Of a stretch of DNA of 64,000 nt, positions 1 to 64,000 are shown piece by piece. Position numbers and translations under genes: made by a program. Position 1 is the stretch's first letter; each line of letters starts with the position of its first letter. Below the pieces are notes generated by a model. It was given only the letters and a program-made list of their open reading frames with translations, had not been told where the DNA came from and did no database searches. Origin of the DNA: Dendrobates tinctorius (Eukaryota); assembly GCF_039654945.1 (NCBI RefSeq), contig NW_027362003.1, forward strand, positions 1 through 64,000, in the 5' to 3' direction.

Positions 1-227
1 CCCCCGATCATGTGACGGGGGTCGGCGATGACATCATTTCCGGCCCGGCGGCCGGAAATGCTATTTAAATGCCCGCTGTCAGCTTTGACAGCGGGATTTA
101 ACTAGTTAATAGGCGCGGGCGGACGGCGATTCCGCTCGCGCCTATTGCGGGCACATGTCAGCTGTTCATGACAGCTGACATGTCCCGGCTTTGATGCGGA
201 CTGTGTCCGTCATTAGACATTAAGGGG
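1..227. mobile_element. Terminal fragment of a non-autonomous piggyBac-like (TTAA) DNA element
   Basis: Ends in AAGGGG|TTAA (TTAA at 228-231), the same terminus as the element at 57760-62920; GC-rich internal palindromes. Confidence 0.55.
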
Positions 228-231
228 TTAA

Positions 232-1048
232 AGGAAATCTGTCACCTATCAGCTGCCGACACTGACATCAGGGGCTTATCTACAGTATTCTGTAATGCTG
301 TAGCTAAGCCCCCAGTGTAACCTGAAAGATAAGAAAAAAGAGTTAGATTATACTCACCGGGGGGCGGTCCGGTCTTGGTCCGATGGGCTTTGTGGTCTGG
401 CGCCTCCCTTCTAACAGTGACTTCTTTGCTGCCTGTTGTGGCTCCTGCGCAGGCGCACTGCTCTGCCTTGTTGAGGGCAGAGCAGAATACTGCAGTGCGC
501 AGGCGCCGGACCTATCCTGGTGCCTGCGCACTGCAGGACTCTGCTCTCAACAGGGCAGAGCAGTGCACCTGTGCAGGAGCCACGACAGGCAGCAAAGAAG
601 AGGACGTCACCGTTAGAAGATGGGAGGTGCCGGACTGGACGGCGACACCCATCGGACCGGACCCAACGCCGGGGTGAGTATAATCTAACTCTTTTTTTTT
701 TCTTTCAGGTTACATCGGGAGTTCTTTTTCTGGTAATCCATGGTTTATGTAGAGTATTTCGTTGTTTAACCATGCTGTTTTCATTGATCCTGAATCCCAG
801 CTGTGTTTTCATCTGCCCTCAACAGAGCAGAAAATTACGCCTGTGTAGGAGCCGCGACAGAAGCAAGGATGAGGACGTCATCACTAGAAGATGGGAGGCA
901 CCAGAGCCGCGACACCCATCGGACCCGGCCGCACCAGGTTTTCAGGTTACATCGGGGGCTTATCTACAGCATTACAGAATGCTGTAGATAAGCCCCTGAT
1001 GGCGATTGCCGCATCTCATAGGGAAAAAAAATAGGTGACAGATTCCCT
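232..1048. mobile_element. T2/Kolobok-type MITE
   Basis: TIRs AGGAAATCTGTCACC ... GGTGACAGATTCCCT, flanked by TTAA and TTAG; a palindromic subterminal block (ggggcttatctacag...ctgtagataagcccc) occurs near both ends. Confidence 0.75.
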
Positions 1049-3336
1049 TTAGTTTACTGAGGTAATCTGGAGAAATTCAGCCCATGCTTCCAGAATCCCC
1101 TCCCACAGGTTGGCTTGGCTTGATGTGCACTTTTTGCGTACTATACGGTCAAGCTGCTCCCACAACAGCTCAATGAGGTTGAGATCTGGTGACTGCGCTG
1201 GCCACTCCATTACAAATAGAATACCAGCTGCCTGCTTCTTCCCTAAATAGTTCATGCATAATTTGGAGGTGTGCTTTGGGTTATTGTACTGTTGTAGGAT
1301 GAAATTGGCTCCAATCAAGCGCTGTCCGCAGGGTATGGCGTTGCAAAATGGAGTGTTAGATGTTGGGTTCCTGTCGCTGCACAGCAGGAATCCCGAGCTT
1401 TGCCTTCGGCGGTCTCCCATTCCTCTCCGACCACAGTGGAGCCTGCTCAGCAGACTCGTCGATCCCAGCGCTCTGCTCACACGAGCATTGTAGGTTTGGT
1501 TGCTGCTGCCACCTCTGGCTCAGCTATAGCAACGCATGCTGGTCAGCAGCGATCTACTCCAGGGACCAAGTCCTCCTGTCAGTCCACTGAGCATGCCCGT
1601 GGGACGATCTCTCATTGGAGATCGGAAGTCACATGCTCAGGTCCTTCTCCAGCTCGGATTGGACCATCAGGAAGGTCCCGGAAGGACGCTGCTATAAAAG
1701 GTTCGCATGGCCGCTCGGCCATGTGCTAAGATAGACTTTTGTTGAGACTTGTGTGAGTGATGATGGATGCATGTAACTGGTGACTGACTCATTAACCCCT
1801 TCCTTTGATACGTATGTGTTAGGGTTAGTTCAGCCTGAGTCAGCGCCTCATGGTGGCAAAGCATGTGCCACAGTGCTCCAGTCTAGCACAAAGGTTAGCG
1901 CCATAGTGCCGCCATATCTCCCATGCCTCTGGGTGGTAGGAGTCTATCCGCTGCACTCTGTGACAGCTAACAGGGCACAGCACTTTCCTAGCGTCACTCT
2001 CTAGCACCGCTGCAGCGGCTCTGAGCACAAGTGGTTCTAGAAGGACTCTGACTCCATGCCTCTGGGCAGAGTTCTGTGACCACATCGCTTGCGCTCACAT
2101 TATATTAGTGCGACCTTGTGAAGTAACAGGGTTCGCCTCGCACACTCCGGGTGAGGTAACCCGAGCGTGCTATTATCTGCCATTGTCTAGCAGCAGTTTC
2201 CATCGTTGCACGGTGAACCCCAGGCTGCGAACGCACCTCATTAACATCTATATTACTTGGTGCGTTCCGCCAGCCTAAAATGGAGTGATAACCTTCCGTA
2301 TTCAAAATCCCTTTTACCTTGTACAAATCTCCTACTTTACCAGCAGCAAGGCAACCCCAGACCATCACATTACCTCCACCATGCTTGACAGATGGCGTTG
2401 GGCACTCTTCCATCATCTTTTCAGTTTTTCTGCGTCTCACAAATATTCTTCTGTGTGATCCAAACACCTCAAACTTGGATTCGTCTGTCCATAACACTTT
2501 TTGCAATCTTCCTCTGTCCAATGTCTGTGTTCTTTTGCCCATATTAATCTTTCCCTTTTATTTGCCAGTCTCAGATATGGCTTTTTCTTTGCCACTCTGC
2601 CCTGAAGGCCAGCATCCCGGAGTCGCCTCTTCACTGTAGACGTTGACACTGGCGTTGTGTGTACTATTTAATGAAGCTGCCAGTTGAGGACCTGTGAGGC
2701 GTCGATTTCTCAAACTACAGACTCTAATGTACTTGACGTGTTGCTCAGTTGTGCAGCGCGGCCTCCCACTTGTCTTTCTACTCTGGATAGAGCCTGTTTG
2801 TGCTCTCCTCCGAAGGGAGTAGTACACACCGTTGTAGGAAATCTTCAGTTTCTTGGCAATTTCCCGCATGGAATAGCCTTCATTTTTAAGAACAAGAATA
2901 GACTGTCGAGTTTCACATGAAAGTTCTTTTTTTCTGGCCATTTTGAAAGTTTAATGGAACCAATAAATGTAATGCTCCAGATTCTCAACTAGCTCAAAAG
3001 AAGGTCAGGTTTATAGCTTCTCTAATCAGCCAAACTGTTTTCAGCTGTGCTAACATACCCTTGTGCAAGTATTCTAACCATCCATTAGCCTTCTTACACA
3101 GCAAACACAAAGTACCATAAGAACACTGGAGTGATGGTTGTTGGAAAAGGGCCTCTATACACCTATGAAGACATTGCATTACAAACCAGATGTTTGCAGC
3201 TAGAATAGTCATTTACCACATTAACAATGTATAGAGTGTATTTCTGTATAATTTAATGTTAGCTTAATTGGCAAAAACAGCTTTTCTTTCAAAATAAGGG
3301 AATTTATAAGTGACCCTAAACTTTTGAACGGCAGTG
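1049..3336 (-). mobile_element. Degenerate Tc1-like transposon, 3'-truncated and interrupted by a solo LTR
   Basis: Frameshifted transposase pieces (MARKKELSCETRQ..., VLWTDESKFE, KHGGGNVMVWG, WPAQSPDLNLIE); TIR cactgccgttcaaaagtttagggtcac with its outer end at 3336. Confidence 0.9.
1354..2280 (+). mobile_element. Solo LTR (~927 bp) inserted in the Tc1 transposase
   Basis: TGTTAG...CTAAAA termini (CA end apparently mutated); 5-bp TSD TGGAG at 1349-1353 and 2281-2285; removal rejoins the Tc1 sequence; TATAAAA at about 1694. Confidence 0.8.
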
Positions 3337-3348
3337 TGTATGTATGTA

Positions 3349-3422
<74 letters not shown>
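3337..3422. repeat. (TG)/(TA)n microsatellite
   Basis: Directly visible. Confidence 0.95.
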
Positions 3423-3425
<3 letters not shown>

Positions 3426-4643
3426 TCACTGGCCACTTTATTAGGTACACCATGCTAGTAACGGGTTGGACCCCCTTTTGCCTTCAGAACTGCCTCAATT
3501 CTTCGTGGCAGAGATTCAACAAGGTGCTGGAAGCATTCCTCAGAGATTTTGGACCATATTGACATGATGGCATCACACAGTTGGCGCAGATTTGTCGGCT
3601 GCACATCCCTGATGCGAATCTCCCGTTCCACCACATCCCAAAGATGCTCTATTGGATTGAGATCTGGTGACTGAGGAGGCCATTTGAGTACAGTGAACTC
3701 ATTGTCATGTTCAAGAAACCAATCTGAGATGATTCGAGCTTTATGACATGGCGCATTATCCTGCTGAAAGTAGCCATCAGATGTTGGGTACATTGTGGTC
3801 ATAAAGGGATGGACATGGTCAGCAACAATACTCAGGTAGGCTGTGGCGTTGCAACGATGCTCAATTGGTACCAAGGGGCCCAAAGAGTGCCAAGAAAAAA
3901 TTCCCCACACCATGACACCACCACCACCAGCCTGAACCGTTGATACAAGGCTGGATGGATCCATGCTTTCATGTTGTTTACGCCAAATTCTGACCCTACC
4001 ATCCGAATGTCGCAGCAGAAATCGAGACTCATCAGACCAGGCAACGTTTTTCCAATCTTCTACTGTCCAATTTCGATGAGCTTGTGCAAATTGTAGCCTC
4101 AGTTTCCTGTTCTTAGCTGAGAGGAGTGGTACCCAGTGTGGTCTTCTGCTGCTGTAGCCCATCTGCCTCAAAGTTCGACGCACTGTGCGTTCAGAGATGC
4201 TCTTCTGCCTACCTTGGTTGTAACGGGTGGCAATTTGAGTCACTGTTGCCTTTCTATCAGCTCGAACCAGTATGCCCATTCTCCTCTGACCTCTGGCATC
4301 AACAAGGCATTTCCGGCCACAGAACTGCCGCTCACTGGATTTTTTTTCTTTTTCGGACCATTCTCTGTAAACCCTAGAGATGGTTGTGCGTGAAAATCCC
4401 AGTAGATCAGCAGTTTCTGAAATACTCAGACCAGCCCTTCTGGCACCAACAATCATGCCACGTTCAAAGGCACTCAAATCACCTTTCTTCCCCATACTGA
4501 TGCTCGGTTTGAACTGCAGGAGATTGTCTTGACCATGTCTACATGCCTAAATGCACTGAGTTGCCGCCATGTGATTGGCTGATTAGAAATTAAGTCTTAA
4601 CACACAGTTGGACAGGTGTACCTAATAAAGTGGCCAGTGAGTG
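3423..4643 (-). mobile_element. Complete Tc1/mariner DD36E (Incomer-type) transposon, 1221 bp
   Basis: Perfect 29-bp TIRs cactcactggccactttattaggtacacc, TA on both sides, one intact transposase ORF. Confidence 0.95.
3455..4495 (-). CDS. Intact Tc1-family transposase (346 aa, DD36E)
   Basis: N-terminal HTH region, [16 protein letters not shown]...[11 protein letters not shown]; 36 residues counted between the second D and E. Confidence 0.95.
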
Positions 4644-4659
4644 TATATATACATACACA

Positions 4660-7600
4660 CAGCTGTGGCAAAAATTAAGAGACAACTGCACAGTTTTATA
4701 AAAATCAGCTTCTCTACATGTCTCACAGTCATTCCATTCCAGTGTCACTTGAATTCCAACCAGACTACACCTCATTCTACTCAATGTGCTTCTGATTAGG
4801 TGATCACCTGAACCAAATCTTATTTAACAAAGGAAAGTATAAAAACCCTGCTGCGGTGTTCACAATCCTTTTGCAATAGGACAAGCTGGATGGCAAAACA
4901 AGTGCTAGTAATATCCCAAAATTAATAGGAATGAAAAAATAACTTTTAATCATGCCGAAGGAGTTGAAAAGACAAGTCTTGAGTGAGGAAAAGAAGAGCT
5001 CAATTCTGGCTTTACTAGCAGAGGGATTTATTCCCTGACTCACCTCCTGGGGAAGGGGGTTGGGTGTTTAGCTCAGGGCTAAACAGGAGATAGGGACAGG
5101 TTGGGGACTTGGGCCTCCCTACCATCAAGTGTATCCCCAAGTTAAGGAGAGCCAGGGCACCCCCTTTAGCCTGAGGGGCAGTTCAGGGGCCCTGGTTCCA
5201 CGTCTCCTGTTTCCCCGCAACTGCCCCATGACATTATTACCAGCACCCATTTTTTTTCTGGTGAGCCATGGCCCTAATGCAGACCTATCTCCAATTGCTG
5301 CAGACCCTCACTGAGGAGCGTGGGGTGCTGCACGGTGTGGTGGAGCAGCAGCTGCAGCAGTTCGTGGGGTTCGGGGCCTCAGCTCAGGTTCAGGCTCAAC
5401 CAGAACCCAAGTTATCTCTCCCAGACAGGTTATCTGGAGGGAGAGATAATTTTTTGTTTTTTTCAGGAGGCCTGCAAGCTACACTTCAGGCTCCGCCCTC
5501 GTTCATTAGGGAGTGAGGAACAGCGGGTGGGATTCATCATATCTCTCCTTAAAGTTGTTCCCCTATCCTGAGCCTTCTCCCTGCCGGCCGATTCATCATC
5601 TCTACGGTCGGTGGATGAGTTTTTTGCGGCTTTGGCGAATTTGCCCCCTGTAGTCCTTGCTAGGGAGGAGGACTCAATGGTGCAGTCGGACGAGCCCAGG
5701 CAGGTGGGAGGAGTTTGTTCCCCAATGGTGCTGCCTGCGGTTTGTCATGGTTTGTGGGCATGTTTTAGCTGTGAGCAGACTGGTCATTTTATCATGGTCT
5801 GCTCAGCTTGCGCCAAACTTCCGTACCACCTAAGAAGCCGCGTCCCCCTGGTCGTGTGGAGGGAGGCGACCAGGGAGTGTATATTTCCTCCATTTTGCCC
5901 ACTCTGTGTACTTTGTCAGCAGAAGTGGTGGTTGGCAGGGTACCTGAGGGCATACCGGTGTTTGTGGACAGTGGAGCTGGAGTCAATCTGCTGGATGCTC
6001 ACTTTGTCCAGACCCATGGCCTGAGGTGTAGGACGCTGGCCAAACCCCTTAGCGTCCAGACCATTGACTCTGTCCCACTGAGCCAGGGGAGGTTGACCCA
6101 AGTCATGGAAAAAATACATTTGCGTATAGGGACATATCATGTAGAGTCCCTGTCATGCTACGTCTTGGGGGTGAATTCCATCAACCATCGTTTTAGGCCT
6201 CCCTTGGTTGAAAAAACACAACCCAATCATAGATTGGCAGTCTAGGGAAGTAGTCAGCTGGGATCAGTCGTGTGATGGTTGCTGCCTGGGGGCTACTGTC
6301 TCTGCCATCTTTCTACAACCGTCCCCTTCTTCTCCAGTGGGGGCAGCAGAGGTGCTGCCAGGGAGTAGGGGCAAGTCTCTACCCTCACCACATGCTAACC
6401 CTGGGTGTCTGAGTCCTCTTAGGAGGAGGCGTCAGAGGAGTCAGTCATCTGTGTCAGAGTCCGGATGCTCTGATATAAACGTTTTTCCTTTCAGGCCATC
6501 GGGAGTTAATATTAGTTTTTCCCTCCAGTGACAGCTGGTGTTACTACAACTGTAGTTGGTCGGCTGCTGGGTTATCCTCACCCCGGTGGCTGCTGGTGTT
6601 ACTACATGTTTAGTTAGTCAGCAGGTGGTGACTACTCCCACTTCCCTTTATAAGGCCACCTGGTGCTGCAATTCACTGTTGGTAATACTGGTCATTTGCT
6701 AACCAACCTTGGTGAAGACTGGGACCTGCCTGGTGCAGAGGGGGTTCAGCTTATCTGGAGCAGTGGTGATGCTGCTGGATGCTGATCGGGTGCCTTACTC
6801 TGCTGGTGGGAGCATTGGCAGCAGATAAAGCTAAGCTTTGGTTTTTAGTTGCTTTAACCCCGTGGTGTCTGTTTTATATTTCCTTTCGTGTTATTGGTGC
6901 GGTGCAGTTCACTTCCCTGTCTTACTTCCTGGGGAGGGGGTTGGGTGTTTAGCTCAGGGCTAAACAGGGGACTTGGGACTCCCTACCATCATGTGTACCC
7001 CCAAGTTAAGGAGAGTCAGGGCACCCCCTTTAGCCTGAGGGGCAGTTCAGGCAGGGGACCTGGTTCCACGTCTCCTGTTTCCCCGCAACTGCCCCGTGAC
7101 AAGGATTGGACCATAGAGGACTGGAGTAAGGTAATCTTCTCTGATGAGTCTAATTTTCAGCTTTGCCCAACACCTGGTCGTGTAATGGTTTAGATGGAGA
7201 CCTGGAGAGGCGTACAAGCCACAGTGTCTTGCACCCACTGTGAAATTTGGTGGAGGATCAGTGATGATCTGGGGATGCTTCAGCAAGGCTGGAATTGGGC
7301 AGGTTTTTCTTTGTGAAGGACGGATTAATCAAGCCGCATACAAGGTTATCCTGGAAACACAGTTGATTCCTTCTGCTCAGGCAATGTTTTCCGACTCTGA
7401 GGACTGTTTTTTTCCAGCAGGGCAATGCGCCATGCCACACAGCAAGGTCAATCAATGTGTGGATGAAGGACCACCACATCAAATCCCTGACATGGCCAGC
7501 CCAGTCTCCAGACCTGAACCCCATTGAAAACCTCTGGAATGTAATCACGAGGAAGATGGATAGTCACAAGCCATCAAACAAAGAACAACTGCTTAAATTT

Positions 7601-7990
7601 TTGTACCAGGAGTGGCAAAAGGTCACCCAAAAGCAGCGTGAAAGACTGGAGGAAAGCAGCCCAGACACATGAAAGCTGTGATTAAAAATCATGGTTATTC
7701 CACAAAATATTGATTTCTGAACTCTTCCTGAGTTTAAACAGTTGTTTCTAAATGAACTTGTTTTCTTAGCATTATTTGAGGTCTTCAAGCACTGCATTTT
7801 TTGTTATTTTGAGCATTTCTCATTTTCAGAAAATAAATACAAAATTTAGTGCTTGGAAATTCGAAGCTATGTTGTCAGTAGTTTATAGAATAAAAGAGCA
7901 ATTTACATTTTACTCAAAAATATACCTATAAAGGGAAAAATCCAACAAACTGAAAATTTTGCTGTAGTCTCTTAAATTTTGCCAGAGCTG
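4660..7990 (+). mobile_element. Degenerate Tc1-like transposon interrupted by a Gypsy remnant
   Basis: TIRs cagctgtggcaaaaattaagagac / gtctcttaaatttttgccagagctg; transposase start at about 4952 and frameshifted C-terminal pieces ([33 protein letters not shown]) at 7102-7700. Confidence 0.88.
5027..7101 (+). mobile_element. Internally deleted Gypsy (Tf1/sushi-like) LTR retrotransposon
   Basis: Partial 5' LTR ending TGACA at 5233, repeated at the end of the 3' LTR (about 6452-7101); gag remnant (EPKLSLPDR, CFSCEQTGH) and protease (FVDSGA). Confidence 0.85.
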
Positions 7991-8040
7991 TATTAGGGCA
8001 GTAAAAAATTGCTGAGTTAGTAAAGTGACATGGTAAAGTT

Positions 8041-8850
8041 TTAAAAAAAAATGTCATCCACAGTGGAGGCCTTCTCAATATCCAACACGTGCTCCCTCAC
8101 TCTAAATTTAAGTTCCCTTGTGGTCAGCCCGACATATACTTTCCCACACAGGCATTCAGCGTGATATATCACCCCCTTGGAACTACATGTGAGGTGTTTC
8201 CGAATATCGTAAAGACGTGATCCATCAAAATTTTTGCATTTCTTGGATTTGTTCAGAGTCAAACAAGCCTTACATAGGCCACATGGGAAGAACCCTGGGC
8301 CTAGGGACCTACTGCTGGAGACTCTTGGGGGATTGTAGTGACTATGCACCAAAAGATCTTTAAAATTGGCCGAACGTCGAGCTACACACTGGGGGGAAGG
8401 AGGTAAAGCCCTTTTCAAAATGGGGTCCGTAAGGAGGACATTCCAATGTTTATTGATTAATTTTTCTATGTTATGCCACTAACTATTAAAGGTGGAGATA
8501 AATCTTACCTGTTTGTTGTTCTCTTTATCTGCAATTTGGTAACTATATAGCAGTTCATTCCTAGATGTTGCAACCGCTCTTTTGTACCCCCTCCTGATCA
8601 TCCTTCGACTGTAGCCCCTATACTCAAATCTCCTGGTCAGTTCTGCTCACTGTTTCTCAAACCTTATTGAATCCGAACAAAATCTCTTAGCATGTAAAAA
8701 CCGACCTATAGGGATACTACGGATGATGCTTGCTGGGTGGGCAGAGCCTGCTTGTAAACACGAGTTTGTGGCTGTCGGCTTCCTGTATACATCTGTATGG
8801 ATCATCCCATCATTGGAAGCTTCAATCCAGATGTCAAGGAACTGCAGGGG
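8041..8850 (-). mobile_element. Penelope-like element fragment (RT C-terminus and GIY-YIG endonuclease)
   Basis: GFFPCGLCKAC...TCSSKGVIYHAECLCGKVYVGLTTRELKFRVREH. Confidence 0.85.
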
Positions 8851-8982
8851 CGTGTTTTACTGAATAAAAGTAAGGCTGTACCTTTGTTTTTAATATCCAG
8901 AGCGGTTTATGTCATTTTAATAAACTCGCTTGGATATTTCCACAATACTGCTTCCTATGCCTACCTCAACAGCAGCCTACAG

Positions 8983-9970
8983 CCTAACGTCTTCCACAAA
9001 TCTCTACTGAAACCTTTTGAAGCAGTCCGGGGAGACTCCGAGTCTGCTGCTTCTCCTGTTTTGGTCGAGGGGCAGGTGGAGTACGAGGTTGGTCATATCG
9101 TAGATTCCAGGTTGGTACGGCGGTCGGTACAGTACCTGGTTCATTGGAAGGGGGTATGGACCGAAAAACAGGTCCTGGGTACCGGCCCGGTTGATGCATG
9201 CTGATTGCCTGGTGCGGGCTTTCCACGCTAAGTACCCGGGCAAGCCTGGGGGTACAGAGGTCCCCCCGTTGAGAGGGGGGTACTGTCATGATCTCAGTGC
9301 GGGTTTGACTCGCACACGTGGGGTTAATGTCTGGAACCAGTGCTGATGACTGGCATTTCTGGGGTTAAAGGTTGTGATCCCTGTGCAGGCTTACCTGCAC
9401 ACCTGGGGCTATGATTGTGGCCTCTCCCTGGTTTTAGGAGAGGCTTCTTATAGCCTCAGGACGCTCCCATCCCTGTCAGTTATACTCTTGCCCTTGGCAT
9501 AGTGTGGTGACCCCCGAGAGTGTTAGTGCTGTGTTCTGGTTGCTTGATAATCTGTGTATGACTCGGTCTGTTCTCTGGATATTGCTTTGGATTCTGCTTG
9601 GTACCTTCTATGTCTGTTTGGTTTTGACTGCTGCTTGGCCCTGACTATCCACTCTGTCTCATCCTTGGTACGTTACGGCTATCTCTGTGTGTGAACCCCG
9701 TTTTGCCTGACTCTGAGTAATTCTGTATAGTGTCTTTCCATCTCGCTAAGCAGGACGCTAAGCCCCGCCCCCTTGCAGTCACATGACCGTAGGTCCCGTG
9801 TCTGCTTGCTAAACTTCAGCATCCACAGGTCCTGTGCATCGGTACTTTCTGGCTGTACCTGACCCCGGTACCCCTACAGTGCGGGTGAGTCCCTGCTCAG
9901 CGGAGGCTGCACGCCGGCGCTGACAGGATCCTGACACTCAGTGAGCAAGTACAGTGCGGTGTTCCTGACA
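8983..9970 (+). mobile_element. 3' end of a chromoviral Gypsy element: integrase tail/chromodomain, PPT and LTR (9284-9970)
   Basis: VFHKSLLKP...[25 protein letters not shown]; PPT GAGAGGGGGGTAC followed by TGTCA...TGACA. Confidence 0.88.
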
Positions 9971-10676
9971 GGTATGTTTTTTGGTGCATCGGGAAAAATG
10001 GCATGAAACTCTGACAACATTGTTTAAAGCTGTGAACTAGGTATCAGGAATGCTTCCAGGAGCGATCCCCATGATGTCCCTGTGTCATTTGAGCAGTGTT
10101 TCCATCATTTTCTGACGTTTTTAGATGTTAAAAGGACCCAAGGGGGGATTGCGGTAAAAATGCTCGGGTCACCCATAGACATTACATTGGGCTCGTTGTT
10201 CTGTCCGAGTACCCGAGTATTCCAATTTGCTCGAATCGACCAATGAGCACCCGAGCATATTGATTATCAGATTTCAACCAAAGTGCAGTGTACACAGAAG
10301 TCTGTCAAACAGTGGTTTAGGCAGAGCTCAGCATTCAGATAACTGTTAGAGCTCCATCAGATGAGACAGTGATTTTATCAAAATAACAGCAAGAAATCCA
10401 GTGAGTGGCATATTGCTTGAATAAGGGTCTCTGCCCCTGCATTATGCTGCTTTCAGATGGGGTAGAAAAAAACTGGCAACAGATTTCCTTTAAAAAGGGG
10501 TTGTCCAGTAGTGGAAACAATCTTTAAAGCTATAGCCTTATTTGAAACTGCAAGGTAGCTAGAGCCCTCGTAAAGTAAAAACACTCGTCCATATATACTG
10601 TATATTTATTTTAGTTTTATTTTTGTGAGGGATATTGTGTACCTGATTATTTTTTTACCAATATTCAATCTATATT

Positions 10677-11312
10677 TGTCATGATCCCAGTGCAGGTTTT
10701 TGAGCGGCACGTCAGGGGTTAGTATCTGGAGCTCAGTGCAGGTTTTGACCTGCACACCTGAGGTTAATGATTGTGGCCTCTCTTTGGTTCTGGGAGAGCT
10801 TCTTAAACCCCTGGGAAGCTCCAATCCCTGCCAGTTATACTTTTGCCTTTGGCCGAGTGTGGTGACCTCTGTGTGCCTGTTCGTTGTTATAGCTTGTTTA
10901 TATGGTTCTGACCCGGTTCTGTTCCCCGTTGTGAGTTTGCCTGTTGATTCTGTACTGCGCTACCCTCTCTGTGTATGACTCATTGCCTGTGATCTGACTA
11001 CGCTCTGCTCTCCCCTCTTGTACCTTGCAGCTATTTCTGTGTATGACTCATTGGCTACGTCCTGACTATCCTCTCTGTCTATGCCCCTTGGTAACTTTGT
11101 CTCGCAGTTACCCTGCTAGGAGTTCTCTTGCAGCTCCTAGCTCTCTGGAGCTTAGGCCACGCCCCTAGTAGTCACGTGCTTCAGGTCCTGCTGTTCTGAA
11201 GTACGCATCTACTCGGCTGCTGCCCGCTCCACAGGTATGTTTGAGCACAGTTCGCTTTACTCAGGACTCGCGCACTGGCTCAGTGAGCAAGTTCAGTGCG
11301 GTGTTCCTGACA
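10677..11312 (+). mobile_element. Solo LTR related to the 9284-9970 LTR
   Basis: TGTCATGATC...GTGTTCCTGACA; 5-bp TSD ATATT on both sides. Confidence 0.88.
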
Positions 11313-11829
11313 ATATTCATGTTTAAATGTAAAATTCTTAATTTGTAAAACTATCATTTTGAAAAGGTGTGGGGGAGAAGCTGCCCGAGAGAATTTGTTT
11401 GCTTAGTGTACAAGTCTGATTACCCAAATAAGTCACCTTAAGTGTAAATTATATATCAACTCCCAAAATTTCTCTTCTCATAGCGATATAAGATTTCTCA
11501 GTCTTTTGCATAGTGTAAGATTTTTATCCCTTTGAGAAAGAGTTTTAATCATTCAAAAGGGGATAATCAGAATAAGTCCTGACAATACTCAGACGTTTTG
11601 TTGGTGATTCTTTTTTCTGCTGTTTTCCTTGAGAAGATCTTCTCTGTCTTTAAGAAAGTCTGATGCTTGTTCTGCTGCTGAAAATGTTTGTGTTCTTCCT
11701 CCAGGTAAAAACACTTTAAGATTCGCCGAGAATTGTAATGAGAAGCGGGTTCTCTTCTATACTAGCTCAGTGCATATTCCACTAAAGACGCGTCTTTCTT
11801 TGTTACTTCCACCGAGTAGTCACTGAAAA

Positions 11830-12115
11830 TTAACGCTCTACGTCCATCGAGCACCAGGGGTGGAGATGATTTTCTGTACCGTTGTAAGATGTCCACTTTG
11901 TCTGGCTCAGGTATTTCGCAGTACCAGGCCCGGGCTTATAAGCAGGGGATTCTTGTGGAGGTGGTGGTGGTGGGCCGACTCTGTGAGCGCATTTCACCTT
12001 CAATGGTGTATTAAGGCCCAGAGCGTTTGGTAGGTCTAGTGTGCATATACTTGTAAGCTGGCTACAGGTCATAGATTCTGGTAAACCCATAATCACAAGA
12101 TTGCTTCTGTTCTCC
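11830..12115 (-). mobile_element. Degraded L1 ORF1 fragment
   Basis: NLVIMGLPES...KCAHRVGPP resembles L1 ORF1 RRM motifs. Confidence 0.55.
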
Positions 12116-12429
12116 AGAACATCATATGCAGCAAGATCACATCTTTAATATGCATTTAATTCATTTATTTGCTGATATAAATTTATTCAGATGAAAGTAA
12201 AATTCTCTCTCAAATTGGCACCGGCCGCGCCTGCGCAGTAGCATCTATTGGATCACCAATCTTGGAGGAGACAATTTTTTTTTCTCTAACAAACCGCCGG
12301 CGCCTGCCTGCTGAATGTGATTTTTTTTTCAAAACATATAGTCAGTGTGTAAAATAGGGGGCAGATCACTGAGGGTATGAAAAGCTAAGAAGAGCACCAC
12401 ATGAAGCCTCCCCACAGGCCCGCCCCGGA

Positions 12430-12900
12430 GTGGAAAGAGATGAAAACATTCTCCACAAGAATTGGCCTGTACTAAAAACAGACCCAATTCTGGCAGCACA
12501 ATTACCAAAAAATCCCCTTATAACGGCCAGGAGGGGTAGGAGTCTGAAGGACATGTTACTGAGGAGCCACTATACTGCCAAGGTGTCCAATCCCTTCACC
12601 TCTTCTGAAAGTAAACCGAGACGGGCTGTTACCCCTTTGGTGACTGTCGGGCCTGTGAAAATATCATCAGGAGTACAGAATTTATGTCCTCTGATGGGTC
12701 GTTATCTTGACATTTTAAGGTTTTTCATGGATGTGATACGAAAACTCTAACGGTAAGGGGGATTGATTGTGTTAATGGGGGAATTAGGGGTTGTGATTTA
12801 AAACAGATATTGGCACAATTAGAATGCCAATGGATCAGTCATTTGGAATCCATGGCCCCCCAAATGCTTAACTGAAAAATGAAGCTTTCTCCCATTTCTT
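12430..12900 (+). mobile_element. Degraded Penelope-like fragment
   Basis: ILHKNWPVLKTDPIL...ITARRGRSLKDMLLRSHY, homologous to the other PLE linkers in this window. Confidence 0.7.
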
Positions 12901-14175
12901 TGAATAATCCATTAACATCAACAATGTCCATTGTATAGGGAATATTCAAGGTTCCTGATATCTCTGCGCTTTTATTTTAATTGTGTGTTTTTTGTCTGTT
13001 TGTAGCTGATACATTATTGAAGATTTATCTTTTCCTTATGGCTATTCATGAAATGTATGTGTGATATGGGATTCTTGTGTGACCATCATATGAGGACCCC
13101 TCTGGTGTCAGGATGAACACTTCTGAACACTTCATCTAGAACGCCATGTTATTGGTTGACACAGTAATGATAGTGTTGTTGATGTACTCTTGTATATATA
13201 GCTTTTTACATTTTTGCACATATGCACCTTAATTATATATTTTTTTAAATGCCGCACTTTATAATGCTATGGTATATTAGTGGATTCCAATACAATAATG
13301 TTGTTTTCTCTATTTGAGTATATTAAGCACATGTGCACTTTATTATACCTAATATTACCCATTGTGTGACATACTTTCATTAATGTGACTAGTGGGTATG
13401 ATTTTACACTGGCACTTGTAATATCTGTTGTTTTCATTATCTAATATGGTGATTTATTTTACCCCACTAATAATGGTAGACTCCATGGGACTCCTTAAAC
13501 ATGTCCGCTGGCTGAGAGTTCACTCCTGAACGCTGGTCCGTCCTTCCTGGAATCCAACTTGACAACGCACCTGTCTGTGACGCCATCGGGAGATTTCCCC
13601 GGACGTGCACTTTAGATATATCCATATGAGCCACCATTACACATTACCTCTCTTAGGATAAGTATATATAGAGAAGCTATGGATGTACTTGACTCATACT
13701 GATAACTTTTTGTCTGCTGTGATTATTTTCCTGTCTTTTGAGGTGATGTATGTTTATCTGCTGGATTTATAATATCCTTTATATACTTTCAATTGTTCCT
13801 CTGTTCTATGAGAGCCCAAGTCTGTGAGTGCTCCCCAGGTGACACTTGTTGTTTCTTTCTTGATGTACAGCCTGTATATATTTTCTTTATTACTGATTTT
13901 GATTAAATAAGAAACATATATTTGTTTATATTTATGAAGTCAGCATTCAATTTTTTCTTCAGTTTCATTTATTATACCCTGGAGACCAGTGAACAAAAGC
14001 ACAAGAGGGAGGACACAGACTGAGTCTGGGCCCTCCCTCTTGTGCTTCTGCTCACTGGATCCCTCACAACAGTGAGGACAGTAATGCTCTGATGGCGGTC
14101 CTGTCCACACATAAAAGTATAAAATAAAGACTCTGACACATCATGGAAAGTTTAAATAGTGGGAAGTTTATTATA

Positions 14176-14476
14176 NNNNNNNNNNNNNNNNNNNNNNNNN
14201 NNNNNNNNNNNNNNNNNNNNNNNNNNNNNNNNNNNNNNNNNNNNNNNNNNNNNNNNNNNNNNNNNNNNNNNNNNNNNNNNNNNNNNNNNNNNNNNNNNNN
14301 NNNNNNNNNNNNNNNNNNNNNNNNNNNNNNNNNNNNNNNNNNNNNNNNNNNNNNNNNNNNNNNNNNNNNNNNNNNNNNNNNNNNNNNNNNNNNNNNNNNN
14401 NNNNNNNNNNNNNNNNNNNNNNNNNNNNNNNNNNNNNNNNNNNNNNNNNNNNNNNNNNNNNNNNNNNNNNNNNNNN
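14176..14476. other. Assembly gap (N run)
   Basis: About 300 N. Confidence 1.
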
Positions 14477-14650
14477 TTATATTATTATTAATTATATATT
14501 TATTATATTATATATATTAATCTATTATATATTTAACATATTTATATTCTATATTTATTATATTATATTAAATTATATTATTATTTATTATATATATTTA
14601 TTTTATATATATTAATATATTATATATTTAACATGTTATATTTATAGTAT
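14477..14650. repeat. AT-rich low-complexity tract
   Basis: Almost entirely A/T, next to the gap. Confidence 0.9.
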
Positions 14651-14845
14651 TTGAGGTTGAAGGGAGACATTAAGTCCATCTAGTTCAACCTATAGCCTAA
14701 CATGTTGATCCAGAGGAAGGCAAAAAAAACCCATGTGGCAAACAGTGCCACATTGGGGAAAAAAATTCCTTCCTGACTCCACATACGGCAATCAGACTAG
14801 TTCCCTGGATCAACGCCCTATCAAGGAATCTAGTCTATATCCCCT
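14650..14845 (-). mobile_element. CR1 LINE 3' UTR fragment
   Basis: Closely similar to the CR1 3' end at about 55620-55830. Confidence 0.8.
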
Positions 14846-14987
14846 GTACACCATACCAGCATACTTCTCTACTTTCTCCAATTCTTCATCCGTCACGTCT
14901 TCTATCTGTTCTTCTAGGACCGTCAGCCATGTTTCTCTTCCAGCCATGTTCTTCTCCTTGTAGGTCCTGCAGCTCTGTTTCCAGGCA

Positions 14988-15044
14988 TCAGTGGATATTC
15001 CTCTCTCTCTTCCATGCCCAGTGGTCAGGGTCTTCTGCCATGAT
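14988..15044 (-). CDS. spdy: Speedy-like coding exon 6
   Basis: ttctag| then IMAEDPDHWAWKRERNIH* (TGA at 14988-14990). Confidence 0.88.
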   Translation of the reverse strand: MMAEDPDHWAWKRERNIH

Positions 15045-17269
15045 CTAGAATAAAATAAGTGATTATAATCAGAGTGTAAAGGGCATATGTCACCATTAAT
15101 CATAATCTAATTTGCATATATTTTAGGCCTGATGATACTGGTGTGTGATGACTGAAAATCCATGGCAGAATGACTTTATAATCACTTATTAAAGTTTTGT
15201 TGCTTGACATTAAAGCAAGCATGTCATGAGTCCAGCTATGGCTGCAGTCATAAAATGCTCTGCCTAATATCAGGATTACATGACCATTTTGACGTGGCTT
15301 TACAGAGTAAGTACAAGTGCCTCATCAGGTCTAAGGGATTTACTTAAGCATACTATTTATATTGTGATCTCTATTTACAGATCAGCTTTATATTATTACT
15401 GTCTATATTACTCACCAGATCACATGTGTCCCGATCCACCCAAGCCCGGAATCCCATCCTGGTGAGCAGAACATTGCGGCATTGTAGCAGTTGGTCCTTC
15501 TTCATCCTCCACTTCCGTCCAAGGGCCCAGCGGTAGATCTTCTGTCGATATCGCACCTCTTCTTGCTCAAACTGGTTGGCTAAAAACCTTGGAGGGAAGA
15601 GAAATGAAACCAAATAAATTACAATCCACTTCAGAAGAAAATACAGACAACAACAACAAATGCCATTATCATGTATTTAGCCGAGTGGCCGAAAAGAGAT
15701 TTTGGTTTTACAATAAAATAAAACAATGTTATTTATAGACGTGAATGTGTAATAATAAAAGAGACTCACAGAGCTGGAAAGAAGAAGGTTCCATATTCTG
15801 AAGATGGCAGTCCTGCTCTCCTGAAGTAAGCGACGACCATGGCGAGGAGATACTGGAGGGAGGAGAAGCCGAGTTAAGGTCCTGTCACACTAAGCGATAT
15901 CGCTAGCAATATCTCTATAACTTGTGACGTTATAGCGATATTGCTAGCGACATCGCGGTGTCTGATACTTACCTACGACCCGCTCTCCCGCTGGTTATCG
16001 CTGATCGCGCGAGAACATCCAGGACTGTTTATCGTCGTCAGCTTCCTGCGGCGCTTCCTGTGGAGAGACGAGCGTGGAGCCGGGCGGGAGGACGCAGGAT
16101 CGCCTAGTGTGACAGGTAAGTAGCGACCCCCGTCCCCAGCGATGTCACTGGTGAGATTTGCCTGTGTGACAGCTCACTAGCCACCACTTAGCGATGTACC
16201 AGCGATCCTGACCGCGTCATATTGCTGGTCGGGATCGCTGGTACATCGCTAAGTGTGACAGCACCTTTAGAGGGATATATAACACAGCACATATCTGTCA
16301 GTAGATTCCTAGGTTTGGTCATATCTGGCCACTATTACATAAGAATAAGCCCTTTATTTCCCTATGATGGATCTTCTCAGATCTGGAGGATTTCTTATCC
16401 TTCACTACAATAATACCTTGTCCGAAATCTTTAGACAGCTGTCCCTGGCTAAAAAACATCTGATGTGTTCTTCTTCTACAAAAATAAGGAAAATAGAATT
16501 ATTTCACTATGAACTTTGTAATGAAATCCTGTTTAATCCTATTAATTCTAAATTAATGGGGTTGTAGGGCTCCTCATCAATGATGGATTATCCTCAGGAT
16601 CGCTCATCAGTGTCAGATTGGTGGAGATTTGGCGCCTGACACCCACTGATCAGATACTGAAGAATTGTCCTAAAGACATGCCATCAGTATTGAGGAGACA
16701 CCAAAGCCCCGACACTGCTCACCACATAGTGTCTGCTGTATCATACTAGGTGTGACTATAAGAGGAGGAGGGAGAACACTTCCCTACATGTTTCTCCACC
16801 ATAATACACATAAAATAGATTATATGACATGTATTTTATATTAATCTAACACTTTGGGTCTGGAAACCTTGGAAGGTGCAATGAGTCTTACCAAGGAGTG
16901 CGGTGAAAGCTGCCCGCTCTTCCGGCTGGGGGATGTCCTCTTCTGTCTTCCTCCTCTTGGCCTCTTCCTGGGCGGCAGACCGTGAGCTGTAATAGAAGAG
17001 GTAGATATTATAGTATTAGGCCTCACGCGCATGGCCGTACTGTGGCTACACATAACTCACATCCTGATGGGTGTTCTCCTCATGGGGATCTGACATTAGT
17101 TTGGAGCTGTACATGGGATAAATATGTGTAGTGGTGGTGTGTAATGGTCACTATGGACTTTCCGGTTTAAGAGTATGGATTGTGATGACCGCAGTGATGG
17201 AACCTCATCTACTTACCACTCCTCTTCATACTGGGCGATCAGTTCTCTCTTCCGCTTCCTCATGGCCAT
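14988..17269 (-). CDS. spdy: Speedy/RINGO-family CDK activator, spliced: join(17217-17269,16892-16986,16417-16475,15770-15852,15416-15587,14988-15044), 172 aa
   Basis: All introns GT-AG with compatible phases. Product MAMRKRKRELIAQYEEECSRSAAQEEAKRRKTEEDIPQPEERAAFTALLEEEHIRCFLARDSCLKISDKYLLAMVVAYFRRAGLPSSEYGTFFFPALFLANQFEQEEVRYRQKIYRWALGRKWRMKKDQLLQCRNVLLTRMGFRAWVDRDTCDLIMAEDPDHWAWKRERNIH* matches the Speedy box (DKYLLAMV..YF.RAG, ALxLAN, WALG, W.RER). Family recognised; exact ortholog not assignable. Confidence 0.92.
15416..15587 (-). CDS. spdy: Speedy-like coding exon 5
   Basis: ccaag|...|gtgagt; encodes FLANQFE...WALGRKW...VDRDTCDL. Confidence 0.92.
15770..15852 (-). CDS. spdy: Speedy-like coding exon 4
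   Basis: ctccag|...|gtgagt; encodes YLLAMVVAYFRRAGLPSSEYGTFFFPA. Confidence 0.92.
15877..16266. mobile_element. PIF/Harbinger-like MITE in a Speedy intron
   Basis: TIRs aggtcctgtcacactaagcgat / atcgctaagtgtgacagcacct with TTA on both sides. Confidence 0.75.
16417..16475 (-). CDS. spdy: Speedy-like coding exon 3
   Basis: tgtag|...|gtatta; encodes EEHIRCFLARDSCLKISDK. Confidence 0.9.
16892..16986 (-). CDS. spdy: Speedy-like coding exon 2
   Basis: acag|...|gtaaga; encodes ...PEERAAFTALL. Confidence 0.88.
17217..17269 (-). CDS. spdy: Speedy-like coding exon 1 (MAMRKRKRELIAQYEEE)
   Basis: Acceptor tttccag at 17284, ATG at 17269, donor GTAAGT; phase fits the next exon. Confidence 0.8.
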
Positions 17270-17535
17270 TCTTACTCTTCTTCCTGGAAACTACCATACA
17301 GCAAAAAGGAAAACCTGAGTATGCAGAGGATGGCGCTTTCTATAGGATCTCTAGTAGAGTAATGCTATCAACCTAATGTGTAACCAAAAACATAACTACC
17401 ACGGCTTGAATTACATGTGCTCCAGTATTGCAGCTTTATTGCCTCGATTGGTATTTAGTTGTAATACCCAACATGACCCACTGACAGAAGTGGCGCTGTA
17501 GCTAGTAAACAAAGCAAACCCTATTTTCTACTTAA

Positions 17536-17925
17536 AGCGCCACTCCAGTGTTTTGTTTTGTTTGTACTGCTGAAGAGGCGATTTAAATGTAAGCCCCCCT
17601 TATACCGACGGTGCTCCGCTGCTGTGGTGCCATCTCGTGCCCGTAACTTCTGACTGGCTGCAAATGAGAAGTTACGTCACAAGATCTCAATGCAAGTCTA
17701 TGAGCGCCAGAACTAGGCTCTCATACAGATGTATTGAAAAGTGACCCCTGCGCCGCTCCATGAAACACTGGAGCTGATGGTAGGTCACTTTTCACCAGAG
17801 ACTGATAGGAACAACACTGGAAAAGGATTAAAGTAGCGACAGATGAGGATGAGGCAGGGGCCAGGAGAATCACATATAATGCACCACTCCTGCGGTGCAC
17901 TAAAGAGAACCGCTGGAGTGGTGCT
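17536..17925. mobile_element. T2/Kolobok-type MITE
   Basis: TTAA|agcgccactccag ... ctggagtggtgct|TTAA. Confidence 0.75.
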
Positions 17926-18444
17926 TTAAAAAAAAAAATATATATATAATGTATATATATAATCGGTTATCTATGTCTAACCAGATTGATTTTATGTCCT
18001 ATGGTAAGAGAAGACTACACATATCTACACTTTACTGACTGCACTGTGACCCGCCATATAAACCTCTGCATATATCCGCTACCTCCCTGTATAGTAACTG
18101 AGGAGCCAGTAACATATTCTTCATATCTCCACTATATGTATTATATAACTATTATATACAGGCTAATAATGGCCATGCACTTCTAAATATTGGATCTGGG
18201 AATTTCTAGGAGAAATATGTGGCCCCGTATTTTTCAGATTAATCTTTACACATCATTATCCACATTGTAAATATTTACTCAGAATCCCCATATTTTATCC
18301 CATTTATCCATTATCACCCCGTTATCTATATTTGGGTCTTTATGGTGAAATCATTTCCTTTTTTCTATGTGTTGCTTCCAGTATAGATCCCAACTGTCAG
18401 TATCCGGGATGAGATAAGTCGGCAGTTTACTCCTCACACAATGA

Positions 18445-18680
18445 TTCTCACCTCTGTAGAGCGGCCGGTGGCGGCTGTCTCTCCCAATCAGCAGGTAACG
18501 ATCCGGGTATCAATGCAAAAAGTGTCGCTTCTAGGAATCAATAAGGAGCCGGTCTCTTCTCTAATAGAGCAATCGCAGACTGGCACCAACTGACGTTTTT
18601 TTTCTTTCTTTGAATTCAAATCCTGCGATGTGATTGGTTGATGGTTGAGACACATGATGCATGCAGCGCTAAATTTAAAG
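18445..18680 (-). promoter_or_regulatory. Probable non-coding first exon and promoter of the Speedy-like gene
   Basis: Minus-strand donor CAGAG|GTGAGA at about 18450; MYB-like CAACTG at 18587-18592; palindromic double CHR TTTGAATTCAAA at 18609-18620; CCAAT on the minus strand at 18633-18637. Confidence 0.5.
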
Positions 18681-19214
18681 GGACAGCGCATTCTAGTAAT
18701 GTTATAAGCTGATGCAGTGTATGACTTTTATCTCTATCTTTGTAGTTTCCCTCTTTACTCCAGTGAGTGTTATTTGGGGAAGTTGTCATGTTATTCCATT
18801 TATTAACTGATGTTTGGGAAATGGCAGCAGTGAAAGCCCCATGTAATAATGATGATACTAAAGTCATGTGATGAGAGAAGTGTGATGTGTAACATGTTCA
18901 CTAGATCGTCCAATGGAAGAGAGTAATTGTCATCTGCTTTCTTGCTCCCTGTAAAGTCATTATTTAAGCCCCTTAATGACAAGGTGAATTTTCATTTTTG
19001 CGTCTTTGTTTCTTCCTCTTCTTTTCCAAAACTCATAACTTTTTTTATTTTTCTGTCCACATAGCCCTATGACTGCTTCTTTATTGGGGGGAGAAGTTGT
19101 ACTTTTGAATGACACCATTCATTTCACCACATAGTGTACAGGAAAACATAAAAAAATTCCAAGCAAGGAGAAATTGTAAAAGCAAAAAATAAATTCTCAC
19201 ATTGCTTTTAGAAC

Positions 19215-20190
19215 TGTAGGATGCATTATACTGTATTAACTGTTGGGTGCATTATACTGTATGGACTATAGGGTGCATTATATTGTGTGGATAACTATGT
19301 GGTGAATTATACTATGGAAAAGACACCAGGCTGCATTATACTGCATGGATTATTGGGTGCATCATGCTTTATGGACCATCTGGTGCTTTATGCTGTATGG
19401 ATTATGGGGTGCATTATACTGTATGGATGACTATGGGGTGCACTATACTATGCAGAGGACAATGGGGTACATTATACTATATGGATTATTGGGTGCATTA
19501 TGTTGTATAGACTATGGGATGCATTATACTTTGTGGACTATGGGGTGCATTATAATATACAGAGGACAGTTAGAGTGATCAATGAGTGGAACAGGCTGCC
19601 ACGAGAAGTGGTGAGTTTTACTTCAATGGAAGTCTTCAAACAGAGGCTGGACAGATATCTGTCTGGGATGATTTAGCGAATCCTGCTTTGAGCAGGGGGT
19701 TGGACCAGATGGCCCAGGAGGTCCCTTCCAACTCTGCGATTCTATGATTCTATGACTAATGGGGTGCATTATATTATACAGAGGACTATGGGTGCATCAT
19801 ACTATACAGATGACTATGGGTGCATTATGTTGTATAAACTATGGGGTGCATTATGATGTATGGACCATGTATTGCATTATGTTGTATGGACTATGGGGTG
19901 CATTATGCTGTATGAACTATGGGATGCATTATACTATACAGAAGACTTTGGGGTGCATTATACTGTATAGAGTATGGGGAGCATTATACTATACATAGGA
20001 CAATGGAATGCATTATGCTGTATGGAGTACGGGGTCCATTATACTATACAGAGGACTATGGAATGCTTTATGCTGTATGAAGTATGGGGTGCATTATACT
20101 ATACCGAGGACTATGGGGTGCATTATACTCTAGGGAGCATGTGGTGCATTCAATTATGAAGAGGACAAAGTGATGCATTATACTGTGTGA
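19215..20190. repeat. Degenerate minisatellite (26-29 bp unit, ggactatggggtgcattatactgtat)
   Basis: Many tandem degenerate copies. Confidence 0.9.
19568..19757 (+). mobile_element. CR1 3' end fragment inside the minisatellite
   Basis: Encodes WNRLPREVV-type RT tail and ends in (ATTCTATG)n. Confidence 0.85.
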
Positions 20191-20735
20191 TCATTGTGTG
20201 AGGGTCACAGGTGATCATACAATGTAGGGGACATCATACTTTTCTGGGTGAGTTGTGGGTTGGGGTGCAGTAGGGTCATCATACTGTGCGTGTGGACGGT
20301 ACTGTGGAGGAATTCACTGTGGTGGCATCTTACAGTGCCTGTGGGACACTTTTTTGACATCATACTTTGAGTGCAATCATAGGGCTCCAGTACGAGGAAT
20401 ATTAGGGGACACACAGTACCAAACAGGTGCAGAAATAGGGACACATACGGCAGCAGTGGCTCAGCATTGGGTTATCAGCAGGATAAGGAGTTTGTGCAGG
20501 TCCGGGTTAGATGTGGATGATGCCTGAAATGTGAGAAATCATATGTATTTTTGTTGTAATCTCTGCAGCCGAGTCCTGGCTGGAGCAGTTGTCATGTCGG
20601 TCTGGGCCCGATGAAAAAGACGGGAAAAGTAAATGACTCCAGCAGAAAGAACGTCAGCTGTAACTCAGCATCCATAACTGTACTGTAATCCCTTATATGT
20701 TCTGCAGGACTGGTACTGGTATCTACCACTATATA

Positions 20736-22306
20736 CAGTGGTGGAAATAAGTATTTGCCCCCTTGCTGATTTTGTAAGTTTGCCCACTGACAAAGACATG
20801 AACAGTCTGTATTTTTAAGGGTCGGTTAATTTTAACACTGAGAGACAGAATATCAAAAATAAAATCCAGAAAATCACATTGTATAAATTACATAATTTTA
20901 TTTGCATTTTGCAGTGAGAAATAAGTATTTGATTCCTACCACCCATTAAGAGTTCTGGCTATTACAGACCTGTTAAACGCTCCAAATCAACATCGTCACT
21001 TGCATTAAAGACAGCTGTCTTACATAGTCACCTTTATAAAAGACTCCTGTCCACAGACTCAATCAGTCAGACTTTAACCTCTACAACATGGGCAACACCA
21101 AAGTGCTTTATAAGGATGTCAGGGACAAGATCATAGGCCTGCAAAAAGCTGGAATGGGCTAAAAAAACATAAGTAAGACACTGATTGAGCAGGACACAAC
21201 TGTTGGTGCAATAGTAAGAAAATGGAAGAAATACAAAGTCACCGTCAATCGACATCGATTTAGAGCACCATGCAAAGTCTCACCTTGTGGGGTATCCTTA
21301 ATCATAAGGAAGGTGAGAGATCAGCCTAAAACTACATGGAGGGGAACTTGTTATTGATCTCAATGCAGCTGGGACCACAGTCACCAAGAAAACCATTGGT
21401 AACACATTACGCCATAAAGATTTCAAATCCTGCAGTGCAGGCAATGTCCCCCTGCTTAAGAAGGCACATGTGCAGGCCTGTCTGAAGTTTGCCAACGAAC
21501 ACCTGGATGCTTCTATGAGTGATTGGGAGAAGGTGCTGTGGTCAGACGAGACAAAAAATGAGGTCTTTGACTAACTCAACTCACGGTGTTTGGAGGAAGA
21601 GAAATGCAGCCTATGACCCAAAGAACATACTGTCAAGCATGGAGGTGGAAACATTATGTTTTGGAGGTGTTTCTCTGCTAAGGGCAAAGGACTACTTCAC
21701 TGCATCAGTGGGAGAATGGATGGAGCCATGTACCGTAAAATCCTGAGTGACAACCTCCTTCCCTCTGCCAGGACATTAAACATGGGTCGCGGCTGGGTCT
21801 TCCAGAAAGACAATGACCCAAAACATACAGCCAAGGCAACAAAGGAGTGGCTGAAAACGAAGCACAATAAGGTCATGGAGTGGCCTAGCCAGTCTCCAGA
21901 CCTTAATCCCATAGAAAACTTATTGAGGGAGTGAAGCTCTGAGTTGTCAAGTGACAGCCTCAAAATCTTAATGATTTAGAGATGATCTGCAAAGAGGAGT
22001 GGACCAAAATTCCTCCTGACATGTGCGCAAACCTCATCATCAACTACAAAAAACTTCTGACTGCTGTGCTTGCCATCTAGGGTTTTGCCACCAAGTATTG
22101 TCTTGTTTACCAGAGGGATCAAATACTTATTTCTCACTGCAAATTGCAAATAAATTTATATAATTTATACAATGTGATTTTCTGGATTTTATTTTTGATA
22201 TACTATCAATGCTAAAATTAACGTACCCTTAAAATTATAAACTGTTTATGTCTTTGTGAGTAGGCAAACTTACAAAATCAGTAAGGGATCAAATACTTAT
22301 TTCCCT
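20736..22306 (+). mobile_element. Degenerate Tc1-like transposon with ~200-bp IR/DR-type TIRs
   Basis: TA|cagtggtggaaataagtatttg... with an inverted copy at about 22115-22306 (tip truncated); decayed transposase at 21088-22100 ([11 protein letters not shown]...SPDLNPIEN). Confidence 0.9.
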
Positions 22307-22307
22307 T

Positions 22308-23600
22308 GTGGTACTCGCAGGTTCCCAGGACGCAGTGACGAGGCGCAAGACGGTTTAGTGCTTTTAGTATTAACGTTTATAGGCCTAGAGGTAACTGTCC
22401 TCAGTTGTAGCCTAACCAACCAAAGAGGTAACAAGAATTGCCCTCGCAGGGGCTCTATACAAGCAAACACAAACGGGGTAGAACACGACTACGTCCGGCA
22501 AGAGCCGGTCACTATAGGGCCGCGGTATGGCCGACTACGGGTCCTTAATTATATAGCCAACTTAGCCGTCCAGATGTCCCTCGCCGTTCGGGATGGTGGT
22601 CTTTCAGCGTAGCAGTCGCTGGGCCCAGTTGCTGAAGCGTTGACAAATTCTTCGAGCGCTCCGGCGCTCCGATGACACTGGAGCACCACAGGCCCCAGAG
22701 GAGTCCTTGGGCGGATGGGCCACAGCCCCCGGACTGGGGTAAGCGGCAGCGATGTGGGGTGGCGTGGGGCAGGCAACATGCACAGCTACGACGGAGAATC
22801 TGCGGCGAGCAACGGCCCCGCCCTTGCCGCGAACCGTAGCGGGACAGTGGTGGCCGGCGGTGGCACTGGACTTGCCGCGGCCACGGGTAAGAGCAGGGCG
22901 GCCGCGGGTGGCGGGGCACAGGCCGCAGCCGCGGGCCGGAGCGAGGCGACAACGGCCGTGAGCGACCGCGGGCGGGCCGCAAGCAGAGGCGAGGCGGCAG
23001 CAGCCACGAGCGACCGTGGGCAGGCCGCAGCCACGGGCAGAGGCGAGGCGGCCGCGGGCAGAGGCGAGGCGGCCGTGGGCAGAAGCGGGGTAGCGGCTCT
23101 CGGACGGTCATCTGGGCGCTGTCCCTCTGATGTGTTCCTGGAGCGTCTCTCCTGGCTCTGATAAGTCGCTCTGGTTCTCTGTCGCTCCCACGGTCTCCTG
23201 CTGCTACTGTCCCAGTCTACTGACTCACGGTGACTAGCGTTCCCCGCCCCTTTTATACTGGCTCCTCCCCCAGCCCATCTGTCCATCTCAATGGTCCGTC
23301 CCTGAACTCTGTCCCCCAGGAACAATTTCCCCCGGAACCTAGGTGACGGTCCCCTTGGTTCCGGCCTGGACACTCGGCAGGGGCCATTCTTCCCACACCC
23401 TCACTGTAGTCATCATATGACGGTACTAGCTGTGTTGGTCTTTGTATAGAGTCTTTTTTTTTAGTAGTAGTAGGGTCATCTACTGAGGTTCTCTTACATC
23501 CACTATTAATGTACGCCACCATAGTTGTAATCAGGGTTTCCTGGTTAGGGGCAACCTCCGAAGTTTCTTCCACCATGAATCAAACCCCTAGCTACGCCTC
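22308..23600 (-). mobile_element. Unclassified GC-rich insertion with Ala/Pro-rich broken ORFs, possibly a non-autonomous LTR element
   Basis: Begins TGTGG where the Tc1 TIR is cut; short internal repeats (gcagaggcgaggcggcc); no recognisable catalytic motif. Confidence 0.35.
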
Positions 23601-23859
23601 TGGTTTAAACTGATAGTATTCCTTTGAGTACTAGTGTAACTTGTCTAAAAGGCAAAACAAAAGCTGTTTAGTAGCTGTTTGATAATTAAATACTGATCCC
23701 TTGGTTGTTGCTCAGTCCCAGTCTGGCACCAGCCCTCCCAATGGCCCGGCGGAGGTTGGCATTTCCTTTCCTTTACGCCAATAAAAGAACTAAAAGAAAA
23801 AATATCAAGGCTATCATGTGATACCAATAATAATACACCGTTCTACAGCCAAATTGGTT

Positions 23860-24312
23860 CAGGGACAACAATAGGTGAACCTAACTAATTTTGTACTGCT
23901 GAAAACGAATATGATGCTTAAATGTACTGATTGACTCTAATTTCCAAGATCCAGAGGAGATTGTAATTACTTATGACATCTTTCATGCAGGCTTATTGAA
24001 AATTTGTGTCTTTATTTGTTCATCATCATTATTGCATTGTTAGTAACTCGTCTATCACATCATCTACTTAGTCTATTGCGCATTCAATATTCTATCATCT
24101 TAGGGTGACCTATCAAAAACGCCAACTCAGCTCTGATGACATAATCCTAATCACAGTTCCATCACCTACTTTTATAAATGCTCTCTGTGTAAGGTATACA
24201 GTTTTATGATTTCTTAGCTCAGTTTCTTAGCATATTGCGGAGAAATCACTTTTGTGTCACAAAGATGAAACTTGACTGCCATGATATGGCTGCCGAATAG
24301 ATTTAGACAAGT
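23860..24312 (+). mobile_element. Probable 5' part of the Chapaev3-like DNA transposon continued at 31112
   Basis: Joined to 31112+ through a 16-bp direct repeat; subterminal tgctgaaaacgaatatga loosely mirrors tcagattttcattcagga near 32380. Confidence 0.4.
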
Positions 24313-24899
24313 AATAAAAGAATATGCACAAAGGCGCAAAGTGCTACGTACTAATACCTGCAGCTGCAAATATAGACAAAAACCACCCTATTTGTCCTAC
24401 AATAAACGTCAATATATATAAATTAGTTATTTGCGCTAGCAGGTTAAATACTAAACAAAACATAAAAAATAAATATGTAAACTAAGTACACTCTTTCCTT
24501 CTCCCACACAGGATAATGCCGTTAGAAATTGACCATAGTCAAGCTGGTTCAAAAAACTTGCATAGCAATACCTTCGATCTAGTAGGTTATGAGCTAGTGA
24601 AGGGATCCGTGCTGGAGCGGTGTCTCCTTACAGGAATGGCGGTTCAGTCAGTGGTAACGATAAGGGTACAAGTCTTCAAATTGTTGACCCTCAGGTGGAG
24701 ACCGTAGGTACGGGACGCTGTTCCGGCCGGTAACAGACGTCCGTCTAGTCGCGTGACCGCCGCCGCTGCCCGGCGAAAGTACCGCGCGAATAGATTCAAA
24801 GCCAGCAAGGTAGCAGAACCTGCAGGACCTTGCGTGACGTCACGGTCACGTGGAGAGCCACGTGACTGGCTAGTGAGCGCAAGTTTGACCAAAAAGCTG

Positions 24900-24939
24900 T
24901 CTTACGCGTTTCGGAATCACCGGATTCCTTCCTCAGAGA
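24900..24939 (-). ncRNA. Minimal type I hammerhead ribozyme, inverted copy
   Basis: Exact reverse complement of 30590-30629. Confidence 0.85.
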
Positions 24940-24997
24940 TGGTCTATAGGAATCAAATAGGCTCTTATATACCCACAGTGTCCAGCCTCTATATTCA

Positions 24998-26022
24998 TTA
25001 ATTAAAAGCAAACAATTCAATCTCACTATTCAAGCCATTAGGGACCAATGTGTTCATTTCAAAGATCAATCTGCTTTCTTCCCTTGACATTTGTTGGATA
25101 AAGTTCCCTTTCCGCCAGCTTTTTTTAACCACTCTAATGCCGGTAAATTTAACGTTCTTAATAGAGCCCCCATTATAATTACTAAAATGGTGTGAAAGTG
25201 GGTGACCCGTAAATCTATTTCTAATATTCCGCAGATGTTCGGCTATCCGGACATGCATTGGACGTATTGTGCGTCCTATATACAATTTCCCACAGGGACA
25301 TGTGATACCATATATGACCCCTGTAGTTTCACATGTTATAAAGTCTTTAATTTGTACCTCCACAGATTTATTTGTGATCACTACTTGTTTTTTAGAGGTC
25401 AATTTTTTACAGGGGCCACACTTTCTACAAGGAAAAAACCCCACTGGTAGTTTTTCTAAATTTGATGTACCATTACTTAGAGGCTTGGATATAGAGGGAG
25501 GTATCAAATTGCCCAAATTCTGAGCCTTCCTGAAGATGAACCTGGGGTATAGTGGTAAAGATTCCCCTATAACCTTATCATTTCTCAAGATGTTCCAATG
25601 TCTCCTAACAATTTTTTTTAAGAATTATACTGTTGGCATTGTATTGTGTGATTATGGGGATTTCTTCCATAAGGGGATTGCCCTTTTTACTCTTCCGTTG
25701 TTCCAGTAATTGATCCCTTGGAATCTTCTCCACTAATTGTTTCGCTTTTAATAGAGACATTGAATCATAACCTTTATTAGAGAACATCTTCATCATTATC
25801 TCTGCCTCTTTATTAAAATCCTCCCTTTTCGAACAGTTACGATGAGCTCTAATTAGTTGACTTTTTGGAACATTTAGCAGCCAGCTAGGTAAATGGCAAC
25901 TATCAAGTGAAATGAAATTATTAGAATCAGTAGGCTTATGATATAGTTGTGAGCCAATAGTGTTATTTTCTACAAAAATTTTTAAGTCTAAAAAGTTTAT
26001 TTCTTTTGAACTGGTGGTCATC
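24998..26022 (-). pseudogene. Penelope RT C-terminus and GIY-YIG endonuclease, inverted copy with a frameshift near 25610
   Basis: ORFs 25605-26039 and 24998-25588; VIYGITCPCGKLYIGRT. Confidence 0.88.
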
Positions 26023-26450
26023 TCAAGGATAGCACCCATATTTTGGGTATTTTAAAGAACATAAAATGGTGTGACCATTATATTATGGGCACACTTGATA
26101 TCACTTCTTTGTATACAGTTATCCAGCATAAAAAGGGCTGTGAAGCAGTGGAACACTTCTTGAGGATGGATGGTTTATTACCGTGTGATCAAATTGAATA
26201 TCTTCTTGAATGTATAAATTTTATTTTAACTCATAACTTCTTCCGTTATGGGATGAACTACTACCCCCAGCATTGGGGTACAGCCATGGGCACGAGGTTC
26301 GCTCCTAGCTACGCAAATCTTTACGTGGGGAGATGGGAGCAGGAAACCATCTATCCCGACGGCAGGCTACTAGCTAACCTAGTGCTATGGCATCGATTCA
26401 TAGATGACATTGTTTTTATATGGTCTGGTGGTCCTCTTTTATTGGAACAA

Positions 26451-29400
26451 TTTTTTTTTTTGAACCAAAGATTTTTTATTATATTCAAATGCCGTTTACA
26501 TTACATGCAGGCAAAAGCCTATGCAAAATCCAGAACATATACAAAAAAAAATATACGACATTCGAGTTACCCCCCTCATAAGAAAGCCCCCCCTCCTCCC
26601 TCCTCCCTCGCCCCCCCAGCCTAATTGCCATAAGACATTCTCAATAAGGTTGACTCTACTGCAACCACTTAGACCAAAGTTTTTCAAAATGCACCTCTTT
26701 GTGTCGTCGTCTATAAACTCTTTCTTCTAACCGAACTACATTGTTCACTCGTACAATAAATTCCCCAACCGTCGGGGGCTCGGCATCGATCCATTTTTGT
26801 GCGATCAGTTTACGGGCAACATATAAAAGTTTTGCTATAATTGGCTTATATGCATTTCCCACAGACACTTCCTCCACATACCCCAACACACACGTTATGG
26901 GGTCCCTTCCCACTCCACATTGGTATATCTTCTCAATTTGTTCAATAACCTCCCCCCAATATGAGGAGAGTCTTGGGCAGGACCAGAGCATGTGTAACAT
27001 TCCCGCGGGCTCAACTCTACATCTTGGACATTCCGCATTGTCCCTCAGGCCCATTTTTTCCATAAGTTCCGGGGTTTTATACGTTCTATGTATGATGTAC
27101 AGCTGCGATATCCTACCCGGTTCACTCAATGAAAGTTTGGGTATATATTCTAATATAGTGTCCCATATTTCATCTTCTATCTGTCCCACTTCCCTCTCCC
27201 ATTTAGCTTTTGCCTTTAGGGGAAACCTAATCATGTGGGAGTACAATAGGTCCCGGTAAATGGTGGAAATAACTCCCCTCGTACCCCCAGACGCGCACAC
27301 ATAATCCAACACAACATCTTTTTGTACCGTCATATGTGTCATATGTTTCTGTGCCTGGAATGCATGCCTGAGACCGAGGTATCGAAACTCCCCGCTGCTC
27401 GAGAGCCCAAACTCCTCTTTTAATACAGAAAATGGCTTGATTTCCGTCCCCTCCAGTAACTGCCACATATATTGCAATCCTTTCCTCTCCCAATCACCAA
27501 AATCCTTCAATTTACACAGTTCTGATAGGCTTGCATTATCCCAAATAGGCGTGTATATCGTCAATTCCCCAATTCCTCTGAGACTCTTAATATTTTGCCA
27601 TATTTTAAGCATTAACCTAAAAGTAGGTAGTCCTTTTCCATGACTCACAAAGCATCCCGCCTCCAGACTCTGTATTAATATTTTTTTATTGGTCAGTTGG
27701 GCCAAAATTTTTCCCATAACATTTAAATTTCCCTCCTCTTGCCAACCTCTGAAGTGCTGCGCTTGCATTGCTGTAAAGTATATCCATGGGTTTGGTGCCG
27801 CCAGCCCTCCTTCCTCCTTCCCCCTTTGGAGCACTTCCAGTTTAAGTTTTGCTTGTTTTTTCCCCCAAATTAGTTCCCTAAAAATAGTATTAATTTTATA
27901 AAATCTTCTCTTTGGGATCCACACTGGGGTATTATGGAGAATATACACCAACTGAGGCATCATTATCATTTTAAGTAGGTTCGTCCTCCCTACTATTGAC
28001 AATACTAGTTTACACCATGCTGTCATCTTGGCTTTAAGTTTAACTAATAAAGGATCCAGGTTTAATTCGAGAAATCTAGATATAGGCATTGATACCCATA
28101 TTCCGAGGTATTTAAATTCATTAACTACTTTCAGCTGTCCATCCACCCCACCTATATGTGGACATCCCAATTCCCGGTCAATCCCCATGATACATGATTT
28201 GTCCCAATTAATTCTCAATCTGGAAAAGGATCCAAATCTTTCTATAAGGGCCATAACCTTAGTCAACGAATCTCCCCCATCTTGCAGAAAAAGGAGTATG
28301 TCATCTGCATATAGGGCAATCTTTTCCTCCAGATTCCCATATCTGAAGCCCTGTATTTCTGTGGAGTTATGAATTTTAATCGCTAATGGCTCCATCGCCA
28401 CCGCAAATAGCAACGGCGATAAGGGGCATCCCTGACGAGTTCCTCTGAACAACCCAAACGACTCCGAGGTCTCCCCGTTAATCCTAATGTACCCTTTTGG
28501 ATCCGCGTATAATAATTTAATCCAGGAAATAAATCTATGTCCGAATCCCATTAACTTCAATACTGCCCATAGATAATTCCACTCTACCCTATCAAATGCC
28601 TTTCGTGCATCCAGCGAGGCCACCACCCTTTCCCCTACATTATCTGCCGGGAGTTGTATATTAAGAAAGAGTCTACGTAGGTTAATGGCGGTAGATCTAT
28701 TTTGTAAAAAACCCGATTGGTCTGGATGTATCAATTTTTGAACAACCCCAGACATTCTTATCGCCAACATTTTAGCTAATATTTTAACGTCTGACGTCAA
28801 TAACGAGATGGGTCTATAGGATTCAACGGATGAGGCATCTTTCCCCTCCTTAGGAATAACCACAATTACGGCCTCCCTCATAGACCTCGGCAAAGCCCCT
28901 CTCTCCGCTGCATCTTCAAATACCTCCTTAAGTTTAGGTGCTACGACCTCTATTAGTTCCTTATATGCTTCTCCCGGGATACCGTCAGAGCCAGGTGACC
29001 TATTATTTGCCAATGACAGAATAGCCTTCTCCACTTCCTCTACAGTAAATAATTCTTCCAGATTCTGTTTATCAGTATCATCTAACTTAGGTATCTCTAT
29101 CTCTTGTAAATATCTATCCATTTCTTGTTCTCTAACCCCCAATTCTGAGGTATATAATTTTACATAGTATTCCCGGAAACATTCCAATATCCCAGAGGTG
29201 GCTTTATGAGTTACCCCATCCTCCTTGACAATTTTATATATCTGTGTGGACCCTTTCTGCGCCGCAGATATCACTGACAGTAAGTGTCCCACCTTTTCCC
29301 CTTCGTCATAGAACAGTGCTCTCTGGAATGCCCTTTTCTTGTCTATCCCTTGTAAATATAACTTATTTACTTCTTCTTGTGCTTCTTTTAATGCCTTTTT

Positions 29401-29452
29401 AGTGGCGATACTGGGCCTACGTATCATTTCCTCCTCTGCCCTGCTCAATCTG
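26451..29452 (-). mobile_element. 5'-truncated L1-clade LINE inserted in the Penelope RT
   Basis: Poly(A) tail (T run at 26451-26461), G-rich 3' UTR, TSD TATTGGAACAA at 26440-26450 and 29453-29463. Confidence 0.92.
26656..29452 (-). CDS. L1 ORF2, 5'-truncated (RT and C-terminal Cys-rich domain, no endonuclease), ~930 codons uninterrupted
   Basis: SPGSDG, YRPISLL, LDARKAFDRVEW, GTRQGCPLSPLLF, LYADD, CPRC...HMLWSC. Confidence 0.92.
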
Positions 29453-29733
29453 TATTGGAACAATTTTTTAATTCATTAAATAAAAATTCTTATTTTTTAA
29501 AATTTTCTATGACCACCAGTTCAAAATAAATAAACTTTTTAGACTTAAACATTTTTGTAGAAAATAACACTATTGGCTCACAACTATATCATAAGCCTAC
29601 TGATTCTAATAATTTCATTTCACTTGATAGTTGCCATTTACCTAGCTGGCTGCTAAATGTTCCAAAAAGTCAACTAATTAGAGCTCATCGTAACTGTTCG
29701 AAAAGGGAGGATTTTAATAAAGAGGCAGAGATA

Positions 29734-30531
29734 ATGATGAAGATGTTCTCTAATAAAGGTTATGATTCAATGTCTCTATTAAAAACGAAACAATTAGTGG
29801 AGAAGATTCCAAGGGATCAATTACTGGAACAACGGAAGAGTAAAAAGGGCAATCCCCTTATGGAAGAAATCCCCATAATCACACAATACAATGCCAACAG
29901 TATAATTCTTAAAAAAATTGTTAGGAGACATTGGAACATCTTGAGAAATGATAAGGTTATAGGGGAATCTTTACCACTATACCCCAGGTTCATCTTCAGG
30001 AAGGCTCAGAATTTGGGCAATTTGATAGCTCCCTCTATATCCAAGCCTCTAAGTAATGGTACATCAAATTTAGAAAAACTACCAGTGGGGTTTTTTCCTT
30101 GTAGAAAGTGTGGCCCCTGTAAAAAATTGACCTCTAAAAAACAAGTAGTGATCACAAATAAATCTGCGGAGGTACAAATTAAAGACTTTATAACATGTGA
30201 AACTACAGGGGTCATATATGGTATCACATGTCCCTGTGGGAAATTGTATATAGGACGCACAATACGTCCAATGCATGTCCGGATAGCCGAACATCTGCGA
30301 AATATTAGAAATAGATTTACGGGTCACCCACTTTCACACCATTTTAGTAATTATCATGGGGGCTCTATTAAGAACGTTAAATTTACCGGCATTAGAGTGG
30401 TTAAAAAAAGCTGGCGGAAAGGGAACTTTATCCAACAAATGTCAAGGGAAGAAAGCAGATTGATCTTCGAAATGAACACATTGGTCCCTAATGGCTTGAA
30501 TAGTGAGATTGAATTGTTTGCTTTTAATTAA
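29734..30531 (+). CDS. Penelope ORF C-terminal part with GIY-YIG endonuclease (fragment of a disrupted ORF)
   Basis: CRKCGPC...TCETTGVIYGITCPCGKLYIGRTIR...PNGLN. Confidence 0.85.
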   Translation: MMKMFSNKGYDSMSLLKTKQLVEKIPRDQLLEQRKSKKGNPLMEEIPIITQYNANSIILKKIVRRHWNILRNDKVIGESLPLYPRFIFRKAQNLGNLIAPSISKPLSNGTSNLEKLPVGFFPCRKCGPCKKLTSKKQVVITNKSAEVQIKDFITCETTGVIYGITCPCGKLYIGRTIRPMHVRIAEHLRNIRNRFTGHPLSHHFSNYHGGSIKNVKFTGIRVVKKSWRKGNFIQQMSREESRLIFEMNTLVPNGLNSEIELFAFN

Positions 30532-30589
30532 TGAATATAGAGGCTGGACACTGTGGGTATATAAGCGCCTATTTGATTCCTATAGACCA

Positions 30590-30629
30590 TCTCTGAGGAA
30601 GGAATCCGGTGATTCCGAAACGCGTAAGA
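30590..30629 (+). ncRNA. Minimal type I hammerhead ribozyme in the Penelope pseudo-LTR
   Basis: tct-CTGAGGAA-ggaatc(cggt)gattcc-GAAA-cgcg-TA-aga: catalytic boxes, 6-bp stem II, palindromic stem III, short stem I. Confidence 0.85.
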
Positions 30630-31111
30630 CAGCTTTTTGGTCAAACTTGCGCTCACTAGCCAGTCACGTGGCTCTCCACGTGACCGTGACGTCACGCAAG
30701 GTCCTGCAGGTTCTGCTACCTTGCTGGCTTTGAATCTATTCGCGCGGTACTTTCGCCGGGCATCGGCGGCGGTCACGCGACTAGATGGACGTCTGTTACC
30801 GGCCGGAACAGCGTCCAGTACCTACGGTCTCCACCTGAGCCTCAACAATTTGAAGACTTGTACCCTTATCGTTACCACTGACTGAACCGCCATTCCTGTA
30901 AGGAGACACCGCTCCAGCACGGATCCCTTCACTAGCTCATAACCTACTAGATCGAAGGTATTGCTATGCAAGTTTTTTGAACCAGCTTGACTATGGTCAA
31001 TTTCTAACAGCATTATCCTGTGTGGGAGAAGGAAAGAGTGTACTTAGTTTACATATTTATTTTTTATGTTTTGTTTAGTATTTAACCTGCTAGCGCAAAT
31101 AACTAATTTGT

Positions 31112-32431
31112 ATAGATTTAGACAAGTGTTGGGCTCCACACTCCATGCTGCAATAGATGTATGTGGGAAGAGGCAATCTATGCCTTTTGCAGTCCTAATG
31201 ATCTGGAGAGAGCCAACCGATCACACTACCAATTGCTATTTCTGCTTGGTGTCCTCCATTAGGAAATCAGTTTCATGGAAGAAGACATGGACTTCACAGT
31301 ATAATGGCAATGCACTAGGTCCAGTTCCAGTTAGTTGTGCAGTCCATATGAAATAAACCTATGACCACATGAAACAGCTGATGAGGTGCCTGAACTATGA
31401 CCAGCATTTGTGGCTCCTCTGTGATGACATAAAGTTGATTGCCCTCTTACTTGGTTTCCAGGGCGGATACACAAAGCACTGCTGCTTTCTGTGTGAGTGG
31501 GATAGTCGTACAACCGAATATCACTACATTGAAAGAGACTGACCTCTCTGACATTCACTTTAGCCAGGGAGTAGAAATGTCCTGCATTTGACCCACATGA
31601 GATTTTGTTACCACCGTTGCACATCAAGTTGGGTTTAATGAAGAACTTTGTAAAGGCAATGGATAAAAATGCAAAAGCATTCAAGTGTCTCACTGATAAA
31701 TTTCCAAGGTTGAATGAAGCAATGATAAAGGAGGGAGTCTTTATTGGAGCTCAGATTCATAAGCTTCTTCAAGCTGAGGAGTTTCTCCATTCATTGTAGG
31801 AAAGACTGCATGGGTAGCATTCGCATTAGTGGTAACTAATTTTTTGGGAAATACAAGAGCAGATAACTGTGAAAAATTGGTAGAAAACACATAAGGATCT
31901 TGGCTGTAACTTGTCCTTCAAGATTATTGTCTTACTTTAGCATCTAGACATTTTTCCACCAAGCAGTGAGCGATGAGCACAGTAACAGATTTCACCAAGA
32001 TATCGCGGCTATGGAGAAAAGATGTCAAGGAAAATGAAATCCATCAATGCTTGCAGATTACTGTTGGACGATTGTAAGAGATGATCTGCTGCAGGAGTAC
32101 AAGAGACAAGCAAAAAATTGTCACTAAATGAAGACCAAATTTGTGGTGCAATTTCTGTAACTGTTTAGAATTCGCAGCAGGGTTTACACAGGTTTTAGTC
32201 ATTTGAAATGTTGCCGAGATTCCTCAGAATAAATAACACAAAAGTGGCATAACAATCTTTATATTTGCAAAAATAATAATGTTTCAAAGTAATTAAACTT
32301 TTCTGCATTAATGATATGTAGCAGTAAAGGGAAGACTCTTTGATACAGAAAAAAAAGCCAACTAAAAATTTTTATAGTCAGATTTTCATTCAGGATGTCA
32401 AAATTATTAAGAAATGGCTCATCTCATCACT
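31112..32431 (+). mobile_element. Degenerate Chapaev3-like (CMC) transposase remnant
   Basis: MPFAVLMIWREPTDHTTNCYFC, GYTKHCCFLCEWDSR, LPPLHIKLGLMKNFVKAMD, IKEGVFIG; family assigned from recalled motifs. Confidence 0.7.
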
Positions 32432-33269
32432 GAACCTGACAAGTTTTGAAAATATGAAGAACATAATCAATGGGGCCTCTGCACAAGTGATGAAAATGTA
32501 TACTTGAATTCTGTTTCTTTCTCTAAATGTGACAGGCAAATGGAATATACAGAAATGTGTACATGGCCTTACTTTAATAAATCAATATTTTCTTTAAATA
32601 CAACCCATGTTCATAGGGACTAAGGGTTTCAAGCGTTGGATTCGTGGAAGGGATATGAGACAGGTTAGGGGTGCAGAATACTTGCCAAGCCCCATGCGCT
32701 AGCAACCCACACTAGGTCACTGATGTCATCTCCCTATTATCTATGGACCTTACACAAGCCTGACCTTGTTACAAATATCTCCAGTCCAACCTTCTCTGAA
32801 GTGGCTGCCATTGTTATATCATTGCACATTTTATATCCATATTGGCTCAATAGCTTGTGATAAGTGAATTTAGTGTTATATATAATCCTCTTGTCTCCAC
32901 AAATGGATGCTCCTTTGGTCGTTTAGAACTGAACCATGCACCTACTGGATGTACCACGTTCTTTTGTCTCATTGTTTGGTAATTTGTTTCTATGGCTCGT
33001 CGTTTTACTTACTTTTTATCTCCTCAATTATAAAGCACTACTGTATATAAAAGTGCAATATAGATTAAAATCGCATCTCATTGACACAATATCCACGTTA
33101 GAGATGAGCGAATATGTTTGGAAAACGATCGACAAACATAAATTTGGCACGAATATGGTAGATTCGGATTGGTGATCGGTAACTTGAGCATTTTTCTTAA
33201 AATTGGAAAAAGTCGGTAACAGCGCAGGAAAATAATTGTGCTGACAATAAAGTATTTTAAAGTAGATGA

Positions 33270-34949
33270 TAACTTCTGTCAGGGAGTGTATGTCACATAT
33301 CCATGTTACGTAAATAAAAGCTTATAACCTGACGTTAAATTCATCCATTGGTTGTATAAATTATTCTTTTGAAAGCTGAAACCCTCCGAAATGTGGTTTA
33401 GGTTAAGAAAATAAATTGCCATAAATGCAGAAATATTGATCATATAATGGACACAGAATGGTCAGATTTTGGCAAGACAAAAGTTTTGTAACCTGGTCAT
33501 ATAATGCACCCAATCCTAGTTTACATCCTCACCTGTGACAGTAAATGATCGGTTAATTAGTGGGTGTGTATAAAAAGAAACCCAGCACCCCAGACCTTCA
33601 CTTGAGCTGCAACTTGAGCTCTAACAACATGCCAAAAATCCACCCTGCGACCAAAGCCTGGATTATCAAGAGGCTGAAGACCAGATCCACTGCAGAGGTG
33701 GCTGGCACCTTTAATGTGTCTCAGCGTCAAGTACAAAGAATTAAAAAAAGATTAGAAGAGACTGGAGATGTGTTTGACAAGCCCAAGTCCGGCAGACCCT
33801 GCAAGACAACTGCACAGGAGGTTTGTTGGTTAGAAAATCCAAAGCAAGCCCTTCTTCCACTGCAGCAGAGCTCCAACAGGCCTGGTCACCTCAAGTCCCT
33901 GTGTCAGCTAGAACAGTTTGTAGGATTCTGTCTCGAAATGGCCTCCATGGTCGAATCAGTGCCCAGAAGCCAGCACTAAACAAAAGGCAAATAAAAAACC
34001 GTGTGGCATTTGCAAAGTTCCACAGCCTGCTAAACAGATGGACGCTGGAAAAGTGGCAGAAGATGGGTTTCTCTGATGAATCTTCAGTAGAATTACACCA
34101 CAGTAGCCACAAATACTGCAGGAGACCTACTGGAGCCCGTATGGATCCAAAATACACCCAGAAAACAGTTAAATTGGGTGGTGGAAAGATCATGGTCTGG
34201 GGTTACATTCAGTATGGGGGTGTGCGAAACATTTGCAAGGTGGAAGGCAATATTAATAGCCTAAAATATCAAGAAGTATTAGCTACCTCTTATATTCCAA
34301 ATCATAAAAGGGGTCAAATTCTGCAGCAGGATGGTCCTCCATCTCATACATCCATCTGTACAACAAAGTTCCTCCAGGCAAAAAAGATCAAGGTGCTCAA
34401 GGACTGGCCAGCCCAGTCACCAGACATGAACATCATTGAGCATGTTTGGGGTAGGATGAAAGACGAAGCTTGGAAGACAAAACCAAAGACTCTAGATGAA
34501 CTCTGGGAGGCATGTACGACTGCATTCTTTGCTATTCCTGATGACTTCATTAATAAATTGTATGAATCATTGTTGAACTGCATGGATGCAGTCCTTCAAG
34601 CTCATGGAAGTAACACAAAATATTAAATATGACTCTAATAGCACCACAGCTTCATTCACCAATGTGATGCAACATATATTTGTATATTAAGTTAATTATT
34701 TGTTTGAATATCACATTACTTTCTGTGGCCGACAAAACTTTTGTCTTGGTAAAATCTGACCATTCTGTGTCCATTAAATGATCAATATTTCTGCATTGAT
34801 GGCAATTTATTTTCTTAACCTAAACCACATTTCGGAAGGTTTCAGCTTTCAAATTAATAATTTATACAACCAATGGATGAATTTAACGTCAGGTTATAAG
34901 CTTTTATTTCCATAACATGGATAAGCGACATAACTTCTGTCAGGGAGTG
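33270..34949 (+). mobile_element. Tc1/mariner DD35E (Traveler-type) transposon with ~220-bp TIRs
   Basis: Long inverted repeats at about 33270-33490 and 34730-34949; transposase gene inside. Confidence 0.9.
33629..34626 (+). pseudogene. DD35E transposase with a single frameshift near 33820
   Basis: MPKIHPATK...GRP, FSDESS, QQDGPPSH...SPDMNIIEHVW; 35 residues between D and E. Confidence 0.88.
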
Positions 34950-34975
34950 TAGATAGATAGATAGATAGATAGATA

Positions 34976-36589
34976 CAGTCATATGTAAAAGTTTGGGCAC
35001 CCCTATTAATGTTAACCTTTTTTCTTTATAACAATTTTGGTTTTTGCAACAGCTATTTCAGTTTCATATATCTAATAACTGATAGACTCAGTTATATTTC
35101 TGGATTCAAATGAGGTTTATTGTACTAACAGAAAATGTGCAATCTGCATTTAAACAAAATTTGACTGTGTAAAAGTATGGGCACCCTTATCATTTTCTTG
35201 ATTTGAACACTCCTAACTACTTTTTACTGACTTCCTGAAGTACTAAATTGGTTTTGTAACCTCATTGAGCTTTGAACTTCATAGCCAGGTTTATCAAATC
35301 ATGAGAAAAGGTATTTAAGGTGGCCTCTTGCAAGTAGTTCTCCTATTTGATTCTCCTATGAAGAGTGGCATCATGGGCTCCTCAAAACAACTCTCAAATG
35401 ATCTGAAAACAAAGATTATTCAACATAGCTTTTCAGGGGAAGGATACAAAAAGTTGTCTCAGAGATTTAACCTGTCAGTTTCCACTGTGAGGAACATAGT
35501 AAGGAAATGGAAGAACACAGGTGCAGTTCTTGTTAAGCCCAGAAGTGGCAGGCCAAGAAAAATATCAGAAAGGCAGAGAAGAAGAATGGTGAGAACAGTC
35601 AAGGACAATCCACAGACCACCTCCAAAGACCTGCAGCATCATCTTGCTGCAGATGGTGTCACTGTGCATCGGTCAACAATACAGCGCATGCATAACGCCT
35701 TTTTGTATGACCAAACAACTCAATCTTTGTTTCATCAGTCCACAGGACCTTCTTCCAAAATGTAACTGGCTTGTCCAAATGTGCTTTTGCATACCTCAGG
35801 CGACTCTGTTTATGACATGCTTGCAGAAACGGCTTCTTTCGCATCACTCTCCTATACAGCTTCTCCTTGTGCAAAGTGCGCTGTATTGTTGACCAATGCA
35901 CAGTGACACCATCTGCAGCAAGATGATGCTGCAGGTCTTTGGAGGTGGTCTGTGGATTGTCCTTGACTGTTCTCAGCATTCTTCTTCTCTGCCTTTCTGA
36001 TATTTTTCTTGGCCTGCCACTTCTGGGCTTAACAAGAACTGTACCTGTGTTCTTCCATTTCCTTACTATGTTCCTCACAGTGGAAACTGACAGGTTAAAT
36101 CTCTGAGACAACTTTTTGAATCCTTCCCTGAAAAGCTATGTTGAATAATCTTTGTTTTCAGATCATTTGAGAGTTGTTTTGAGGAGCCCATGATGCCACT
36201 CTTCATAGGATAACCAAATAGGAGAACTACTTGCAAGTGGCCACTTTAAATACCTTTTCTCATGATTTGATACACCTGACTATGAAGTTCAAAGCTCAAT
36301 GAGGTTACAAAACCAATTTAGTGCTTCAGGAAGTCAGTAAAAAGTAGTTAGGAGTGTTCAAATCAAGAAAATGATAAGGGTGCCCATACTTTTGCACCGG
36401 TCAAATTTTGTTTAAATGCAGATTGCACATTTTCTGTTAGTACAATAAACCTCATTTGAATCCAGAAATATAACTGAGTCCATCAGTTATTAGATATATG
36501 AAACTGAAATACCTGTTGCAAAAACCAAAATTGCTATTAAGAAAAAAGGTTAACATTAATAGGGGTGCCCAAACTTTTACATATGACTG
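34976..36589. mobile_element. Fold-back Tc1 derivative: two 5' halves in inverted orientation
   Basis: TA|cagtcatatgtaaaagtttggg...cccaaacttttacatatgactg|TA; ~710-bp arms each encoding the transposase N-terminus (MGSSKQLSNDLK...SGRPRKIS). Confidence 0.92.
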
Positions 36590-36927
36590 TAGAAAGCAAA
36601 AAACAGTGCGTTTTGATCTATTTCACTATAATTTTGTTAATAATTACAATTTGTAAATCCTATAAGTGTTTGGCATTTGTTATATGCTCACTGCTTGGAA
36701 AAGGTTCGCCATATGAACCTAAATGTCGCACTTATGGGTTAAATAAACAGCTCTTATTTCACTCAGAAAAAAACGGTGTGCTGTTCCTGTTTTTTGGATT
36801 CTTGCATTGAAAAGGTTTGGTTTATGCCTTTGGGAGCGCCTGCACCCGGACTCTCTCTTTTTGCGCTGCTCTGTTTTTTGCTTTCTACAGTGAATACTGG
36901 ATATTAATGTCTTCTCTCTATTTATAG

Positions 36928-37041
36928 TGGATTCTGACCCTCATTTTGTGATAAATGTCCCTGAGAAGAGTGACGCCCTGTGCTTCAATATTCAGGAGAA
37001 GCCGGGTGTGACCCTGAATCTTATCGAGGATAGACAGCCAG
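36928..37041 (+). pseudogene. itih3: ITIH-like exon containing the DPHF processing motif
   Basis: tttatag|...|gtatgt, 114 nt, open frame. Confidence 0.9.
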
Positions 37042-37516
37042 GTATGTCGTGGAGCTTTCCGCTTTACACTTTTAGCATTTACTACATTTTCATGTGATGA
37101 GAGCAATGTGGGTCACATTACAGAACAGCAGAATGGAATAATACTTTTCGGTTAAGATAAAACTTCATGCAGTTTAGAAGATACTTTCCCTTTTTTCAAA
37201 CTTTTCCCCACTCTGAAAACCTGAACGTCATTCAATACATGTGGAGGAGGTTTCCAAAATCCCATCTACATATAAACTTCCCTCCTTCTATGCTGCAGGA
37301 ACACTACTACATAGCACGAGAGGTCTAAGGGGTAAAGTTTAACCTCAAGTGCGTCGAGTCAGTGTAAGGAGACTTCTAGGCCACGCAATGCTCCTATAGC
37401 AATTTAAATATGCAAATAGCCTCTTCAGAGAAGAAGAGGACTGGTGTTCTAATGCCACTTATTAGATGTGGCAATCCAGCCCTCTTCCTCTTTGAAGAGG
37501 TTATTTGCATATTTAA

Positions 37517-37981
37517 AGGGAATCGGTCACCAGGTTTTTTTCTATGTAATCTGAGAGCAGCATCCTGAAGGGTTAGAGACATTGATTCCAGTGATGTATC
37601 ACTTACTTTACCTGGTACTACAGCTTTGATTAAAAACTGTTTTCTCTGCTGCAGATCTACCTGTTCTGTGAATGTTGAGCTCTGTATAACCCCGCACCCA
37701 CAACTGATTTGCAGCTTTCTGTGTTCACTATGCATAGGCATTAAGCTGTCAATCAATGGAAAGGATGTGATAGAACTACCTAGCAACATGACAAATAGTC
37801 CTCGAGTAATGGTCTCCTGCTAATAAAACAATGATTATATATAAACTGCAGAAAGCAGCCCAGTATATATGAAGTAAGACATCGGATCACAGACATCAAG
37901 GAATCATTTTATTCAGCTTTCTTTGACCTGCATCCCCACGTAGACGGCTTAGGAGGGTTGATCCTACTAATAGATTTATCT
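37517..37981. mobile_element. T2/Kolobok-type MITE
   Basis: TTAA|agggaatcggtcacc... with a degenerate right TIR and TTAA; same family as 46556-46952. Confidence 0.6.
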
Positions 37982-38450
37982 TTAAAGGGGTTTAAATGCA
38001 ATGTTATGCAGAAAAATGATGGCCGCCCCGTATGTTTTAGAAAGAAGACCATGATCCATTAGAGTAGTACTGGTTGTATTGCCCTGATGGTGACCCAGGG
38101 ACCAATCCAGGACCCAACGTCTGGATCTCTCAGATTGTGTATGACAGTGACAGTGAATATGCAATCTTCTCTCTACTTCTGACATAGAAAGCAAGACATT
38201 GTATGCAATATGAGCCGCTCAGATGCAGTCAGGAGTCATATCAGGGTTCCGTATGTTGTGGCCGGTCAGCTACCATTGTACTAGGCAGTTTGCTAACATA
38301 TAACACAGCGATTTTTAGGGTAGGTTGGGGTAATTTATTTATTACATCACTGATCATGTTTCATTTCATATATACTGTAATCATGGTTAGAAATATACTT
38401 ATGCATATGCACTTCATTGAAAACAAAAAAAAAAAAAATATATATATATA

Positions 38451-40675
38451 CTAGATGGTGGCCCAATTCTAACGCATCGGGTATTCTAGAATATGTATGT
38501 AATTTATTTATGAAGTTTTAATAATAATGCAATAATGCACCCCTCAATCCTGATATGCGTGGTACCCCTCACCCCCCAATCCTGGTAAGCATAGTCCCCT
38601 CACCCTCCAAACCTGGAATGCATGGTCCTCTCACCCTCCAATCCTGGTATGCATGGACCTCTCACCCCTCTTTCCTGGTAAGCATGGTCCCCTCACCCCC
38701 CTTTCCTGATATGCATGGTCCCCCTCACACCCTTTCCTGGCATGCATGGTCCTGTTACCCCCCTTTCCTGGTATGCATGGTCCCCTCATGCCCCAATCCT
38801 GATATGCATGGTCCCCCCACCCCCCCAATCCTGATATGCATGGTCCTCTCATCCCCCAATCCTGGAATACATGGTCCCCTCACCCTCCAATCCTGGTATG
38901 CAGGGTCAACCTCAACCCCCTATCCTGGTATGCATGGTCACCCTCACCCCCCTTTCCTGGTATGCAGGGTCAACCTCACCCCCCTTTCCTGGTGTGCATG
39001 GTCAACCTCACCCCCCTTTCCTGGTATGCATGGTCACCCTCACCCCCCTATCCTGGTATGCATGGTCACCCTCACCCCCCTTTCTTGGTATGCATGGTCA
39101 ACCTCACCCCCTATCCTGGTATGCATGGTCACCCTCACCCCCCTTTCCTGGTATGCATGGTCACCCTCACCCCCCTATCCTGGTATTCATGGTCACCCTC
39201 ACCCCCCTTTCCTGGAATGCATGGTCACCCTCACCCTCCTATCCTGGTATGCAGGGTCACTCTCACCCTCCTATCCTGGTATGCATGGTCAACCTCACCC
39301 CCCTATCCTGGTATGCATGGTCACCCTCACCCCCTTATCCTGGTATTCATGGTCAACCTCACCCCCCTATCCTGGTATGCATGGTCCTCTCACCCCCCTT
39401 TACTGGTATGCATGGTCCCCCCTCTTTGCTGGTATGCATGGTCCCCTCACCCCCCCTTTGCTGGTATGCATGGTCACCCTCACCCCCTATCCTTGGTATG
39501 CATGGTAACCCTCACCCCCCTATCCTGGTATGCATGGTCAACCTCACACCCCTATCCTGGTATGCATGGTCACCCTCACCCCCTTATCCTCGTATTCATG
39601 GTCAACGTCACCCCCCTATCCTGTTATGCATGGTCCTCTCACCCCCCTTTACTGGTATGCATGGTCCCCCCTCTTTGCTGGTATGCATGGTCCCCTCACC
39701 CCCCTTTGCTGGTATGCATGGTCAACCTCACCCCCCTCTCCTGGTATGTATGGTCACCCTCACCCCCCTTTGCTGGTATGCATGATCCCCTCCCCCTTTG
39801 CTGGTATGCATGGTCCCCCTCCCCCCCTCCTTTACTGGTATGCATGGTCCCCTCATCCCCCTTTACTGGTATGCATGGTCCCCCCCTTTGCTGGTATGCA
39901 TGGTCCCCTCACCCCCTTTGCTGGTATACATGGTCACCCTCACCCCCCTATCCAGGTATGCATGGTCACCCTCACCCCCCTTTCCTGGTATGCATGGTCA
40001 CCCTCACCCCCCTTTCCTGGTATGCATGGTCCCCTCACCCCCTTTGCTGGTATACATGGTCACCCTCACCCCCCTATCCAGGTATGCATGGTCACCCTCA
40101 CCCCCCTTTCCTGGTATGCATGGTCCCCTCACCACCCCTTTACTGTTATGCATGGTCCCCCCCTTTCCTGGTATGCATGGTCCCATCACCCCCCTTTCCT
40201 GGTATGCATGGTCAACCTCACCCCCCTATCATCTGTTAAAATAAAAAATAGTTATATACTCACCATCCGACGGCCCGCGATCTCCACTCCACGCGCCCGG
40301 CCTCGAGGTCCCAGTAATGCATTGTGCGAAACACCACTGATGACGTCGCGCTCTCGCAAGAGTGACGTCATCTCCAGTCTAAGGCGCAAGGCATTACTGG
40401 AACCGCGAGGCCGGGCGCGTGGAGTGGAGATCGGACTCCGTCGGAAGGTGAGTATAACCTTTTTAATTTTAATTTATTTATTTTAAATTCTATTTACAGA
40501 TGCGCTGCGCCCGATTGAGCGCTGCACCCGACTGTGCTTGCCGCTGATTGGTCGCGGCCTGGCGCGACCAATCAGCGGCAGGCGCAGCTTACCGTTACAA
40601 ACAGCTGCGCAGTCAGCGCGGCGGGATTTCGGTTACAGACAGACAGACAGACATGATAAGACGATTATATATAGA
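38451..40675 (-). mobile_element. Non-autonomous Helitron carrying an expanded minisatellite
   Basis: On the minus strand: A|TC 5' end (TCTATATATAATC), (CTGT)n near the 5' end, subterminal imperfect hairpin cccgat...attggg, CTAG|T 3' end. Confidence 0.75.
38540..40230. repeat. ~33-bp minisatellite (tcctggtatgcatggtcaccctcacccccc), about 50 copies
   Basis: Directly visible; explains the long Pro/His-rich pseudo-ORFs. Confidence 0.95.
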
Positions 40676-40999
40676 TATCCTTTGATTACGGTATGTTCAC
40701 TATTATTATGCTCTTATGTCGGTTTATGAATTATTTATTGATTACATGATCCCATTACTTATATTGCCACATATGACCGCTCTTGTGTTTGATATATTTT
40801 CTTGGGATAGAAGATAGATAGACTGTAAATATATATATATATATACATACTGTATATATATGTGTGTGTGTTTGTGTGTTTTTTTATATTATGGAATATA
40901 TGTTTTAAACACATTTCATAAATAGTAATGGTACTTTTTTCTTGTAGCATTTATGATTTACTTGTACCTATTTACCTTTTTGTGTGAATCGGTTATCTA

Positions 41000-41635
41000 T
41001 GGGCCCATCACTTGGATGCAGTGTACAGGAAGGGCCACAGTAGGCTTTATCTGCTCAGAAGGCTGAGAGCCTTCGGAGTTAGGGGGGCACTTCTTGCATC
41101 CTTCTTCAACTCTGTTGTGGCATCAGTCATCTTCTTTGGTGTGGCGTGCTGGGGTAGTGGCATATCAACCAGGGATAGGAATAGGCTGGACAAACTGATT
41201 AGAAGGGCCAGCTCTGTCCTGGGATGCCCCATTGATCCAGTTCAGGAAGTAAGCGACAGGCGGATACTGGCCAAGGTGAGCTACATGGTGCAGAATGATT
41301 CCCATCCCATGCATGAGACCGTGACAAAGATGTGCAGTACTGTCAGTGACCGGCTACTTCATCCTAAATGTGAGAGGGAGCGCTATCGAAAGTCCTTCCT
41401 TCCTGCTGCAGTTAGGCTGTATAACCAGCACTGTGCAAAACGGTGAACGACCCAAACAGTGAACTGATAGATCCAAAGTTGTGATAGTCCGGTTACATCT
41501 TTTTTTTCATATATGTTTCTACCTACTGTCAATGTAATGCCTTTATGCATCTGTATCTGTACTTGTTCCTGCATTGCTGCTGTAATGCTCTGAATTTCCC
41601 CATGGTGGGACGATTAAAGGATTATCTTATCTTAT
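41000..41635 (+). mobile_element. Rex1/Babar LINE 3' fragment
   Basis: KGHSRLYLLRRLRAFGV...RYRKSFLPAAVRLYN; short (TTATC)n tail. Confidence 0.85.
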
Positions 41636-41679
41636 AGTAAAGAATCTGAATAAATATTTCTGCATTTATTCTCTTCCAG

Positions 41680-41853
41680 GTTTAATCTGGAAGTCAACAA
41701 AAGAAGTAATGTGACCTTTTCATTCAGAGAAGGAGCGACACTTTATCATTATTCTGCATAAAGTGTAGAAAGGTCATCCTCTACACAGGGATTTCGTAGG
41801 TTTTTACACATTGGATGATCATACATTTTCTGAAGGAGTCCATGGACTGCTAG
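41680..41853 (+). pseudogene. itih3: ITIH-like C-terminal domain exon (frameshift and TAG)
   Basis: ttccag|...|gtaaac; ends HGLLG. Confidence 0.88.
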
Positions 41854-42205
41854 GTAAACTTTGTTCCTATATTATACAGTATATACTGTGACTCTCAGAG
41901 TTTATTAGTGTGTTCAGTCATTTGAACAAGGCAAATATGTATCCGGCTTTCACTCAACATGTCATTGTTTAATCCTTTTGCAGCTAAAGATTTCTGGGCA
42001 ATTGAAAATCCTATTACCTTGGGTTATTTTTACATGTCAGATATGAACTGTAAAAATCATTGCCAAATGCCTACTCACCTGCCTGTTTTGCCCAGATCTC
42101 TGCTGGCACAGAGCAGTCACTCCTGGCAGTGATTCTGCAACATCCGCTGATGTCACATCGACTGAACAACGGCTCCTCTTCTTCTCTGCTCTGTTGATGA
42201 GGTGT

Positions 42206-43748
42206 TAGAGATGGGCGAACCCGAACAGTAAAGTTCAGAATCTGTACCGAACACCTACTGTTCAGGCACGGACACCAAACACAGACTTCACCAGGAAGTC
42301 CGTATTACTGTCCGGGTTCGGCTGCCCGAACATCGAGTGTTTGTCACACGCTTTCAAATGCATGACAGCACGGCAAACACCTCTTCTGATTGTCAGCGGA
42401 TCGGACTACTGCTTCCATCATCCGACACCTGCTACCGCGAATAACAGCAATAGCAGGAGCAGCTGATGGGAGTAAGCATTAGCCGGCTCATGCGCTTTAA
42501 ATACATTTAAAAAATAAAACGGCATGGGTTCCCCTGTATTTTTGATAACCAGCCAGGTAAAACGCAAGCTGGGGGCTACAACCCTCAGCTGTCAGCTTCA
42601 GAAAAGTTGATTATCAAGATTAGAGGGATCCCCACACTGTGTTTTTTAATTACTTAAATAAATAATTTAAATTGCTTGGGGTCCTCCCATTTTTGACAAC
42701 CAGCCTTGCTAAAGCAGACAGCTGGGGACTAGTATTTTCCCCCCAGCCTAAAAATAATAGCCCGCAACCTTCCAGAAAAGGCGCATCTATTAGATGTGCC
42801 AATTCTGGAGCTTTGCCCGGCTCTTCCCACTTGCCCTGTAGCGGTCACAATTTTGGTTAATATTTGTGATGTTGATGTCACATTTTTATTGTCAGGTGAC
42901 ATCAAGCCCACGGCTTAGTAATGGAGAGGCATCTTTGAGACACCTATCCATTACTAATCCTATAGTTATATGGTAAATAAAGACACAGCCAGAATAAAGT
43001 CCTTTATTAGAAATAAAACAAAACACACTTTTACTTTTTTATTTAAAAATAACAAACACAATTAGGTGAGTATAACCCCTTATTCCACCAAAGCCCTTAT
43101 TCTCCTATAATAAAACAAAAATAAAAAAAACAACAATATCCCTCAACTCTCCGTTGTTGTGTCCCACGCCATAATCCATGTCTGGGGATAAACAGTTAAG
43201 AATCACTGGTTACTGAACTGCTGCAAGCGCAACCTCAGTGACCAGCGTTGACGTCATCAAGGTTACCTCCGGTCACTGAGGATGAGTTCTCAGCTGGGCT
43301 GAACTACGGTGACCTCGGTGAGATCCCCGCTAGCACCGTGAGAAAAACTCTCATTATGAGTCGGCTAATAAATACACCCAAGCGCCGCTCCTGCTCTCGC
43401 TGTTATTAGCAGCAGCAGGTGTCGGATGATGGGAGCTGTAGTCCCATCCACTGAGACCAGTGACCGGAGGTAAACTTTATACCTCTGATCACAGCTGAGC
43501 ACTCACACTGTCTTTTGACAGCGTGGGAACCATCTCTCTAACCAGCGAAGAGGATTTCACTGTGGATCAGAAGCGGTGTTTGCTGCGCTGTCTTGCACAT
43601 GACAGCGTAGCAAGCACTGGATGTTTGGGCCCCCCATTCAAGTGAATGGAGTCTGAGTTCGGGTTCAGATCCAGGTACTGTTCTGGTACCCAAACCAAAA
43701 CTTCTTGTAACCCGCCGGACTCTAACATCCCGGTGACCGCCCATCTCT
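42206..43748. mobile_element. Non-autonomous DNA element with AGAGATGGGCG terminal inverted repeats
   Basis: tagagatgggcg ... cgcccatctct; inverted subterminal blocks. Confidence 0.6.
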
Positions 43749-44602
43749 TCTGCTGATGTCATGCTGATTGACAGTCAGCTCCCTGCAGTTAATCAGCATG
43801 ACACTGGCAGTGACACCGATTGATAGGGCAGTACAGAAGATCTCCTCTCTTGACGTTGGGCAGCTGAATCACTGGTAGGAGCTGTCAGTGACCACACTGA
43901 GCTGGCGATGAGTTAAAACAGGCAGGTAGTTAGAAGCCACCTGACTGTTTTTCTTTATTTGGATGGTAATATTTGAACTGACCAGCGGGTTCCCGACTTG
44001 AGCATGACAGCGGCATAGCCACATATTCAGCTGTCATGCATGGGGTGGAAAAGCCAGTCCGTGCACTGCGTTCTGATCTCAAATGGATTTACATGCCCGT
44101 CTGGATGCACTTATACCAATGTATTAGACCATTGTGTCCACACAATAGAATGATATATGCTTTGGATTAGACCTATATATTGCTGCTAAGTTAACTAACT
44201 ACATGAGAACTAAACATAGGGTCAGTCATGTGATCTCGCACAAATAATGTCCGCCCGGGCATTCTGTACAAATACTGGGCTCACACATACCCGACTAGAA
44301 CTAATATTGATATTTTATTTATGGTAAGCTTTTCTTTTGTCCAACTAAATGACTTTCATTGATCATCTAACCTTTTTTATTTGCATGATGCTTTGAAATC
44401 ACTCTGATGTTGCAATTTAGCATTTTCGACAAAAATTTGATTGATTAAAGGATTTGATAACTTGTACAAACGTTCAACCCCGGGGCTAAACAAGGACAGG
44501 ATCGTGCTCACCTATCCAAAGTGTCTGCACTTACCCAGCCATAAACATGTTTTCACATTTTTGTATTCAGTAAACCAACTTTCAATGTCTTGACTTTTTA
44601 AG

Positions 44603-44714
44603 GACAATTTTTTCATGGAATCAATTATGAAATTGACAACATTCATGAAGCTAATAATCCAGAGTAACCAGATGCAACAATGAAGGTGAAGGACAAGTTG
44701 CTGAATGTGACAAG
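44603..44714 (+). pseudogene. itih3: ITIH-like penultimate exon (in-frame TAA)
   Basis: ttttaag|...|gtaagg; GQFF...PDATMKVK...VTR. Confidence 0.88.
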
Positions 44715-45576
44715 GTAAGGAATATTTACAGTTAAATACAACCAAAGTAGGCAATCAGTTGATCCAGATCTGCTGGTAAATCTCTGACTGAACTTGAGAT
44801 TCTCAACAATGAAGTCTCTTCAGTTCATGGTCTTAAAATGAACACTACCTGTGCGCAAGCAATGGTGGTGGTGTTGGACGGGGCAATGAAAAGCATTATG
44901 AAAGATACCTATTCCAGCGTCGTCCATATCACCTAAATTCAGCATGTATTGATAGTGATATTAGGTCTGCAAGTGCACTGCTGTTGCCATCTTCTTCTGT
45001 CTCTGCAGTCAGTCAAGAAGTGGAGGGCAGCACCAGATCAATAAAGGCTAAGAGGTGCCACATGCTAGAAGTGCACTGATACATGCACTAGTGCATTTGC
45101 ACACCTAATTTGCATATTATTAAAACCCAAATTTCTGCATAACGCTGCAGCAGATGGCATTGAAATAGGTATCTTTCATATGTGATGGGCGTTGCCACTT
45201 CGCTATGGCAGTGACAAAAAGAAGTGAACGTTCATGACGCCAGGGTGCAGGTAATTAACCTCTGCTTCCTGGTAGTGTGATGTAATGTGGTGCACTGCAA
45301 ATAGTCCAGAAAAACTATGCCTGAGGGAAGAGGCCTAAGAATCTCGAAAGATTGCTTTGTAACATCATTTATTTTATTTTTGTTACCCATTAAAATTCAT
45401 CCTAACCACAAGATTATCTTGTTTTTCCCAATGAGAGCAGTCTAGATGCCCTGACACATGCCTGATGGGCTCCTGTATGGGGAAACTTTTCATTTACGGA
45501 AATGGGCTCACAATTTTACCTAAAAGCACTACTATGAATACAGCCTTTCCCCACTGCCTGTAATCAGTCTCAGTAA

Positions 45577-46068
45577 AGCCCCCGTCACACACAGCGAGAT
45601 CGCTGTGTGTGACACCTATCAGCGACCGGCCCCCCTGCCGGGTATCGCTAATCGTGCTCAAAAGCCCTGGACTTTTTTTTGATCGTTGGTCTCCTGCTGA
45701 CCAGCACGCATCGCTGCGTGTGGCAGGCGGGAGAGCAACGATCAGCGAGCTCCCAGCTCGTATCCAAGGTAAACAGTGGTTTCTTAGTGCAGTGCGGCAC
45801 TTAGAAACCCGCAGTGTACCTTAGATACAAACGCGCTGGTGCAGGGAGCTTAGAAACCCGCTGTTTACCTTGAATACGAGCTCCCTGCAGCAGCCCGCTG
45901 GTATCTAAGGTACACAGCGACCCGAGCGCTCGTCGTTGCTGGTGCTGATCGCTGGTGAAGCTGTCTGTTTGGCAGCTCACCAGCGATCATGTAGCCACTC
46001 ACCAGCTATCCTGACAAGTTCAAATCCTAGTCGGGATCGCTGGTGAGTCGCTATGTGTGACGGGGCCC
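45577..46068. mobile_element. PIF/Harbinger-like MITE, related to 15877-16266
   Basis: TAA|agcccccgtcacaca ... tgtgtgacggggccc|TAA. Confidence 0.75.
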
Positions 46069-46337
46069 TAACTCTGCTGCTAAAAAGGATGAGGAAGACA
46101 AAAAGATATAGGTAGAAGTAAAGAAAAAACTTTGATGGCTGGCACATTGTAGTGATTTGTTTTGGAATGCAATCGTAATCTTGGGTAAATAAAGCACTTT
46201 GTAATTTTGCACCAGAATAGTCAAAGTTTATTGAAATGACAGTTTCTGTTTAACTATAAATAAATAGTATATCTCTATTTTACATATATTTTCTTCACCA
46301 TTATTGCTGATTTATTATTAATGTGTTTTACTTTTAG

Positions 46338-46479
46338 GGGTGTACAAAAAGACTACCGAAAAGACCCCAAGAATGGCATCAAAGTTCCCTGCTGGTTTGT
46401 GCATTTCACCAGAGAAGGCCTGATTGATGGAAACCATACTGATTACATTGTACCTGATATTTTTAGTTTTGGTTGTTAG
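46338..46479 (+). pseudogene. itih3: ITIH-like last coding exon
   Basis: ttttag| GVQKDYRKD...CWFVH...GLIDG.HTDYIVP..F then TAG. Confidence 0.9.
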
Positions 46480-46555
46480 AAGAGATTGTACTCATCTGCA
46501 TTGAATCTCAGAGTTTTCATCACTTAATTAACAATATAGTGAATTTTGTACTTAA

Positions 46556-46952
46556 ACGGAATCTATCAGAAGGTTTTTGCTATTTAATCAGAGGACAGCC
46601 TCATGTAAGGGCTGGGACACAGATATCAGGGTCTCACTTATTTGGCTGTGTGCTGTTGCTTTCATACAATGACTGTTTTATCACCGGGAGATTATCACTG
46701 CCTGGACTGCAGCTCATGTAGGTCATCCCACCACACCCTTCCTCAGATAAGCAGCTCACTGTCAATAGACAATGTACACAACAAGCTGTTGGTTAGCTTT
46801 CTGAGCTAAGCTACTTGTTATGTCTAAAAATTCTGATTGTGTCACAACTTCTGCACCCAGTAAACTCCGTGATACATTGTTGGAATCAGGGCCTCTTTTC
46901 TTATATTATGCTGCTATCAGATGAGATAGCAAACCCTGGTGGCATATTCCTT
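46556..46952. mobile_element. T2/Kolobok-type MITE
   Basis: TTAA on both sides; degenerate TIRs; inverted homolog of 37517-37981. Confidence 0.6.
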
Positions 46953-49556
46953 TTAAAGATGCACTCCAGCTATTTTAATGTATTTATACAGTATAGTGCA
47001 GTGTAGGCTATGTTAGAATAGTAAAGAATACTGCTGATATTGGCCAATCAGAGAGCAGCTTTTGTTTTTCATGAGAAGAATACAAAATGAAAGCTGCACT
47101 GTGATTGGTTACTATAAGCAGCAAGAACAGGGATTTGTGTAGACCGCTCCATAAGTCATCAGTTACATCTTTAGCTGCATGGGAGGCTTTACAGAAAGGC
47201 AGGGAAGGTGGAGCAATATAGTGAGGATAGGCGTCTGACGACTGTCAAGAGGGTTTTGATAGATGGTGACTTTGGTGGGTAGATTTTAGCTCATGAATTG
47301 AACTGTTTTTTTTACTTGACATCATATGACTCAATTTCCTATATTGAAGGAGAGAAAAAGGTATAAGTGTAGCAAAAGTGGGATATAATTAAACAATGAC
47401 TATACTGATGGTAAGTACGCAAAGAAAAGTACCTGAAATATTTCTTTACGCTGTGTGCCCAGGAGTTTTTGATGCTGCAAATTTTCCCTGCTTCAAAAAT
47501 CTGCCATCTTACAGTTCCAGCATAGTGGATGGGATTTATAGAAACTCTCACTCCCACTGTACTTTTTTTTCATATACTTTGTAAACTGACATGTGGTGTT
47601 TGTTTCAAATCTACAACATGTGCAGACTACATATATTTTTACCCGAGGATTTTCCACATCTAATGCAATTCTCTGGGGAACATTTGCACAAACAGTGGAG
47701 AAAAAAAGTATTTAGTCAGCCACCAATTGTGCAAGTTCTCCCACTTAAAAAGATGAGAGAGGCCTGTAATTGACATCATAGGTAGACCACAACTATGAGA
47801 GTCAAAATAAGAAGCCAAATCCGGAAAATCACCTTGTCTGATTTGGCAAGATTTATTTTGCAAATTATGGTGGAAAATAAGTATTTGGTCTTCACAAGGT
47901 TGGCATACACTGTTGGTGGTATGTTGGCCCATTCCTCTATGCAGATCTCCTCTAGAGCAGTGATGTTTTGGGCCTGTCACTGGGCAAAACACACTTTCAA
48001 CTCCCTCCAAAGGTTTTCTATGGGGTTGAGATCTAGAGACTGGCTAGGCCACTCCAGGACCTCCATATGCATCTTACGAAGCCACTCCTATGTTGCCCTG
48101 GTGGTGTGCTTGGGATCATTATCATGCTGAAAGACCCATCCACGTTTCATCTTCAATGCCCTTGCTGATGGAAGAAGGGTTAACACTCAAAATCTCACGA
48201 TACATGGCCACATTCATTCTATCATGTACACGGATCAGTTGTCCTGGTCCCTTTGCAGAGAAACAGCCTCAAAGCATGATGTTGCCACCCCCATGCTTTA
48301 CAGTAGGTGTTGTAGATTTTTGATTGATATAGATATATATCTCTGTGTGTGCTGCGGCCTGTCCTAATTAGACAGAGTCTTATTGAGCGCTCAGAGGAAA
48401 AGAGGAAGCTACACTTGGTTAGCAACAACTCATTCCAGCAGAACTCTGTCAGTTTATTCACATTCATGGTTTTTTATCAGTTCGTACAAAGGAGTAGTTA
48501 CTCACTAACATAAAGGCTGAACTTCTAATCTAATTGGTCAGTTTAAATACATGAACATATATGGGCGTCCGACCTAAGGTGACTTAAGAATCAGATGATA
48601 TACTGCTGTCCCTTGTCTTACAATGTCAGCAATGTTCTGATATTGGCTGGCACATCTGGCCTTACTTCCTCTTCTGTATGTCTGCTAGATATTTCTCATG
48701 GCACAAGACAATGCTATCACGTAGGTTGTCCAGACAGGCTTCATGGGGTTAGGTCATCTTTAGCCACTGATTATAAAGTTCAAACTGTAAATATGTATCT
48801 GTGTGCATATAAGAGTATATAAGTATATAGCAGTATATAGCCTATAGCAGGCAAGTGAGATCTAGATGGAATACATATACATATATATTTCTGTTATGAA
48901 TGAGTCACCGTAGGAGGCAAAAACAGAACTGCTAGCTAAGTCCAGAAAACCAGAGAGGTTGGCAGCTATCGGATTGCAGACCCCTGATCCTATCACAACA
49001 ACTAACAGTAGCCGTGGGGGGTTCCTACGATGCCCTAGACCCCTCGATCACAGCCGGAGAATTAAATAGGCCTAAAGAAAGAAAGGGGAAATCTAAACTG
49101 CCCCAGAGCAGACCCCAAAGCAATAGGCAGCCCCCAACATATAATGACGGTGAAGCAAGATGAAAACACTAACACAGACAGAAAGATAGACTGAGCCAAG
49201 ACGGGGCCCAAACTACCTAGATAGGAAAGGATAGGAAGGCTGCTGTCTGCAATACGTGAAAAACCCTATGAAAATAAGAGCCAACAGACTGACAGTGAAA
49301 AAGGCCCTGAAGACGCTAGGCTTCAAAAAAGCTATGTCAGTACTCCGGAATATTCTGAAGACAGAGCAACCGGCAAAAGGAGATTCAGCTCATCCCAGCA
49401 GGGAATGGCAGAATCCAGAAAAGCAAGGAAAACAAAAACAAAACATAAATGCAAACAGGCAAAGCAAAAAACTTAGGTTTAGGGAAGCAGGAATCAGACT
49501 GGTGTCCTAGAAGTCCACAGAGAAATCACCCGCAGGGCAGAAGGGCGTCGGCAGCC

Positions 49557-52500
49557 TTATATCCAGTCAGTGACTCCACTCAGCCAGTCATCCTCACTAG
49601 ACTCAGGTGCCTGATAATCAGGCTCATCACCTTCCTCCACCAGAATAGGGAGTTCACCACACCTCAGTGACGAAGGGGAAAACGAACTCACAACAGTACC
49701 TCCCCCTTGAGGAGGGGTCACCGAACCCTCAACCACGCCACCAGGGCGATCAGGGTGAGCCCGATGAAAGGCACGCACCAATCTTTTGGCATGAATATCA
49801 GAGGCAGAGACCCAGGAATTATCCTCCTGACCATAACCCTTCCACTTAACCAAATACTGGAGTCTCCATCTAGCCAGACGGGAATCCAGTATTTTCTCTA
49901 CCTCATATTCCATGTTCCCTTCAACCAATACAGGGTCTGGAGGTGCCACCCCAGGAACAACTGGTTCAACAAACCTCTTCAACAAGGACTTATGGAACAC
50001 ATTATGGATTTTAAATGTGACCGGAAGAGCCAAACGAAAAGAGACCGGATTAATAATCTCCAAAATCTTGTAAGGTCCAATAAATCTAGGCTTAAACTTA
50101 GGAGAAGCCACCTTCATAGCAATATTTTTTGATGATAACCACACCATATCACCAATCTTAAACTGGGGACCAATGGTCCTATGTCGATTAGAAAACCGCT
50201 GGGCCTTTTCCTGGGAGAGAGATAACTTATCCACCACTTGGTCCCAGATCTGGTGCATTCTCTCCACCACAGTGTCAACACCTGGGCAGGCAGAAGGCTC
50301 CACCTGCCCTGAAGAGAATCGAGGATGAAACCCAAAGTTACAAAAAAAAGGTGACATCAAAGTGGCAGAACTAGCTCTATTATTTAAAGCAAATTCGGCC
50401 AAGGGCAAAAATGAAACCCAATCATCCTGATCAGCGGAAATAAAACATCTCAAATACGACTCCAAGGTCTGGTTTGTTCTCTCTGTCTGCCCATTGGTCT
50501 GAGGGTGAAAAGCAGAGGAGAAGGACAACTGAATTCCCAGCTTGGAACAGAAAGTCCTCCAAAATCTAGACACAAACTGAACTCCTCTGTCAGATACAAT
50601 GTTCTCAGGAATCCCGTGCAAGCGAACCACCTGTTGCAAAAACAGGGGCACCAACTCAGAGGAAGATGGCAACTTAGGGACTGGTACAAGATGAACCATC
50701 TTAGAGAACCTATCACAAATCACCCAAATAACAGTCATTCTTTGAGAAACCGGCATATCAGAGATGAAATCCATTGAAATATAGGTCCATGGCCTCCTGG
50801 GGACCGGCAAAGGCATCAACAACCCACTAGCGCGAGAACAAGATTTAGACCGGGAGCAAGTCCCACAGGACTGCACAAAATTCCTGACATCATGAGACAA
50901 GGTGGGCCACCAAAAAGAGCGACTCACCAGATCTCTAGTACCACAAATACCTGGATGACCAGCCAATGCAGAGCAATGAACTTCAGACATCACTCTCTTC
51001 TTCCACTGGTCAGGAACATACAACTTTCCACTGGGACAACGCTCAGGTTTGTCCTCCTGGAACTCTTGCAGAGCAAGTCTCAAATCGGGCGAGATGGCAG
51101 ATAGAACTACCCCTTCGCCTAAGATGGTAGCAGGCTTGTTCACCACAGGAGAATCAGCAAAGAAACTCCTAGAGAGGGCGTCTGCCTTGACATTCTTAGT
51201 TCCAGGAAGAAAAGAGACCACAAAATCAAAACGTGTAAAAAACAAGGCCCACCTAGCCTGTCTAGGGTTCAAGCGTTTAGCCGACTCTAGGTAAATCAAA
51301 TTCTTGTGGTCAGTGAGGACCACAACTTGATGTTTAGCTCCCTCCAACCAATGTCTCCACTCCTCAAATGCCCATTTTATGGCCAAGAGTTCCCGATTCC
51401 CCACATCATAGTTACGTTCAGATGGAGAGATCTTTCGGGAAAAGAAAGCACAGGGATTCATTTTAGATGTTACAGGATCCTTTTGGGACAAAACAGCTCC
51501 TGCATCAATCTCAGAAGCATCCACCTCTACCTGGAACGGGAGTGAGACATCAGGTTGCCGCAAAACCGGGGCGGAGGTAAATCTTCGCTTCAGCTCCTGA
51601 AAGGAAGCAACAGCCTCCGGAGACCAATTCAACACATCAGCACCCTTCTTAGTCAGATCAGTCAATGGCTTGGCAATACTAGAAAATTTTGCTATGAATT
51701 TCCGATAAAAATTAGCAAAACCCAAAAACTTCTGAAGGGCCTTCAAAGAAGTGGGCTGAACCCAATCATAAATGGCCTGTACCTTGGCCGGGTCCATTTC
51801 AATAGTTGACGGAGACAAAATAAATCCCAAAAATGAAATCCTCTGTACTCCAAAAAGGCATTTAGATCCTTTGACATACAGGGAATTCTCCCTCAAGATC
51901 CGGAACACAGTCCGAATATGTTCCACATGAGAATCCCAATCCTTGGAGAAGATCAAAATATCATCCAGATAGATAATCAAAAATTTATCGACAAAGTCTC
52001 GGAAAATATCGTTCATGAAGCACTGGAAGACAGAAGGGGCATTAGTGAGCCCAAAAGGCATCACCAGGTACTCAAAATGTCCCTCCGGAGTATTAAACGC
52101 CGTCTTCCATTCATCCCCCTGCTTAATGCGGATAAGATTATACGCCCCCCTGAGGTCAAGCTTAGTAAACCAGCAAGCACCTCTAACTCTAGAGAATAGA
52201 TCCGAAATCAGGGGTAACGGATACTGATATTTAATAGTAATTTTATTGAGGGCACGATAATCAATACAAGGCCTTAAAGAACCATCCTTTTTGGCCACAA
52301 AAAAAACCCCGGCACCTAAGGGTGAAGAGGATGGTCTAATATGACCCTTCTCCAACGCCTCCTTAATATAGGACCGCATAGCCTCGTGCTCGGGTACAGA
52401 TAAATTGAAGAGCCGACCCTTGGGAAATTTACACCCCGGGCTTAGTTCAATAGCACAGTCATAACTCCTATGAGGAGGCAAGGACGCAGACTCATTCTCA

Positions 52501-52745
52501 CTAAATACATCATAAAAGTCCGCCAAATAGTCAGGAACATCATGCGACTGAGGAGAGGTGGAAAAAACCGGAGCCTCACTAAAGGCACACCGACAACCCC
52601 AACTCACCACAGACACAGACTTCCAATCCAAAACTGGATTATGAATTTGCAACCAGGGAAACCCCAGAACAACGGCATCATGCAGACCATGCAACACCAA
52701 AAATCTGCAATTTTCTTGATGGTCTGGGGCGACCCGCATGACCAC
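49557..52745 (-). CDS. Gypsy pol: RT, RNase H, integrase, chromodomain (1062 aa open)
   Basis: LRPCIDYR, YLVMPFGL, YLDD, VDAS, TDHKNL, SMDF...SDRG...NGQTER, GPY, YEVEKILDSR...YLVKWKGY. Confidence 0.95.
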   Translation of the reverse strand: MVMRVAPDHQENCRFLVLHGLHDAVVLGFPWLQIHNPVLDWKSVSVVSWGCRCAFSEAPVFSTSPQSHDVPDYLADFYDVFSENESASLPPHRSYDCAIELSPGCKFPKGRLFNLSVPEHEAMRSYIKEALEKGHIRPSSSPLGAGVFFVAKKDGSLRPCIDYRALNKITIKYQYPLPLISDLFSRVRGACWFTKLDLRGAYNLIRIKQGDEWKTAFNTPEGHFEYLVMPFGLTNAPSVFQCFMNDIFRDFVDKFLIIYLDDILIFSKDWDSHVEHIRTVFRILRENSLYVKGSKCLFGVQRISFLGFILSPSTIEMDPAKVQAIYDWVQPTSLKALQKFLGFANFYRKFIAKFSSIAKPLTDLTKKGADVLNWSPEAVASFQELKRRFTSAPVLRQPDVSLPFQVEVDASEIDAGAVLSQKDPVTSKMNPCAFFSRKISPSERNYDVGNRELLAIKWAFEEWRHWLEGAKHQVVVLTDHKNLIYLESAKRLNPRQARWALFFTRFDFVVSFLPGTKNVKADALSRSFFADSPVVNKPATILGEGVVLSAISPDLRLALQEFQEDKPERCPSGKLYVPDQWKKRVMSEVHCSALAGHPGICGTRDLVSRSFWWPTLSHDVRNFVQSCGTCSRSKSCSRASGLLMPLPVPRRPWTYISMDFISDMPVSQRMTVIWVICDRFSKMVHLVPVPKLPSSSELVPLFLQQVVRLHGIPENIVSDRGVQFVSRFWRTFCSKLGIQLSFSSAFHPQTNGQTERTNQTLESYLRCFISADQDDWVSFLPLAEFALNNRASSATLMSPFFCNFGFHPRFSSGQVEPSACPGVDTVVERMHQIWDQVVDKLSLSQEKAQRFSNRHRTIGPQFKIGDMVWLSSKNIAMKVASPKFKPRFIGPYKILEIINPVSFRLALPVTFKIHNVFHKSLLKRFVEPVVPGVAPPDPVLVEGNMEYEVEKILDSRLARWRLQYLVKWKGYGQEDNSWVSASDIHAKRLVRAFHRAHPDRPGGVVEGSVTPPQGGGTVVSSFSPSSLRCGELPILVEEGDEPDYQAPESSEDDWLSGVTDWI

Positions 52746-52751
52746 CTGGTT

Positions 52752-53749
52752 CTAAAACTGAGGTTTATTTTTAGCCAAAGGAGTAGCATCAATCCCCCTC
52801 AAAGGGATAGGCGTCTGCAGAGGTGTCATCGGAAATCCACAACGTTTAGCAAAATCCAAGTCCATTAGGTTTAGCGCTGCTCCCGAATCCACAAAAGCCT
52901 TGGCGGAAAATGTGGACAGGGAGCAGATCAGAGTAATTGCCAGAAGAAACTTAGGTTGAACACCACCAACAGAAAACGTGTGTGCAAAGCGTTTCTCTCG
53001 TTTAGGCAAACAGAAATAATATGCGAGGCATCTCCACAGAAAAAACACAGCTTATTAAGCCTTCTGAACTCCTGACGTTGCGCCTTAGACAAAACTCTAT
53101 CACATTGCATAGGTTCAGACGTCTGTTCAACCGGTGGCAACACCTCTCGTGCAATCCTGCGTTCACGTAAACGCCGATCAACCTGAATGGCTAATGACAT
53201 AGAATCGTCCAGACCAGAGGGAACAGGAAATCCCACCATAGTATCTTATACGGCTTCTGACAAACCCTTCAGAAAGAGAGCAGCCAAGGCATTATCATTC
53301 CAGGTAGTAAGGACCGCCCACTTTCGGAACTTTTGACAGTACAACTCTGCAGAATCTCGACCCTGGTTTAATGCCAACAGGGTCTTTTCAGCCTGATCAA
53401 TAGCATTAGGTTCGTCATACAACAACCCCAAAGCTTGAAAGAATGCGTTCACATTAGTCAGAATAGGATCATCTGGTTTCAAAGAAAACGCCCAATCCTG
53501 GGGATCGCCACGCAGCAAAGAGATGACAATTTTAACCTGCTGCGCAGAGCTCCCTGGTGAGTTAGGCTTCAAGGCAAAAAATAATTTACAATTATTTTTG
53601 AAACTCAAAAATTTAGATCGATCCCCAAAAAATACATCATGTGTAGGGATCTTTGGTTCAACAGCATGCGAATGAGCAAGGTAGGCGGAAATTCCCAGCA
53701 CTTCCGCAGCGAGCTGCTCCACACGATCAGACAATTGCTTTATCTCCAT
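52752..53749 (-). pseudogene. Gypsy gag and protease with in-frame stops at 53246 and 52752
   Basis: SLLRGDPQDWA capsid-like motif, CFFCGDASHIISVC zinc knuckle, FVDSGA protease. Confidence 0.9.
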
Positions 53750-55601
53750 TGAGAGAAAAAAAAAATTCCCCCTACGGCCTCAGAGATATAGAGGAAAGAA
53801 TATACACACACTTTTTTTTTTTTAAAACCCAATTATTTCCTGCTATTGAGTACCCTAGGATCTGCGGTATGGCGGGTGATTCTGTTATGAATGAGTCACT
53901 GTAGGGGGCAAAAACATAACTGCTAGCTAAGTCCAGAAAACCAGAGAGGTTGGCAGCTATCGGATTGTAGACCCCTGATCCTATCACAACAACTAACAGT
54001 AGCCGTGGGGGGTTCCTACGATGCCCTAGACCCCTCGATCACAGCCGTAGAATTAAATAGGCCTAAAGAAAGAAAGGGGAAATCTAAACTGCCCCAGAGC
54101 AGACCCCAAAGCAATAGGCAGCCCCCAACATATAATGACGGTGAAGCAAGATGAAAACACTAACACAGACAGAAAGATAGACTGAGCAAAGACTACCAAA
54201 CTACCTAGATAGGAAAGGACAGGAAGGCTGATGTCTGCAATCCGTTAAAAACCCTATGAAAATAAGAGCCAACAGACTGACAGTGAAAAAGGCCCTGAAG
54301 ACGCTAGGCTTCAAAAAAGCTATGTCAGTACTCAGGAATATTCTGAAGACAGAGCAACCGGCAAAAGGAGATTCAGCTCATCCCAGCAGGGAATGGCAGA
54401 ATCCAGAAAAGCAAGGAAAACAAAAACAAAACATAAATGCAAACAGGCAAAGCAGAAAACTTAGGTTTAGGGAAGCAGGAATCAGACTGGTGTCCTAGAA
54501 GTCCACAGAGAAATCACCCGCAGGGCAGAAGGGCGTCGGCAGCCTTATATTCAGTCAGTGACTCCACTCAGCCAGTCATCCTTACTAGACTCAGGTGCCT
54601 GATAATCAGGCTCATCACCTTCCTCCACCAGAATAGGGAGTTCACCACACCTCAGTGACGAAGGGGAAAACGAACTCACAACATATTTCCATAACATAGG
54701 TATGGTGTTCTTTGGATGCAACACAGCATTCTTTCTCCTCCAAACACGACGAGTTTTGTTTCTACCAAACACTTCTAATTTGGTTTCATCAGACCATATG
54801 ACTTTCTCGCAATACTCTTCTGGATAATTGAAACTTCAGACGGGCCCGAACATGTACTGGCTCTTTTTATATGTTCTTTTTGTTTGTGTAGAACAGCATT
54901 ATTGAATTTGATCTAGATGCCATAATTTGATTTATGTATACTTCTAGGAAATCATTGTTTGATTGGAGTAGTTAGACATACTTCTTGCTTATGTTTTGCA
55001 TCTCCTACAAGGGATTAACTTTTGTTGATGTACTAGCTTAAGCAGGGGGACACGTCTGGCATTGAAGGATTTGAGTCCCTGGCGGCGTAGTGTGTTACTG
55101 ATGGTAGCTTTTGTTACGGTGGTCCCAGCTCTATGCAGGTCATTCACTAGGTCCCCGTGTGGTTCTGGGATTTTTGATCACTGTTCTTGTGATCATTATG
55201 ACCCCACAGGGTGAGATCTTGTGTGGAGCCCCAGATCGAGGGAGATTATCAGTGGTCGTGTATGTCTTCCATTTTCTTATTATTGAACCCACAGTTGATT
55301 TCATCACACCAAGCTGCTTCCCTATTGCAGATTCAGTCTTCCTAGCCTGATGTAGGGCTACAATTTTGTTTCTGGTGTCCTTCGACTACTCTTTGGTCTT
55401 CACCATAGTGGAGTTTGGAGTGTGACTGTTTGAGGTTGTGGACAGGTGTCTTTTATACTGATAACAAGTTCAAACAGATGCCATTACTACAGGTAATGAG
55501 TGGAGGACAGAGGAGCCTCTTAAAGACGAAGTTACAGGTCTATGAGAGCCAGAAATCTTGCATGTTTTTAGATGACCAAATACTTATTTTCCACCATAAT
55601 T

Positions 55602-56124
55602 TACTTAGTAACATAGTTATTAAGGTTGAAGGGAGACTTTAAGTCCATCTAGTTCAACCCATATCCTGTCCTAATCTGCCCTAACATGTTGATCCAGAGG
55701 AAGGCAAAAAAAACCCATGTGGCAAACAGTAAGCTTCACATTGGGGAAAAAAATTCCTTCCCGACTCCACATACGGCAATCAGACTAGCTCCCTGGATCA
55801 ACGCAATATTAAGGAAACTAGTGTATATACCCTGTAATATTATACTTTTCAAGAAAGGCATCCAGTCCCTTCTTAAATTTTAGTAGGGAATCACTCATTA
55901 CAACATCATATGTCAGAGAGTTCCATAGTCTCACTGCTCTTACAGTAAAGAATCCGCGTCTGTGAGTATGCTTAAACCTTCTTTCCTCCAGACGTAGAGG
56001 ATGCCCCCTGTCACCGTCACAGGTCTAAGAGTAAAAAGATCATTAGAAAGGTCTTTGCACTGTCCCCGCATATATTTATACATTGTAATAAGATCACCCC
56101 TAAGCCTTCGATTCTCCAAACTAA
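55602..56124 (-). mobile_element. CR1 LINE 3' fragment
   Basis: RT tail (RGHPLRLEE...FFTVRAVRLWNSL), 3' UTR and short tandem tail. Confidence 0.88.
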
Positions 56125-56352
56125 ATTACATAGTTACATAGTTACTTTGTTTTGAAGGCTGAAGGAAGACCTTATGTCCATTTAGTTCAGCCTGTTTTTA
56201 GTGCAGCTGTTCTGCATTGTTGATCCAGGGGAAGGCAAAAAACCCACAGAGTAGCAGCCTATTTTCTCCATAGAGAAAAAAGTTCCTTCCCCTAAGCTGG
56301 GTCAGCCATCTACCTATAATATTCTGTTATTCGTAACCTTCTATACTGTTAC

Positions 56353-57759
56353 TCACAGAAAAGCCTCCATTCCTTTCTTAAATTCATTCAGTGAGTTGGC
56401 CATCACCACTTCCTCAGGAAGAGAATTCCAGAGCCTCACTGCTCTTACCGTGAAGAACCCTCTTCTATGCTGGTGCAGAAATTGTCTTTCCTCCAAACGA
56501 AGCGAATGCCCCCTTGTTCTTGTCACAGTCCTTGGTACAAACAGTTCATTGGAGAGATGTCTGTATTGCCCTCTGATATACTTGTACATATATATTAAGT
56601 CTCCCCTAAGTCTTCTCTTTTCTAGAGTAAATAGACCTAATTTTGATAACCTTTCTGGGTATTGTAGTGAACCAACTCCATTTATCATTTTAGTAGCCCG
56701 CCTTTGAACCCTTTCAAGTTCAGTAATGTCTTTCTTGAGCACCGGCGTCCAAAATTGCACACAATACTCCAAGTGTGGTCTGACGAGTGATTTGTACAGA
56801 GGGAGAATTATGTTTTCATCTCGTGTCCCCAGACCTCTTCTAATGCATCCCATGACCCTATTTGCTTTGGTGGCAGCTGCCTGACACTGGGCACTCCAAT
56901 TTAGCTTCTTATTGACTAAGATGCCTAAGTCTTTTTCCATGTCTGATTTCCCCAGCAGTTTCCCATTTAGTAAGTAATTGTAGCATCTGTTTTTCCTTCC
57001 CATGTGCATAACCTTACACGTATCTGTGTTAAACCTCATTTGCCATTTTTCAGCCCAATTCTCCAATTTACTCAAATCTGTCTGTAGTTGCAAGCTGTCC
57101 TCCTTTGTGTTAACTACCTTACATAGTTTTGTATCATCTGCAAATACTGATATTTTACTGTGTAAGCCATCCACTAGATCATTAATAAATATATTAAATA
57201 GTAGGGGGCCCAATACAGACCCCTGTGGTACCCCACTAGTAACCCTGGCCCAATCTGAGTATGCCCCATTAATAACCCCTCTTTGTTTTCTATCACTAAG
57301 CCAGCTACCTACCCATCTACACACATTTTCCCCTAGCCCAAGCTTTCTCATCTTACTTACCAATCTTTTATGTGGGACAGTGTCAAATGCTTTAGAGAAG
57401 TCGAGATAAATGACATCCAATGATTCTCCTTGGTCCATTTGAGAGCTTACATCCTCATAGAAGCTGATCAGGTTAATTTGACAGGAGCGATCCTTCATAA
57501 ATCCATGTTGATATGGAGTTAAACATTTATTAACATTGAGATATTCCATAATGGTATCCCTTAGAAACCCTTCAAAAATTTTACCCACAACAGATGTTAA
57601 GCTTACCGGCCTATAGTTTCCAGGTTCCCTTTTACACCCCTTTTTGAATTTTGGTACCACATTTGCTTGCCGCCAATCAAAAGGAACAGACCCTGCTTCT
57701 ATAGAGTCTTTAAATATAAGGAATAGAGGCCTGTCTATGACATTACTTAACTCCCTTAA
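56353..57759 (-). CDS. CR1 ORF2 reverse transcriptase portion (open fragment)
   Basis: NYRPVSLTS, YLDFSKAFD, SGVPQGSVLGP, FADD. Confidence 0.92.
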   Translation of the reverse strand, partial: LRELSNVIDRPLFLIFKDSIEAGSVPFDWRQANVVPKFKKGCKREPGNYRPVSLTSVVGKIFEGFLRDTIMEYLNVNKCLTPYQHGFMKDRSCQINLISFYEDVSSQMDQGESLDVIYLDFSKAFDTVPHKRLVSKMRKLGLGENVCRWVGSWLSDRKQRGVINGAYSDWARVTSGVPQGSVLGPLLFNIFINDLVDGLHSKISVFADDTKLCKVVNTKEDSLQLQTDLSKLENWAEKWQMRFNTDTCKVMHMGRKNRCYNYLLNGKLLGKSDMEKDLGILVNKKLNWSAQCQAAATKANRVMGCIRRGLGTRDENIILPLYKSLVRPHLEYCVQFWTPVLKKDITELERVQRRATKMINGVGSLQYPERLSKLGLFTLEKRRLRGDLIYMYKYIRGQYRHLSNELFVPRTVTRTRGHSLRLEERQFLHQHRRGFFTVRAVRLWNSLPEEVVMANSLNEFKKGMEAFL

Positions 57760-59238
57760 CCCCTTCCTCACATCCGACGTACTATCCCGTCCACGGTACC
57801 CGGGCCCGTATGACCGTGGACGGGATAGTACGTCTACCGCGATCAGCGGCGCCCACGTGGTGAGCGCCGCTGATCGCGGCCGGGTGTCAGCTGATTATCA
57901 CAGCTGACACCCGGCACTATGTGTCAGGGGCGGTCACGGACCACCCCCGACATGTTAACCCCTTGCACACCGCGATCAAACTTGATCGCGGTGTACCGGG
58001 AGTTAAAGGGAAGCATCGGCAGGGAGGGGGCTCCCTCCGTGCTTCCCTGAGCCCCCCACGGCAGCGCAATGTGCAGCGCTGCTGCGGGTGACTCCTATCC
58101 TCCAGGCCCCCCAGTCCAAGATGGCGACGGGGGCCTTCGGGGACCTGAGGAAGCTGGCTTCCTCAGTGCCTGCAAAGCGCAGGCAAGAGGAAGTCTTCTT
58201 CAATGCCTGTGACAGATTGCTGATCTGTCACAGTGATCTGTGATGTGACAGATCAGCGATCTGTCACAGGACAGTGATGTCCCACCTGGGACTAGGTAAT
58301 AAAGTAAAAAAAAAATTAAAAAAAAATGTAAAAATAAATTTAAAAAAATCGCCAAATAAATTAGAAAAAAAAAAAAAATATTCCCTCAATAAATACATTT
58401 TTTGGAAATAATAAAAAAAAAACTAATAAAAGTACACATATTAGGTATCGCCACGTCCGTAATGACCCGCCCTATAAAACTGTCCCATTAGTTAACCCTT
58501 TTAGCGAACCCCTTAAAAAATAAAAATAAAAAACGAAGCAAAAAATAATGATTTATTATCATACCGCCAAACAAAAAGTGTAATAACGCGCGATCAAAAA
58601 GACGCATATAAATATCCATGGTACCGCTGAAAACGTCATCTTGTCCCGCAAAAAACGAGCCGCCACACAGCATCATCAGCGAAAAAATAAAAAAGTTATA
58701 GCTCACAGAATAAAGCGATGCAAAAATAATTATTTTTTATATAAAATAGTTTTCATTGCATAAAACCGACAAAAACATAAAAAAACGACCTAAATGAGGT
58801 ATCGCTGTAACCGTACTGACCCGAAGAATAAAACCTCTTTATCAATTTTACCGCACGCGGAACGGTGTAAACGCACCCCCCCAAAAGAAATTCATGAAAC
58901 GCTGGTTTTTGTTCATTCTGCGTCCCAAAAATAGGAATAAAAAGCGATCAAAAAATGTCACGTGCCCGAAAATGGTACCAATAAAAACGTCAACTCGTCC
59001 CGCAAAAAATAAGACCTCACATGACTCAGTGGGTCAAAATACGGAAAAATTATAGCTCTCAAAATGTGGTGATGCAAAAACTATTTTACAATAAAAAGCG
59101 TCTTTTAGCGTGTGACAGCCGCCAAACATAAAAACCGCCATAACTAGTAAGTCAAACCCCCCGTTATCACCCCCTTAGTTAGGGAAAAATAATAAAACTA
59201 AAAAAAAAGTATTTATCTCCATTTTCCCGTTAGGGTAA

Positions 59239-59605
59239 GGCTGTGTGCACACGCTGCGGATTAGGTGCGGATTCATCCGCGCGGATTTTGTAAAATCCGC
59301 AGGTGAAACCGCAGGTCAAAAGACCTGCGGATTGCTCTGCGGTTTTGTCCTGCGGTTTTTCATCTCCTCAATAGAGGAGATGGCAAACCGCAGGAGAATC
59401 CGCAGAAAGAATTGACATGTCAATTCTTTCTGCGGATTGAAAACCGCAGATAATCCGCGCGGAAAATTCCGCACCGTCTGCACTGCGGTTTTTGATTCCC
59501 ATAGGGAATCATGGTACTGTACACCGCAGCAGAAACTGCTGCGGGTCCGCAGCAGCCAAAACCGCTGTGGAACCGCAGCAAAATCTGCAGCGTGTGCACA
59601 CAGCC
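59239..59605. mobile_element. Harbinger-like MITE
   Basis: TIRs ggctgtgtgcacacgctgc / gcagcgtgtgcacacagcc, flanked by TAA and TTA. Confidence 0.75.
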
Positions 59606-59730
59606 TTAGGGTTAGGGCTAGGGTTAGGGCTAGGGCTAGGGCTAGGGTTAGGGCTAGGGTTAGGGCTAGGGTTAGGGCTAGGGTTAGGGCTCAGATTAAG
59701 GTTAGGGGTGTGTTGGGGTTAGGGTTGGAG
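59606..59730 (+). repeat. Interstitial telomere-like (TTAGGG/CTAGGG)n array
   Basis: Directly visible. Confidence 0.9.
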
Positions 59731-59734
59731 TTAT

Positions 59735-62300
59735 AATTGGGGGTTTCCACTGTTTGGGCACATCAGGGGCTCTCCAAATGCAACATGGCATCTGATCTCA
59801 ATTCCAGCCAATTCTGAGTTGAAAAAGTCAAATGGTGCTCCTTCCCTTCCAAGCTCTGCCATGCGCCCAAACAGTGTTTTACCCCCACATGTAGGGTATC
59901 AGCCTACTCAGGACAAATTGCAAAACAATTTTTGGGGTCCAATTTCTCCTGTTACCCTTAGGAAAATAAAAAATTGGGGGCAAAAATATCATTTTTGTGG
60001 AAAAAAATGATTTTTTTATTTTCACGTCCGAGTGTTATAAACTTCTGTGAAACACTTGGGGGTTCAAAGTGCTCACCACACATCTAGATAAGTTCCGTGG
60101 GGGGTCTAGTGTCCAAAATGGGGTCACTTGTGGGGAGTTTCAATAGTTTAGGTACATCAGGGGCTCTCCAAACGCACATGACACCCGCAGACCATTCCAT
60201 CAAAGTCTGCATTCCAAAACGTCACTGCTTCCCTTCCGAGCCCCGACGTGTGTCCATACAGTAGTTTTCTCCCACATATGGGGTGTCAGCGTACTCAGGC
60301 CAAATTGGACAACAACTTTTGGGGGTCCAATTTCTCCTGTTACCCTTGGGAAAATGAAAATATTGGGGACTAATTGATCATGTTTCTGGAAAAAATACGA
60401 TTTTTTTATTTTCATGCCCTGGCATTATAAACTTCAGTGAAGCCCTTGGGGGTTCAAAGTGCTCACCTCACATCTAGATAAGTTCCTTAGTGGGTCTAGT
60501 TTTCAAAATGGGGTCATTTGTGGGGGGTTTCCACTGTTTAGGTACATTAGGGGCTCTCCAAAGGCAACATGACACCCGCAGACCATTCCATCAAAGTCTG
60601 CATTCCAAAACGTCACTACTTCCCTTCCGAGCCCCGACGTGTGCCCATACAGTAGTTTTCTCCCACATATGGGGTATCAGCATACTCAGGACAAATTGGA
60701 CAACAACTTTTGGGATCCAATTTCTCCTGGTACCCTTGGGAAAATAAAAAAATGGTGACTAAAAGATCATGTTTGTGGAAAAAATACGAATTTTTTATTT
60801 TCACGCCCGGGCGTTATAAACTTCTGTGAAGCACTGGGGGGTTCAAAGTGCTCACCACACATCTAGATAAGTTCCTTGGGGGGTCTAGTTTACAAAATAG
60901 TGTCATTTGTGGGGGGTTTCCACTGTTTAGGTACATTAGGGGCTCTCCAAAGGCAACATGACACCCGCAGACCATTCCATCAAAGTCTGCATTCCAAAAC
61001 GTCACTACTTCCCTTCCGAGCCCCGACGTGTGCCCATACAGTAGTTTTCTCCCACATATGGGGTATCAGCATACTCAGGACAAATTGGACAACAACTTTT
61101 GGGGTCCAATTTCTCCTGGTACCCTTGGGAAAATAAAAAAATGGTGACTAAAAGATCATGTTTGTGGAAAAAATACGAATTATTTATTTTCACGCCCGGG
61201 CATTATAAACTTCTGTGAAGCACTGGGGGGGTCAAAGTGCTCACCACACATCTAGATAAGTTCCTTAGGGGGTCTAGTTTCCAAAATGGTGTCAATTGTG
61301 GGGGGTTTCCACTGTTTTGGTACATCAGGAGTTTTCCAAACGCGACATGGTGTCCGATCTCAATTCCAGCCAAAAACGTCAAATGGCGCTGCTTCCCTTC
61401 CGAGCTCTGTCATGCGCCCAAATAGTGGTTTACCCCCACATGTGGGGTATCAGCGTACTCAGAACAAATTGCACAATAACTTTTACGGTCCTGTTACCCT
61501 TGGAAAAATAAGAATTGAGGGTGAAAAGATCATTTTTGTGGAAAAAATATGATTTTTTAATTGTACGGCTTTATGTTATAAACTTCTGTGAAGCCCATGG
61601 GGGTTCAAAGTTCTCACCACACATCTAGATAAGTTCCTTAGGGGGTCTAGTTTCCAAAATGGTGTCATTTGTGGGGGGTTTCCACTGTTTTGGTACATCA
61701 GGGGTTTTCCAAACGCGACATGGTGTCCGATCTCAATTCCAGCCAAAAACGTCAAATGGCACTGCTTCCCTTCCGAGCTCTGCCATGCGCCCAAATAGTG
61801 GTTTACCCCCACATGTGGGGTATCAGCGTACTCAGGACAAATTGCACAATAACTTTTAGCGTCCTGTTACCCTTGGGAAAATAAAAATTGGGGTGAAAAG
61901 ATCATTTTTGTGGAAAAAATATGATTTTTTAATTGTACCGCTGTACGTTATAAACTTCTGTAAAGCCCTTGTGGGTTCAAAGTTCTCACCACATATCTAG
62001 ATAAGTTCCTTGGGGGGTCTAGTTTCCAAAATGGGGTCACTTGTAGGGGGTTTCCACTGTTTAGGTACATCAGGGACTCTCCAAACGTGACATGGCGTCC
62101 GATCTGAATTCCAGCCAATTTTGCATTGAAAAAGTCAAACTGCGCTCCTTCCATTCTGAGCTCTGCCATGCGCCGAAACAGTCGTTCCCCCCCACAAATC
62201 AGGCATCAGCGTACTCAGGACAAATTGCACAATAACTTTTGCAGTCCAATTTCTCCTGTTACCCTTGGTAAAATAAAAAAAATTGAACCTGAAGTATTTT
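59735..62300. repeat. Tandem array of ~370-390-bp units (about 6.5 copies)
   Basis: Anchor ttataaacttc recurs near 60036, 60426, 60815, 61204, 61576 and 61948. Confidence 0.92.
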
Positions 62301-62924
62301 TTTTGTGAAAAAAAGTTAGATGTTCATTTCTTTTTAAATATTAAAAAAAATTCCTGTGACGCACCTAATGGGTTAATAAACTTCTTGAGTGTGGTTTTGA
62401 GCACCTTAAGGGGTGCAGTTTTTAGAATGGTGTCACTTTTGGGTATTTTCTATCATATAGACCCCTCAAAGTGGCTTCAAATGTGATGTGGTCCTAAAAA
62501 TAAAATGGTGTTGTAAAAATGAGAAATCGCTGGTCAACTTTTAACCCTTATAACTTCCTAACAAAAAAAAATTTTGGTTCCAAAATTGTGCTGATGTAAA
62601 GTAAACATGTGGCAAATGTTACTTATCAAGTTTTTTGTGTGCCGTATCTCTGTGATTTAAGGGCATAAAAATTAAAAGTTGGAAAATTGCGAAATTTTCA
62701 AAATTTTTGCCAAATTTCCATTTTTTCACAAATAAACGCAAGTTATTTGAATTAAATTTTACCACTAACATGAAGTACAATATGTCACGAGAAAACAATG
62801 TCAGAATCACCGGGATCAATGGAAGCGTTCCAGAGTTATGACCTCATAAAGGTACAGTGGTCAGAATTGTAAAAATTGGCCCGGTCATGAACGTGCAAAC
62901 CACCCTTGTGGGTGAAGGGGTTAA

Positions 62925-63933
62925 TACTCGAGGGTGAATGCCATCAGGGCCTGGTGATTTGTCAATTTTAATCTTACTAAGGCGGTTCTGCACTTCTTCC
63001 TGGGTTAGGAAGGTAATACTTAATGGGGAGTTTACATTATCACTCTGCATTTCCCCTGGCAAATCCTTTTCCTGTGTGAACACTGTTGAGAAAAAAGTAT
63101 TTAAAACATTTGCTTTTCCCACATCGCTCTCTATCATTGTTCTTTAAAAGGCCGACACCATCAATTTTAATCTTTTTACTGTTTATATAATTAAAGAATA
63201 GTTTGGGGTTTGTTTTACTTTCCTTAGCAATGAGTCTCTCAGTTTCCACTTTTGCTAAATGTATTTGTTTTTTACACATTTTATTTTTTTCTCTATAACT
63301 TTTTAATGCTTCTTCATTGCCTTCTTGTTTTAGCTTCCTAAATGCCTGGTTCTTGTTATTTATTGCCCTTTTTACATCCTTATTTAGCGACATTGGTGTT
63401 CTCCTGTTCCTAGCCCTTTTATTTCTGTACGGTATGGCTAGCTCGCAGTGGGTGTGTAAAACTGATTTAAATATTTCCCATTTATTTTCTGTGCTCCTAT
63501 TTTTGAGGACATTGTCCCAATCAATTTGGCGAAGGTCCTCTCTAAGCTGATCAAACTTTGCTTTCCTGAAATTCAGCGTTTTTGTAACCCCCTTCCAGGG
63601 CACCTTACTGAAGGACAAGTGGAATTGTATTATATTGTGGTCACTGTTCTCTAGGTGCCCATCGACTCGTACTTCTGTTATTCTATCTGGCCTGTTGCTT
63701 AAAATTAAGTCCAGAAGGGCTGTCCCTCTAGTTGGGCCGTGCACAAGTTGTGACAGATAATTATCCTTGGTCAGTGACAGAAATTGGTTTCCTTTCTGAG
63801 ATACACAGGTTTCAGTTTCCCTGTCTATGTCGGGGTAGTTGAAGTCCCCCATAATAATCACCTCATTGTGATTTGCTGCTTTGTCTATTTGTTTCAATAA
63901 TACATTTTCAGTGGTTTCTGTTTTTCCTCCCAT
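62925..63933 (-). pseudogene. CR1 ORF2 endonuclease/linker portion, N-terminally deleted and frameshifted
   Basis: IMGDFNYPDI, PTRG..LLDL, SDHN. Confidence 0.88.
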
Positions 63934-64000
63934 CCCCTCTTCTTCTAGTTTAAAGCCCTCCTGATGAGTGTGGCAAGTCTTCTGGCGAATGTGTGTTTCC

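Follow-up and report, generated by a model that had tools for sequence, protein, structure and literature searches.

A Six-Exon Speedy/RINGO Gene of Dendrobates tinctorius from a Multi-Copy Frog Family with Probable Kinship to Mammalian Speedy E

Gene Structure

The 64-kb window, i.e., the whole stretch of Dendrobates tinctorius DNA that was analysed, contains on the minus strand, between positions 17269 and 14988, an intact six-exon gene for a Speedy/RINGO protein of 172 amino acids. Splice arithmetic and per-exon translation indicate that the exons join in phase into 519 nt, comprising 172 codons and a TGA stop, and all five introns have GT...AG ends; a reading of the sequence alone had already proposed six GT-AG exons spliced into a 172-aa ORF, and its coordinates, phases and splice sites were all verified. 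Exon 1 (17217..17269, 53 nt, minus strand, as are all exons) begins with the ATG at 17269-17267, which is preceded by an in-frame TAG eight codons upstream, and encodes MAMRKRKRELIAQYEEE and the TG of Cys18. Exon 2 (16892..16986, 95 nt), which has the acceptor ttacag, the donor gtaaga and the same boundaries as in the 203-aa Ranitomeya imitator model, encodes SRSAAQEEAKRRKTEEDIPQPEERAAFTALL, including an acidic/basic linker (KRRK) and the onset of the Speedy box (PEERAAFTALL). Exon 3 (16417..16475, 59 nt) encodes the opening helices of the box, EEHIRCFLARDSCLKISDK, which pair with human FFKLFDDDLIQDFLWMDCCCKIADK in the alignment made via the R. imitator protein P0034. Exon 4 (15770..15852, 83 nt) encodes YLLAMVVAYFRRAGLPSSEYGTFFFPA and covers positions 31-55 of the Pfam Spy1 profile; exon 5 (15416..15587, 172 nt, 57 in-frame codons), encoding FLANQFEQEEVRY...DTCDL, forms the core of the box and covers profile positions 60-115; exon 6 (14988..15044, 57 nt including the TGA at 14990-14988) encodes IMAEDPDHWAWKRERNIH and the stop.

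Codons are split as TG/C (Cys) between exons 1 and 2, G/AA (Glu) between exons 2 and 3 and CT/G (Leu) between exons 4 and 5. Codons specific to the window copy are TTA and CTA in exon 3, CAA (Gln, codon 32 of exon 5) and GAG (codon 16 of exon 2). The motifs RKRKR, KRRK and ANQFEQEEVRY, cited in the sequence-only reading, were all found in the translations. No second Speedy copy was found within the 64-kb window, and the protein collection searched contained no annotated protein of identical sequence. The gene had been described as hidden, which holds for this locus only and not for the family, because NCBI annotates sister copies.

Relationship to Speedy/RINGO Proteins

With each exon scanned singly, Pfam Spy1 (PF11357, gathering cut-off 25 bits) matched exon 5 with 44.3 bits (E 2.8e-11) and exon 4 with 28.6 bits, so the suggested check with this HMM was passed by two exons separately. 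A PDB search with exon 5 revealed matches to the human Speedy A chains 7e34_B and 5uq1_B (E ~6e-7). According to the per-exon translations, the Speedy box is complete, beginning with its first helix (..AF..L..D.I..FL..D.C.K..DKYLLAM) and closing with ..HW.W.R.R, and it aligns with P0034 and human Speedy A over the crystallised core, save the last ~10 residues of that core. P0034, the annotated full-length protein most closely related to that of the window, with an identity of 79-89% to exons 5 and 6, was used as a proxy for the fold of the window protein; in its AlphaFold model, box residues 38-170 have pLDDT >90, the tail that is deleted in the window copy has a pLDDT of ~50, and the superposition with the Spy1 chains 7e34_B/5uq1_B gives a TM-score of 0.91-0.93 and an rmsd of 1.2-1.4 Å. 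The proposal of a Speedy/RINGO gene consisting nearly only of the box is borne out by these data.

N-Terminal Motif, Acidic Loop and Tail Loss

The protein is composed of an N-terminal motif typical of the family (RKRKRE..YEEE), a short acidic/basic linker and the Speedy box. The short basic/acidic N-terminus had been regarded as a peculiarity of this copy; it is indeed present, but Ranitomeya, Hyla and gibbon SPDYE4 share the motif.

The acidic loop E-Q-E-E (15557..15568, minus strand) is the equivalent of E134-E137 of human SPY1. In the stretch F-E-Q-E-E-V-R, acidic at three of six positions, the position of D136 is occupied by Glu in either alignment register, i.e., Glu stands in the place of the phosphomimetic Asp, beside an inserted Gln; the loop reads FEQED in the sisters P0001 and P0008, and FEED in Ranitomeya and Hyla. 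D136 of the human Speedy A loop (residues 134-139, EEDEEE) is needed to activate unphosphorylated CDK2 (PMC13570426). Statistics of the D136 column over 212 family members were set aside as dependent on the alignment register. Glu may replace the phosphomimetic Asp, and its presence lowers confidence in phosphorylation-independent activation while leaving family membership unaffected. By analogy with other Speedy proteins, the product would adopt a cyclin-box-like fold and bind CDK1/CDK2, and the acidic loop would keep the T-loop active; given the Glu/Gln-altered loop, CDK activation may be weaker or more reliant on T-loop phosphorylation. For the window protein itself, both CDK binding and CDK activation are only predicted from this analogy.

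The protein lacks a tail because exon 6 underwent an in-frame deletion of 96 nt (junction at 14991..14992, minus strand), with a loss of 32 codons (HSWAIRWFRRNNALPCSLCNIVPLKKEEDANI in R. imitator). In the nucleotide alignment, the gap is common to the window copy and the D. tinctorius loci L001, L002 and L003, it is absent from Ranitomeya, and the TGA of the window gene lines up with the ancestral TAA of R. imitator. The deletion took the last 32 residues, including the conserved HHSxAxR...CxLC tail lost from the window copy, while the ancestral stop position was kept, and it is older than the duplications from which this copy and its three D. tinctorius sisters arose. The missing C-terminal extension, recognised earlier, can now be described as a derived deletion, found in D. 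tinctorius copies and not in Ranitomeya. Mammalian E4 proteins end at the equivalent point.

Sister Copies and the Duplicated Block

NCBI annotates near-identical "speedy protein 1-A/1-B-like" genes in D. tinctorius and Ranitomeya. At least three further copies exist in D. tinctorius (loci L001, L002 and L003), the annotated proteins being XP_073430293, XP_073441830 and XP_073441714. The first of them (99 aa), returned by an exon 5 word search that sees only proteins of 31-100 aa, has exons 4, 5 and 6 joined at the exact junctions of the window gene, ends with NIH and is 96% identical in exon 5. The R. imitator protein P0034 (203 aa) agrees with the window gene in its six exons and its N-terminus, and, more generally, the dendrobatid genes share six exons, junctions and the N-terminus MAMRKRKRELIAQYEEEC with it. 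The DNA identity of the gene region is ~90-98% to the D. tinctorius loci and ~85-89% to R. imitator. Exon 1 is invariant in every locus possessing one, across genera (100% identity to L002, L003, L009 and L010; coding sequence without differences from L004/L005). The D. tinctorius copies carry the same 96-nt deletion and end with NIH or NIL, whereas the Ranitomeya proteins retain the 32-residue tail and have the FEED loop without the extra Gln.

Local blastn placed the window gene in a duplicated block of approximate extent 9971..24237, which is 90-98% identical to L001, L002 and L003, and a Tc1/mariner DDE fragment (21656-21934) is the sole other recognisable coding remnant in the block. The flanking DNA is dense in transposable elements, as had been stated earlier. 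Intron 3 contains a MITE-like insertion of ~392 bp (15876..16267) with 23-nt terminal inverted repeats, which is absent from L001-L004; this private insertion sets the window copy apart, as a locus of its own, from the three that are annotated in D. tinctorius. It also differs from the annotated sisters in having no matching annotated protein, and its 5' exons are intact, which is not the case for two of the three copies annotated in D. tinctorius. The window copy is a member of a young set of segmental duplicates, each at least 14 kb long. Spread by transposon capture is not supported, since no element-like ends were seen in the block of at least 14 kb and its only transposon remnant is the degraded Tc1/mariner fragment; segmental duplication is the simpler reading. 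In a listing of sequencing runs, small runs had shares of 0.16-0.32, for which repeats or 95%-identical paralogs would be an equally good explanation.

Distribution in Frogs and Phylogenetic Placement

From Ascaphus to Hyla, frogs carry the family in multiple copies; these are numerous in at least 20 genera, and Hyla, Mixophyes and Ranitomeya have several annotated copies each on one chromosome-scale record. Together with the additional D. tinctorius copies, this confirms the suspicion that the gene belongs to an expanded family. A member is transcribed in another frog, where a contiguous 223-aa ORF was found on Logan contigs of 1-1.3 kb. The literature searched contained no description of a frog Speedy expansion.

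The IQ-TREE analysis (LG+C20), run on the close relatives P0034 and P0003 in place of the window protein, gave a clade of the frog family and mammalian E4/E7 (100/97) that excludes A and C, the Speedy A clade being separate with 100/98 support. In the FastTree phylogeny, window exon 5 adjoins P0003 inside the frog family (support 99). The gene is not a paralog beside SPDYA/SPDYC; the tree groups the frog family with mammalian Speedy E instead; the idea of a lineage-specific paralog can be kept insofar as the gene is a member of an expanded family, but not as regards its extent, the family being frog-wide and a counterpart of mammalian Speedy E. The sequence phylogeny supports the frog family as the amphibian counterpart of mammalian Speedy E, and long-branch attraction between two fast-evolving groups could have aided this grouping.

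Selection and Decay of Sister Copies

The dN/dS ratio of the window copy is 0.13 against L001, 0.26 against L002, 0.36 against L003 and 0.64 against Ranitomeya (24 non-synonymous and 10 synonymous changes). The ratio is below 1 in all comparisons of this check, which had been named in advance, and the value against Ranitomeya agrees with the description of the gene as fast-evolving. Exons diverged less than introns in the comparisons with L002 (2.5% vs 5.5%, p=0.0065) and with R. imitator (7.4% vs 10.6%, p=0.036); against L003 or L001 no significant difference was found. A parsimony reading assigns only ~2 synonymous and 2 non-synonymous changes to the window copy's own branch, and with ~4 coding changes an intact ORF of 172 codons is therefore unsurprising even without selection.

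The sister L001 has a 5' deletion with exons 1-2 gone, L003 contains a TGA at codon 18, the codon split between exons 1 and 2, and L010 of R. variabilis has a frameshift caused by a 1-nt deletion in exon 6. Loss of copies is thus frequent in this family: the disabled ones comprise two of the three sisters in D. tinctorius and one locus in R. variabilis. The decaying sisters fit birth-and-death evolution.

Alternative Explanations

A chance join of short ORFs in repeat-rich DNA would agree with the shortness of the exons (17-57 codons) and with nothing else; it is rejected, its probability being practically negligible, by the two independent Pfam Spy1 matches, by the identical junctions in annotated D. 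tinctorius and R. imitator proteins and by the conservation of all exons in six or seven related loci. Nearly as improbable is that the gene is simply the frog's ortholog of Speedy A (X-RINGO / speedy protein 1-A), present as one copy, which is what the NCBI names of the sisters, 'speedy protein 1-A-like' and '1-B-like', would suggest and which agrees with the fact that the solved structures matched are of Speedy A only. This is contradicted by the tree, where the family lies with mammalian E outside the A clade (100/98), by the identity of P0034 to human Speedy A, ~42% over the aligned structure, and by the copy numbers: Dendrobates-type genomes contain at least four copies with 90-98% identity, and the genomes of other frogs contain many each. 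It is unlikely, too, that the main product is a ~139-aa isoform with exon 3 skipped and without the first box helices, which would start from an out-of-frame ATG within exon 1, read exon 2 in the other frame and regain the Speedy frame in exon 4. In its favour, NCBI has modelled such a product at D. tinctorius L002 (P0003) and twice in R. variabilis (P0004, P0009); at L002 and L009, the skipped-model loci examined, neither exon 3 nor its splice sites are damaged, and the window, too, has the alternative frame open (ORF 16841-17053). Against it, the NCBI models P0034 and P0048 carry exon 3 in the canonical frame, in which exons 2-3 agree with the Speedy box conserved in all other animals. A second open frame over 31 purine-rich codons has an estimated chance of at least ~1 in 5, and dual coding of exon 2 is not claimed, such a frame being plausible by chance.

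A more serious competitor, which we nevertheless rate clearly below a working gene, is a young unused duplicate, a pseudogene in waiting whose ORF is intact merely because too little time has passed. The visible decay of L001, L003 and R. variabilis L010, the ~4 coding changes on the window copy's own branch, the exon/intron contrast that is not significant against L003 and L001, and the failure to find an annotated protein for this copy in the collection searched are all consistent with it; against it stand the intact state of all five splice-site pairs and 172 codons, the dN/dS well under 1 against three close copies, the significantly better preservation of exons than introns relative to L002 and R. 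imitator, and the identity of exon 1 across genera. On balance, we slightly favour the window copy as a working gene. Expression is probably gonadal, by analogy with mammalian Speedy E/B. The complete reading, an intact tail-less duplicate of the Speedy E type with a presumed CDK-binding mechanism, seems to us quite probable.

Significance

Apart from lacking an annotation, the window gene is an ordinary member of a family for which NCBI has models in sister species, and the frog-wide expansion is of more interest than the single locus. The one broad survey located, a preprint (10.1101/354886), reported a single Speedy gene in most non-mammals, and the frogs in its phylogeny were represented by Xenopus tropicalis only; the frog family would be a second, independent Speedy E expansion beside the hominine one. 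The dendrobatid copies offer natural variants for experiments on the tail (present or absent) and the loop (FEED, FEQED, FEQEE).

Rather speculatively, one may suppose that a burst of frog E-type genes to tens of copies per genome, with quick turnover, ran parallel to that of hominine SPDYE, and that the core-only form of poison frogs with its altered loop binds CDK1/2 and acts differently. In such a case, it would, e.g., depend on a phosphorylated T-loop, like the human mutant D136A, or serve as a CDK sponge, and germline conflict (meiotic drive, sperm competition) would be a force behind repeated Speedy expansions.

Comparison with Mammalian Speedy E and Speedy A

Mammalian Speedy E, formerly named Speedy B, includes SPDYE4 and the primate SPDYE expansion and is found in one clade with the frog family (100/97). 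Like the window protein, mammalian E4 stops directly after the box, and gibbon E4 has a basic-then-acidic N-terminal motif resembling that of the frog family. Mammalian SPDYE expanded via segmental duplication and includes many pseudogenes (preprint 10.1101/354886), and both features are common to the frog and mammalian groups; in the mouse, Speedy B genes show high expression in meiotic tissue, with no knockout described (PMC6900092). The two groups differ in that mammalian Speedy E is ~38-40% identical to P0034 in the alignment, the expansions in frogs and in Homininae are independent, the N-terminal extensions of the mammalian proteins are longer, and the HHSxAxR...CxLC tail, kept in nearly all frog members examined, is missing in mammalian E4.

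Speedy A (human SPY1/SPDYA; Xenopus X-RINGO / Spy1) shares the Spy1 domain and, as predicted by the P0034 model, the fold with the frog family, which has a predicted counterpart of the acidic loop directed toward the CDK T-loop. In the tree, however, Speedy A is a different subfamily; its human loop at 134-139 reads EEDEEE, compared with EQEEVR in the window protein, and the box is followed by ~100 further residues in Speedy A and by none in the window protein.

Gene structure and identity

Reading of the minus strand with scripted boundaries places the six exons of the window copy (E1–E6) at 17269–17217 (53 nt), 16986–16892 (95 nt), 16475–16417 (59 nt), 15852–15770 (83 nt), 15587–15416 (172 nt) and 15044–14988 (57 nt); all introns start with GT and end with AG, three codons are split (Cys, Glu and Leu), and the summed exon length of 519 nt gives 172 codons and a TGA. 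The observation of the sequence-only reading, six GT-AG exons splicing in phase to 172 codons, is thereby confirmed; the motifs it cited were all found in the per-exon translations, and its exon model is independently backed by the 203-aa R. imitator Speedy protein P0034 (starting MAMRKRKRELIAQYEEEC), which has the identical six-exon layout. Its hedged interpretation is supported after the corrections made below. An N gap (14176–14476) lies downstream of the stop codon.

Single exons or stored relatives served as stand-ins for the joined protein. In the proposed Pfam Spy1 search, E5 alone scored 44.3 bits (E-value 2.8e-11) and E4 alone 28.6 bits, each over the cut-off of 25; E5 also matched the human Speedy A crystal chains 7e34_B and 5uq1_B. 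The locus is a Speedy/RINGO gene and adds a new member to a family already known; a further Speedy copy was looked for within the 64-kb window and not found.

Frog Speedy family and its placement

A word search with E5 retrieved D. tinctorius XP_073430293 (99 aa, 'speedy protein 1-A-like'), which shows 96% identity over E5, has exons 4-5-6 joined at the window junctions and shares the NIH end. Further protein searches revealed two more D. tinctorius Speedy models, several from Ranitomeya and many from Hyla, Dendropsophus, Bufo, Rhinoderma, Leptodactylus, Eleutherodactylus, Pseudophryne, Mixophyes, Hyperolius, Pelodytes, Rhinophrynus and Engystomops; an exhaustive search added members in Ascaphus, Discoglossus, Pelobates, Leptobrachium and Xenopus laevis. 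Up to 23 frog sequences fell into single 90% clusters, in Hyla and in Mixophyes many near-identical copies share one chromosome-scale record, and two R. imitator loci (CM064362.1, 481.85–481.91 Mb), ~43 kb apart in opposite orientation and encoding an identical 203-aa protein, are an inverted duplicate pair. The suggestion that the window copy is one member of an expanded family is borne out by these multiple copies across genera. Logan contigs of 1–1.3 kb (SRR5149482, SRR5149423 and SRR5149460) carry a contiguous 223-aa family member, whose nearest relatives are Rhinoderma proteins; these contigs are spliced transcripts and so show expression of the family in at least one other frog.

In both trees (FastTree, 207 sequences; careful IQ-TREE, 46 sequences, LG+C20) the frog family and mammalian Speedy E form one clade, supported at 100/97 in the IQ-TREE analysis; Speedy C (turtle, chicken, lungfish, bat) and Speedy A (teleost and allies, 100/98) fall outside it. 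The expectation of a copy that is not the SPDYA ortholog holds, but its position is with Speedy E and not beside SPDYA/SPDYC. Since the frog family clusters with Speedy E, the NCBI names '1-A/1-B-like' reflect best hits, not orthology, and the Speedy A orthology that they imply is contradicted by the placement. A residual chance of long-branch attraction attaches to the frog and E grouping because both evolve fast. The one Speedy survey found reported one Speedy gene in most non-mammals, and its phylogeny included X. tropicalis as the only frog (preprint 10.1101/354886); as no description of a frog Speedy expansion was found in the literature searched either, the frog-wide expansion of the E-type lineage may be undescribed, though visible in NCBI annotations.

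Duplication, decay and selection

Three annotated D. tinctorius loci (L001–L003) are collinear with window ~9971–24237 at 90–98% identity, including introns and flanks; together with the window region they are segmental duplicates with a length of at least 14 kb. None is near enough to be the window locus itself; the window copy is either a further paralog or an ortholog in a close relative. Intron 3 holds a private MITE-like insert (15876–16267, ~392 bp), which contains hairpins and is bounded by 23-nt terminal inverted repeats (AAGGTCCTGTCACACTAAGCGAT / ATCGCTAAGTGTGACAGCACCTT). None of the four related loci checked has it, which marks it as a recent insertion. Exons 1 and 2 have been lost from L001, the E1/E2 split codon of L003 reads TG|A (a stop), and L002 has two one-codon deletions and is otherwise intact; of the R. 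variabilis loci, L010 lacks 1 nt of exon 6, and in L009 the first ATG is replaced by CTG. The pattern among dendrobatid copies is birth-and-death evolution, with the window copy among the intact ones.

Three NCBI models (P0003 of L002; P0004 and P0009 of R. variabilis) start at an out-of-frame ATG within exon 1 (T ATG AAG AGG AGT G), read exon 2 in an alternative frame (..PPRKRPRGGRQK..SGQLSPHSL) and leave out exon 3 (59 nt); the sister-locus positions are L002 9961–11850 and L009 3962–5936, and the same frame occurs in the window at 16841–17053. Both such loci fetched (L002 and L009) have an intact exon 3 with intact splice sites, and either genuine exon skipping or an artefact of the modelling may lie behind this form.

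The intactness of the window copy alone proves little, because a parsimony reading of the change lists puts only ~4 coding changes on its own branch. The dN/dS ratio (Nei–Gojobori, counted per exon on in-frame codons) was 0.13 against L001 (3 nonsynonymous/6 synonymous changes; exon vs intron divergence 2.4% vs 4.0%, not significant), 0.26 against L002 (6/6; 2.5% vs 5.5%, p = 0.0065), 0.36 against L003 (8/6; 3.3% vs 4.2%, not significant) and 0.64 against R. imitator (24/10; 7.4% vs 10.6%, p = 0.036); the three values against the D. tinctorius loci lie well under the value of 1 named for a pseudogene. Exon 1 is identical in every locus having it, against an intron divergence of up to 10.6%. 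Overall, the window copy is under some, but relaxed, constraint.

Genomic surroundings

The surrounding DNA is rich in Tc1/mariner, LINE and Ty3/gypsy remains. Transposon ORFs (3455–4495, 33823–34626, 26656–29463, 49557–52745, 56353–57771 and 63040–63933) include two Tc1/mariner transposases (HTH_Tnp_Tc3_2 and DDE_3), a LINE-type reverse transcriptase (935 aa), a near-complete Ty3/gypsy pol (1062 aa; RT, RNase H, integrase, chromodomain), a further RT and an endonuclease. Two tandem repeat arrays (19211–19568 and 19751–20190; 26/52-55-bp unit, about ACTATGGGGTGCATTATACTGTATGG) sit 2–3 kb upstream of the start codon, and upstream regions of D. tinctorius and R. imitator loci match them too. Inside the duplicated block, ~5.5 kb upstream of the gene, the stretch 22500–23400 (52% GC) contains 21-48-bp GC-rich tandem repeats and, on either strand, long ORFs for which no Pfam match was found. 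A CpG-island-like promoter is one possible reading of this stretch and an untranslated first exon another; an AG acceptor lies 14 nt ahead of the ATG.

Comparison with known Speedy proteins

By homology, the window protein would be expected to bind CDK1/CDK2 via its Speedy box. Residues 134–139 of human SPY1 (EEDEEE) form an acidic loop that contacts the T-loop, and D136 acts as a mimic of phospho-T160; with D136A, activation is lost for unphosphorylated CDK2 but not for phosphorylated CDK2 (PMC13570426). The window loop is E-Q-E-E-V-R (EQEE codons at 15568–15557), with Glu at the D136-equivalent in either alignment register; FEQED is the form in sister copies and FEED that in Ranitomeya and Hyla. 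The altered loop and the missing tail are the two places where the function of the predicted protein may differ. The E-type mouse Speedy B genes show high expression in meiotic tissue, and no knockout is described (PMC6900092).

In an exon 6 alignment (window, L001–L003 and R. imitator), the four Dendrobates-type copies (window and L001–L003) share a single clean gap of 96 nt, which takes out the final 32 codons (HSWAIRWFRRNNALPCSLCNIVPLKKEEDANI), including an HHSxAxR...CxLC motif conserved from Hydra to man; the TGA of the window copy aligns with the ancestral TAA. The AlphaFold model of P0034 (TM 0.91–0.93 to Spy1) has a pLDDT >90 in the box (residues 38–170) and only ~50 in the tail. The proposed minimal form stands as regards the lack of a C-terminal extension, but a short basic/acidic N-terminus is typical of the family and not special to this copy; gibbon SPDYE4 has a similar one (KKKREWSDESEEE). 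A tail-less Speedy also has precedent, since SPDYE4-type proteins of mammals stop where the window copy does.
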